From sequence record SRR31156797_8157: a DNA stretch of 46,961 nucleotides. One strand, 5' to 3'. Position 1 is the first letter of the stretch; the number at the start of each line of letters is the position of its first letter. The translations under genes were made by a program, and so were the position numbers. The notes below the pieces were generated by a model. The model was not told where the DNA came from. It did not search any database and saw only the letters and a program-made list of their open reading frames with translations. Shown here one piece after another: positions 1 through 46,961 of this stretch.

Positions 1-48
1 CGGATTGCAAATCCGTGGACCTCGGTTCGATTCCGGGAGGCGCCTCCA
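1..48 (+). tRNA. tRNA-Cys (GCA), 3' portion; 5' end lies outside the window
   Basis: Anticodon arm CGGA-TTGCAAA-TCCG, T-arm CTCGG-TTCGATT-CCGGG, acceptor 3' strand ending GGCGCCT-CCA at 48. Confidence 0.93.
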
Positions 49-145
49 TTTCGAAATCAAAAACTCCCTATCTAATAAGTTCCATATTTCAATTTCCCGA
101 AATTGTTTTTTAGCGACGGTTTTCTTATGCTTTATGCATATAAAT

Positions 146-171
146 AAAAAGGCCAGCATATGCTGACCCTT
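146..171 (-). terminator. Rho-independent terminator downstream of the BCCT gene
   Basis: Minus strand GGTCAGC-ATAT-GCTGGCC followed by TTTTT, about 35 nt after the BCCT stop. Confidence 0.75.
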
Positions 172-207
172 CTAATTAATATTCAAAGATCTTGAATGTA
201 TTGATGT

Positions 208-1785
208 TTAGTATAGATGTCGTTCTGAGTTCAGACCTTTTACTAAGCTTACACACATTAGAATCAATACAAATGTAAACGGCAGCGCAGTCGCAACGAC
301 ACCAGACTGTAATGCCTGAAGTGCTTCTTTACCACCAATCCAAAGCATTGCACCTGCAATCGCCCCTTCTACACTTGCCCAGAAGATACGCTGTGGTATC
401 GGTGCATCAATTTTTCCGCCCGCTGTAATGCTATCAATGACTAACGATCCTGAGTCTGATGATGTAATGAAGAATACCAAAATCAGAACGATAGAAATGA
501 TCGATATAATGTTGCTAAACGGTAAATGTTCATAAACATGGAACAGAGTCAGTGAGATATCGGTTAAACCGTTTGCACCAAGCTCGCCAACTTTGTTGAT
601 GACTTGATCAAGAGCTAGTCCGCCAAAAACACCCATCCAAACTGTGGTTAGTAGAGTAGGGATAAAGACGACTGCCAAAATAAATTCACGCACTGTACGA
701 CCCTTAGATACTCGTGCAATGAACATGCCTACGAATGGTGACCATGAAATCCACCATGCCCAGTAGAACACAGTCCAACCGTGCATCCAGGTTTCATCTT
801 CACGACCATGTGGGTTACTTAAACCGACAATATGTTCTGCGTACCCTTTAAAGGCGTCCATAATTGAAGTCATACTTAAGTTAAAAGTGACCGCAATAAC
901 AAAAATAAGTAGTGCAAACGCAAACGCCATGTTGATGTTACTTAGCATTTTAACGCCACCATCAATACCGCGAATTACAGACAGGATGGCAATACATGTA
1001 ACAAAGACGATTACACTCAATTGCATGCCTATGCCACCATCGGTGCCGAAGACGTAGTTAATACCACTTGTCGCTTGTTGCGCACCTAAGCCTAACGATG
1101 TTGCAAGACCAAACAGTGTCGCGAGTACCGCCATAATATCGATGGCATGGCCCAACCACCCCCAAGCTCGGTCCCCGAATACTGGATAGAAGACTGAACG
1201 AACTGACAGGGGAAGTCCCTTATTGAAAGCAAAAAAGGCTAAAGCCAAGGCTACAATCGCGTAGATTGCCCAACCATGAATGCCCCAGTGGAACATCGTT
1301 GCACCTAAAGCTAGAGATTTTGCTTCCGGAGTGTAAGCTTCTACGTTGAGTGGCGTGCCCCACCAATCCGTAAAATACGCTGTGGGCTCTGCCACACTCC
1401 AAAACAATAGGCCGATACCCATACCTGCAGCAAATAACATCGACATCCAAGAAACACGGGTGTGATCTGGAGTCGCGTCTTTACCACCAATACGAACTTT
1501 ACCTAATGGTGAGATAGCGACAATGAATGTGAAAAATAGAAAAAAGTTGGCAGACCACATAAATAAAAGATCAAAGTCTTCAATGATGCCGTTTTTAACT
1601 GAATTTAGCGCATTTTTTGCCGTGATTGGGTCAACAAACATAAGTGTTGATAAGAAAAGGATAATTAACCCTGCGCTAATGCCAAAAACAGGGTTGTGAA
1701 CATCAAAGCCCCATTTTTGCACGTTGTCCTGACCAACTTGATAGTCGGTCGTATCTATACTGTATTTTTTTAAAGCATCTTCCAT
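208..1785 (-). CDS. BCCT-family (betaine/choline/carnitine) transporter
   Basis: Motifs SMLFAAGMGIGL, FHWGIHGWAIY, WTVFYWAWWISWSPFVGMFIARVSKGRT, FFITSSDSG; ~12 TM segments. ATG at 1785 preferred over the TTG at 1812. Confidence 0.95.
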   Translation of the reverse strand: MEDALKKYSIDTTDYQVGQDNVQKWGFDVHNPVFGISAGLIILFLSTLMFVDPITAKNALNSVKNGIIEDFDLLFMWSANFFLFFTFIVAISPLGKVRIGGKDATPDHTRVSWMSMLFAAGMGIGLLFWSVAEPTAYFTDWWGTPLNVEAYTPEAKSLALGATMFHWGIHGWAIYAIVALALAFFAFNKGLPLSVRSVFYPVFGDRAWGWLGHAIDIMAVLATLFGLATSLGLGAQQATSGINYVFGTDGGIGMQLSVIVFVTCIAILSVIRGIDGGVKMLSNINMAFAFALLIFVIAVTFNLSMTSIMDAFKGYAEHIVGLSNPHGREDETWMHGWTVFYWAWWISWSPFVGMFIARVSKGRTVREFILAVVFIPTLLTTVWMGVFGGLALDQVINKVGELGANGLTDISLTLFHVYEHLPFSNIISIISIVLILVFFITSSDSGSLVIDSITAGGKIDAPIPQRIFWASVEGAIAGAMLWIGGKEALQALQSGVVATALPFTFVLILMCVSLVKGLNSERHLY

Positions 1786-2165
1786 AGGATTACTCAATTG
1801 TTTTGTGTTCAATGTATTTTTGCAATTAATAGCCGCTAAAAGATATGAATAAACTGGCTAATTGTTTAGTGTGCAAATTACTTTTGTGATGCGAATACTA
1901 AACTAAAGTGGCGTATATAGTCAAATTTATGCGGTTTGGTTACCATTTTTGTGTACTTTGTTAGGCGGTTTGAGATTGGATTTTGATATGTACACAAAAC
2001 ATTTTATTGCTGTTGGGATAGTTTACGTACTAACTATTTTTGTCATATTGTTTGCGTTGTTATGTGTGGGAAAACAAAGGAATGTGTTATGGTAAGCGGA
2101 TTCTGAGAGGTTGGGTGAACAATTGTTTTAGTCTGCCTTAAGTTATTGATTAAATGGCGGTCACC

Positions 2166-2642
2166 ATGGAAAAAATCGCGATTCTTGTTGATGTACAGAA
2201 CGTTTACTACACCTGTAAAGAGCGATATCAACTTAATTTCAACTACAATGCCTTTTGGCAAAAAGTGACTGAAGGGCGTTCAGTGGTTAAAGCGAATGCC
2301 TACGCTATTGCGAGTAAAGACGTGGGTCAACGTCAGTTCCATCACATCTTGCGTGGGATTGGTTTCGAAGTGGTATTGAAGCCTTATATACAGCGCCGAG
2401 ATGGCAGCGCAAAAGGGGATTGGGATGTCGGGATTACACTTGATGCTATAGAGTTGGCTGAACAAGCGGATGTGATTGTTTTGGTTTCTGGAGATGGTGA
2501 TTTCGATCTGCTTGCCAAAAGGATTCAGCATCGTTTCAACAAGCAGATAGAAGTGTATGGAGTCCCGGGTTTAACCGCAAACAGTTTGGTAGAAGCCGCG
2601 GATAAATACATTGCTATCGATGAAGAGTTATTGCTCTGGTAA
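2166..2642 (+). CDS. NYN-domain (LabA/DUF88, PIN-like) putative ribonuclease
   Basis: Acidic motifs LVDVQN, KGDWDVG, SGDGDF; start 2166 or 2154. Confidence 0.88.
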   Translation: MEKIAILVDVQNVYYTCKERYQLNFNYNAFWQKVTEGRSVVKANAYAIASKDVGQRQFHHILRGIGFEVVLKPYIQRRDGSAKGDWDVGITLDAIELAEQADVIVLVSGDGDFDLLAKRIQHRFNKQIEVYGVPGLTANSLVEAADKYIAIDEELLLW

Positions 2643-2801
2643 CTGTTCTACTTCAGGTTGAATGTTTTGAGCTTCCTCAGCTTCTAGCTTTGAGCGTTCA
2701 GCTTTAGATACATAACGAGGCTTATTACTCTTATGCAATTTTGCATTTTGTTTCTTAAGCTTCTTTTTTAGAATTTGATTGATCTTCTTCTTGCGGTTCA
2801 T
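2628..2801 (-). CDS. Small basic protein, DUF2986-like (57 aa); not in the supplied ORF track
   Basis: Hand translation MNRKKKINQILKKKLKKQNAKLHKSNKPRYVSKAERSKLEAEEAQNIQPEVEQLPEQ*; MNRKKKI...KPRYVSKAER is the pattern I recognise as DUF2986. Confidence 0.85.
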   Translation of the reverse strand: MNRKKKINQILKKKLKKQNAKLHKSNKPRYVSKAERSKLEAEEAQNIQPEVEQLPEQ

Positions 2802-2889
2802 AGTGTATATCTAGTGGAAAACATCTGGGGTGCGAGCTTAATGGTTTTATCTCATAAGCTCAATAGAGAAGAGTCAATGAGAGGATATT

Positions 2890-3276
2890 GTGAAAAACAA
2901 AAGTAGTATTTTGACAGGCTCTCTATACACAGAATTTAGAACGGTTTCATTGATGATAGAGCTCTATTGCAAGCACCATCATAATGAAACGGGGTTATGT
3001 AACGAATGCAGTTCATTACGCGATTATGCTGAAATCCGCCTTGACCGGTGTCCTTATGGACAAGATAAACCAACTTGTAACAAGTGTCCTATCCACTGTT
3101 ACAAGCCGGAGCCAAAGCAAATGATGAGAGCGGTAATGCGTTATTCAGGTCCTAGAATGTTACTGCCACATCCTATTCTTGCGATACGTCATCTGTTACA
3201 TGAACGCAAGTCTGTTCCCAAAAACATAGAGAAAAACGCTTCTAACCGCCATAAACGGCTCAAAGTATCAAAATAA
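2890..3276 (+). CDS. YgbA-like (nitrous oxide-stimulated promoter family) Cys/His-rich protein
   Basis: MIELYCKHHH, CNEC, RLDRCPYG-KPTCNKCPIHCY, MRYSGPRMLL-HP; SD GAGG before GTG. Confidence 0.88.
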   Translation: MKNKSSILTGSLYTEFRTVSLMIELYCKHHHNETGLCNECSSLRDYAEIRLDRCPYGQDKPTCNKCPIHCYKPEPKQMMRAVMRYSGPRMLLPHPILAIRHLLHERKSVPKNIEKNASNRHKRLKVSK

Positions 3277-3279
3277 CAT

Positions 3280-4440
3280 TTATTCTCCAGCAACAAGCTG
3301 CTGTTTGGTTTTGATGCTAGCCAATAGCATGTAAAAACAAGTTGCTAATTGAACAACGAACAGGTAACCGAGTACTCCTTGACCTAATTCAATAAAGCGG
3401 TCAGCGATAATTGGTCCTAATACCGAGCCGACACTGTAGCTGAACAACATCACTTGTGTCGCGGATACAATGTATTGCGCATTGAGTTTGTCGCAGCCTA
3501 AGTTAATTGCGATAGGGTAAATGGCGAACGTTGCCATACCGAGTAAAAATAGACTGACCGCCAGGATATTTGTGCTTGAATCAAGCAGCGGAAGTATTAC
3601 CGCAGCTGAGCCGATCAAACAGAACAGTGCCATTAATAGAGTACGACCAAGAAACTTTGATAGCCAAGGCACGGTTGGTTGAACGATCATCCCACCCAAG
3701 ATAACCAGTGCAAGTAAGCTACCCATTTCAGAAGTGTCTAATCCACGGCTTTTTAGTTCTACGGGCATTAAACCGTAGATTGCACCAAGCGTGAGACCTG
3801 AGACCAAACATCCCATCAGTGCTGCATGGTTCAGTTTCGTCATTTGCCGCAATGAAAGTGCAACAGACTGCTCTACTAAAGGTTGTTGTGCTTTTCCAAA
3901 AATAAGTACAACCGAAGCTAACACAAGTAATGCTGAGATGGATAGAAAGGGTAGAACACCACTAATGCCAACATAGGTAATACCAAGTTGCCCTACCGCA
4001 GATCCACCATAGAGTGCAGCCATATATATTCCGAGACGTTTTGCGCGGTTTGATTCGTCGCCATGCAGCAACCAAGATTCAACAACCACAAATATCCCTG
4101 CTACAGCGATACCTGCAATAAAGCGCGATACTAGCCAAACGATTGAAGTCGGCAATAACGGTAAGGCTAATATTGAGATTAATAATATCAACAAAAAGGC
4201 AATAAACGCATTTCGATGACCAATACGATTTACCACTGGTTCAACGAAAATAGCGCCAAGTAAAAGTCCGGCATAAAAGACACTCGCGAGCCAACTGGCT
4301 AGGTTGGTGTCTAGTTCAAAATAGGGCAACATCAGTGGCACCAAACTCATCAAATAGCCTGATGCTACAGCGTAAAATGTCAAAGCAATCACAGGCACAG
4401 TGATGCGCTGCGAAGGAGTAGTGTCCAGCAGGTTTTCCAA
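3280..4440 (-). CDS. MFS transporter (YcaD-like)
   Basis: 12 hydrophobic segments, RFIAG..AGIFVVVESWL, GGMIVQP, YPIAI motifs. Confidence 0.88.
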   Translation of the reverse strand: MENLLDTTPSQRITVPVIALTFYAVASGYLMSLVPLMLPYFELDTNLASWLASVFYAGLLLGAIFVEPVVNRIGHRNAFIAFLLILLISILALPLLPTSIVWLVSRFIAGIAVAGIFVVVESWLLHGDESNRAKRLGIYMAALYGGSAVGQLGITYVGISGVLPFLSISALLVLASVVLIFGKAQQPLVEQSVALSLRQMTKLNHAALMGCLVSGLTLGAIYGLMPVELKSRGLDTSEMGSLLALVILGGMIVQPTVPWLSKFLGRTLLMALFCLIGSAAVILPLLDSSTNILAVSLFLLGMATFAIYPIAINLGCDKLNAQYIVSATQVMLFSYSVGSVLGPIIADRFIELGQGVLGYLFVVQLATCFYMLLASIKTKQQLVAGE

Positions 4441-4635
4441 CGACGTCGTCCCAAAAATTAGAGAAAATAGAACAATTTTGGCGGCGAATATGAGACTTGA
4501 GGGATAAAAGGTAAAACGAAAAATTGTGATCTTTACGATTAAATATATTTATCGTTACTAAGAAGGGTATAAATCGATATTAAGTTGGCGCAATTAGCGT
4601 AAAAAGGCCAACTTAATTGTACTTTATATTAGTGT

Positions 4636-5070
4636 CTATTTAGACAGTGCCTGATTAAGCCACTGATCAAATTGAGACTTTGGCAGCGCGCCATTGATCA
4701 CGTCAACGCGTTGACCGCCTTTAAATACCATTACGGTTGGAATACTTCTTATCTGAAATTTTGCGGCAAGGTTTTGCTGGCTCTCAGTATCCACTTTGAC
4801 AAATCGAACGCTTCCTTTACGCTCACTCGCTACGTCAGAAAACACTGGGGCAAAACCAACACACGGGTTACACCATGGGGCCCAGAAATCAACGACGACA
4901 GGTTGACTACTGTTTAAAATCGATTCGAAATTCGCTTCGGTGCCCTCAACTGGCGATCCATCGAGAAGCGGTTGCTGGCATTTTCCGCAACTTGGGCTTT
5001 CGCTAACACGTTCGACAGGGACTCGGTTTAATCCCTGACAGGATGGGCAGCGAGTGTTGAAGGTTGACAT
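4636..5070 (-). CDS. trxC: Thioredoxin 2 (Zn-finger N-terminus)
   Basis: N-terminal CPSC...CGKC zinc site, VVDFWAPWCNPC active site, IRSIPT cis-Pro loop; ATG at 5070 with SD AGAGGA. Confidence 0.93.
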   Translation of the reverse strand: MSTFNTRCPSCQGLNRVPVERVSESPSCGKCQQPLLDGSPVEGTEANFESILNSSQPVVVDFWAPWCNPCVGFAPVFSDVASERKGSVRFVKVDTESQQNLAAKFQIRSIPTVMVFKGGQRVDVINGALPKSQFDQWLNQALSK

Positions 5071-5204
5071 AGGCTTCCTCTTATTTTTGTTGTACTTAAC
5101 TCTTGAGTGCAAATAGGCGTATAATTCACCTTCTGCTCTTGAGTATATATCTTGGGGCAACCAAATATAAAACAATAGATAATGACTATAAATCCGGAAC
5201 AACA

Positions 5205-6290
5205 ATGACCAAATTTTTTGCTGAAATCACTGGCTGGGGAAAATGCCTGCCTCCAGCTACACTGTCTAACGAAGACTTAGGTACCTTCCTGGAAACCAAT
5301 GACGAGTGGATCCGAACTCGCACGGGGATTGAGAATCGTCGCATTAGCCATGTTAACACTTCTGAGCTTGCGACGGTTGCCGCTAAACATGCACTGGCTT
5401 GCGCAGGACTTGACGCAAGCGATATTGACTTGATTATTGTCGCGACTTGCTCACCGGATACCTTGATTCCCAATATCGCTTCTAAAGTTCAACAAAACCT
5501 TGGCAATAAGGGTGCTGCTGCATTTGATATGAACGCAGCTTGTACAGGCTTTCTATACAGCTTAGAAACAGCGACACGTATGATTCAAGCGGGCAACTAT
5601 AAACATGCATTGATTATTGGAGCCGAGCGTTTGTCTTTCTACTTAGATTGGACAAAACGTGATACAGCAGTGCTGTTTGGTGATGGAGCCGGTGCCGCAG
5701 TGCTTTCACGTACTGAAGAAGATTTAGGCTTACAGCAAGCGCAAATTGGTTGTGATGCTGAAGGCCGTGATATTTTGGCCGTACCAGAATTTGGTACGGC
5801 AATGGATCGTTTTGCTGCTGATAATGGCTATTGGGATTTTAACTTTATCGGTAAAGATATCTTTAAGCGAGCGGTTCGAGGTATGGGGGCCGCTTCTAAG
5901 CAAGTATTGGCGAATAGTGGTTTGAACAACCAAGATATTGATGTAGTGATACCTCATCAAGCGAATATCCGCATTATCCAAACACTTTGTGATGTGTCAG
6001 GCATTAGTCAGGATAAAGCATTCGTCAACATTCAGAACTACGGCAACACCTCTGCCGCGACAGTGCCGATTGCACTGTGCGAAGCGTTAGAGCAGCACAG
6101 AATTAAACCAAACGACAATTTGCTAGTAGCAGCGTTTGGTGCTGGCTTAACCTGGGGAGCTGGTCACATTAAATGGGGACAACGAGTGACTCCAATAAGA
6201 GCATCTGAAGCAGCCCTACCAGATTCAGATAAATCAGCATTAGAGCTATTACAAGTCGCGATAGAACATTGTAAAAGCCGAGTAGCATAA
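5205..6290 (+). CDS. fabH: 3-oxoacyl-ACP synthase III, second paralog (FabH2)
   Basis: [15 protein letters not shown] (Cys), PHQAN (His), YGNTSAA (Asn), [11 protein letters not shown] at 5205. Confidence 0.95.
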
Positions 6291-6314
6291 TTAGCTGCAT
6301 CGTTTAATGTTATT

Positions 6315-6348
6315 AAAAACGCCCAGAGCTGAAGCTCAGGGCGTTTTT
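6315..6348 (+). terminator. Rho-independent terminator after fabH (A-tract and T-tract on both sides)
   Basis: AAAAACGCCC-AGAGCTGAAGCTCA-GGGCGTTTTT. Confidence 0.85.
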
Positions 6349-6956
6349 GTATCCGAGTCAACAAGCATTTCACTGATCCATATCGGACAACATTAGGTTT
6401 ATCACTGATGAAATGTTGGCATGGTAGGGGGCAGTATCTATGTCCTACACATATCAAATGTCGCATAGCAAATTTGTTCATCGTTATAACAACAGCTTGG
6501 CCTGTGCTAGTTAGTTATAAAGATTATATTTATTGCTGACTATCTAGTTACTTAGTGCCGATTAAACCAAAGCCTATATTTATAAAAGTTTAAATAGCGC
6601 CTGTCAGTTTTGAAAGATAGTAAATATAAGAAAAATCTGACACAGATAGGCGTAGAATAAAGAACTTCAACATTACATAATTCAGTTCCCTTGTAGGGTA
6701 AAATATTGAACTGACGTTTTGCTGATGATTGTTAGAAACAGACAACTTTTTTGATTTATCTCAGTTAAGTTTCTAGCTTGTTTTTAATGACACTATTTTT
6801 ACGTCTCATAAAGAATACCAACAGACAATTAACACAAACTCTGTCGTTGTTTCACTATATATATTCTACACTTACAGATAATCATGCGGATTCATATGCG
6901 TTACTTATTGGTGTATGATTCGCGCTACTAAATCAAGAAGTAAAGGCAAGTGGAAT

Positions 6957-8372
6957 ATGGCAGCAAGTAAAGTCCTAAAGATTGCAGATGATGGTTATGC
7001 GACAGTATTAAAACTTGTCGATTTTTTGATCATCAACTTATCCATGTCTGCACTTGTGGAGTTGCTTGGTGAGCATGAAACGGCAATAGATATTACAGCT
7101 GGGTTTATTTTCTCAACTATTTTTTTATTAGCTGGAGAATATTGCCATTTATATTCCTACCGAACATTACGTCGGGTTCGTGAATCCGTTAAACGTATTT
7201 GTTTTACATTGCTGATTGCTTGTGCGGTCATGAAAGTCGTCCGCTTTGCTTTCCACAATGTCGAAGGGGTTGAGATCAGTCACTTAACGCCAAGCGTCTT
7301 TAACACTTGGTACCTACTTCTGTTTGTCGTGTTAATCGTCCTTCACTTAATGCCAATACTGGTGGTAAGAACGTACCGTCGAACCAACAATATTAAAAAA
7401 CGCATTGCGATTGTCGGTATGACAAAAGGTGGCTTAGCAACAGAACGTTCGCTACTCAAAGAGTACAACTCCGGAAGTATTGATATTAAATTTTATGACG
7501 ATCGTGGTGAGAATCGTTTTGGTTATATCACACGTACACCTTATGCCGGTAAAGTGGACGAGCTATTGCAGCTCGCTCGTCAAGGTGATGTGGATGAAGT
7601 GTATATTGCACTGCCTATGGTGGCTAAAGATAGAATTCGCGATTATTTAGAGCAGTTGTCTGATAGTACGGTGGATACCTATTTAGTCCCTGACCTTTAT
7701 ACCTACAATCTCAGTATCTCTAGTATCAAGTCGATGGATGGGGTGCAGATGTTTAGCGTGTTTGCGTCACCATTTGATGGAGTGGGCGCGGCCATTAAGC
7801 GTGTTGAAGACATCATTATTGGATCGATTATCACTTTGATGATTTCGCCTATTCTGCTTGCTGTCGCGGTTGGCGTAAAAATGAGTTCTCCAGGTCCAAT
7901 TTTGTTTAAGCAGGATCGTTATGGCCTGGGTGGCAAGAAGATCAAAGTGTGGAAGTTTCGCTCAATGAAGGTGATGGAGAATAGTGACGTTGTCACTCAG
8001 GCAACTAAAAACGATCCACGTGTGACGAAATTTGGTGCTTTTATCCGCCGTACGTCATTAGATGAGCTACCACAGTTTATCAACGTGTTGACCGGGCAAA
8101 TGTCGATTGTTGGACCAAGACCTCATGCAGTGGCTCATAATGAGCAATATCGGAAAATTGTCGATAACTATATGATTCGACATAAAATTAAGCCAGGTAT
8201 TACCGGTTGGGCTCAGATCAACGGCTACCGCGGTGAAACAGAAACCGTCGACAAAATGGAAAAGCGTATTCAATACGATATTCAGTACCTGCATGATTGG
8301 TCATTATGGCTGGATTTAAAGATTATTTTCCTGACCGTATTTAAAGGCTTTGTGAGTGAAACTGCATACTAG
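6957..8372 (+). CDS. wcaJ: Undecaprenyl-phosphate glucose phosphotransferase (WcaJ/VpsL/CpsA-type initiating transferase)
   Basis: 4 N-terminal TMs, central Rossmann-like region, [51 protein letters not shown]-terminal AY; ATG 6957 (alt 6915). Confidence 0.93.
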
Positions 8373-9651
8373 AGCGATCAGTTATTGGCTTGTGTTGGTT
8401 ACCCCTTTGGCTTATGCCGATTTGAAACCCAAATCGCATATTGGCGTGGCAGGAATAGATTTTCAAAGTAGGGTCGGAGCCTCTTATGGTTCTGATGACA
8501 ATGTGACGCATCAGGTCGATGGCAATAACGCTGTTGAATCTAACTATTGGACGGTTTCTCCTGAACTTAAAGCTATAGGAGAGCGAGGCGAAGATCAGTA
8601 TTTGTTCCTCTATCAAGGGGACTACAACCGTTATGAAGATTCTTCGCCAGATGACTCAGACCGACATTTTATGATGTTCGATGGCAGTTGGCGTTATGGA
8701 TTAAGACACGGGCTGAAGTGGAACATTCAACAAAGTTACGGTGAAGAAGAACGTGGGCTTGGATTAACAGAAGGGTTTGATCACCGTCAGATGAATCAAT
8801 ATGGTTTTGAACAAGACGGTGCCCAGTACGAGCAATTCAATACCAGTTTACGTTATAGCTATGGAGCGCCTAAGGGGCGCGGTAAGTTAGATGTGATGTT
8901 GCAAACCAAAACATTCGACTATCAGGATACTGATCAAATACGTGCGGCAAATAACGACTTCTATCAGTATGTTGTTGAACAGCAATGGCAGGAAACAACA
9001 GGTCTTGTTGAGCTGTTTGATCAATACAGTGACGATAGTCGTTTTAGGTATAGCTTCATTACTAATCGACGCCGTTATGAAGCGAATAATCGTAAAGACA
9101 GCGACGAATATTATTTAATGTTCGGTGTGAAAAGCGTTCGCAGTAGCAAAACAACCATTGAAGCGGATGTGGCTGCTTTGTACAAAACATTCCCTGAAAA
9201 TGACGGCTCAGAAAGTTTCTTGGGGGCTAACTGGGACGCTTCTATTGAATGGAAACCACTTAAGCACTCGATTTGGACACTGCACTCTGCACAGCGAGTA
9301 AAAGATCCAAGGCAAGAAGGCGGTTACATTTTGGATGGTATTTACGGTATTTCATGGAAGCACCACTGGTGGGTCGATCGCTTGACGACGACATTCAGCT
9401 ATCAATATGAGACGGAAGATTATCGAATGGAAGATAACAACCGTTTTGATAAAACCAAGACGGCGAAGTTCGCTGTTGGGTATGACTTTAGACCTTCTGT
9501 TCGTTTTGAATTCAATTATCAATGGCAAGAATTCAAATCAAATGAAGAGACAGACATTTTAAACATTGGTGAGTTTGACCAATATTCAATAGTTAGACGA
9601 TTGGGTTATCAGCAATCGATGATTGAGTTTCAGTTAAAGGTACAGATATAG
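8356..9651 (+). CDS. Outer-membrane beta-barrel protein of EPS export (VpsM/CpsB-like)
   Basis: Signal peptide ending LAYA, alternating aromatic/hydrophobic beta-strands, position between wcaJ and the OPX gene; GTG overlaps the wcaJ end. Confidence 0.8.
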   Translation: MKLHTRAISYWLVLVTPLAYADLKPKSHIGVAGIDFQSRVGASYGSDDNVTHQVDGNNAVESNYWTVSPELKAIGERGEDQYLFLYQGDYNRYEDSSPDDSDRHFMMFDGSWRYGLRHGLKWNIQQSYGEEERGLGLTEGFDHRQMNQYGFEQDGAQYEQFNTSLRYSYGAPKGRGKLDVMLQTKTFDYQDTDQIRAANNDFYQYVVEQQWQETTGLVELFDQYSDDSRFRYSFITNRRRYEANNRKDSDEYYLMFGVKSVRSSKTTIEADVAALYKTFPENDGSESFLGANWDASIEWKPLKHSIWTLHSAQRVKDPRQEGGYILDGIYGISWKHHWWVDRLTTTFSYQYETEDYRMEDNNRFDKTKTAKFAVGYDFRPSVRFEFNYQWQEFKSNEETDILNIGEFDQYSIVRRLGYQQSMIEFQLKVQI

Positions 9652-10242
9652 ATGCGAGTATGGTTTGTATTGTTGTTCACAGCTTTTCTATCAATGTCAG
9701 CCATAGCTGAGGTAGAACACAGTGAATCGAGTAGTTCGGCTTCGTCTGTCGCGGCTGAGCAGGGTAAACAAAATCAAGATGAGTTAGACGATTACATGTT
9801 GGGTACCGGAGATCGCATAGACATTATTGTTTATGGCGAACCGGATATGTCAATGAAGTTCAAAGTCAGCAAATCTGGTGTGGTGAATTTTCCCTACATT
9901 GGCGAAGTTCAAATCACGGGTCGTACTCCAAGCGCCATTGAACAAGAGATCGAAGAGCGATTAAGAGGCCACTATCTGATCAACCCAATGGTGACCATTA
10001 ACATGGAATCGTTCCGACTATTTTATGTGACGGGTGAGGTCACTTCGCCAAATGGATATGAATACCATCCCGCGTTAACAGTTGAACAGGCTATTGCAAT
10101 GGCTGGCGGTTTTACTGATCGCGCTGACCGCGACGATATAAATATTCGTCAAAGTGGGTCAAAAGAACTAATTGAAGATGTTGAGCTGACTCACCCAGTG
10201 CAGCCTGGCGATATCGTAATTATTGAGCAGAGTTTTTTCTAA
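9652..10242 (+). CDS. Short OPX / polysaccharide export protein (VpsN-like; Poly_export + SLBB)
   Basis: YMLGTGDRIDIIVYGEPD, G.VNFPYIG, VTGEV..P, AIAMAGGFT, VQPGDIVII; Sec signal without lipobox Cys. Confidence 0.9.
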   Translation: MRVWFVLLFTAFLSMSAIAEVEHSESSSSASSVAAEQGKQNQDELDDYMLGTGDRIDIIVYGEPDMSMKFKVSKSGVVNFPYIGEVQITGRTPSAIEQEIEERLRGHYLINPMVTINMESFRLFYVTGEVTSPNGYEYHPALTVEQAIAMAGGFTDRADRDDINIRQSGSKELIEDVELTHPVQPGDIVIIEQSFF

Positions 10243-10243
10243 T

Positions 10244-12391
10244 ATGACATTAGGTATGGTTGAAAGCGGCCGCAAAGTTGAAAGTACCATTGAATTTTCG
10301 CCGTTTATTAAAGCGTTAAAAAAGCATTGGTGGAAAATCTTACTGTTTACTGTGGTGGTGACAGGGGCTTGTTACCCACTCGTTTCGCGTATGTCGGCAC
10401 ATTATGTTTCGACATCAACAGTATTAATTAAAGCTCAGGAAGATAATGCAACGCCTTTAGAAAAGGTTGATGGGTATGACTCGACAAGAGCACCATACTA
10501 TCTAACTCAGTTCAATCTGATGCAATCACGCGTGGTACTGGAAAAAGCGATCTTGGATCTAAAGCTGCATGAAGATCCACGCTATAACGGTCAAGTTGAA
10601 ATGACAGACTCAATCAAAGAGTTACCGTTATCTGAACCTCAGCGTATTGAAGCTACGTTAAAAACATTGAAAAAGCATTTATCGTTTTCTGAAGTACGAT
10701 TAACTCAATTGGTGCATATTACATACGAATCTGAAGATGCGGAAGAAGCGGCGCGCATTGCCGATGGTGTCGCTCAAGCGTTTATTGATTACACAATTGA
10801 TCAAAAAGTTGAGAAGGTGAAAGCTGCGCAGCAGTGGAACCAACAACAGATGGAAAAGCTAAAAAATCAGGTTGCTGCTAAGAAAAAGGAGATGGAAACA
10901 TTTCTGAATGAAGCGGGCTTGATTACTTACCGAGGTATTGATGGTTTTGAAACACAGCAGATGAGCATCGCTTCAGAGCGTTTAGCCAACGCCACAGAGC
11001 GAAGAATGCTGGCTCAATCTCAATACGAGTTAGTGGTGAGTAACCTTGACGCTCCGTTAGAAGATGTGGCTTCTATCCCAGCGATTTCGAGTCACCCACA
11101 ACTGCAAGATCTCCGTATTGCAATGATACAGGCAAAGCGCTTGTTGTTTGAATTACAAAACCGCTATGGCCCAAGACACAACAAGATATTAGAAGCAAAA
11201 GCGCAAATAGACGCGATTCAGGGGCAATCTCGACAGCTATTGGAAGAGTTAAAAATCGGGTTGTACAAAGATTATCAAACTCAACTTAGCAAAGAGAATC
11301 GTTATAAAGCGTTACTCCAAAGCCAGAAGAACGACTTTAAATCGATGGTGGCCAAACGCGACAAATACGAGTCAATGAAAACCGATCTTGATAAAACCGA
11401 AGAGTTATACAAAGAACTGTTTGAGCGCAGCAAAGAGCAAAACTTAACGTTGACTTATCGTGAACCAGACGCGCTTCTTTATGATCCTGCTTCCGTGGCG
11501 AAACGACCGCAGAAACCGAATAAGCCATTGTTACTGGTGATGGTTTGTATTCTGTCGTTCTGTTTGTCGACACTGTACGTGATTATTCGTACGGCGATGG
11601 ATCGCAAAATTTATAGCCTTGAGCAAATTCCTAACAAGTTAGGATTGACGCCGTTAGCCGATTTACCTGAACTGGTAAAACGTGGTGAGTATTCACGTGA
11701 TGAACTCTGTGCTCTGATCCGTGCCAATAAGCCGGCATTTGAAACATTTCATGGTATTAAAACCGCGATTGAACTGGCAGCGCCTAGCACACGATCACTT
11801 GGTGTGGTCGCTTCTGGTGAAAAAGAGGGGGCTTCGTTGGTCGCGCAGCTGGTGGCAGACAGTTTAAGCCTCAATCACAACACCTTGTTAATTGACTTGG
11901 ACTATCGTAGTGAAGCTTCACTCTCGAGTTCTGTTGTTGGTAAAAATGAGAACGAAGAACCGTTAGGTGCTGCGCAATGGAATCCTGACAGTGCTAATTC
12001 GCTGATTGTTCAATTGGATGGCCAATGTGATTTCTTACCGCGCGGACAGTTAGATCAATCACCACTGGTTTTCTTCTCCGGTGAAGCGTTCTCTAACATG
12101 ATGTCTGAACTTAAACAGCGATACACTCGTGTGGTGGTCAATTTACCGTGTCTGAGTGATAACAAAGACGCTCAGTTAGCGGCTCAAGCCGTTGATGGAG
12201 TGATCGTTGTGGTTAACGCAGAGAGCCGTTCTTCAAGTGATATTCGTAAAGATATAAACAAACTTGTTCATCCTGAAATTACCACCATCGGCGCGGTATT
12301 AAACCGTGTTAAAGATGAAAATCTACAAAGTGAAGAATGTAAGCAGTTTATTTCTCAAGGTGAATTTTCAGTACTGTTAGCCGAGGGGTAA
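10244..12391 (+). CDS. Polysaccharide co-polymerase (Wzc/GumC-like) with degenerate BY-kinase domain
   Basis: TM - coiled-coil periplasmic domain (YGPRHNKI) - TM - cytoplasmic domain with LLIDLDYR, but Walker A reads EGAS, Walker B reads VVVNLP, and there is no C-terminal Tyr cluster. Confidence 0.88.
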   Translation: MTLGMVESGRKVESTIEFSPFIKALKKHWWKILLFTVVVTGACYPLVSRMSAHYVSTSTVLIKAQEDNATPLEKVDGYDSTRAPYYLTQFNLMQSRVVLEKAILDLKLHEDPRYNGQVEMTDSIKELPLSEPQRIEATLKTLKKHLSFSEVRLTQLVHITYESEDAEEAARIADGVAQAFIDYTIDQKVEKVKAAQQWNQQQMEKLKNQVAAKKKEMETFLNEAGLITYRGIDGFETQQMSIASERLANATERRMLAQSQYELVVSNLDAPLEDVASIPAISSHPQLQDLRIAMIQAKRLLFELQNRYGPRHNKILEAKAQIDAIQGQSRQLLEELKIGLYKDYQTQLSKENRYKALLQSQKNDFKSMVAKRDKYESMKTDLDKTEELYKELFERSKEQNLTLTYREPDALLYDPASVAKRPQKPNKPLLLVMVCILSFCLSTLYVIIRTAMDRKIYSLEQIPNKLGLTPLADLPELVKRGEYSRDELCALIRANKPAFETFHGIKTAIELAAPSTRSLGVVASGEKEGASLVAQLVADSLSLNHNTLLIDLDYRSEASLSSSVVGKNENEEPLGAAQWNPDSANSLIVQLDGQCDFLPRGQLDQSPLVFFSGEAFSNMMSELKQRYTRVVVNLPCLSDNKDAQLAAQAVDGVIVVVNAESRSSSDIRKDINKLVHPEITTIGAVLNRVKDENLQSEECKQFISQGEFSVLLAEG

Positions 12392-12396
12392 TCAGT

Positions 12397-13623
12397 ATGG
12401 GGTTGCTCAAAAGTATCTCAACCATTGCTAGCTCATCCATGCTCACTCAGGTGATCGGTGCGTCTTCAATATGGTTTGTATCTGATAAATATGGCATGGA
12501 TGAGGTGGGTATCTATGCCATGATTTACAGCATCGTGTTGATTGGTGCTCAGGTCTGTACTTTTGCTTCTCAGCTTTTGATTCCCAAGCAACACGAAGAA
12601 TATTTAGTGCAGAATATTGTCTTCTGTCTTTTGCAAACACTCATCATTGCGCTGCCTTTTACTGGCATTGTGGTTTGGTTGTTCGATAAACCGTTTGCTT
12701 TGTATTATCTGCTGACCTTGGCTCATGGCTGGATTCTGATTTCAGAAAACTTATTACTCCGAGATGAGAAAATGAAGATGTTGGCTTTCCAGCGTCTAAC
12801 TGCTTCATCGTTGATGTTAGCTTGCGTGTTGCTGACTCCGACCTCTGAACTCTTGTATTGGAGTTGGGCGAGTGCATTAATCATTATCGTGATTTTATGG
12901 TTGTGTTACTCGTTTCCGTTTCGTCTTATGGAGTGGAAACATTGGTCGGCGAAATCCAATGTGCTGTTTTTTAAACGCAACAAGCAGCACATCATTAACA
13001 TTGGCAGTGCTGAAGTTCTCGCTATGGCCAACAGCAATTTGCCAACTGTATTAATCAACTACTGGTTCTCTGCAGTGACAGCCGGTTACTTTGCCATTGT
13101 TAGTCGATTTTGTTTATCGCCAGTGGTGATTGTGGGTAACGCGGTGCGAAACTCTATCTTTTCCAAGTGGTCGCTGGATTTTCGTCATCAACGGTTTAAT
13201 TTCCCAGAGTTCATCAAGGTCAGAAAATTGTTGTTCGTGTTGGGTTTAGTGGCGACCGCGGGGGTATTTATCTTTTATCCGTTGGTGATGGAATTCGCCA
13301 GCAGTAGAAACTGGGTCAGCCATGAATGGGTGGAATCTATCCCAACCTCTCGTTACATGCTGCCGTATTTGTTTCCTGCGTTAGCGATTTGCCCGTTGAC
13401 CGTGATTGAATTGGTGTTTGGTTCGCCTAAGTATTTCTTACGTATTCAAATTGAACAATTGGCGGTGGTTGTCGCGGCATTTGTCGTATTGCCTTATTTC
13501 TACCCTGACTATGCCTATTCAGTGATGGCTTACGCCGTGCTTTCTGCGCTTCGTTACGGATTTATTTATTTGAAGGTCAATCAAAGAGCACGTTCCATGC
13601 GCAGTGGTATGGAGGTCAAGTGA
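12397..13623 (+). CDS. Wzx-type oligosaccharide flippase
   Basis: ~12 TMs, N-terminal ..SS.LTQVIG....YG.DEVGIYA and AVTAGYFAIVSR patterns; position in EPS operon. Confidence 0.8.
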   Translation: MGLLKSISTIASSSMLTQVIGASSIWFVSDKYGMDEVGIYAMIYSIVLIGAQVCTFASQLLIPKQHEEYLVQNIVFCLLQTLIIALPFTGIVVWLFDKPFALYYLLTLAHGWILISENLLLRDEKMKMLAFQRLTASSLMLACVLLTPTSELLYWSWASALIIIVILWLCYSFPFRLMEWKHWSAKSNVLFFKRNKQHIINIGSAEVLAMANSNLPTVLINYWFSAVTAGYFAIVSRFCLSPVVIVGNAVRNSIFSKWSLDFRHQRFNFPEFIKVRKLLFVLGLVATAGVFIFYPLVMEFASSRNWVSHEWVESIPTSRYMLPYLFPALAICPLTVIELVFGSPKYFLRIQIEQLAVVVAAFVVLPYFYPDYAYSVMAYAVLSALRYGFIYLKVNQRARSMRSGMEVK

Positions 13624-15008
13624 CGCTAAGTTTAAATAGTGGGTTTTATCTCCAAGTCGTGACCCTAACAACCTTAGTTCTGTGTGGTGTTGTTCAGTAC
13701 TTCACGGGGATAGGCGCGGTGCTTTGGCTGCCGTTTCTAATGACCTGTCTAATGGTTCTGCTGTTGCTGATGCAAACGCGTTACAGTGAGTTTTATATAG
13801 ACAATCAAGAGCGGGTATTGCTGCTGATGTTTGTCTGTTTTATCGCTATTGCAGTGGTATCGACCGTGTTACAAAGCGGAATAAAAGTCACGATTGTAGG
13901 AATGAAAAATGAGCTGGCGATTTCACTCATTCTGTTTTGCTTGCTACTGGGCTTTTGCCGTGAGTCTCAAATATACCGAATAACTAAAGCTCTGTACTGG
14001 GTGTTTTATGTCCAGTTTCCAGTCGTGTTGTATCAAGTACTGGTGGTCGTGCCTAAGCGTGTCGCGTTTCGTGGTGAATATGAAAAATGGGACGCCGTAG
14101 TGGGTACGTTTGGTGGTGATCCCATGAAAGGCGGCAATACCGCAGCAATGGGACTCTTTTGCTTATTGATTATGCTGCTTAAGCTGTCGGAATATAAGCA
14201 TGGTCTCTCCAGTAAACTCAATACCGGCTTGCACATTGTGGCTGCGTTTTCGCTGTGCATTTTGGGTGAAGTGAAATTCGTTATTCTACTGTCCCCATTT
14301 TTGATGGCATTTGTGTGGTTCTCCCCAAGTTATTTAGCGGGGATGAAACGATTAGATCTGAAAACGGCTTTAACCATTGTGGGGGGCCTGTTTGGGCTGA
14401 TTTCCGTTGCCATTATGCTGTTGGCAGCGTCGTACTCATCGGCGTTTGCTGGAAGTTCCGACAAGGGCGCACTGGAAGTCTTCATCGATTCTCTCTCTTA
14501 TGTCTTTGACCCAAACTACATCATGGAAACGGGTGAGTTAGGACGGATGACAACCCTATTTTTTTGGGGAGAGCATAGCGACTTATATGGCTTACCGAGT
14601 CAACTGTTTGGTTATGGCCTGAACGCGACCAACCGAGGCAGTACAGTTGCTCCAGGATTCTTAAATATTATTTTTAACGCATTTCTAGATTCGACTTCCC
14701 TCAGTATGTTGCTTTGGGAAACGGGATTGATCGGAACTTTGCTGTTTTTTACCGTAGTCGGTTATGCATTACGCATTGCAATGCCTAATCCTCTGATCCC
14801 CAGAGATAAAGTTACGGTAGAAGATATACGGTTACTCTCTTTTCAACCTGCATTTATCGCCTTTGGTATTGCGGGGTTGTTGAGTACTCCTTATAGCCAG
14901 ACCTTAATGATCGTACCTATGCTGCAGTTTCTTTTCTATTTTTCAATAGGCGCAGCGTTAGTGATTCGGAAGTCGGTATTAATTACAAGTGGACCTTCCT
15001 ATGGGTGA
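13620..15008 (+). CDS. Putative Wzy polymerase / O-antigen ligase-like membrane protein
   Basis: 10-12 TMs with two periplasmic loops (GTFGG...N, ELGR...FGYGL, LLWETGLIG); GTGA overlap with wzx. Confidence 0.7.
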   Translation: MTLSLNSGFYLQVVTLTTLVLCGVVQYFTGIGAVLWLPFLMTCLMVLLLLMQTRYSEFYIDNQERVLLLMFVCFIAIAVVSTVLQSGIKVTIVGMKNELAISLILFCLLLGFCRESQIYRITKALYWVFYVQFPVVLYQVLVVVPKRVAFRGEYEKWDAVVGTFGGDPMKGGNTAAMGLFCLLIMLLKLSEYKHGLSSKLNTGLHIVAAFSLCILGEVKFVILLSPFLMAFVWFSPSYLAGMKRLDLKTALTIVGGLFGLISVAIMLLAASYSSAFAGSSDKGALEVFIDSLSYVFDPNYIMETGELGRMTTLFFWGEHSDLYGLPSQLFGYGLNATNRGSTVAPGFLNIIFNAFLDSTSLSMLLWETGLIGTLLFFTVVGYALRIAMPNPLIPRDKVTVEDIRLLSFQPAFIAFGIAGLLSTPYSQTLMIVPMLQFLFYFSIGAALVIRKSVLITSGPSYG

Positions 15009-15999
15009 ACAAATCAAAATTAGTGTCATTATCAAGACCTATAATGAGCAGGCTGGTATAGCCAAAACCATCACCAGTATTCGAGACAACTTAATGCCGT
15101 ATACGCATGAAATAATCGTCGCGGATAGTTTGTCATCAGATGATACTCAAGCCATTGCGTTAGCTAATGGTGCAAAAGTGGCGTCGTTGGAAAATGGTGA
15201 TGAGCGTTGTTGTGGCGTAGGTCATCAACTCGGTTACCTCTATGCGCAAGGTGAGTTTTTGTTGCTGATGGACGGTGATATGGAGCTTGCTTCAGGTTTC
15301 ATCGAGCAAGGTATTGATTTTCTTGAATCTCACCAAGATTATGCCGGGGTTGCGGGTATGGTCGAAATGGATGACGCACCCAGTTATGAATTTAAATCTC
15401 GCAAGCAACGCCTACATAAGATCTATCCGGTCGGAGACACCAGCCATTTAGGCGGCGGCGGTTTATACCGTAAATCTGCGATAGAAAAGATCGGTTACCT
15501 GACCAATCGAAACTTACATGCCTACGAAGAAGCAGAGCTGGGGATGCGACTCAAGCATGCGGGCTATAAACTGCATCGTCTGGCGGTTCCTTACTTCTTT
15601 CATACTTCCTACGACATGTCGTCAATCGCGTTGATGAAATATCGTTGGCGCAGTGGCTACTTGTTTGCTTCAGGTGAACTATTGAAAGGATCGTGGGGTA
15701 AACCACACTTCAAAGACGCGCTTCATATCGTCAAAAATGAAGCGATTTTTACTTTATACCTCATCACACTAGCGCTTTCGCTTCTATCCTTTAATGTGCA
15801 ACTCATTACATTGATGCTATTGCCATTAGTGGCGTTTTTTACTCTCAAAGCGGTTAAGAATAAATCGTTGCGTGATGCTTTGCAGAGTGTGGTCAATTTG
15901 AGTGTGTTTTCTGCTGGTTTAATACGAGGTCTTATCGGCAGCCGCTTGAAAGACCCTCATGTTGCGCCAAAAAATCGAATGATTGTCGGAGATGAATGA
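15001..15999 (+). CDS. Glycosyltransferase family 2 with C-terminal TM helices
   Basis: ISVIIKTYNE, IVADSLSSD, LMDGD (DxD); hydrophobic C-terminus. Confidence 0.9.
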   Translation: MGEQIKISVIIKTYNEQAGIAKTITSIRDNLMPYTHEIIVADSLSSDDTQAIALANGAKVASLENGDERCCGVGHQLGYLYAQGEFLLLMDGDMELASGFIEQGIDFLESHQDYAGVAGMVEMDDAPSYEFKSRKQRLHKIYPVGDTSHLGGGGLYRKSAIEKIGYLTNRNLHAYEEAELGMRLKHAGYKLHRLAVPYFFHTSYDMSSIALMKYRWRSGYLFASGELLKGSWGKPHFKDALHIVKNEAIFTLYLITLALSLLSFNVQLITLMLLPLVAFFTLKAVKNKSLRDALQSVVNLSVFSAGLIRGLIGSRLKDPHVAPKNRMIVGDE

Positions 16000-17213
16000 T
16001 GAAAATCTTGTTGGTCAATAAATTTTTCTTCATGAAAGGCGGGGCTGAAACCGTCTTCTTTCAAGAAAGAGAAATGCTGGCGCATTCCGGTGCTCAAATC
16101 ATTGATTTTTCAATGCAGCATGAGAAGAACATTCCTTCCCAGTACAGCGAATTTTTCGTTTCTAATGTTGATTATCATTCTGGTAAGCAGAGTGTGATGA
16201 GTCGTTTAACCACCGCGATCAACTTTATTCATAACAATGAAGCGTGTGAAAAACTGAAAGCGCTCATCAATAGTGAAAAACCAGAAATCGTACACTTTCA
16301 CAATATCTACCACCAACTGACGCCTTCGATTATTAAAGTGGCAAAGTCACTGGGGTGCAAAACAGTGCTCACTGCCCATGACACCAAAATTGCGTGTCCC
16401 AGCTATACCATGTATCGAGATGGGCACACTTGTGAGGCGTGTTTGCAAGGATCTGTTTGGAACGCATTTAAGTATCGTTGTCAGGGTGGTTCACTGTTTA
16501 AGAGCGCGTTATTGTCTTTGGAAGCGAGTTATCAAGCGGTGGCAAAAAACTATCAGGCTGTTGATGTGATCGTTTCTCCCAGTCAGTTTCTCGCTAATAT
16601 TATTCGTCAAAAGCTGCCTCACAACCGAATTGATGTGATTGTTAATGGCATAGATGAACATGTAAATCGCGAAGGTGTTGAGGATGGTCGTTATTTTCTT
16701 TATTTAGGACGCCTTAGTGTTGAAAAGGGTGTTGCAACCTTGGCGAAAGCTTATCAAGAATCGAATCAAACGCTTCCGCTAAAAGTGGTTGGTGATGGGC
16801 CTTTGTATCAAGAGTTGGTTGAAAAGTACGACAACATTGAGTTTCTTGGATTTCAAAGTGGTGACGCGCTGCATACGTTAATCAAGCATTGCAGCGCAGT
16901 TATTGCTCCTTCGGAATGTTATGAAAACTGCTCAATGTCGGTCATTGAAGCAATGGCGTATGGTAAGCCGGTTATTGGTGCGGATATTGGTGGTATACCA
17001 GAACAAGTCCGAGAAGGTATTGAAGGGCGTTTGTTTGAATCAGGCAATCCTAGCTCACTTGCTAAGGTGATGGACAGCTTTGCCGAAGATCAACAGACGT
17101 CACAACAACTGGGTATCCATGCGCGTCAGCGTTTAGAAAACAAATACTCTATGACTAGGCATGAAAATGCACTCATGGCCCTATACCAAGAATTATTAAG
17201 TGAGAAAGCATAA
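15996..17213 (+). CDS. Glycosyltransferase family 4 with a Cys-rich insert
   Basis: GGAE, LGRLSVEKG, PSECYENCSMSVIEAMAYGKPVI, GGIPE. Confidence 0.92.
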   Translation: MMKILLVNKFFFMKGGAETVFFQEREMLAHSGAQIIDFSMQHEKNIPSQYSEFFVSNVDYHSGKQSVMSRLTTAINFIHNNEACEKLKALINSEKPEIVHFHNIYHQLTPSIIKVAKSLGCKTVLTAHDTKIACPSYTMYRDGHTCEACLQGSVWNAFKYRCQGGSLFKSALLSLEASYQAVAKNYQAVDVIVSPSQFLANIIRQKLPHNRIDVIVNGIDEHVNREGVEDGRYFLYLGRLSVEKGVATLAKAYQESNQTLPLKVVGDGPLYQELVEKYDNIEFLGFQSGDALHTLIKHCSAVIAPSECYENCSMSVIEAMAYGKPVIGADIGGIPEQVREGIEGRLFESGNPSSLAKVMDSFAEDQQTSQQLGIHARQRLENKYSMTRHENALMALYQELLSEKA

Positions 17214-18325
17214 TGACAATGAAAATTACGGTATTAGGTACGCGAGGTATTCCAGATGTATTGGGTGGTGTAGAAACCCATTGTCAGCACTTATACCCTG
17301 AAATCGTTAAACAGTCTGGCGCTGAAGTGTGTGTTATTGCTCGTTCACCTTACGTTGATTACAAGCACTCACAATATAAAGGGGTGACTACGCGAACGGT
17401 ATGGGCACCGAAAAAGAAATCATTGGAGGCGATCATCCATTCGACGTTGGCGGCATTTTCAACCTTAACCGATGGTTCTGATGTTGTTCATGTCCATGCG
17501 ATAGGCCCCGGGCTGGTGGTACCTTTATTGCGTTTGCTTGGTAAAAAAGTGGTGTTCACCCATCATGGCCCAGATTACGACCGTCAGAAATGGGGAACCT
17601 TTGCTAAGACAATTCTGAAAACGGGTGAAAGATTCGCTGCAAAATGGGCCAACGAGGTGATTGTTATCTCTGATGTGATCAATAATCTTATCAAAGATAA
17701 GTACCAGCGGTTTGATGCCAACTTAATTTACAACGGCGTATTGCTTCAACAAGCGTTGCCTAGCGAAGTCGTGACAAACATTTTGGCTAAGCACGAGTTA
17801 GAGTCGAAGCAATATATCGTTGCAGTCGGACGCTTTGTCGAGGAAAAGGGGTTTCATGATTTGATTGATGCTTATGCTGCATCAGGGTTAACCCAACCAC
17901 TGGTTTTGGTTGGCGATACAGACCATGAAACACTGTACAGTTCTGAGTTAAAAGCGAAAGCGCGTAACACTCAGGGTGTAAAGATGACAGGGTTCGTTAA
18001 AGGAGATGAACTCAAGGCATTATTTTCTCAGGCTAGACTCTTTGTTATGCCTTCGTACCACGAGGGGTTGCCGATTGCGCTACTAGAAGCGATGTCATAT
18101 TCATTACCGGCTCTGGTAAGCGACATCCCAGCAAATGTTGAGGTGGGTTTAAATGAGCAATGTTATTTTCCAGTAGGAAATGTCCCAGCATTAGCGGATA
18201 AACTGGCGCAGCTTCCTCCGGCCGATAATGTGAATTATGCTGAGTATCTGGAGAAATACGATTGGCAAAAAATAGCGAGTCAAACCATAGAGGTTTATAA
18301 AAAACTGACGGTTTATCGAAAATAG
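17213..18325 (+). CDS. Glycosyltransferase family 4
   Basis: GTRGIP..GGVE, VGRFVEEKG, PSYHEGLPIALLEAMS; TAATG coupling to the previous gene. Confidence 0.93.
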   Translation: MTMKITVLGTRGIPDVLGGVETHCQHLYPEIVKQSGAEVCVIARSPYVDYKHSQYKGVTTRTVWAPKKKSLEAIIHSTLAAFSTLTDGSDVVHVHAIGPGLVVPLLRLLGKKVVFTHHGPDYDRQKWGTFAKTILKTGERFAAKWANEVIVISDVINNLIKDKYQRFDANLIYNGVLLQQALPSEVVTNILAKHELESKQYIVAVGRFVEEKGFHDLIDAYAASGLTQPLVLVGDTDHETLYSSELKAKARNTQGVKMTGFVKGDELKALFSQARLFVMPSYHEGLPIALLEAMSYSLPALVSDIPANVEVGLNEQCYFPVGNVPALADKLAQLPPADNVNYAEYLEKYDWQKIASQTIEVYKKLTVYRK

Positions 18326-18339
18326 CAGGGAATCACTCA

Positions 18340-18744
18340 GTGTCCTCAAACAGTAATTCAGACAGAGTCATAAATCAGTTTTATCATACTCTTGATGACG
18401 ATATTGCAAATAGCTTAACCCATGAACAGAAACGCGGAATAGAGACCGCAGTCAAGTCGATGGGATTAGTGGCGCGTCACTCTATTGATATACGCAAAAC
18501 TTTCCCTTGGCTCGGTAAGCGTTTTTACTTCGTGTTGTTATGCGGTATAGACAGGCGCAAAAATGTTCGCGATCGCTCTGCTGTTGGCAATATTGTCGTT
18601 ACAAGTCTGATATTGTTTGGATTGATAGCAGTATGCCTTCTTGCTTTGTTGGCTCTTTACTTGATTAAGTCAGCATTAGGCATTGATATTTTTAAAGGAT
18701 TTTCACTAGGGATTTGGGATTGGTTTAAAGGATTATTTATGTAG
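18340..18744 (+). CDS. Small membrane protein of unknown function in the EPS operon
   Basis: 134 aa, one long TM then LYLIKSALGIDIF...SLGIW; 14 nt after the GT4 stop with SD-like AGGGA. Confidence 0.75.
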   Translation: MSSNSNSDRVINQFYHTLDDDIANSLTHEQKRGIETAVKSMGLVARHSIDIRKTFPWLGKRFYFVLLCGIDRRKNVRDRSAVGNIVVTSLILFGLIAVCLLALLALYLIKSALGIDIFKGFSLGIWDWFKGLFM

Positions 18745-18766
18745 GTAATTATACCCAGAGGTCTAT

Positions 18767-20293
18767 ATGAGAATGCAGCCTGTTAAAGCGGTTGTATTGG
18801 CGATGATGATGACATTGCCTCTAAGTTCCGTTTACGCTAAAAAGCCAGAGAATAACCCGTCAAACAACAAAAATAACCAAACATCGGAAACGGGTACTGA
18901 AAGTGAAACCAGTACCGACAATACAAACACCGAAAGTGAACTGGTTGATTTAAATAACCAGACTTACATTACGCTTCATCCATCAACAGTATCAGGGCCA
19001 GTGACCAACCCCGGAATGGGCGTTGAAACCTTCCACGACAATTGGGGATACACCTTAACCAGCGATGAATACCCAGATGCTGGTATCGATTATTACCGCT
19101 TTTATTGGAGTGAAATTGAGCCAGAAGAGGGTAAATATGTTTTTGATGTTATCGATAAACTATTAATTGAAAACCGTCACGAAACGCCTCCTAAAATGGT
19201 TGCGCTGCGTTTTATGACGGCTGATGAACCAGAAAGTGGCAGTAAAATACCACAATGGCTTATCGACAAGGGCATTAGCGGTTATTGGACTGACGACCAT
19301 AAAACCTTTGTCCCGGATCTCGATGATAGTTTATACCTGTATTACGCCGAAAAAATGCTGAATGCATTTGGTAAGCGTTATGACGGCAACTCAAACATCA
19401 GTTATATCGATATTGGTATGGTTGGCTCGTGGGGGGAGTGGCACAACACTAACTTTTCGGGTTTAGAGCCCATGCATGAGAAGTACACCGACGAAGAGTT
19501 GAACCGTTGGGTGGATATGCATTTTGCAGCTTTTCCTAAAACCCCTAAGATCATGCTGATCAGTGGCGGTGAAAGCTTGGCTTATGCAACTAAAAAAGGC
19601 GCAGGTTGGCGTGCGGACTGTTGGGGAGATTGGCATCATTTTTCTGATACTTGGAGTCATATGCGTGATGATTACCCATACCGTATCGATCAGGCGATGC
19701 GCAGCGACCCAGATTTTGAAACCAGTTGGCAAAGAGGTCCAATTAGCTTAGAAACTTGTGGAACCATGGTGACTTGGAAAGGCGATCAAGCGTACACCTA
19801 TGACGAAGTGAAACAAAGCTTAGATTGGGCGATTGAGCATCATGCTTCGTCGTTGAACTTGAAGTCAAAGGCTATTCCCGAAGAGTATCGATCGCTGTTT
19901 GATGAGGCGTTAACTAAGATTGGCTATCGTTTACGCTTAGATACGTTAAGTCATCAAATCGAATTGAATGCTGGTGGTGTACTGAATGTGAATGCCTTGT
20001 TCGTTAATGAGGGCGTTGCACCGCCTTATCAACATCGTTATTTGGCCTACCGCCTTGTAGACGAGTACGGAGAGACCGCATTTATTGGCAGCTCACATTA
20101 TGATGTAAGAACTTGGTTACCGGGTGAGCACGAAACTCACAGTAGCTTAACGCTACCTAAGGATATCGCCAAAGGGCACTACTATCTTGAGCTGGCACTG
20201 GTGGATAGCCATGGTGATGCGCGATTGAATTTTGCAAACGTTGGTAAGCAAGAGTCTGGCTGGTATCGTTTTTCTGATATTACGATTATGTAA
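18767..20293 (+). CDS. Secreted DUF4832-type protein, putative glycoside hydrolase (TIM-barrel-like)
   Basis: Signal peptide ending SVYA, N/T/E/S-rich linker, NPGMG, YYRFYWSEIEPEEGKY.F, IDIGMVGSWGEWH, IGYR, NEGVAPPY, WLPG. Confidence 0.75.
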   Translation: MRMQPVKAVVLAMMMTLPLSSVYAKKPENNPSNNKNNQTSETGTESETSTDNTNTESELVDLNNQTYITLHPSTVSGPVTNPGMGVETFHDNWGYTLTSDEYPDAGIDYYRFYWSEIEPEEGKYVFDVIDKLLIENRHETPPKMVALRFMTADEPESGSKIPQWLIDKGISGYWTDDHKTFVPDLDDSLYLYYAEKMLNAFGKRYDGNSNISYIDIGMVGSWGEWHNTNFSGLEPMHEKYTDEELNRWVDMHFAAFPKTPKIMLISGGESLAYATKKGAGWRADCWGDWHHFSDTWSHMRDDYPYRIDQAMRSDPDFETSWQRGPISLETCGTMVTWKGDQAYTYDEVKQSLDWAIEHHASSLNLKSKAIPEEYRSLFDEALTKIGYRLRLDTLSHQIELNAGGVLNVNALFVNEGVAPPYQHRYLAYRLVDEYGETAFIGSSHYDVRTWLPGEHETHSSLTLPKDIAKGHYYLELALVDSHGDARLNFANVGKQESGWYRFSDITIM

Positions 20294-20365
20294 CTGCAAA
20301 AGGTGGTATTAAATAAGGGTGGGTATCAAGCAACAAGATACTCATCCGATTAAACAGAACCTTAT

Positions 20366-20404
20366 AAAAAAGAGAGCCCAAGCAATATGCTTGGGCTCTC
20401 TTTT
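20366..20404. terminator. Bidirectional Rho-independent terminator ending the EPS operon and the convergent YgjV-like gene
   Basis: AAAAGAGAGCCCAAGCA-ATA-TGCTTGGGCTCTCTTTT perfect inverted repeat. Confidence 0.9.
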
Positions 20405-20431
20405 CAAATCCGTACTAAGCGAACTTAATGC

Positions 20432-20692
20432 TTATGCTGCGTTTTGTACCGTTTGTTGTTGTACCGCTTTCTTTTCTTGGTACATTTTTACTAAGAAATA
20501 AACGTTAACTACTGCGATGAACGTGTTTGTTGCGACGACTGGTAAAGCATCGATCATCAAACCGTAAGCAGAGAACAGTGTACAACCGATGAAGTTCAGA
20601 ACACGAAGCTTAACGATGTCTTTCATAGTTAATGAGATAGCTACCATGATTGATGCAGCGTAACCCATAATTTCAATTGTTTGCATATCCAT
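20432..20692 (-). CDS. YgjV-family small inner-membrane protein
   Basis: GYAAS.MVAISLTM...KLRVLN..GC..F..YG, 3 TMs; SD GAGGG. Confidence 0.8.
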   Translation of the reverse strand: MDMQTIEIMGYAASIMVAISLTMKDIVKLRVLNFIGCTLFSAYGLMIDALPVVATNTFIAVVNVYFLVKMYQEKKAVQQQTVQNAA

Positions 20693-20867
20693 AACTTGAC
20701 CCTCTTTATATAGCCGGACGTGGTATTGCCGGTACCAATCTTCTCGTCTTGAGATAAATGAGGGAGCTCCATGCCTCGAATGGTCTAAGTTGTTTAACTG
20801 GCGCTAATATACCAGAGAAAAAGTGTGATTAAACCCTCAATATTTAGGAAATTGAAGGTTAGCGATT

Positions 20868-20883
20868 ACGCAAACGTTTAACG
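20868..20883. promoter_or_regulatory. Candidate LacI-family (PurR-like) operator
   Basis: ACGCAAACGTTTAACG matches the PurR box ACGCAAACGTTTGCGT at 12 consecutive positions. Confidence 0.4.
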
Positions 20884-20955
20884 GTAAATTCCATGACAAA
20901 AAATTGCAAAATGCTGACGGCCAGCGACTTGTTGCAACCATTAGACTAATGCGTA

Positions 20956-21321
20956 TTACTCAAAATTTTGCATTCTATTTCGGGTCAACAGGTATAACAG
21001 CACTGCGGTAATAATACCGGGCGCAGCCCCGGAAACGCCGAAACCGAGATAGATATTGATAGTGAACATCAATACAACAATCGCGTACAAGCCATTGATG
21101 GCAATCTTTTTCCAATGCCATACGCCAAAGGCACATAGGGTGTTCAACACACATAACCAACCCAAGAAATAGACAGTGGTTTTGGACATGCTTGGCAACA
21201 TTTCTATGATCATATCCACAGTGGTAAAGTAACTTAAAGCGGTTAATGCATTGGAGATCATTAACAACACGAGGAAAATCGCTAGCCCAAGCCCGCGTTT
21301 TTTATCTGACCCAGAGTTCAT
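20956..21321 (-). CDS. Hypothetical 4-TM membrane protein
   Basis: 121-aa ORF, basic N-terminus and four hydrophobic segments, WHWKK loop. Confidence 0.75.
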   Translation of the reverse strand: MNSGSDKKRGLGLAIFLVLLMISNALTALSYFTTVDMIIEMLPSMSKTTVYFLGWLCVLNTLCAFGVWHWKKIAINGLYAIVVLMFTINIYLGFGVSGAAPGIITAVLLYLLTRNRMQNFE

Positions 21322-21507
21322 TCGTTAGGTATCCTAATTTGGTAAGGCAGTTGTAGAGCTCATCTTGGTGGATTTTTGCTGTTCAGTCCAACAATTGCAT
21401 CGCCTTGTTCGTTTGAATCAGAAAGTTTGCCAAACATACAAGAATAGTCGTACAGCAGGGTATGGCTCATTGTTGTAAACGTTGAAAAAGGAAGGGAATG
21501 GGAAAAC

Positions 21508-21537
21508 AGTACATAGAGCGTGATGACTCTATGTACT
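21508..21537 (-). terminator. Terminator hairpin after the DUF3297 gene
   Basis: AGTACATAGAG-N8-CTCTATGTACT, followed by GTTTT on the minus strand. Confidence 0.7.
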
Positions 21538-21545
21538 TGAACAAT

Positions 21546-21794
21546 TTATTTATAGAATGCTTCAACTTCGCCTTTAAGCGTAATAAGCATTGGGTTACCC
21601 CAGCGATCTTTCGCTTTTGGTGAAGGAATTTTTACCCAGCCTTCACTAATGCAGTACTCTTCAACATCCGTACGTTCTTTGCCGTTAAGACGGATGCCGA
21701 TATGGTGCTCGAAACACTCAGCAACGAAGTGAGGGCTGCGAGAGTTACCTGATAGGTGATCGGGTAGTGCAGGCTTTGAGTTATTTTCGCTCAT
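21546..21794 (-). CDS. DUF3297-family protein
   Basis: LPDHLS..RSPHF, GIRLNGKE.TDVEEYCISEGWV, LKGEVEAF. Confidence 0.85.
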   Translation of the reverse strand: MSENNSKPALPDHLSGNSRSPHFVAECFEHHIGIRLNGKERTDVEEYCISEGWVKIPSPKAKDRWGNPMLITLKGEVEAFYK

Positions 21795-21918
21795 TGTTTG
21801 TGACCTGAAATAGATAAAAGTACCGCATTCTAAACTAATGCTTTGTCGTCACTCAACTATTGAAAGCAATAAATAGCGGAATAAGTGTTGTACGTAACCT
21901 GAGACTAAGCACCTTCAA

Positions 21919-24900
21919 TTAATTGAGCTTTGACGAGTAGGCTTCTACTGGCTCATTTTTCAGTAATGTTAGCACCTCATTTTCTGCTAAGGGTTCATAG
22001 AAATAGTAGCCCTGAAAATACTGGCAACCCTGGTTCAATAAAAACTCCAACTGCGCTTCTGTTTCAACGCCTTCAGCAATGGTAGTAAGATCCAAATTTT
22101 GGGCAAGGCTGATGATGGTAGAGCAAATTTTTCCATCTTCCTGAATGTTATGGCATTCGTCGACGAACGACTTATCGATTTTCAAAATATTGATCGGTAG
22201 TCGTTTGAGGTAGTTTAACGAAGAGTAACCTGTACCAAAATCATCGATGGAGATGGATATTCCCAGATCGTTCAGTTGAGACATTACTTCGATGCAACGG
22301 TTAATATCCGAAACTAATACGCCTTCGGTAATTTCTATCTCTAACCACTGCCCACTGATTCCGGTATGTTCAAGTTGCGCCCTTAAATAAGGGACAAACT
22401 CTTCGGATAGCAGATGTTTGCCGGAAATGTTTATTGATACATTAGTCATCGGGATTTTGTTGCTGTGGAGTTTATTTAAGAACTTAAGCGCAAGTTGAAT
22501 AACTCGATTGCCTAATGCGTTAATTAGGTTGGATTCTTCAGCAATCTTTATAAACACATCTGGGCTCACATTGCCATCGATGATGTGCTCCCATCGGCTA
22601 AGGGCTTCTACACCAATGACAGTCCCTTTATGATTGACCTTAGGTTGGAAAACAAGATAAAAGCGTTCGCTATTGATGTCCTCTCGTAAATCTTGTTCAT
22701 AACGAAAGTCTTGCCGGGCTCGCGTTGCCATATGGTCGACAAAGAATTGATAGTTGTCGCGACCTAACAACTTTGCCTGATACATAGCAATATCAGCTTG
22801 TTGGATCAGCTTATCCGCTTCGATTTGGCAATCATTGGTCATACTGATACCGATGCTGGTAGGAATGCTCAACCATTGTTTTTCAATTTCAATGGGTTGG
22901 CGCATAACTTCGAGAATTTCTTTCGCCTTGTGTTCAGCAACCATCTGGGTCAGTTCACCTCGCAATAGGATAATGAACTCATCGCCCCCCCAACGTGTAA
23001 TCACATCAGTTTCCCGAGTGACGCTGGTTAATCTTTGCGCAACCTCGCACAGCAGTTCATCGCCCGCTTTGTGACCCATGGTGTCGTTAATTCTTTTGAA
23101 CTTATCGAGGTCGAGAAAGAACACTAAGATTTTTTCTTCAACACTGTTTAGTGAAGTGAGGTAGCTGTTTAATCGTTCGACAAGATAAGTGCGGTTGTAT
23201 AAACCGGTAAGTGGATCACTATAAGCGAGCTGTTTCAGTTTCGCTTCTAGTTTGCGCTGACGTGTCACGTCACGAATATTGAGTACATATTCGCCTTTTG
23301 AGTGAGCCAACTGCTTTGAATAGGTAATTGAGACTTCTGCTGGGAACTCGTGACCGTTATTGCGGTGTAGCTTCAGGTTATTTCTGCGATTGAGTAACAG
23401 CCCTTCAGGCAGCATAAACCCGTGTTTTAGACTGTCAGAGAACCGTATTTGTGATTGTGCTGGAACAAAGGTGTTTACAAAGCTATTGCCTTTGGCTCGC
23501 GACGCTGGAATATCAAATGTACGTTCCGCAGATGAGTTGAATTCTAAAATATGGCCGAGAAGATCTAAGGTAACAATACTGTCCATTGATGAATCAAGAA
23601 TCGCGCTTTTTCGCGATTCACTGGACTGAAAGTTATTGATGGCTTCGTCCCGTGCTGAAATCTCAGTTTGAACGCGTTTAATGACTTTATTGTACTGGGA
23701 AGCAACCAAGCCGACTTCAGTAAACGCATGTTCCGGAACTGGGTTCGAAAAGTCGCCTTGATCTTGTTGATGCTTCATTGAGGTAAGAAGGTCTAGAAGT
23801 TCGGTCGCGGCCCGGTGTTCAGACACATTCATACCTTGATGTTCATCGTTTTCAGAAACACGTAACGGGCTAAAGTGATTGATTATCTTTGCTGCAGGGT
23901 AGCCAATTGCCAAACACCAAGCACTAATAGAAACAATGCCCGTAAGTTGAATTTGGATTTGTTCGAAGCGAGATAACCCAGTGCCAAGCGTTTCTAAATC
24001 ACCGAGTAAGCCAACAGCGAGAACGCCCCAGGCTCCAGTGAATAAGTGGGCAGGGACGACACCTAAAGCATCATCAATTTTTAAGCGAATAATCCATCTT
24101 TCACCCCAATACACGATCGCTCCGGATACGACCCCGATCAACATTGCTGCGGGTGTATCTACGGCATGGCAACCGGCTGTTATGCCAACTAAACCACCAA
24201 TGATGCCATTTAAGATGAGCGATACATCAAAATGGCGATGATAGTAAAAGTAGATAGCTGAAGCAGAAAAACCTCCCCAAGCGGCTGCGATACAAGTGTT
24301 TAAAAGCACCATGGGTACTTGAGCGTCAAATATTAATGTACTACCACCGTTAAAGCCGAACCAGCCAAACCAAAGTAATAGAGTACCCAAAGCTGATAGT
24401 GGTAAATTGCTTCCCTGAGGCAGTGTAATCCCTTTATCAAAACGACCAATTCGTGGGCCTATAAGCATTATGACGATGAGAGATAGCCATCCACCTACGC
24501 CGTGAACCACCATGGATCCAGCAAAATCGACAAAGCCAAGAGACTGTAACCATCCCGGGTTATCGGGGTTGTACGCTCCGGCCCATACCCAGTGTCCAGT
24601 GATGGGATAAATAAACGAGCTCATGACAACCGCCATCAGTAAATAGCCTTTAAAAGACATTCGCTCCGCAACAGCCCCAGACATAATGGTTGTTGCCGTT
24701 CCGCAGAACATCACTTGAAAGAGGAAAAAACTGGTATTCCAGGGATTAGATACATCGTTGAACAGATAAGGGAGGGGATTAATAAAGCCATAAGCACTCG
24801 CGCCAAACATAAGCGAAAAGCCAAATAGCCAAAAGATAATCACTGAGATGACAAAGTCTGCAATATTCTTTGCAGCCACATTTATGCTATTTTTGCTTCG

Positions 24901-24987
24901 AATTCGGCCGCTTTCTAGACACAAAAAACCAGCCTGCATTACGAATACAAGTAGCGCTGCTATTAGCAACCAAAAGTAGTTATCCAT
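21919..24987 (-). CDS. Ammonium transporter (Amt) fused to HAMP-like, PAS, GGDEF and EAL domains
   Basis: Amt motifs MQAGF..LESG, FQVMF, GAVAER, DFAGSMVVH, LWFGWFGFNGGS, DDALGVVPAH, LRV...E..G....EH; DPLTGLYNR, RETD-x5-GGDEF; EALSRW, EITE, DDFGTGYSS, AEGVE, QGY; ATG 24987 with SD AGGTGG. Confidence 0.93.
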   Translation of the reverse strand: MDNYFWLLIAALLVFVMQAGFLCLESGRIRSKNSINVAAKNIADFVISVIIFWLFGFSLMFGASAYGFINPLPYLFNDVSNPWNTSFFLFQVMFCGTATTIMSGAVAERMSFKGYLLMAVVMSSFIYPITGHWVWAGAYNPDNPGWLQSLGFVDFAGSMVVHGVGGWLSLIVIMLIGPRIGRFDKGITLPQGSNLPLSALGTLLLWFGWFGFNGGSTLIFDAQVPMVLLNTCIAAAWGGFSASAIYFYYHRHFDVSLILNGIIGGLVGITAGCHAVDTPAAMLIGVVSGAIVYWGERWIIRLKIDDALGVVPAHLFTGAWGVLAVGLLGDLETLGTGLSRFEQIQIQLTGIVSISAWCLAIGYPAAKIINHFSPLRVSENDEHQGMNVSEHRAATELLDLLTSMKHQQDQGDFSNPVPEHAFTEVGLVASQYNKVIKRVQTEISARDEAINNFQSSESRKSAILDSSMDSIVTLDLLGHILEFNSSAERTFDIPASRAKGNSFVNTFVPAQSQIRFSDSLKHGFMLPEGLLLNRRNNLKLHRNNGHEFPAEVSITYSKQLAHSKGEYVLNIRDVTRQRKLEAKLKQLAYSDPLTGLYNRTYLVERLNSYLTSLNSVEEKILVFFLDLDKFKRINDTMGHKAGDELLCEVAQRLTSVTRETDVITRWGGDEFIILLRGELTQMVAEHKAKEILEVMRQPIEIEKQWLSIPTSIGISMTNDCQIEADKLIQQADIAMYQAKLLGRDNYQFFVDHMATRARQDFRYEQDLREDINSERFYLVFQPKVNHKGTVIGVEALSRWEHIIDGNVSPDVFIKIAEESNLINALGNRVIQLALKFLNKLHSNKIPMTNVSINISGKHLLSEEFVPYLRAQLEHTGISGQWLEIEITEGVLVSDINRCIEVMSQLNDLGISISIDDFGTGYSSLNYLKRLPINILKIDKSFVDECHNIQEDGKICSTIISLAQNLDLTTIAEGVETEAQLEFLLNQGCQYFQGYYFYEPLAENEVLTLLKNEPVEAYSSKLN

Positions 24988-25213
24988 AACCACTGCACCA
25001 CCTAATTGTCTGTTCAATCCTTGAACGGGTATGATTATGTCTGTAAGTGCGTTAATGCATAGATTACACATTACATAATAATCAGATACATATAAAACAA
25101 TATACGGATTAGAAATCTAAATTACAATGTATTTACTCTAACTTAGAGGTAGGAAAGAGAATCCGGTGGCGCAACGCCTTATACGAACGGAAGGAGGCAG
25201 CTTCAGGTCATCA

Positions 25214-25239
25214 ACATGCACCAATGGATTGGTGCATGT
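25214..25239. terminator. Perfect hairpin just downstream of the cupin gene (terminator or RNA stabiliser)
   Basis: ACATGCACCAAT-GG-ATTGGTGCATGT; only a weak U-tail. Confidence 0.55.
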
Positions 25240-25252
25240 ATTCCAGTCATCT

Positions 25253-25756
25253 TTATTGGTCACTAAGCTGAGCCATAGCGCCTGGTTTGATGTAACGCGC
25301 AGGAATGCCTTGTGATTTTGCTGCGGCAATCACAACCTGTTCAATCCATCCCGCATCCATGATGTTCATAAAGTTACCATCCTGGTCGAAATTAATGTTA
25401 CAGCCTGAAATTACCATGAAGCCATCAGCACCACCTGAACTTTCCGGACAGTGGAAAGTATGAATTGAGCCGCCTGGTTCGTATAGGTAGCTACCGGCCG
25501 TTTGAACTTGATCTGGGTATTCCAAATAGTTCCACGCTCCACTAAGGGTATAAAAATGGACGACACCAGTGTGAAAGTGTTTAGGCAGGGTGATACCCGG
25601 TTTAAACTTAGCGCGAATGACCCAAGTGCCATTCTCTGGGTCAAGAAACAACGGGTATACATCGACACCTGGAAGTGCATCTTTGATGATGGATTCTTCA
25701 TTGGTGTTCAGTGTTAATAAGAAATCTTGGTGGTTGACCACTTCTGGTAATGACAT
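25253..25756 (-). CDS. Cupin-fold dioxygenase (2,4'-dihydroxyacetophenone dioxygenase-like family)
   Basis: PKHFHTG.VH..TLSG.W.Y.EYP and AGSYLYEPGGSIHT metal-binding cupin motifs; SD GAGG. Confidence 0.82.
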   Translation of the reverse strand: MSLPEVVNHQDFLLTLNTNEESIIKDALPGVDVYPLFLDPENGTWVIRAKFKPGITLPKHFHTGVVHFYTLSGAWNYLEYPDQVQTAGSYLYEPGGSIHTFHCPESSGGADGFMVISGCNINFDQDGNFMNIMDAGWIEQVVIAAAKSQGIPARYIKPGAMAQLSDQ

Positions 25757-25795
25757 GCTCTAATCCTCGTTATTGGTATTGTAATTATCTGCTTT

Positions 25796-25811
25796 TGTTA
25801 ACTTTTTGTTA
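25796..25811. promoter_or_regulatory. Candidate ArcA-type direct repeat
   Basis: TGTTA-ACTTTT-TGTTA (11-bp period) between the divergent cupin and AraC genes. Confidence 0.4.
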
Positions 25812-25914
25812 ATGCACGTGTAATCTACATCATGGATTTGAAACGAACTTGACGATTTACGAATCAATTTTGATATATTAGGAGTTTACAATCCATTAAC
25901 AAGTGAATGCTGTT

Positions 25915-26910
25915 ATGTATATCGTAAGAAGTGGCGCGGTAGATAAGTTTGACAGTTTGGTCTCTTCATTAAACGAAAATCCTATTCATATCATGAAGAT
26001 GTCGGGTTTGGATGAGTCACAGTTTCGCGATCCAGATACCTATATTGCTTACCCTCGGCTTGCTGCATTAATGAAAACCGCGGGTGCAGCATGCCAAGAA
26101 CCAATGTTTGGTGTGAAACTCGCACAGCAACAGAGTCTACAAAGTTTAGGTGATTTACCACTATTGTTAAGTCGTGCAGACAACGTAGGGGAAGCTTTAG
26201 CGCAAGTTAATGAGTATCTCTATTTGCATTCATCTGGCGTTACTTTGGATATCACACCTCAAAGAGAGTTAGTGCGTCTATCCATTAACTTAAATCTGGA
26301 TTGTGATACTGCGCAATTGATGCAACTTAGCGTCGCACAGTTAGCAAAGTTTGTGGCGAGTATGCTTAACTTTGATGCTCGCTACTTCACACTACACTTG
26401 AAGCAAACACAGCCATTAGGGAGTGAACAACATCGCCATTTGTTCCCTGAAATTCGATTCAACCAAAGCTTCGACGGCATCTTAATCAACGCAAACTTAA
26501 TGACTTGTGGTATCCATCAGGATAAAGAAGCGTTGGAGCGTCACTTTGAAAAATATTTGCAGTACTTAAATAAGCGTTACCCTAAGACACTATACGAACA
26601 AACGTCTGAACTGATCGCTCGTCTGTTATCTACTGGTGAGTGCAGTGTAGAGCAAATAGCGAAAGCACTTGATTTGCACCCAAGAGTCTTTCAAACCCGG
26701 CTCAAAAACTGTGGATCCAGTTACCGTGAAATATTACAGCGTGTTCGCCAACAGAGCGCAGAAAAATATTTAGCTGATCACACGCAGAGTATTACTGATA
26801 TCGCTTTGCAATTGGGTTATGCCGAGGTAGCAGTATTCAGCCGTCATTTCCGGCAATGGACAGGGCTGTCGCCCACCCAGTGGCGACAGCAATACAGTGA
26901 AAGTGCTTAA
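25915..26910 (+). CDS. AraC-family transcriptional regulator, divergent from the cupin gene
   Basis: C-terminal double HTH (IAKAL.LHPR..Q.RL, SITDIALQLGY.E...FSR.F..WTG.SP..WR); start 25915 or 25903. Confidence 0.9.
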   Translation: MYIVRSGAVDKFDSLVSSLNENPIHIMKMSGLDESQFRDPDTYIAYPRLAALMKTAGAACQEPMFGVKLAQQQSLQSLGDLPLLLSRADNVGEALAQVNEYLYLHSSGVTLDITPQRELVRLSINLNLDCDTAQLMQLSVAQLAKFVASMLNFDARYFTLHLKQTQPLGSEQHRHLFPEIRFNQSFDGILINANLMTCGIHQDKEALERHFEKYLQYLNKRYPKTLYEQTSELIARLLSTGECSVEQIAKALDLHPRVFQTRLKNCGSSYREILQRVRQQSAEKYLADHTQSITDIALQLGYAEVAVFSRHFRQWTGLSPTQWRQQYSESA

Positions 26911-27737
26911 GGATTTTGTGCAATAAGATTGTTGATCCAGTTTTCTGCTGCCAGTCTCCATTGTGCGTGCGTTCCGTGTTTTTCACGCAGTGCGAAACCA
27001 TGTGGAGCGTCTGGGTAGATATGCGCTTCGACACTGTTATTGGTTGCCTGCGCCGTTTTAATAAAATTGAGTGCGTGGTCGATAGGCACTGCTTGGTCAT
27101 GTAACGCATACGCAAGAAATACGGGAATGGAGGGTATACCATGGGGCTCAGTTTCAATACCAATCGCCCAGGCATCATAGAAATCTTGTTTTTCTACTGG
27201 TGGATAATCCGGCTTGCCTTGCGGCGCCTTATACTGACGGTGATTTGCATTTATCGGAGCGTAGGCAATTAATGCGCCTATTGCAGCAACAGGCGCTGTT
27301 TGGCAAGCCATGACGCCCGCCGTATGACCACCAGAAGACAGCCCAACATGGATAAGCGGTAAGTCTGAACGCTGGCTAATAAATTCTAAACAGGTGAGGC
27401 CGTCATTTAATACGATGTTGTGGTCATTTACTTGACCAAGGTGATTAATTGCGCCGGGCTGGCGATGGGTTACTACATAAGCATCGATATCAAGAGTGTT
27501 TAGCCATAGAGCGATTTCAATACCCTCTTTATCATGCACTAATTGTAAATATCCACCGCCGCCAAAGACTAAGGCTTGAGCTCGCGCAGGTTGTTTTGCA
27601 GCAAAATAGTGAAGTTCAAGTCTTGATATCTCAGTGAAAAAGCGTTCGGGCCATTCACCGCTCAGTACATTAGGTTTTCCATCTGACAACACGAAAACTT
27701 CATTTGCTTCAACTTGATGTGGTAGGGGAAATTCCAT
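26907..27737 (-). CDS. Alpha/beta-hydrolase esterase, divergent paralog of the upstream gene
   Basis: GGGGY..L..DKEG, GLSSGGH nucleophile elbow, DQAV, PHGF. Confidence 0.85.
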   Translation of the reverse strand: MEFPLPHQVEANEVFVLSDGKPNVLSGEWPERFFTEISRLELHYFAAKQPARAQALVFGGGGYLQLVHDKEGIEIALWLNTLDIDAYVVTHRQPGAINHLGQVNDHNIVLNDGLTCLEFISQRSDLPLIHVGLSSGGHTAGVMACQTAPVAAIGALIAYAPINANHRQYKAPQGKPDYPPVEKQDFYDAWAIGIETEPHGIPSIPVFLAYALHDQAVPIDHALNFIKTAQATNNSVEAHIYPDAPHGFALREKHGTHAQWRLAAENWINNLIAQNP

Positions 27738-27746
27738 CGTTGTTCC

Positions 27747-28658
27747 TTATGTTCGTGTTACCAGTTGTAAGTTTTTGACCCAGGCATCAAACAGGTTGGG
27801 CCATGTTTCAACAGGCAGTCCGATGGTGTCACGAATCCCGAAGCCATGTCCTCCTCGTTCAAACAAGTGCATTTCAACCGGTACGTGATGGGCTTTGAGT
27901 GCTTGCCAAAACACCACGCTATTTTCAACTTTAACAGCGGGGTCATCCACGGCGTGTATTAGCATGCAAGGAGGGGTTTGTGGGGAAACATGTGTTTCAT
28001 TAGAAAACGCGAAAAGATCGTATTCCGCAGGTTGTGCCCCCAACAACTCGTGACGAGAGCCTGGGTGCCCGATAGTCAGATCCATACTGATCACTGGATA
28101 CATCAAAGTAACGAAATCTGGGCGAGCATTAAAGTTATCAATATCGTTCGTTGGTTTATACGTCGACAAGCTATATCGCGTGGCTAGGCTGGAAGCAACA
28201 TGACCACCTGCAGAGAATCCGATTACGCCAAGGTGTTTTAGCTTCCATTTTTCTTGTTGTGAGCGGATAAGACGCATTGCGCGTTGTGCATCTGCTAGAG
28301 AAACTAAGTTACCTTCACTGTGTCCATCAGCAGGCATGCGATAGGTCATGACAAATACGGTATAGCCTTTGTCACTTAACACCTTCGCGGTATCAACACC
28401 TTCTTTATCAAATGCAACGCGTTTGTAACTGCCTCCGGGAATAATCAGTACCCCAAAACCATTCGGCTTTACGGGCTTCACGACCAAAATTTCAGGCGTT
28501 GTTATTTGGGTCACTTCTCTTTCCAAAGAGGGGGACGAAGTGTTGTTATGTGTGAAGTTGGGTGACAAAGTTGCAGTAGCAAAGTTTTGTGTGAAAAGAG
28601 GAAAAACGTCATGTTCAGGAAACCAATCTCTTAATGACGTAAATAGATGCTGGGACAT
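27747..28658 (-). CDS. Alpha/beta-hydrolase carbohydrate esterase, PaeX (pectin acetylesterase)-like
   Basis: PGGSY.RV..DKEG, MTYRMP, DAQRA.R, GFSAGGH, ARPDF..LMYPVISM, HAVDDP.V, MHLFE.G.HGFG. Confidence 0.85.
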   Translation of the reverse strand: MSQHLFTSLRDWFPEHDVFPLFTQNFATATLSPNFTHNNTSSPSLEREVTQITTPEILVVKPVKPNGFGVLIIPGGSYKRVAFDKEGVDTAKVLSDKGYTVFVMTYRMPADGHSEGNLVSLADAQRAMRLIRSQQEKWKLKHLGVIGFSAGGHVASSLATRYSLSTYKPTNDIDNFNARPDFVTLMYPVISMDLTIGHPGSRHELLGAQPAEYDLFAFSNETHVSPQTPPCMLIHAVDDPAVKVENSVVFWQALKAHHVPVEMHLFERGGHGFGIRDTIGLPVETWPNLFDAWVKNLQLVTRT

Positions 28659-28827
28659 GATACCACCTACAGTTTTTATCGTAGGTTGATACTAACGGAA
28701 CTGTTTTTGGCGGCCTTTGAAATCGTGCCAACAAAATTTAGCTTGTTGTAGTTTTTTATAAGACGAGCTTGGTCGCTTCAAGTTTTTGATAAAAAAGAAT
28801 GGTTAAATTGTTGAGAGAAATGGAGCA

Positions 28828-28854
28828 AGGTGCCGAGTGTGGTTTTCGGCACCT
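28828..28854. terminator. Hairpin after mqo (probable terminator)
   Basis: AGGTGCCGA-N9-TCGGCACCT, 10 nt after the mqo stop; weak U-tail. Confidence 0.55.
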
Positions 28855-28864
28855 AAAACCGCAG

Positions 28865-30469
28865 TTATGCGAATGTTGCGATTGGCGATTGATCGTTTTC
28901 GACTAACGTTTCTTTAGTTGAACGAACTTCTACCAAGTCTTGAGATAAACCCAGAGTCTCACTGGTGTCTAATAAAATTTGCTGATTAAGTTCAGGGTTT
29001 TCATTGAGCTTTTGCCCGTAGGAAGGAAGCATCTGCTTGATCTTTTTTTGCCACTTTTCGCTGGCCATTTGGTCACTGAAACAGTGCTCTAAAAGCTCTA
29101 ACATTATAGAGGCTGAAACCGATGCGCCCGGTGATGCCCCCAGTAACGCTGTTAAACTTCCATCGTCGGCGTGAACCAGTTCAGAACCAAGGTGCAACTC
29201 ACCACCTTTCCCTGGTACTTTTTTAATAATCTGTACGCGTTGGCCAGCTTGTAGCAAGGTCCAGTCTTCAGCTTTTGCGGCTGGGAAAAACTCTCGAAGT
29301 GCCTGCATGCGGTCTTCGTTACTTTGTAACAGTTCTCCAACCAGGTACTTGATAAGATCGAAGCTTTTCAAGCCAACCTGAGTCATAGGTAATAAGTTAG
29401 ACGGATTAACAGAGCCGAATAAATCAAGCAGCGATCCTTGTTTAAGGAACTTGCTTGAGAAACTTGCAAATGGACCAAACAGTAGTACTTCTTTACCATC
29501 TATCACTCGTGTATCCATGTGAGGAACGGACATTGGAGGCGCGCCAACTGGGGCTTTACCATAAACTTTAGCGTTGTGCTGTTTGACTACTTCTGGGTTG
29601 TCTGTCATTAAGAACTGGCCGCCTACGGGAAAACCGCCGTATTGTCGGGATTCAGGAATCCCAGATTTCTGCAGCAACGTTAATGATGCACCGCCAGCAC
29701 CAATAAAGACATACTTAGTATGTACTGTGCGTACGCTATTGTCTGAAAGGTTTTTCACTTTTACCAACCAGCTACCATCAGGTTGGCGTGCGAGCGTTTT
29801 AACGTCATGCCCGGTGCTTAGCTCAAAGTGCTGATTTTGTTTGAGTATATTCACCATGTGATGAGTCAGTGCACCGAAGTTTACGTCGGTACCAAAGCGT
29901 GATCGCGTAGCCGCTACGGGTTGGTTTTGTTCACGATTTTCCATGATCAGAGGTGACCAAGAGGCGATTTGTTGCTTGTCTTCTGAATAAACCATGCCTT
30001 CAAACAGCGGCGAGGTTTGTAACCGCTGGTAGCGCTTGCGTAAGAAATCAACATTGTTCTCACCGCTCACGAAGCTCATATGCGGGATACTGTTGATAAA
30101 GGTGCTCGGGTCTTGAATTAAACCCTGTTGAACTAGGTAAGCCCAAAATTGGCGTGACAACTGAAACTGTTCGTAGATATCAACCGCTTTACCCATTTGA
30201 ACTTCGCCATCAGCCGTTTGTGGCGTGTAGTTCGATTCAGCGAGTGAAGAGTGTCCGGTTCCGGCATTATTCCAGCCATTGGAACTCTCCTGAGCAACAT
30301 CTTCGAGCCGCTCGAACATTTCAATTTTCCATTGGGGTTCTAACTGCTGAATGATCGTTCCAAGCGTCGCGCTCATAATACCGCCACCGATTAAAACCAC
30401 ATCCGTAAGCGATTGTTTATCGTTAGCACTCGGCTGGTTGAATCCATTTTGACCAGATACCGTATTCAT
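28865..30469 (-). CDS. mqo: Malate:quinone oxidoreductase
   Basis: DVVLIGGGIMSATLG, ESSNGWNNAGTGH, FIGAGG, HNAKVYG, APPMSVPH.DTR, AGQRVQIIK, LLGASPGAS. Confidence 0.96.
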   Translation of the reverse strand: MNTVSGQNGFNQPSANDKQSLTDVVLIGGGIMSATLGTIIQQLEPQWKIEMFERLEDVAQESSNGWNNAGTGHSSLAESNYTPQTADGEVQMGKAVDIYEQFQLSRQFWAYLVQQGLIQDPSTFINSIPHMSFVSGENNVDFLRKRYQRLQTSPLFEGMVYSEDKQQIASWSPLIMENREQNQPVAATRSRFGTDVNFGALTHHMVNILKQNQHFELSTGHDVKTLARQPDGSWLVKVKNLSDNSVRTVHTKYVFIGAGGASLTLLQKSGIPESRQYGGFPVGGQFLMTDNPEVVKQHNAKVYGKAPVGAPPMSVPHMDTRVIDGKEVLLFGPFASFSSKFLKQGSLLDLFGSVNPSNLLPMTQVGLKSFDLIKYLVGELLQSNEDRMQALREFFPAAKAEDWTLLQAGQRVQIIKKVPGKGGELHLGSELVHADDGSLTALLGASPGASVSASIMLELLEHCFSDQMASEKWQKKIKQMLPSYGQKLNENPELNQQILLDTSETLGLSQDLVEVRSTKETLVENDQSPIATFA

Positions 30470-30637
30470 TAGGCTTAAATCTCCCTCATTGCAAACCTTT
30501 ACATACTGCTTTTCCCGCTGTTGAGCTCAACGCACCGTAGGGCTGCTACTCATCTGTTATTAGTTTCGTTATTAGCGGTTTGGCTTATTGAAAAATCCAT
30601 GTTTTCCAAGCCGAAAACAGACCTTGGTGTATTTGTA

Positions 30638-30652
30638 TGTAATTTAACTACC
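30638..30652. promoter_or_regulatory. Candidate HexR-like box (mqo-proximal)
   Basis: TGTAATTTAACTACC versus the TGTAAT-N3-ATTACA consensus. Confidence 0.35.
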
Positions 30653-30829
30653 AAAGCGGTAGGGGATGTTACACCTTTTTTAAGTTTTTTTCACAAATAT
30701 TTATCCCGCCCTAGCTGAATTTCCTAATGCGGGGTTCTTTTGCATTAAAAATACATGAATATGCACTTAAAAGCAGTTATCTGATTTGCTTAATAAACTG
30801 GGTTGTCTGTTATATCGAGGTTGGTTTGG

Positions 30830-30844
30830 TGTAATAAACCTACA
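30830..30844. promoter_or_regulatory. Candidate HexR-like box (between mqo and the DGC gene)
   Basis: TGTAATAAACCTACA versus TGTAAT-N3-ATTACA. Confidence 0.4.
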
Positions 30845-31013
30845 AATATGCGCTAAAAGCTAGCCATATTGTTGGTTTTTTCGTGTTTGGGGTGCAAACC
30901 GTTTAAATAAGCCTTAATCCTACATAATTGTAAGGATCGAGCGGTATTTCGCGTGCTGAGTGATTGATATTATTAGGCGGTTTACTAAGTAGCGAGTGCT
31001 AAGAGGGGTAGCC

Positions 31014-32513
31014 ATGCCGTTTAGCCAACAACTCTGTCCATATTGTGATTTGGACACATTATCTGTACATGCCACCAGTTGTGGGCACAACGTACTTCAA
31101 TGTGGAAAATGCGGCGCACGCGGTCCGAAGACTTCTAGGTTGATTACTCCATCGATTTTACCGTCGTTTGCTAGCAAGAACCTGCTCCGGATTATGATGG
31201 ATGAATGCCCGGATATTGTTATGCTCAAAAACTGGGATGGAGAGTTCGTCCTGTGCAATAAAGCGCTCGCTGATCTCTATGGTACCACCGTTGAAAAAAT
31301 GATCGGTCGTACCGACGGGTACTACAACTCAAACCAACATCAAGTCAAATCATACTTAGACAGTGTTCGAGAGATCATCTCTTCTGGTGAATCACAAACC
31401 GTCCTTGAGACCTCAACTCACGCGGTTTCGGGTGAAGTTCGTCATTATCAGTCCACCAAAAAGCCAATTATTGGCCCTAATGGTAACCCTCTGGTGCTGA
31501 TTATCGCGCATGATATTACCGATCTACGAAATGCTCATCGAGAAATTGAAGAGAGCGAACGACGCTACACTTATGCAATGGATGCTGCATATTCAGGTAT
31601 GTGGGACTGGGATATCAGGAGTAACACTGTTCACCATAATGCTAAGTGGTGTGAGATGTTAGGTTTGCAAGATGATATGTGTGTTCATGACATGGAAGTG
31701 TTGAGCTCATTGATTCACCCGAAAGATAAAAGTGAAATGATGGCGGCGTTATATCAAGCGCTTGAATCAAAAGGAGAATACTCAAGTGAGCATCGAATGG
31801 TGCGCCCAGATGGAGAGGCCATTTGGGTGCATGACAGAGGTAAAGTTGTAGAGTTTGACGCGAATGGCCAACCGATACGAATGGTTGGTAGTTTTATCGA
31901 CATTACCGTCAACAAACGATTTGAGCATCAATTAGAGCGAACTTCGTTACAACTTGAACGTAATAACGACAAACTTGAACAGCTAGTTTTGGAACGTACT
32001 AGGGAACTTGAATTAGCGGTAGAACAGCTAGAAAACATCGCTACCAAAGATCAGCTAACAGGGTTAGGTAATCGCGTGATGCTTGAACAGTGGCTTGGTA
32101 TTCAAAATAGAAATCAAGCTTTAGTGACCGTATTGCTCGATCTCGATCATTTTAAATCCATTAACGATTGCTATGGTCATCATGTGGGTGATGAGGTTTT
32201 AAAATCGGCGGCTCAATGCCTGCAACAAATTAGAGAAAGCGATTTGCTCATCCGTTGGGGCGGTGAAGAGTTTTTGATTATTTTTACTGCGGTTACGGTA
32301 GAACAAGCGCGAACAATTGCAGAAGAGCTGCGTCGTTCAATTGAATCATCAACAATCCTCAAGGATGGCAAAAAGTTAACCGCCAGTTTTGGCGTTTGTT
32401 CTAAAGCCGTCAACAAACACCAAATAGAGTCGGCCATTCAGGAATCCGATCAAGCGCTGTACCAGGCAAAAAACGCAGGGCGCAACAGGGTTGCGGTATA
32501 CCAAGCCAAATAG
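31014..32513 (+). CDS. Diguanylate cyclase: Zn-ribbon - PAS - PAS - coiled coil - GGEEF
   Basis: CPYC...CGKCGARGP N-terminus, two PAS/PAC repeats (GMWDWD, IHPKD, RMVG...DIT), DQLTGLGNR, DLDHFK.IND.YGH..GD, RESD-x5-GGEEF; SD GAGGGG before ATG 31014. Confidence 0.92.
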   Translation: MPFSQQLCPYCDLDTLSVHATSCGHNVLQCGKCGARGPKTSRLITPSILPSFASKNLLRIMMDECPDIVMLKNWDGEFVLCNKALADLYGTTVEKMIGRTDGYYNSNQHQVKSYLDSVREIISSGESQTVLETSTHAVSGEVRHYQSTKKPIIGPNGNPLVLIIAHDITDLRNAHREIEESERRYTYAMDAAYSGMWDWDIRSNTVHHNAKWCEMLGLQDDMCVHDMEVLSSLIHPKDKSEMMAALYQALESKGEYSSEHRMVRPDGEAIWVHDRGKVVEFDANGQPIRMVGSFIDITVNKRFEHQLERTSLQLERNNDKLEQLVLERTRELELAVEQLENIATKDQLTGLGNRVMLEQWLGIQNRNQALVTVLLDLDHFKSINDCYGHHVGDEVLKSAAQCLQQIRESDLLIRWGGEEFLIIFTAVTVEQARTIAEELRRSIESSTILKDGKKLTASFGVCSKAVNKHQIESAIQESDQALYQAKNAGRNRVAVYQAK

Positions 32514-32613
32514 CTTATTTTACTTTACTAGTTCAGATCCAATTAAAGTTTATGTAAACAAAAGCCATTGGTCGCTATAGTAGAATCCAAGCAGAGTAAA
32601 ATAAGGATAAAAC

Positions 32614-32997
32614 ATGTTTAGTCATATTATGGTTGGCTCTAATGACATTGAAAAATCGAAAGCTTTTTATGACGCTATTCTTGAAGTATTGGGATATTCT
32701 GAGGGTGTTATCGATGCTAAGGGGCGTTGCTTATACCTAAGCGAACAAGGCGTGCTAGGTATCACAAAGCCGATTAATGGTGAAATTGCGACTCATGGCA
32801 ATGGCATGACCATTGGATTCAAAGTCAATAGTCCAGAACTTGTTGATGCTTGGCATGCTGCAGGTGTTGCCAATGGTGGAGTGACCTGTGAAGAGCCACC
32901 AGGGGTCAGAGAGAGTCCAGACAGAAAGTTGTATCTGGCGTATTTGCGGGATCCTGCGGGAAACAAAATTTGCGCAGCGCACTACATGCAAAAGTGA
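32614..32997 (+). CDS. VOC/glyoxalase-family protein
   Basis: MFSHIMVG.ND...S..FYD, GNG.TIGF, YLAYLRDPAGNKICA. Confidence 0.9.
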   Translation: MFSHIMVGSNDIEKSKAFYDAILEVLGYSEGVIDAKGRCLYLSEQGVLGITKPINGEIATHGNGMTIGFKVNSPELVDAWHAAGVANGGVTCEEPPGVRESPDRKLYLAYLRDPAGNKICAAHYMQK

Positions 32998-33005
32998 TTG
33001 GATTT

Positions 33006-33034
33006 AAAAGCTCGTGTTAAACACGAGCTTTTTT
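33006..33034. terminator. Bidirectional Rho-independent terminator
   Basis: AAAAGCTCGTGT-TAA-ACACGAGCTTTTTT between the convergent VOC and msrA genes. Confidence 0.9.
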
Positions 33035-33050
33035 GCATTCATAACAGGAG

Positions 33051-33530
33051 TTACTGGCGATACTTATGCAATAACGACCAAGGTATGTGGCATAAATGAT
33101 GATCGTCTTTATGACGAGATAATCTGTGTTGATGCACTTCATCACTGGCGATGTAATGCGTTAGCGGCAATACTTCCAGCGCGATTTTATCTGCGTCACA
33201 CCGTGCATGTATATAGTTCGTGGCTTCAGCTAAATGTTCGCTATTTTCACTATATATACCGGTACGATATTTCAGGCCCACATCATTACCTTGTTGGTTA
33301 ATACTGTAAGGATCGATAATTTCGAACAGGCACTCAACCAACTGGGTGACAGAAACCTTTGTTTGGTCGAAATCTACACGTACGCATTCTGCGTAGCCGT
33401 CATAATCACTATCTGTTGAATCACTGGTACCGTTTACTCGCCCAGCTTCAGTTTCCCGTACTCCGGGAACATATTTTATGAATTCCTGCACACCCCATAA
33501 GCATCCACCAGCGAGATAAATTGTTTGCAA
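33051..33530 (-). CDS. msrA: Peptide-methionine (S)-S-oxide reductase, short MsrA variant
   Basis: YLAGGCLWG, YAECV.V.FD, IDP...NQQG.D.G.KYRTGIY, HQ, LCHI; TTG start. Confidence 0.85.
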   Translation of the reverse strand: MQTIYLAGGCLWGVQEFIKYVPGVRETEAGRVNGTSDSTDSDYDGYAECVRVDFDQTKVSVTQLVECLFEIIDPYSINQQGNDVGLKYRTGIYSENSEHLAEATNYIHARCDADKIALEVLPLTHYIASDEVHQHRLSRHKDDHHLCHIPWSLLHKYRQ

Positions 33531-33536
33531 AGAAAA

Positions 33537-34157
33537 TCACACTTTATTGGGTTGGAAATAGTTATTTTTAATCTGCACTTGAGCTGAGTAATGGGTACAA
33601 AGTAGTTCCAATAACCTGGCTGAGTGGTCTGCTAACGTGGCATAAGCACTGTTTGGTGCGTTGAGTTTCAAGTTTGCAAAGTAAAAGCCACTCCATGTGA
33701 CTAAATAATCGCTTAGCATTTCTTTGACATGTTGGTCTTGGTTGTCTTCAATCAGCATCCCAAGAATAATGAGCATCAAGCCAATGTGATCTTCAGGATC
33801 GCTTGCTTCTTCACGCAAGCCTAGGCCACAGTGTTCAATAAATTCACAATATTTCTTCGTTGACTGACCAAATTGAATTGACTCTTTATCCAAATACATT
33901 GAAGACCATGGAGGAGCAGCCATATCGGGTTGCAGGGTAAACAAATTATCGTGTTCGGCTTGGAGCACTGTTTGGTTGGTAAACTTAAAACCGTTGAGTA
34001 CCAGATTAACTTCTTTAATTGGCGTTTCAACTTCATCTTCTTCGAAGAAAGTACCAAACGGAAACTCTTTAAAGTCGCGAGGCGGGTAATAAAATAAAGC
34101 ACCAAATAGTTTACTAACGATAGCCAAATCAGTATTTGAGAGAGAGTTAAGTTCCAC
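33537..34157 (-). CDS. TorD/DmsD-family chaperone (YcdY-like)
   Basis: LFGALFYYPP, APPWSSMYLDKE, PEDHIGLML motifs; GTG start with SD TAAGG. Confidence 0.85.
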   Translation of the reverse strand: MELNSLSNTDLAIVSKLFGALFYYPPRDFKEFPFGTFFEEDEVETPIKEVNLVLNGFKFTNQTVLQAEHDNLFTLQPDMAAPPWSSMYLDKESIQFGQSTKKYCEFIEHCGLGLREEASDPEDHIGLMLIILGMLIEDNQDQHVKEMLSDYLVTWSGFYFANLKLNAPNSAYATLADHSARLLELLCTHYSAQVQIKNNYFQPNKV

Positions 34158-34216
34158 GGTTTTACCTTATAAATCCATTTTGGGTATTGGTTTTATCAAC
34201 AAGTTGCAGACAGTAA

Positions 34217-34232
34217 TGTGATCAATATAACA
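34217..34232. promoter_or_regulatory. Candidate CRP site upstream of the chaperone-msrA operon
   Basis: TGTGA-TCAATA-TAACA versus TGTGA-N6-TCACA. Confidence 0.4.
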
Positions 34233-34477
34233 GGTTTGTCATCGTGCTGCGCGTGTTCTTTTATCGAATAGTATGTTGCTAATGTGAAGTGGTGGCCGTT
34301 AATTACACATAATTATGTGCTTCTAAAGCAGTAACTTAGGTTTTTGTCGCTTGAAGGAAGGTATTCGTGCTAAGCGCGTTATATAAGAGAGGTTAACGCG
34401 AAATTAAGGTGTTGTGTTTTACTCTATGGTAGTAAGCCGAGGGATATCCTTTTCCCTTTGGCTTAGCGTCGTCATTA

Positions 34478-34813
34478 TTAGTCGTCTTTTGAATCGAACT
34501 GATAACCTAAATCAACAATCGCACGGTACTGGACGTTACCTGAGTTAGTCGCAAATTTTTGAACTGTCACTTCAGTGTCGTTGATACCTACGTTGTCTAC
34601 GCGACTGTAAGACAGAACTGGAAGTTGGAACTTAAGTTCGCCTTGATCCATCGTTTTGAATGAATCTGCTAGCTCGAAACCTGCTTGATAAGCGGCCGCT
34701 TTAGAGCTGAATGCGTCAGTTTTGAAAGTAGCATTGCTGTCAATGGTGGTAGTAGACGCAAATGCAGAAGTTGTAAGTAAAAGACCTGCGGCTGTAATAA
34801 GTAGATTTTTCAT
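34478..34813 (-). CDS. DUF3316-like secreted protein (copy 2)
   Basis: Signal peptide ending SAFA, SKAAAYQAG, ELKFQLPV, YRAIVD; paralog of the upstream gene. Confidence 0.8.
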   Translation of the reverse strand: MKNLLITAAGLLLTTSAFASTTTIDSNATFKTDAFSSKAAAYQAGFELADSFKTMDQGELKFQLPVLSYSRVDNVGINDTEVTVQKFATNSGNVQYRAIVDLGYQFDSKDD

Positions 34814-34861
34814 ATTATGTACCTTTTAAATAGTGACTTAAATAAGTGGGAATAATTGTTA

Positions 34862-35200
34862 TTAGTGAGTTTCTTTAGCGTCAAAATGGTAATCAACGTC
34901 AACAATTGCACGGTATTTCACTTCACCGCGTAAAACTGCAAATTCTTCAACTTGAACTTGAGTTTTATCTACAGCAATGTTGTTCACATTTTGGTAAGTG
35001 TTTACCGGAAGTTGAAAACGCAGTTCGTTTTGAGTCATCGCGCTATAGTTATCTGCTAAGTTATGACCCGCTTCGATAGCTTCCGCTTTTGTCGCGTAGC
35101 TTGCTGTCGATACTTGAGTGTCGTGTTGCAATGTGATGTTTGAAGCGAACGCTGAAGTCGATAGAAGTACTAGTCCTGCTGCTGTCATTAGTTTGTTCAT
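34862..35200 (-). CDS. DUF3316-like secreted protein (copy 1)
   Basis: Signal peptide ending SAFA, TKAEAIEAG, ELRFQLPV, YRAIVDVDY. Confidence 0.8.
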   Translation of the reverse strand: MNKLMTAAGLVLLSTSAFASNITLQHDTQVSTASYATKAEAIEAGHNLADNYSAMTQNELRFQLPVNTYQNVNNIAVDKTQVQVEEFAVLRGEVKYRAIVDVDYHFDAKETH

Positions 35201-35294
35201 AGTCGTTACCTTTTGTTGGTCTGATGTATTATTTTCTTACGAAATGTCAGACTTTTCTGTCATTCGATGTGGGCATTATGAGCAAAATTAATAA

Positions 35295-35310
35295 TGTGAT
35301 AAAGGTCTCA
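35295..35310. promoter_or_regulatory. Candidate CRP site upstream of the DUF3316 pair
   Basis: TAA-TGTGA-TAAAGG-TCTCA-TTT versus AAA-TGTGA-N6-TCACA-TTT. Confidence 0.4.
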
Positions 35311-35516
35311 TTTAGCATTTCACTATGGACATTTTGGCAACAATAAAAACGGGGATAACGGTTGATATTTGGCTTGATTTGATGGCAAATGATAATGACT
35401 TACTCGAAACTCGAATACGTTTGGGCAATCGTCGATTATCAGAGGAAAGAGAGAGAATGGCTAAAGGGTAGGGAACAATCTGCGGTTTAATCACATAGTT
35501 CTAATGACTACTATGG

Positions 35517-36458
35517 CTACTCTGTATTTAGGTAGCTCTCCCATATTGGCGGGGTTCCAATAACTTCTTCAACCGTTTCAATGAACAGTTTTACAAGAGG
35601 GGGTTGGTTTCGGTGAGAATAAAGAGCGTACAATCCACCCCTTAGGGAAATTTGATAGTCCGGAAGTAGTTTAACTAAACCTAACTCTTTGATGTTCTTA
35701 GTCAACATCATTTGGCCAACCACGATGTAGCCCAGTCCTTCCTGTGCCGCCTCCATGAGTAGTTCTACTTCGTTAACTCGATAGCGACCTTGTGTAACCA
35801 GACTAAACGTTTGTTGCTCATTTTCAGTAAACAGTTGTACTTTATCTAGGGTAAATGAGCGGTTGGAGTATATCACTGCTGGTAATTCAGCGAGTTGCTC
35901 TGGTGTGCTTGGGAAACCATAACGCGCAACAAAATCCTCAGAAGCCAGGATCGCCATACTATGTTCCGTGAGCCTTTTCGCTACTAAATTGGAGTCTTCA
36001 GGTACACCAATACGAAACGCGATGTCGAAATTATCGCCGATAAGGTCGACTTTTTTGTCATCCAGCATGATTTCTAAACTGACTTGGGGGTATCGCTTCA
36101 AGAAACAATTTACGGCTTTTTTCAAGTAGGTTCGACCGAACAGTGCTGTACTGGATATTCTCAAAATCCCCTTTGGTTCATCATTAAATGTGTTCGCTAT
36201 ATGATTGGTTTCATCGAGTAAATCGCGCAGTTTTTGTGATTGTTTAACGATCTCAACACCCGCTGGAGTGAGCGCTATAGAGCGCGTCGAGCGATTAAGA
36301 AGCCTTAGACCAAGTGAATCTTCCAGTTTTTTAATCTGTTTAGACAGCACAGAGCGATCTATACCGCGTGTATCGGCTGCTTTGGCAAAAGATCCATGCT
36401 GGTGCACTTCTAATAGCATGATGAGTCGGCTAGCTAAATCCATAAATTCCGTATCCAA
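35517..36458 (-). CDS. LysR-family transcriptional regulator (CrgA/DmlR-like)
   Basis: GSFAKAA....S.LSKQIKKLE..LG.RLLNRSTR...LT.AG, PKGILRIS, DIAFRIG; start may be 36443. Confidence 0.92.
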   Translation of the reverse strand: MDTEFMDLASRLIMLLEVHQHGSFAKAADTRGIDRSVLSKQIKKLEDSLGLRLLNRSTRSIALTPAGVEIVKQSQKLRDLLDETNHIANTFNDEPKGILRISSTALFGRTYLKKAVNCFLKRYPQVSLEIMLDDKKVDLIGDNFDIAFRIGVPEDSNLVAKRLTEHSMAILASEDFVARYGFPSTPEQLAELPAVIYSNRSFTLDKVQLFTENEQQTFSLVTQGRYRVNEVELLMEAAQEGLGYIVVGQMMLTKNIKELGLVKLLPDYQISLRGGLYALYSHRNQPPLVKLFIETVEEVIGTPPIWESYLNTE

Positions 36459-36533
36459 GAGTGCTTACTTAAGCGTTGTACTCATAATACAACGGCCCGT
36501 AGAGGGCCGCCAATTTTGCAAAGAAATTGAGAC

Positions 36534-37577
36534 TTAAACCAGTGTTTCTAACATAGCTGCGTCATAGTCGACCAAATCCTGATTATGTAGAACTCGAGAC
36601 ACATAATCAGGGTTCGCGATAAATGGTCGGCCAATGGCCACTAGATCAAACTTATCAGACTGGATTGCCTCTGCGCCTGTCTGCGCCGTATAACCACCGA
36701 CGCCCATAAGCGTTTTGGAGTAAGTGTTACGTAGATACTGAGAGACACGCCCACCCAAGAAATCAAACTCCATGCTGTCGTCAAACATACCTTCGTGAAG
36801 ATAGGCCAAATCACGTTGTTCCACTTGCTTCAAAAAGTGGTCAAAGACTGCACGGTCACGAGCATCCGCTTCCATGTGTGCATACCCAGCAGGTGACACT
36901 CTGAGAGCAGTCAATTCTGAACCAATACGTGCAATTACAGCATCAATAACCGCAAGTGGGAATCGAGACATGTTTTCAGGTGTTTCCCCATACTCATCTT
37001 GACGACGGTTAGTGTCATAGTGGAGGAATTGGTCTATGAGGTAACCGTTCGCACCGTGAATCTCTACGCCATCAAAACCTGCATCAATGGCATTTTTAGC
37101 CGCTTGGGCATAGTCTTCAACTAACTGATCGATTTCATCTTGGGTGGCTTGTTTTGGTACGGTATAAGTTAACTCACGCATACGTGGTACTGAGCCTTCA
37201 AAAGCAACCGCGGAAGGAGCGAGTACATATTCGCCATTAAAGAAGTGCGGGTGAGCGACACGACCCGTATGCCAAAGTTGCGCGAATATTTTGCCACCTT
37301 CTGCGTGCACTGCATCTGTTACTTTCTTCCATCCAGCAAGTTGAGCTTCGCTGTAGATACCCGGAGTATTTGGGTAACCCTGACCATCTGGTCTGATAAT
37401 GGTCGCTTCGGAAATAATTAAGCCTGCATCCGCGCGTCTGGCGTAGTACTCAACCATGGCATCGGTTGGAACAAGGTCATTGTCCGCCATACACCGAGTC
37501 AGTGGTGCCATAGCAATTTTGTTTTTCAGAGTAATTTTTTCGTTGAGCTTATAAGTGTCGAATAAGGCTGTAGTCAT
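36534..37577 (-). CDS. Old Yellow Enzyme alkene reductase (NemA-like)
   Basis: MAPLTR, GLIISEAT, QLWHTGR, GFDGVEIHGANGYLIDQFL, GRPFIANPD. Confidence 0.95.
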   Translation of the reverse strand: MTTALFDTYKLNEKITLKNKIAMAPLTRCMADNDLVPTDAMVEYYARRADAGLIISEATIIRPDGQGYPNTPGIYSEAQLAGWKKVTDAVHAEGGKIFAQLWHTGRVAHPHFFNGEYVLAPSAVAFEGSVPRMRELTYTVPKQATQDEIDQLVEDYAQAAKNAIDAGFDGVEIHGANGYLIDQFLHYDTNRRQDEYGETPENMSRFPLAVIDAVIARIGSELTALRVSPAGYAHMEADARDRAVFDHFLKQVEQRDLAYLHEGMFDDSMEFDFLGGRVSQYLRNTYSKTLMGVGGYTAQTGAEAIQSDKFDLVAIGRPFIANPDYVSRVLHNQDLVDYDAAMLETLV

Positions 37578-37622
37578 TATCGAGTTCCTAAATGAAAACT
37601 GTAATCACATGCTAACTCTTTA

Positions 37623-37662
37623 TTGAACAATCATTCAAGATATATTTTGAATGATTGTTCAA
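37623..37662. promoter_or_regulatory. Double palindromic operator between the OYE gene and divergent TetR gene
   Basis: TTGAACAATCATTCAA (37623-37638) and its exact reverse complement TTGAATGATTGTTCAA (37647-37662). Confidence 0.75.
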
Positions 37663-37729
37663 AATACTTGTGAATACCTGCTCGGCTCATTAAACTAAAC
37701 AAGTGCGGACAAGCAGTAGAGCAAGGCGA

Positions 37730-38308
37730 ATGAGAACAGCAGAGTTTGATAGAGAGTACGTTTTAAGTTCAGCAATGAATGAGTTCATTGCCAAGGGCTA
37801 CAACAAAACCAGTATGCAAGATCTGAAACGTGCAACCGGTTTGCACCCAGGTTCTATTTATTGTGCGTTTGAGAACAAGCGTGGGCTGTTGGTGGCGGCT
37901 TTAAATCATTACGGTGTAACAAAGTCTCAATTATTTGAACAGTTCTTTGCTGGCTCAGAGAAAATCTTGGATGGTTTGGAAGCGTATTTGCACGACATCA
38001 TCGAGTTCAACCAGTGCCCGGAAAATAAGGCGTGCCTGCTGCAAAAATCACTGAGTGAACTGGAGCAGCAAGATGAAGAAGTTGAACAACTGATCAGAGA
38101 CATGCTGGAACAATGGAAGGTGGGTATTACCGCTAAGCTTGAACTGGCGAAACAGAATGGAGAGATCAGTCACAACATTGATTGCCGTTTACTTAGTGAT
38201 TTTGTTGTTATGAACATCTATGGACTTCGATCATTCGCAACGACAAAACCCAGCAAAGAGAGTTTAGAGCAATTGGTGGGCATGATCATGAAGGTGATTC
38301 GAGGGTAG
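37730..38308 (+). CDS. TetR-family repressor (NemR/ComR-like)
   Basis: EFDRE.VL..AM..F..KGY..TSMQDL..ATGL.PGSIY.AF.NK, ACLL; ATG 37730. Confidence 0.92.
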   Translation: MRTAEFDREYVLSSAMNEFIAKGYNKTSMQDLKRATGLHPGSIYCAFENKRGLLVAALNHYGVTKSQLFEQFFAGSEKILDGLEAYLHDIIEFNQCPENKACLLQKSLSELEQQDEEVEQLIRDMLEQWKVGITAKLELAKQNGEISHNIDCRLLSDFVVMNIYGLRSFATTKPSKESLEQLVGMIMKVIRG

Positions 38309-38476
38309 TGTTCACAATGCGTCAGGTTAGTCTCTCATCGCAATAAAATAGTGTGATTATTGACGTTTGGCAGTTTAAGTTCAAAGTTCCGTTCAAGCAT
38401 TTCTGACATAATGGGTCAAGTTAAGTGGTATAGCATTGTCACATCTTAATTTGGCGTTATATCTCAGGAGAAAGCT

Positions 38477-39166
38477 ATGAAATCAATATTGATTGGTGTC
38501 TGTGTTTATATTGGGATCGTTGCGGTTTACTTACACTTTGCAGATAGTGACTCTCAGTGGTTACAAAAAGCTCGGTTCCTCGGCGATAGAGATAGCCGAT
38601 CAGTCGTGGTTTATCTGCATGGTATGGACCCATTAGATATGTCAGAGCAAGAACTGGATAATCGACAAAAATTACATGACATAGGGAAATCGTTATCCGT
38701 TAAGTTTTACATGCCAAGGTCTGTGAATCGATGCAAGAATAATGACGCCCAGCTCTGTTGGCCTCAGGAAAACATCAAGGATTTAGAAGATACATTCGCG
38801 AATGTAACAAGCATTTTTAATCAGAAAAAAACGGATGAAATTAAAGGAATCGTTGGATTTTCTGATGGCGGTTATTTCACCGGTAAGGTCATTCAAAACT
38901 GTTTAATTTCTGACGATTTTTGGCTGGTGTCCATTAGTAGTGCGGGCTCATGGCGGGAAACGACCAAAGATCTATCAATATGCGGTGAGGTAACATCATT
39001 GATAGGTGTAAATGACCAACAGCACTACAGCGATATGATTGATTTTCATAGCAGCTTATTATCCGCCGGTGCCAAATCAAAACTCGTTGAGTTTGAGGGC
39101 GGGCATGAAATACCCCAAAGTGAATTGAAAGCAGAGCTTGATTCACTGCTGGTTGCTAAAAGATAG
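38477..39166 (+). CDS. Membrane-anchored/exported alpha/beta-hydrolase (carboxylesterase-like)
   Basis: N-terminal TM, YLHG, GFSDGG, G.ND, GGHEI; SD AGGAG. Confidence 0.78.
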   Translation: MKSILIGVCVYIGIVAVYLHFADSDSQWLQKARFLGDRDSRSVVVYLHGMDPLDMSEQELDNRQKLHDIGKSLSVKFYMPRSVNRCKNNDAQLCWPQENIKDLEDTFANVTSIFNQKKTDEIKGIVGFSDGGYFTGKVIQNCLISDDFWLVSISSAGSWRETTKDLSICGEVTSLIGVNDQQHYSDMIDFHSSLLSAGAKSKLVEFEGGHEIPQSELKAELDSLLVAKR

Positions 39167-39320
39167 CGCTAAGTCATCAATGATGATCGGGTAATAGATT
39201 TCATGAAATACGTGGGATTATGTAAATCGAGAAAACTTACTTTATTCGCTTAACATTTATGTAAATCGGTAGTAACTTGCACGGAACACTCGCTAGGTAT
39301 CGGTAAATGAGTTGCTAAGT

Positions 39321-42300
39321 ATGTTTGAACAGTTTTTTGTCGTTGATGTTGATCCTAATAAACTCATTATTGGTAGCTATGATATTTGGTTAGTTATCTT
39401 ATCGATTTTCCTTGCATCCATGGCATCCTTTTTTGCGCTTCGTTTAGCGGCAACCGCGCGTTACATTGAAACGGAAAGGCACCGCCACATTGCGTTAGTT
39501 GTAGGCTCTATTGTCATGGCTGGCGGTGTTTGGAGTATGCATTTTGTGGGGATGCTGGCTTTTGCTATGCCACATAAGATGGATTACAACCTCATCATAA
39601 CCGCGCTCTCTTTTCTACCGGCCGTGCTGGCCAGTTATATTGTTTTAAAGTCCCTGATCAACGAAACAGACACGCTTAAAGTCACCTTGAAAAATGGGGT
39701 GATAGTTGGGGCAGGGATTGGTGCCATGCATTACATCGGCATGGAAGCAATGCAGATGGAACTGCAGTTGCGATATGATCCCGTTTGGTTTGTGCTATCC
39801 ATTATAGTTTCCGTGGTATTGGCAACCGTAGCGTTAAGCATTCGCGGTCAGCTAGCCAAACATTTTTCTTCTCTTCGCTCTTTGCACGTTAAGCTTATCA
39901 GCGCATTGATCATGGGATGCGCAATATCGGGTATGCACTATACAGGCATGAAAGCGGCTCGATTTATCGAGCTTGTTGAATGCTCAACACCCCTCACGAC
40001 TGAACAGGATCATCAAGCTCTTGCTGTTATTGTCTCTATCTTCACTTTGCTTATCTCCACACTTGCGGTTAATGTCAGCGCCCAGTTGCGTTATAGACAG
40101 CTTCTCAGAGAAAAGACGGCAGGAGAAGCGAGGCTTCAGGCGATACTCGATACCGCCGCAGACGGTGTAATTACTATCGATTCAAAAGGGATAGTTCAAG
40201 GAATCAATAGCTCAGCCTGTCAGATATTTGGTTGGCAAGAAAACGAGATTATTGGTCGTAATGTCTCCATGTTGATGCCAACCGATGAAGAATCCCAGCA
40301 TGACGGTTATCTCCAAAATTATATGGATACCGGCAAAACGAAAGTTATCGGTGCTCCACGTGAACTCTATGCTCGTCATCGTAACGGTAAATTGATTCCC
40401 GTTCGTTTGGGGGTTGGTAAAGTCAGCTTAGAAGGTGGTGATACTCTATTTGTCGGCTTTATTTCGGATATCTCTGAGCGTAAGGAGATGGAAGAAAAGT
40501 TACGAGAAAGCGAACAACGTTTAAGCTCCTTAATGCAAAATATTCCGGGTGCTTCTTTCCGCCGTTTACTTGATCACAGTTGGACTCCGGTATTCTTAAG
40601 TGAAGGCATTATTGAACTTACCGGTTACAGCGTTGAGCAATTTCTCAATGGCGACGTGTCATTTGTAAACTGTGTCAGAGAAGGTCATGATCGTGAGCTA
40701 TGGGGTAATATTTGCAAGAGCTTGGGGGCAAGGGATACTTACGAGATTGAGTACCGGTTAAAACATCACGATGGACACGATGTTTGGGTATTGGAAAACG
40801 GGCTGATTGTTCGTGACTCTGAAAAGAAACCATTGTGGGCTGATGGTGTTATGGTCGATATTTCTGGTCGTAAAGCCATCGAGCGAGAACTCGTTGTTGC
40901 AAAACAAAAAGCGGAACATGCAGCAGAAAGTAAGGCTTCCTTCTTGGCGAACATGAGCCATGAAATTCGTACGCCGATGAACGCCATTATCGGTTTTACC
41001 GACCTGCTACTTGATTCTGATATTCGAGGTGATAGCCGAAAATATCTCCAAACCATTTCTCAATCTTCACGTTCATTGCTGCATCTTCTCAATGATATCT
41101 TGGACAGTGCCAAATTAGAGAAGAACAAGTTAGAACTGGAAGTGGTACCGTTTAAACTGTCGGCGTGTGTTGATACCGTTATTTCAACGTTGTGGCTCAG
41201 CGCGAAAAATAAAGGCATCGAGCTAACGCTAACGATGTCTAAATCATTACCTAAAGTGGTTGAAGGCTCTGAAGATCGTATCAGACAAGTTTTAATGAAC
41301 TTGGTGGGAAATGGCATCAAATTTACTGAGAAAGGGCATGTATCTCTAACGGTTTCGTCAGTAGAAAATAAACCTGATTGGATTCGATTCAAGGTTGAAG
41401 ATAACGGTATTGGTATCGACCCGACTCGCTTGAAATCCATTTTCGAACCGTTCACTCAAGCAGACGCTTCAATGAGTCGACGTTTCGGCGGAACAGGATT
41501 AGGAACCACCATTTCTCAACAGTTGGTCGAGCTGATGGGGGGGCAAATTACCGCTTCAAGTGAATTGGGTAAAGGCAGTTGTTTCACCGTAGAGTTGCCG
41601 TTAAAACCGAGTGAATTGACAGCACCGATGATCTCTTCTCAGGTCGTCACTTTGCCAAAGCTTAAAGTACTGGTTTGCGATGACATCGAACAAAACATTA
41701 ACTTGTTGCGCATATTGTTGGAGCGACATCATCACACAGTCTTCACCGCACAGGATGGTTTGGAGGCGGTTGCTCAGTTTAAAGACGTACAACCAGACAT
41801 TGTGTTAATGGATATTCAAATGCCTAACTTAGATGGTTTAGGGGCAAGTATGCAAATAAGACAGTGGGAACAACAACAAGGACTGATGAAAACCCCGATT
41901 GTGGCCTTGACGGCGAGTGTCTTAGTTGAAGACCGTATACAGGCAAGCGAAGCGGGGATGGACGGTTTTGCTAATAAGCCAGTCGACTTTGCACAACTCA
42001 CTCAAGAAATGGCATCAGTACTGAATATTACTATCGACGACTCTGAGCCAGCGTCCAATCAGTCTCGCGATCTTAGTCAAACCAGTTTGACGATTGTGAA
42101 CTTAGATAAAGCAATCAAATTATGGGGTGATAAAACGCTTTATGTAAATGAACTATCTAAGTTTATTACACAAAATCAGAGTGTTATTACCGTATTTAAA
42201 CAGTTGTTAAGTAGTCAGCAATGGTCAGTGTTAGGCGAACGTGCTCATGCATTGAAAGGGCTGGCTGGAAACTTTGCTCTACTAACACTGTTCCAAGACT

Positions 42301-42665
42301 TTAGTGATTTAGAAAAAGCGGTTGATGGGCATCTGCCAGCGCAAGCGCAAAGTGCTTTGGAAGCGGCAGAGCGACATTGGTCAATGTTAGAAAAAGATCT
42401 TAGTCAGCTACTCAGTGAAGCTAACCAGTCCGAATCAGTACAAAGCAGTCAACATTTGGCTGTCGACGAAGTGATTGATATGCTTCAAGAGTGGCTAGAT
42501 GCGACCTTATCTGGTGAGTTAAAAGATGACTTGGCTGCTCAACTTAAACAAAGTGCGCCCGATCTGGCGAAAAAGCCGATTGCTGATGCTATTAACGCAG
42601 TAGAAGAGTTTGATTTTGATGCCGCCTCTGATTTCATCAGGCAAGCAATGGCGTCACTTAAATAG
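39321..42665 (+). CDS. Hybrid sensor histidine kinase: MHYT - PAS - PAS - HisKA - HATPase - REC - Hpt
   Basis: MHFVGM/MHYIGM/MHYTGM repeats, FLANMSHEIRTPMN, DNGIGI, GGTGLG, LMDIQMP, AHALKG. Confidence 0.94.
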   Translation: MFEQFFVVDVDPNKLIIGSYDIWLVILSIFLASMASFFALRLAATARYIETERHRHIALVVGSIVMAGGVWSMHFVGMLAFAMPHKMDYNLIITALSFLPAVLASYIVLKSLINETDTLKVTLKNGVIVGAGIGAMHYIGMEAMQMELQLRYDPVWFVLSIIVSVVLATVALSIRGQLAKHFSSLRSLHVKLISALIMGCAISGMHYTGMKAARFIELVECSTPLTTEQDHQALAVIVSIFTLLISTLAVNVSAQLRYRQLLREKTAGEARLQAILDTAADGVITIDSKGIVQGINSSACQIFGWQENEIIGRNVSMLMPTDEESQHDGYLQNYMDTGKTKVIGAPRELYARHRNGKLIPVRLGVGKVSLEGGDTLFVGFISDISERKEMEEKLRESEQRLSSLMQNIPGASFRRLLDHSWTPVFLSEGIIELTGYSVEQFLNGDVSFVNCVREGHDRELWGNICKSLGARDTYEIEYRLKHHDGHDVWVLENGLIVRDSEKKPLWADGVMVDISGRKAIERELVVAKQKAEHAAESKASFLANMSHEIRTPMNAIIGFTDLLLDSDIRGDSRKYLQTISQSSRSLLHLLNDILDSAKLEKNKLELEVVPFKLSACVDTVISTLWLSAKNKGIELTLTMSKSLPKVVEGSEDRIRQVLMNLVGNGIKFTEKGHVSLTVSSVENKPDWIRFKVEDNGIGIDPTRLKSIFEPFTQADASMSRRFGGTGLGTTISQQLVELMGGQITASSELGKGSCFTVELPLKPSELTAPMISSQVVTLPKLKVLVCDDIEQNINLLRILLERHHHTVFTAQDGLEAVAQFKDVQPDIVLMDIQMPNLDGLGASMQIRQWEQQQGLMKTPIVALTASVLVEDRIQASEAGMDGFANKPVDFAQLTQEMASVLNITIDDSEPASNQSRDLSQTSLTIVNLDKAIKLWGDKTLYVNELSKFITQNQSVITVFKQLLSSQQWSVLGERAHALKGLAGNFALLTLFQDFSDLEKAVDGHLPAQAQSALEAAERHWSMLEKDLSQLLSEANQSESVQSSQHLAVDEVIDMLQEWLDATLSGELKDDLAAQLKQSAPDLAKKPIADAINAVEEFDFDAASDFIRQAMASLK

Positions 42666-42677
42666 AAGGTTAACAGT

Positions 42678-43703
42678 ATGAGTTTAATTACAAAACAATT
42701 GCCAAGAGTTTTGGTGGTCGATGATGAACCTGCAAACCTGAAAGTGATGCGTCAGATTCTTCAAGAGCAGTATCGATTAACCTTTGCGCGTTCGGGGCAC
42801 GAAGCGCTCGCGAGATTGGAACAGGAATCGGTAGATTTAATTCTACTGGATATCATGATGCCAGAGATGACTGGATTTGAAGTGTGTCAACGATTAAAAG
42901 CACAGCCTGATACAGCGTCTATTCCTGTCATTTTTGTCACTGCATTGCGAGACTCTATCGATGAAGAGAAGGGATTTGCTTTAGGTGGCGTTGATTACAT
43001 AGTCAAACCTGTTGTTCCATCCATTGTGAGAGCCCGGGTAAAAACACACTTGTCTTTAGTGAAAATTGAAACGTTACGTGAAACCCAGATAGATCTCATT
43101 CAACGCTTGGGCAGAGCCGCAGAATACAAAGACAATGAAACAGGAATGCATGTCCAACGAATGAGCCATTACGCTAAGACGTTGGCTGTTGCAGCGGGTA
43201 TGGATGAAGAATCAGCAGAAGAACTGCGTATGGCCGCAACGATGCATGATATTGGTAAAATCGGCATACCCGACAGTATACTGCTCAAGCCGGGTAAGCT
43301 GGATGATCAAGAGTTTTACCAGATGAAGAAGCATGCGGAAATCGGCGGGAATCTACTGGCTAACTCTCGCTCTCCACTCATTGTTTTAGCGCATACTATT
43401 GCGATAACACACCATGAAAAATGGGATGGTTCTGGCTATCCTAATGGATTATCAGGTGATGAAATTGCCCTTGAAGGCCGCGTAGCCGCGATAGCTGATG
43501 TGTTTGATGCATTGACCAGTGAACGACCATACAAAAAAGCTTGGGCGATTGAAGACGCGATAGCATTCCTACAAGAGCAAGCAGGGAAACATTTTGATCC
43601 CGAATTAGTTGCGATTTTTATTGCCCAATTGCCTGAGATATTAAAAATCAAACAGCGATTTAATGAATCAGTTCAAGCCACTGATGGTTCAGTGGCTTAT
43701 TAG
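42678..43703 (+). CDS. REC - HD-GYP response regulator (RpfG-like c-di-GMP phosphodiesterase)
   Basis: VVDDEPAN, LLDIMMP, KP; ETGMHV.R, MHDIGKIG, HHEKWDGSGYP, ADVFDALTS.RPYK; 12 nt after the kinase. Confidence 0.94.
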   Translation: MSLITKQLPRVLVVDDEPANLKVMRQILQEQYRLTFARSGHEALARLEQESVDLILLDIMMPEMTGFEVCQRLKAQPDTASIPVIFVTALRDSIDEEKGFALGGVDYIVKPVVPSIVRARVKTHLSLVKIETLRETQIDLIQRLGRAAEYKDNETGMHVQRMSHYAKTLAVAAGMDEESAEELRMAATMHDIGKIGIPDSILLKPGKLDDQEFYQMKKHAEIGGNLLANSRSPLIVLAHTIAITHHEKWDGSGYPNGLSGDEIALEGRVAAIADVFDALTSERPYKKAWAIEDAIAFLQEQAGKHFDPELVAIFIAQLPEILKIKQRFNESVQATDGSVAY

Positions 43704-43707
43704 CAGT

Positions 43708-44772
43708 CTAATTATTGAGATCGTCTATGTACGGTTTCAATAATTGAAGGTCATTGTCTGAAAGCCGATCGGAAGCTGTCGTCGCTTGATGCCAATATGG
43801 ATAAAGTAGTGGAGGACGACTGACTTTTTCGAGCATAGTGAGCTCTTCTTCACTGAGCTTTAAGTTCGCGGCCAGCAAATTATCCTTCAGTTGTTCGTCC
43901 GTTCTGGCTCCGATCACGACTGAACTTACAGTTTTGCGGCTCAGCAACCACGCTAAAGCGACTTGTGCTGCTGAGACCTGATGCTGCTCAGCAATAGCAA
44001 CAAGTACTTCTATGATATCGTACAGCTTTTCTACATCGTAGACGGGTGGCTCTGTCCAGCCTAACGGGTGACGAGAGTCTGTTGGATCTTGCTGATTACG
44101 GCGATATTTACCAGACAACAAACCACCAGCTAAAGGACTCCAAACCAGTACACCGACATTTTGATCTTGTGCTATTGGCAGTAATTCATATTCCGCTTCA
44201 CGAGCTTGTAATGTGTAATGTATCTGTTGGCTGATAGGGCGTAAGTAATGATTCTGAGCTGCACTTCCGAGCGCTTTCATTAGCTGCCAGCCCGTATAAT
44301 TTGAAACACCGTAATAGCGCACCTTACCGCTGCGAACCAGTGTATCCATGGCTTCCAATGTTTCTTCAACCGGTGTAAAACCATCCCACTCATGAATTTG
44401 GTATAGATCGATGTAATCAGTACCCAGACGTTTAAGTGAAGCTTCACATGCATTAATTATGTGGTAGCGTGATGCTCCTGCCTGGTTAACGCCTGAACCC
44501 ATAGGAAAACGAGCTTTAGTTGCAATGAGTGTTTGGTCACGATGGGGTTTAATCGCTTTACCCAAAATTTCTTCTGATAAGCCGTCAGAGTATACATCTG
44601 CGGTGTCGTACAAATTCACTCCAGCATCTAAGCAGAGGTCAATCTGACTCTTGGCGGCTTCAAGTCCTGTATTACCGACTGATGAAAACTTACCTTGCCC
44701 ACCGAATGTCATGGTACCAAGTGTTAATGAAGAAACTCGAAGGCCAGAGTGACCGAGTTGACGATATTCCAT
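43708..44772 (-). CDS. Aldo/keto reductase
   Basis: LGTMTFG, DTADVY..G.SEEILG, IATK, SLKRLGTDYIDLYQIH, WSPLAGGLLSGKY. Confidence 0.94.
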   Translation of the reverse strand: MEYRQLGHSGLRVSSLTLGTMTFGGQGKFSSVGNTGLEAAKSQIDLCLDAGVNLYDTADVYSDGLSEEILGKAIKPHRDQTLIATKARFPMGSGVNQAGASRYHIINACEASLKRLGTDYIDLYQIHEWDGFTPVEETLEAMDTLVRSGKVRYYGVSNYTGWQLMKALGSAAQNHYLRPISQQIHYTLQAREAEYELLPIAQDQNVGVLVWSPLAGGLLSGKYRRNQQDPTDSRHPLGWTEPPVYDVEKLYDIIEVLVAIAEQHQVSAAQVALAWLLSRKTVSSVVIGARTDEQLKDNLLAANLKLSEEELTMLEKVSRPPLLYPYWHQATTASDRLSDNDLQLLKPYIDDLNN

Positions 44773-44936
44773 CGGCTGAATCCTTAACTGTTGTGAGAAT
44801 GTAAAGTGCTCAGAAAAGAGCTGGAAATTTTGACTCTACCAAACGGGTATCAGATGCAACTGTGATTTTCGACACACTAAAATGAAGATGACGTAATCGT
44901 GCATGAATTCAGAGAATAGTTACCATTTGAGATGAC

Positions 44937-45593
44937 CTACTTGATTCTCGACATGCGGAATCCACGGTAGTTGAACTCTTCTAACTGAAGTGTGGTGCCG
45001 TTGTTTACAAATAGAAATTCCATTTCTCGGCCTTTGTTATCGACTGTAATTCTGTGCACAGTATCGTTATCGATTATTTTGGTCGTATACGTGTCGACAG
45101 CCACATCCTTAACTTTTTCTTTGAGCACGTAATGATAACGGGGTTTGAGTTTACCCAGGGTTAAGTCCAGGGTGACTTGGCCGAGAAGGGGGATAAATGG
45201 ATAGGCACTGATATCAAGCTCCGATACTTTGCTTTTACTCTCTTGATCGGTGATTTCCAAAGAATCAAAGTTGTACGTATAAGCTTCTCGGTCAGACCCA
45301 ATTCGTTCGGAATAGTTAGATCTCAATGGGGTTATGTGTCCATCTTTTTGCGTATATGACCCTAGTTCGATCACATTGGCTTTGATAAACAAAAATGATC
45401 CAAAAGCACGCGATGTGTAACTACAGGTGCTATGGTTACAAGAAGATGACATCACGACCTTACCCAAATTAACAGGGCCTATGTCAACAGAAAACTCACC
45501 ATTAACACCTTCTGTTGCCTTGCTATCAATAGGTATAGCGACAGATGTGAATAACAATAAAAAGATCGAGGAACGTTTCAACATAAACACCAT
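44937..45593 (-). CDS. Hypothetical exported beta-rich protein (possibly DUF3108-like)
   Basis: 218-aa ORF with signal-peptide-like N-terminus and a CxxxxC pair; family call is tentative. Confidence 0.65.
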   Translation of the reverse strand: MVFMLKRSSIFLLLFTSVAIPIDSKATEGVNGEFSVDIGPVNLGKVVMSSSCNHSTCSYTSRAFGSFLFIKANVIELGSYTQKDGHITPLRSNYSERIGSDREAYTYNFDSLEITDQESKSKVSELDISAYPFIPLLGQVTLDLTLGKLKPRYHYVLKEKVKDVAVDTYTTKIIDNDTVHRITVDNKGREMEFLFVNNGTTLQLEEFNYRGFRMSRIK

Positions 45594-45679
45594 TTTTCAG
45601 ACGTTGGTACGGCTAACACCATAAAGTTAAATCTATACGAATTAATGAATTTGTCCTAACTGAAAGATGAAAAATATAA

Positions 45680-46846
45680 ATGACTAGACTTCTCACTTCA
45701 CTTTGTTGTTTGACAGATATAAAACCGAAAAGTTTGCCAATAGGTGTGCTTTTTTTGGCGAATCATAATCTCTCGGTACGATGCTTCCTATTGTTGGTTG
45801 AGGCATTTGTGAGTATTTGCGCTTTACCTGTGTCTGCCGTTCAAACACAGTCAGCAGCCGAGCTATCTTCTTACCAGCGGACAAACGAAAACTTACTCTA
45901 TTCAGTTTCATTTAATCAAGAACCGCCATCTTGGATGGACGAAACTAACGACTATTTGTCTGAGTTGGTGCTGGACTTTAGCGAGTATATCGATCACGGG
46001 TTAGCAAAAGATGATGATGAAGAAGCGATAGTAAACCGCAGTTACATCAAAATAAAAACGCTCCAATCCTACAGCCACAGAGGCTTGTATAACAGTGATG
46101 AAAGTATCTCAGTCAGAGTTGATTTACCCCATACTGAACATAACTGGAAGTTGATACTCGAAACCGATCCTGATGACTACGATAATTTGGAAAGTAAACA
46201 GCGGGGGACTTCTACCGGCAGTCAAACCAAAGAGGGTGCGTTTGGTGGAGTTCGTTTGCAAGGTGAGCAAATTAGCCAATGGAAAACTAACTTTGATATT
46301 GGTGTGAAACTGCGTTTTCCTATTGATCCATTTACCAGAGCGGAACTATACAGGGTAGGAAAACTATCAGACGACTGGACCACGCTTTTTAGTCAGGAAT
46401 TCTTCTATTTTAAATCTAAAGGGTTGGGATCGTTAACCAATTTAAACTTTTACTACGATGTTGATGAAGCAAATGGACAGATCTTTAAGCTGGGTTCAAG
46501 TGCTCAATATCTTTACGATGATGACGAATGGGAATTGGTTCACCAAGCGACTTATTTTGATCGTATGAATGAAAAGAACCTAGTGGAATACTCATTAGGG
46601 ATGAGCTTATTACCTTATGAAGAGAAGGAGGTAAGTAACTATTGGCTGTCAGCATCATGGATTCATAAGCTGTACAAAAACTGGTTGTACTTAACGGTCT
46701 CTCCGGAACTCGAGTTTCCAAGGGAGTACGATTATAAGTTCAATCCAGGCATATTTATTGAACTGGAAGCCTTCTTCTCGAAGAATCGTAAACTTAATCG
46801 TTTAAATCGTCACATACCAAAACCGACAACTAACCCAGATAATTAA
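45680..46846 (+). CDS. Hypothetical exported protein, possible outer-membrane beta-barrel
   Basis: Long ORF with alternating aromatic beta-strands in the C-terminal two thirds; true start is probably downstream of 45680. Confidence 0.7.
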   Translation: MTRLLTSLCCLTDIKPKSLPIGVLFLANHNLSVRCFLLLVEAFVSICALPVSAVQTQSAAELSSYQRTNENLLYSVSFNQEPPSWMDETNDYLSELVLDFSEYIDHGLAKDDDEEAIVNRSYIKIKTLQSYSHRGLYNSDESISVRVDLPHTEHNWKLILETDPDDYDNLESKQRGTSTGSQTKEGAFGGVRLQGEQISQWKTNFDIGVKLRFPIDPFTRAELYRVGKLSDDWTTLFSQEFFYFKSKGLGSLTNLNFYYDVDEANGQIFKLGSSAQYLYDDDEWELVHQATYFDRMNEKNLVEYSLGMSLLPYEEKEVSNYWLSASWIHKLYKNWLYLTVSPELEFPREYDYKFNPGIFIELEAFFSKNRKLNRLNRHIPKPTTNPDN

Positions 46847-46961
46847 AACATATACTCAAGTGACCTCAAGATGCGCGATTCAAAGCTGCATCAACGAGTC
46901 CAGAGCAAGCTTAATAAAAGGTAGGAATGGTCATTCCCTTTCAACGTTATTGAGCGCAGAA

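Follow-up and report, generated by a model that had tools for sequence, protein, structure and literature searches.

A gene encoding a putative ammonium receptor fused to PAS, GGDEF, and EAL domains near an exopolysaccharide operon

Gene and domain organization

The window analyzed here, a single stretch of DNA of 46,961 nucleotides (sequence record SRR31156797_8157), carries on its minus strand a gene (21919..24987) for which the list of open reading frames (ORFs), the translation, Pfam, NCBIfam, and a sequence search of the PDB together indicate a putative Amt-type ammonium receptor, followed by a helical linker and by PAS, GGDEF, and EAL domains. The ORF extends over 21919..25071 and comprises 1,050 amino acids when counted from its first ATG; initiation at 24987 gives 1,022 amino acids plus the stop, with the N terminus MDNYFWLL, an AGGTGG sequence 10 nt upstream of the start, and a start residue common to 11 of 13 close homologs. 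The translation and the Pfam matches place the PAS, GGDEF, and EAL domains in frame with the Amt domain, as a C-terminally fused cytoplasmic transducer, and an AF2 model of the fusion protein (mean pLDDT, 84.3; pTM, only 0.47) shows 11 transmembrane helices, a helix-connector-helix segment, and the PAS, GGDEF, and EAL domains in this order. Consensus scans of positions 20200-25900 returned 10 promoter-like sites (13.3 expected) and 6 terminator-like sites (4.4 expected) and were uninformative on operon structure. Short contigs that are 85 to 99% like parts of the fusion gene occur, at a depth of 2 to 5, in two RNA libraries that a single study prepared from seawater; since these contigs come from relatives and libraries of this type may contain DNA, we draw no conclusion from them on expression of the gene.

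The GGDEF domain (residues 588-744; 22756..23226, minus strand; Pfam PF00990, E = 2.1e-45) carries its name-giving motif at residues 667-671 and, five residues ahead of it in the translation, the I-site RETD (R658-D661). Among 121 family sequences, which share 54 to 96% overall identity, GGDEF is found in 120 and RxxD in 103, and residues D626, D628, N634, D635, D643, G667-F671, and K739 form invariant columns; from the PleD literature, we take these to be the metal and GTP residues. In the EAL domain (residues 765-999; 21991..22695, minus strand; Pfam PF00563, E = 3.4e-69, and alignment to MorA, 4rnh), the motifs EAL, DDFGTG, KIDKSF, and EGVE are seen in the translation, and E794, R798, N853, E885, E888, D915, D916, K936, E972, and Q992, presumably the catalytic set, are invariant in 121 of 121. 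Judging from these residues, both enzyme domains look catalytically intact. The structures closest in sequence to the output module are those of MorA (4rnh, 5e-95), DosP, and RbdA (5xgb), and its best NCBIfam match is DibA (NF045675), with a score of 383 against a cutoff of 980. Because all NCBIfam equivalog scores lie far below the cutoff, the fusion protein is not an ortholog of the known PAS-GGDEF-EAL enzymes. Many proteins of this type, such as RbdA and DibA, are net phosphodiesterases; for the fusion protein, a net phosphodiesterase activity and a net cyclase activity, as in the ammonium receptor Sd-Amt1 of Shewanella denitrificans, appear to be about equally likely.

The linker (residues ~393-463; 23599..23811, minus strand) is delimited by alignment to residues 409-450 of Sd-Amt1 and by the AF2 model, which builds a helix at 393-410, a connector of 13 residues that includes GDFSNPVPEH, and a long helix at 424-463, with the lowest confidence of the whole model (pLDDT, about 50 to 74). 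The motif GDFSNPVPEHAFTEVGLVASQYN, on which the first-pass annotation based a HAMP-like segment, is present in the translation. This reading draws on the homology to Sd-Amt1, the helix-connector-helix arrangement, and the bundle in a dimer model; Pfam HAMP (PF00672) gave no match to the whole protein at E ≤ 0.01 or to residues 380-470 at E ≤ 10, a search in which the HMMER filters drop most matches above ~0.1. The linker is thus HAMP-like by predicted structure only. In the parts of their report drawn on here, the authors of the Sd-Amt1 study likewise call the homologous region HAMP on the basis of an AlphaFold model (PMC11152129). A homodimer model of residues 388-592 had a score of 0.62, whereas the highest-scoring of three controls had 0.19; at least 93% of contacts agreed between runs, and the partner pLDDT was at least 83. 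Of 30 proteins whose solved structures are pairs of one chain, 21 pass the mark used for this score, whereas 0 of 23 solved as single chains do. Symmetric contacts run along residues 393-408 and 424-469, and the linker helices are packed as a bundle; this pass may stem from solved HAMP and PAS dimers that the model has memorized.

The PAS domain (residues 459-575; 23263..23613, minus strand) gives weak Pfam matches (PAS_9, E = 3.4e-5; PAS, E = 3.5e-4), both below the gathering score, and a PAS fold at residues 470-573 of the AF2 model (pLDDT, about 80 to 88). No cofactor motif was recognized in it. The domain is conserved across the 121-sequence family, and a second signal, from the cytoplasm, could enter through it and outweigh ammonium in setting the output.

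The Amt module and its N1/N2 site

The Amt domain (residues 6-393; 23809..24972, minus strand) is identified by Pfam PF00909 (E = 1.4e-112), by TIGR00836 (389 bits, exceeding the NCBIfam cutoff of 343), by alignment to 8qpf, and by 11 predicted transmembrane helices; the 11 long helices of the AF2 model all lie before residue 373, which fits the Amt fold. The pore residues F94, W135, H162 (in MVVHGVGG), F212, S216, and H314 (in VVPAHLF) are kept and form invariant columns in the 121 sequences, and the pairs W135/S216, F94/F212, and H162/H314 align to W139/S225, F98/F221, and H169/H323 of Sd-Amt1. The composition proposed in the first-pass annotation, a full Amt domain with both pore histidines and the Phe gate, a PAS domain, a GGDEF domain with an RxxD I-site, and an intact EAL domain, is therefore borne out by the motifs, the Pfam matches, and the modeled PAS fold.

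The module also carries the signature of the N1/N2 ammonium site, Q18-X6-E25-X15-N41-X2-D44-F45-X54-T100-X2-S103 (24679..24936, minus strand), as indicated by a regular expression, by invariant columns, and by the alignment to Sd-Amt1. The ammonium receptor (AmR) signature given in the passages of the Sd-Amt1 report used here is Q-X6-E-X15-N-X2-D-[FT]-X54-60-T-X2-[ST] (PMC11152129); it matches at residues 18-103 and also in 117 of the 121 family members. Q18, E25, N41, D44, and T100 are invariant in these sequences, as are the switch residue K40 and F21, and conservation reaches at least 90% for the second switch residue, Y115, and for the exit-constricting N260, which lies outside the 18-103 span. 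In the alignment, F25, E29, K44, N45, and D48 of Sd-Amt1 correspond to F21, E25, K40, N41, and D44, and its T104, S107, Y119, and N269 correspond to T100, S103, Y115, and N260. A constricted cytoplasmic exit (Asn for Ser, N260) and a wall position occupied by Phe rather than Tyr (F21) are thus both present, as in Sd-Amt1.

This conservation bears on the idea that the Amt module is a mere membrane anchor or oligomerization scaffold that senses no ammonium, the PAS domain being the real sensor. Such an arrangement would agree with the conservation of the PAS domain across the family and with PAS control being common among GGDEF-EAL proteins, for example, DosP, but the selectivity filter, both pore histidines, and all of the N1/N2 ligands are invariant or nearly so in sequences that are only 54 to 96% identical, and we regard it as highly improbable. 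The best solved relative is a receptor, Sd-Amt1 (8qpf/8qj3; overall E = 1.4e-129; for residues 5-441, linker included, E = 8e-115), followed by Ks-Amt5 (6eu6; 2.7e-82), the assimilatory Af-Amt1 (2b2f; 1e-54), and Escherichia coli AmtB (about 1e-34). With Sd-Amt1 as the best relative and the signature complete, the first-pass assignment to Amt-based receptors of the Ks-Amt5/Sd-Amt1 kind, joined to c-di-GMP enzymes, is upheld.

The same annotation had spoken of a bifunctional ammonium transceptor, a protein whose Amt module would transport ammonium for assimilation as well as signal. The pore-lining residues of transporters are all kept, D154 included. In the portions of the Sd-Amt1 report considered here, the authors state that structure alone cannot rule out transport, and plant AMT1 transporters fall within the signature-bearing cluster, so the N1/N2 signature also occurs outside nontransporting sensors (PMC11152129). 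N260 and F21 point in the other direction, and so do the currents of Sd-Amt1 (PMC11152129) and Ks-Amt5 (PMC5764959), which the cited parts of both reports describe as binding type rather than transport type. As the annotation had stated, no glnK is adjacent: none of the 40 window ORFs scanned gave a P-II (glnK) Pfam match, and the best hit of a tblastn search of the whole window with a Marinomonas GlnK had an E value of 3.6. The source of that query, Marinomonas sp. TW1 (G001), the one ortholog-bearing genome checked, has a separate glnK-amtB pair; the signature occurs only in its fused Amt paralog and is absent from three unfused Amt ORFs, one of which lies directly 3' of glnK, and this division mirrors the receptor-plus-transporter split of S. 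denitrificans. Additional assimilatory transport by the fusion protein therefore seems unlikely to us. Because of the N1/N2 site, the exit Asn, and the Phe for the wall Tyr, "receptor" is a better word than "transceptor"; the receptor part of the earlier description and its two apparently intact enzyme domains stand, and the transport part is weakened.

Distribution of the architecture and the exopolysaccharide operon

The four-domain architecture is found in all of the best 120 database matches, which come from Vibrio spp., Marinomonas, Agarivorans, Psychromonas, and others and bear the public names "ammonium transporter" or "diguanylate cyclase," and in at least 11 of the 301 genomes sampled from one order. 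Only two candidates per genome were scored in the class and order searches, which makes both tallies lower bounds, and the class tally takes in the unpublished genomes G040, G142, and G297, counted only as lacking a full-length match. A scan of genome contigs with the whole protein matched at least 621 stretches, dominated by the generic Amt pattern WFGWFGFN, of which the best 80 were kept; no Vibrio locus was found there, and among the matches listed, only L001, L002, L003, and L006 were full length. The Mqo protein of the window, sought as a handle on Vibrio, had no match in 300 genomes in a class-level search at E ≤ 1e-180. The architecture is widespread and is common in cultivable marine Gammaproteobacteria. 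As it is also already annotated in public databases, the gene represents no new kind of system, and its earlier rating as the best candidate for one is not sustained. The view that the architecture has no characterized Vibrio example fared better, in that we found no characterized member with a PAS-GGDEF-EAL output in the literature; the supplement of the Sd-Amt1 report (fig. S1 and the domain lists for Fig. 7B in PMC11152129) may include the architecture.

A Wzx/Wzy-type exopolysaccharide (EPS) operon (6915..20293, plus strand; Pfam and NCBIfam TIGR03023, 527.6 bits, exceeding the cutoff of 410.75), treated here as genomic context rather than as an established component, encodes a WcaJ-type priming transferase, a Wza-like exporter, a Wzc-like copolymerase/kinase, one GT2 and two GT4 proteins, and a DUF4832 protein. 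Between the end of the last operon ORF (20293) and the stop of the fusion gene (21919) lies the gap of ~1.6 kb noted in the first-pass annotation. EPS synthesis in vibrios is classically c-di-GMP dependent, and the fusion protein might be a dedicated local switch that puts the operon under ammonium control, the two forming one functional module. The closeness of the genes would fit such a role, as would the same arrangement in one relative (L095), where the receptor is 85% identical at the protein level while the DNA is only about 68 to 75% identical. However, the operon and the fusion gene are in convergent orientation and are separated by three small ORFs on the minus strand. L095 shows collinearity with the window across 21 kb to either side, and the adjacency that it shares is therefore ordinary synteny. 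None of 14 distant ortholog loci, which group by receptor identity into about four lineages, had a match to any of 11 EPS proteins within ±8.5 to 10 kb (tblastn, E ≤ 1e-3). This count covers neither L003, a 4.2-kb contig with almost no flanks, nor the loci of Vibrio sp. HA2012, JC009, and TH_r3, relatives of intermediate distance. Pfam scans of L001 and L006 likewise detected no polysaccharide genes.

Two further c-di-GMP genes lie within the window, and with c-di-GMP genes this dense, the adjacency counts for less as a sign of a dedicated link. Rfam returned no family at the gathering score in the window and only sub-threshold sRNA/miRNA noise between the operon and the fusion gene, so there is no c-di-GMP riboswitch joining the two. 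A conserved leader upstream of an 86-amino-acid ORF had a fold energy no better than that of shuffled sequences (z, 0.19). The adjacency to EPS genes is thus kept within the lineage of the window (L095) and absent from the 14 distant loci of the family; a dedicated link from the fusion gene to the operon is unsupported, the proposed switching of the neighboring EPS system finds no backing in these comparisons, and a local module of this kind is in our estimation quite unlikely. The adjacency looks like a feature of one lineage only and, so far, a positional coincidence.

Proposed signaling and comparison with known systems

Our analysis suggests that the gene probably encodes an ammonium receptor of the Sd-Amt1/Ks-Amt5 class that modulates c-di-GMP turnover, where ammonium binding, coupling, and output are all inferred and the functional reading draws on about 50% identity to one characterized receptor. 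By analogy with Sd-Amt1, the trimeric Amt module would let NH4+ in from the periplasm by way of the usual selectivity filter and the twin histidines, and two cations would be diverted to the lateral N1/N2 pocket (Q18, E25, N41, D44, T100, and S103) and not be released to the cytoplasm. Occupancy of this pocket would rearrange E25, K40, and Y115 and shift the C-terminal end of the Amt domain, which in turn would alter the pairing of the two-helix HAMP-like linker; this is predicted to be continuous with the PAS domain and the GGDEF-EAL tandem, both of which would work as dimers. Through such a relay, external ammonium would set the protein's balance between c-di-GMP synthesis and hydrolysis, and any effect on the neighboring EPS operon would pass through the general c-di-GMP pool. 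A more specific version, in which N1/N2 occupancy flips the HAMP-like/PAS dimer between cyclase and phosphodiesterase modes and this switch was recruited in this Vibrio lineage to gate the adjacent EPS operon, appears unlikely; if true, it would tie the decision of marine copiotrophs to attach or disperse directly to the nitrogen available to them.

Ammonium is a major currency of marine nitrogen cycling, and we found only two characterized Amt-based receptors in the literature, one with a histidine kinase and one with a cyclase. A PAS-GGDEF-EAL module would be a third type of output; it would test the N1/N2 mechanism on a bidirectional second-messenger enzyme and would reveal how a sensor built as a trimer can govern an effector that works as a dimer in the presence of an extra PAS relay. 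Since members of the family are often found in marine Gammaproteobacteria that can be cultivated, the question of how ammonium might act on biofilm formation or motility is tractable.

The closest known system is Sd-Amt1 (8qpf, 8qj3, and 8qj4; Pfluger et al. 2024, PMC11152129), which, according to the parts of that report used here, shares the complete N1/N2 site, the exit Asn, and the K/Y switch residues. The two proteins align to residue 441, about 50% identical by eye, and both have a helical HAMP-like linker and a GGDEF domain with RxxD. In Sd-Amt1 (644 to 661 amino acids), the linker helix runs straight into a single GGDEF domain, only weakly similar to that of the fusion protein (E = 5e-12), whereas in the latter a PAS domain intervenes and an intact EAL domain is present in addition, which would allow c-di-GMP synthesis, hydrolysis, or both as its output. 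Ks-Amt5 of "Candidatus Kuenenia stuttgartiensis" (6eu6; Pfluger et al. 2018, PMC5764959) is also an Amt receptor, with the same N1/N2 ligand set, and the sections of the report cited here describe binding of NH4+ without translocation; its Amt domain is more distant from the fusion protein than that of Sd-Amt1 (E = 2.7e-82), and its transducer is a histidine kinase that, according to its authors, lacks PAS and HAMP. MorA, RbdA/PA0861, DibA, and DosP resemble the fusion protein in having both GGDEF and EAL motifs intact, and the alignments cover the output module in full (MorA, residues 585-1003, E = 5e-95; RbdA, 448-1000; DibA profile, 81 to 620 of 623), but these enzymes have other input domains, none with Amt. 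Transporters of the AmtB/GlnK type share the Amt fold of a trimer-forming family and the filter and twin-His residues; AmtB is far more distant (E about 1e-34; NF007947, 145 bits against a cutoff of 657), and the fusion gene has no glnK partner. Where these transporters have Ser and Tyr, the fusion protein has the Asn/Phe pair together with an N1/N2 site.

A probable ammonium receptor gene and its sensor module

The receptor gene is real and intact. It occupies a single long minus-strand ORF (21919..25071 in the ORF listing), and its start is likely the ATG at 24987 proposed in the first-pass annotation; AGGTGG lies 10 nt upstream from this codon, and the resulting N terminus, MDNYFWLL, begins at the same position in 11 of 13 close homologs. 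The product (21919..24987, minus strand; 1022 aa) gave Pfam matches to Ammonium_transp (residues 6 to 393; E 1.4e-112), GGDEF (588 to 744; E 2.1e-45), and EAL (765 to 999; E 3.4e-69), together with a weak PAS_9/PAS match under the gathering score (459 to 575). An AlphaFold2 model with an input alignment of 121 homologs (mean pLDDT, 84.3; pTM, 0.47) contains 11 membrane helices, a linker composed of a short helix (393 to 410), a 13-residue connector, and a long helix (424 to 463), a PAS fold at residues 470 to 573, and GGDEF and EAL folds. All motifs quoted in the first-pass annotation were found in the translated product, confirming the architecture.

In a PDB sequence search, the best relative was Sd-Amt1, the Amt-cyclase receptor of Shewanella denitrificans (8qpf/8qj3; E 1.4e-129), aligned over residues 5 to 441, linker included, followed by the Kuenenia Amt-kinase receptor Ks-Amt5 (2.7e-82), the assimilatory Af-Amt1 (1e-54), and Escherichia coli AmtB (~1e-34). 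Receptors of the Sd-Amt1 type retain the entire Amt selectivity path, divert two NH4+ ions to a lateral N1/N2 pocket, have a cytoplasmic exit narrowed by an Asn, and show binding-type rather than transport-type currents; the cyclase efficiency of Sd-Amt1 goes up about tenfold with ammonium (PMC11152129). The receptor signature proposed in the same paper, Q-X6-E-X15-N-X2-D-F/T-X54-60-T-X2-S/T, was found by regular expression at residues 18 to 103 here, and 117 of the 121 family members carry it. All Sd-Amt1 functional residues have counterparts in the PDB-search alignment: F25 corresponds to F21 in this protein, E29 to E25, K44 to K40, N45 to N41, D48 to D44, T104 to T100, S107 to S103, Y119 to Y115, and N269 to N260. 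Across the 121 sequences, which are only 54 to 96% identical to the query, most of these positions do not vary. The signature also tells Amt paralogs apart inside one genome: in Marinomonas sp. TW1 it is present in the fused paralog and absent from three unfused Amt ORFs, one of which lies directly 3' of a glnK. The window contains no glnK, in line with the earlier statement that none is adjacent.

We consider it quite probable that the protein is an ammonium receptor of the Sd-Amt1 type that modulates c-di-GMP turnover via a HAMP-like/PAS relay. The transceptor proposed in the first-pass annotation is better described as a receptor, with the N1/N2 signature and c-di-GMP output domains; ammonium transport is possible but less likely, given the exit Asn, N260.

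Linker and output module

The linker had been described as HAMP-like. Pfam HAMP gave no match in the whole protein, nor in residues 380 to 470 at E<=10, and the label therefore rests on the helix-connector-helix arrangement in the AlphaFold2 model, on a dimer model, and on homology to Sd-Amt1, whose corresponding segment was called HAMP by its authors from an AlphaFold model (PMC11152129). In the homodimer model of residues 388 to 592, the score was 0.62 versus 0.19 for the best of three controls, contact agreement between runs was at least 93%, partner pLDDT was at least 83, and contacts were symmetric along both linker helices and the PAS N-cap. Of 30 solved same-chain pairs, 21 reached the dimer-score mark, against 0 of 23 solved single-chain proteins; since many HAMP and PAS dimers have been solved, the pass may reflect the model's memory.

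In the output module, GGDEF lies at residues 667 to 671, with RETD ahead of it at I-site distance. Neither the GGDEF motif nor E794, R798, N853, E885, E888, D915, D916, K936, E972, and Q992, positions with catalytic roles in EAL enzymes, vary in any of the 121 sequences. Both domains are under strong constraint; from sequence, net c-di-GMP synthesis and net hydrolysis are about equally likely outputs.

The neighboring EPS operon

The receptor gene is convergent with a Wzx/Wzy-type polysaccharide operon (6915..20293, plus strand; Pfam and NCBIfam); 1.6 kb, with three small minus-strand ORFs, separates the operon end from the receptor stop. The operon encodes a WcaJ-type priming transferase (over the TIGR03023 cutoff), a Wza-like exporter, a Wzc-like protein, one GT2, two GT4, and a DUF4832 protein. 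Four of its plus-strand genes (8356-9651, 12397-13623, 13620-15008, and 18340-18744) matched nothing in Pfam or NCBIfam at the cutoffs applied and may include the polymerase and flippase that an operon of this type should encode.

The metagenome contig L095, whose receptor is 85% identical, shares its gene order with window positions 14763 to 35852 as a collinear block, last EPS genes included, but lacks two window blocks flanking the receptor region: 18767-20293 (the DUF4832 gene, end of the EPS operon) and 25253-26910 (a Cupin_7 [ChrR-like] gene and an AraC-family regulator). Fourteen distant loci (L001, L002, L006, and L106 to L116; flanks of +-8.5 to 10 kb) represent about four lineages by receptor identity: Marinomonas-like (eight loci), Methylophaga-like (four loci), a further single locus, and a single remote homolog at 33% identity. 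Eleven EPS protein queries gave zero tblastn matches at these loci, even at E<=1e-3; in L001 and L006, Pfam scans also revealed no polysaccharide genes. Adjacency, kept in L095 and absent at 14 of 14 distant loci, is therefore local synteny of this lineage and not a family trait. The suggestion that the receptor could switch the neighboring EPS system loses ground, and a dedicated role at this operon is unsupported. The argument from proximity is further weakened because c-di-GMP genes are dense in the window.

Other features were observed nearby. The window also encodes a PAS-PAS-GGDEF protein (30996-32513, plus strand) and an MHYT-PAS hybrid histidine kinase (39312-42665, plus strand) followed by a response-regulator HD-GYP protein (42678-43703, plus strand). 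An 86-aa small membrane-protein ORF (20432-20692, minus strand) has a leader of ~190 nt upstream (20693-20881, minus strand); between the window and L095, leader and ORF together show a mean column identity of 92% over 487 columns (blastn, 87%), far above the 68 to 75% of neighboring genes. The leader, which may be a regulatory region, had no Rfam match and a fold energy no better than shuffled (z 0.19). In the window and L095, 4 to 8 kb separates the receptor gene from a malate:quinone oxidoreductase gene (mqo; 28865-30469, minus strand); the same spacing is seen in four of the eight Marinomonas-like loci (L106, L107, L108, and L112), where Mqo is 50 to 55% identical. The proximity may be fortuitous or left over from an ancestral gene order.

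Distribution and relation to known Amt receptors

The Amt-PAS-GGDEF-EAL architecture is widespread and not unique to the window. In a search of 5.8 billion proteins, each of the best 120 matches carried all four Pfam families of the query and measured 1001 to 1045 aa; public annotation calls them "ammonium transporter" or "diguanylate cyclase." These 120 include Vibrio sp. HA2012 (77%), JC009 (70%), and TH_r3 (66%), no model vibrios, and proteins from Reinekea, Hahella, Agarivorans, Neiella, Paraglaciecola, Psychromonas, Marinomonas, Neptuniibacter, Colwellia, and Alteromonas. The nearest relatives of the window Mqo are Vibrio proteins (V. olivae, 77%; V. natriegens, 74%); a little-studied Vibrio lineage is the probable host. 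Of the words sampled from window 20300-25300, 58 to 73% were present in four runs labeled soil metagenome (X2 to X5, all from one study). X2 contigs matched much of this interval at 99% identity or more, so a near-identical strain is present beyond the likely source sample.

Full-length matches were found in at least 11 of 301 genomes sampled from the order of Marinomonas sp. TW1 and in at least 2 of 300 in the class sample, minimum values because only two candidates were scored per genome; three genomes flagged unpublished were entered in the class tally as nonmatches. About ten more class-sample genomes carry the Amt-plus-linker part in open frames of other lengths, which suggests that the same sensor module is fused to other output domains. 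These matches (G092, G262, G222, G064, G111, G238, G018, G023, G136, G194, and G049) are 44 to 50% identical from residue ~4 to residues 450 to 586, in frames of 550 to 1163 aa whose remainder is unlike the query.

In full-text searches of literature largely outside subscription journals, we found the two Pfluger papers on Amt receptors and no characterized Amt-PAS-GGDEF-EAL protein; the domain lists in Fig. 7B of the Sd-Amt1 paper may already include this architecture. Passages from PMC2330054, PMC12487129, and PMC11796062 proved not relevant to the receptor protein. Over its full length, the output module aligns with MorA (4rnh, 5e-95), RbdA (5xgb), and DosP, and also with the DibA profile; all equivalog scores are far under the cutoff, and the module is thus a relative, not an ortholog, of these enzymes. 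What is new here is an uncharacterized type of output, joined to a known receptor class with two studied members.
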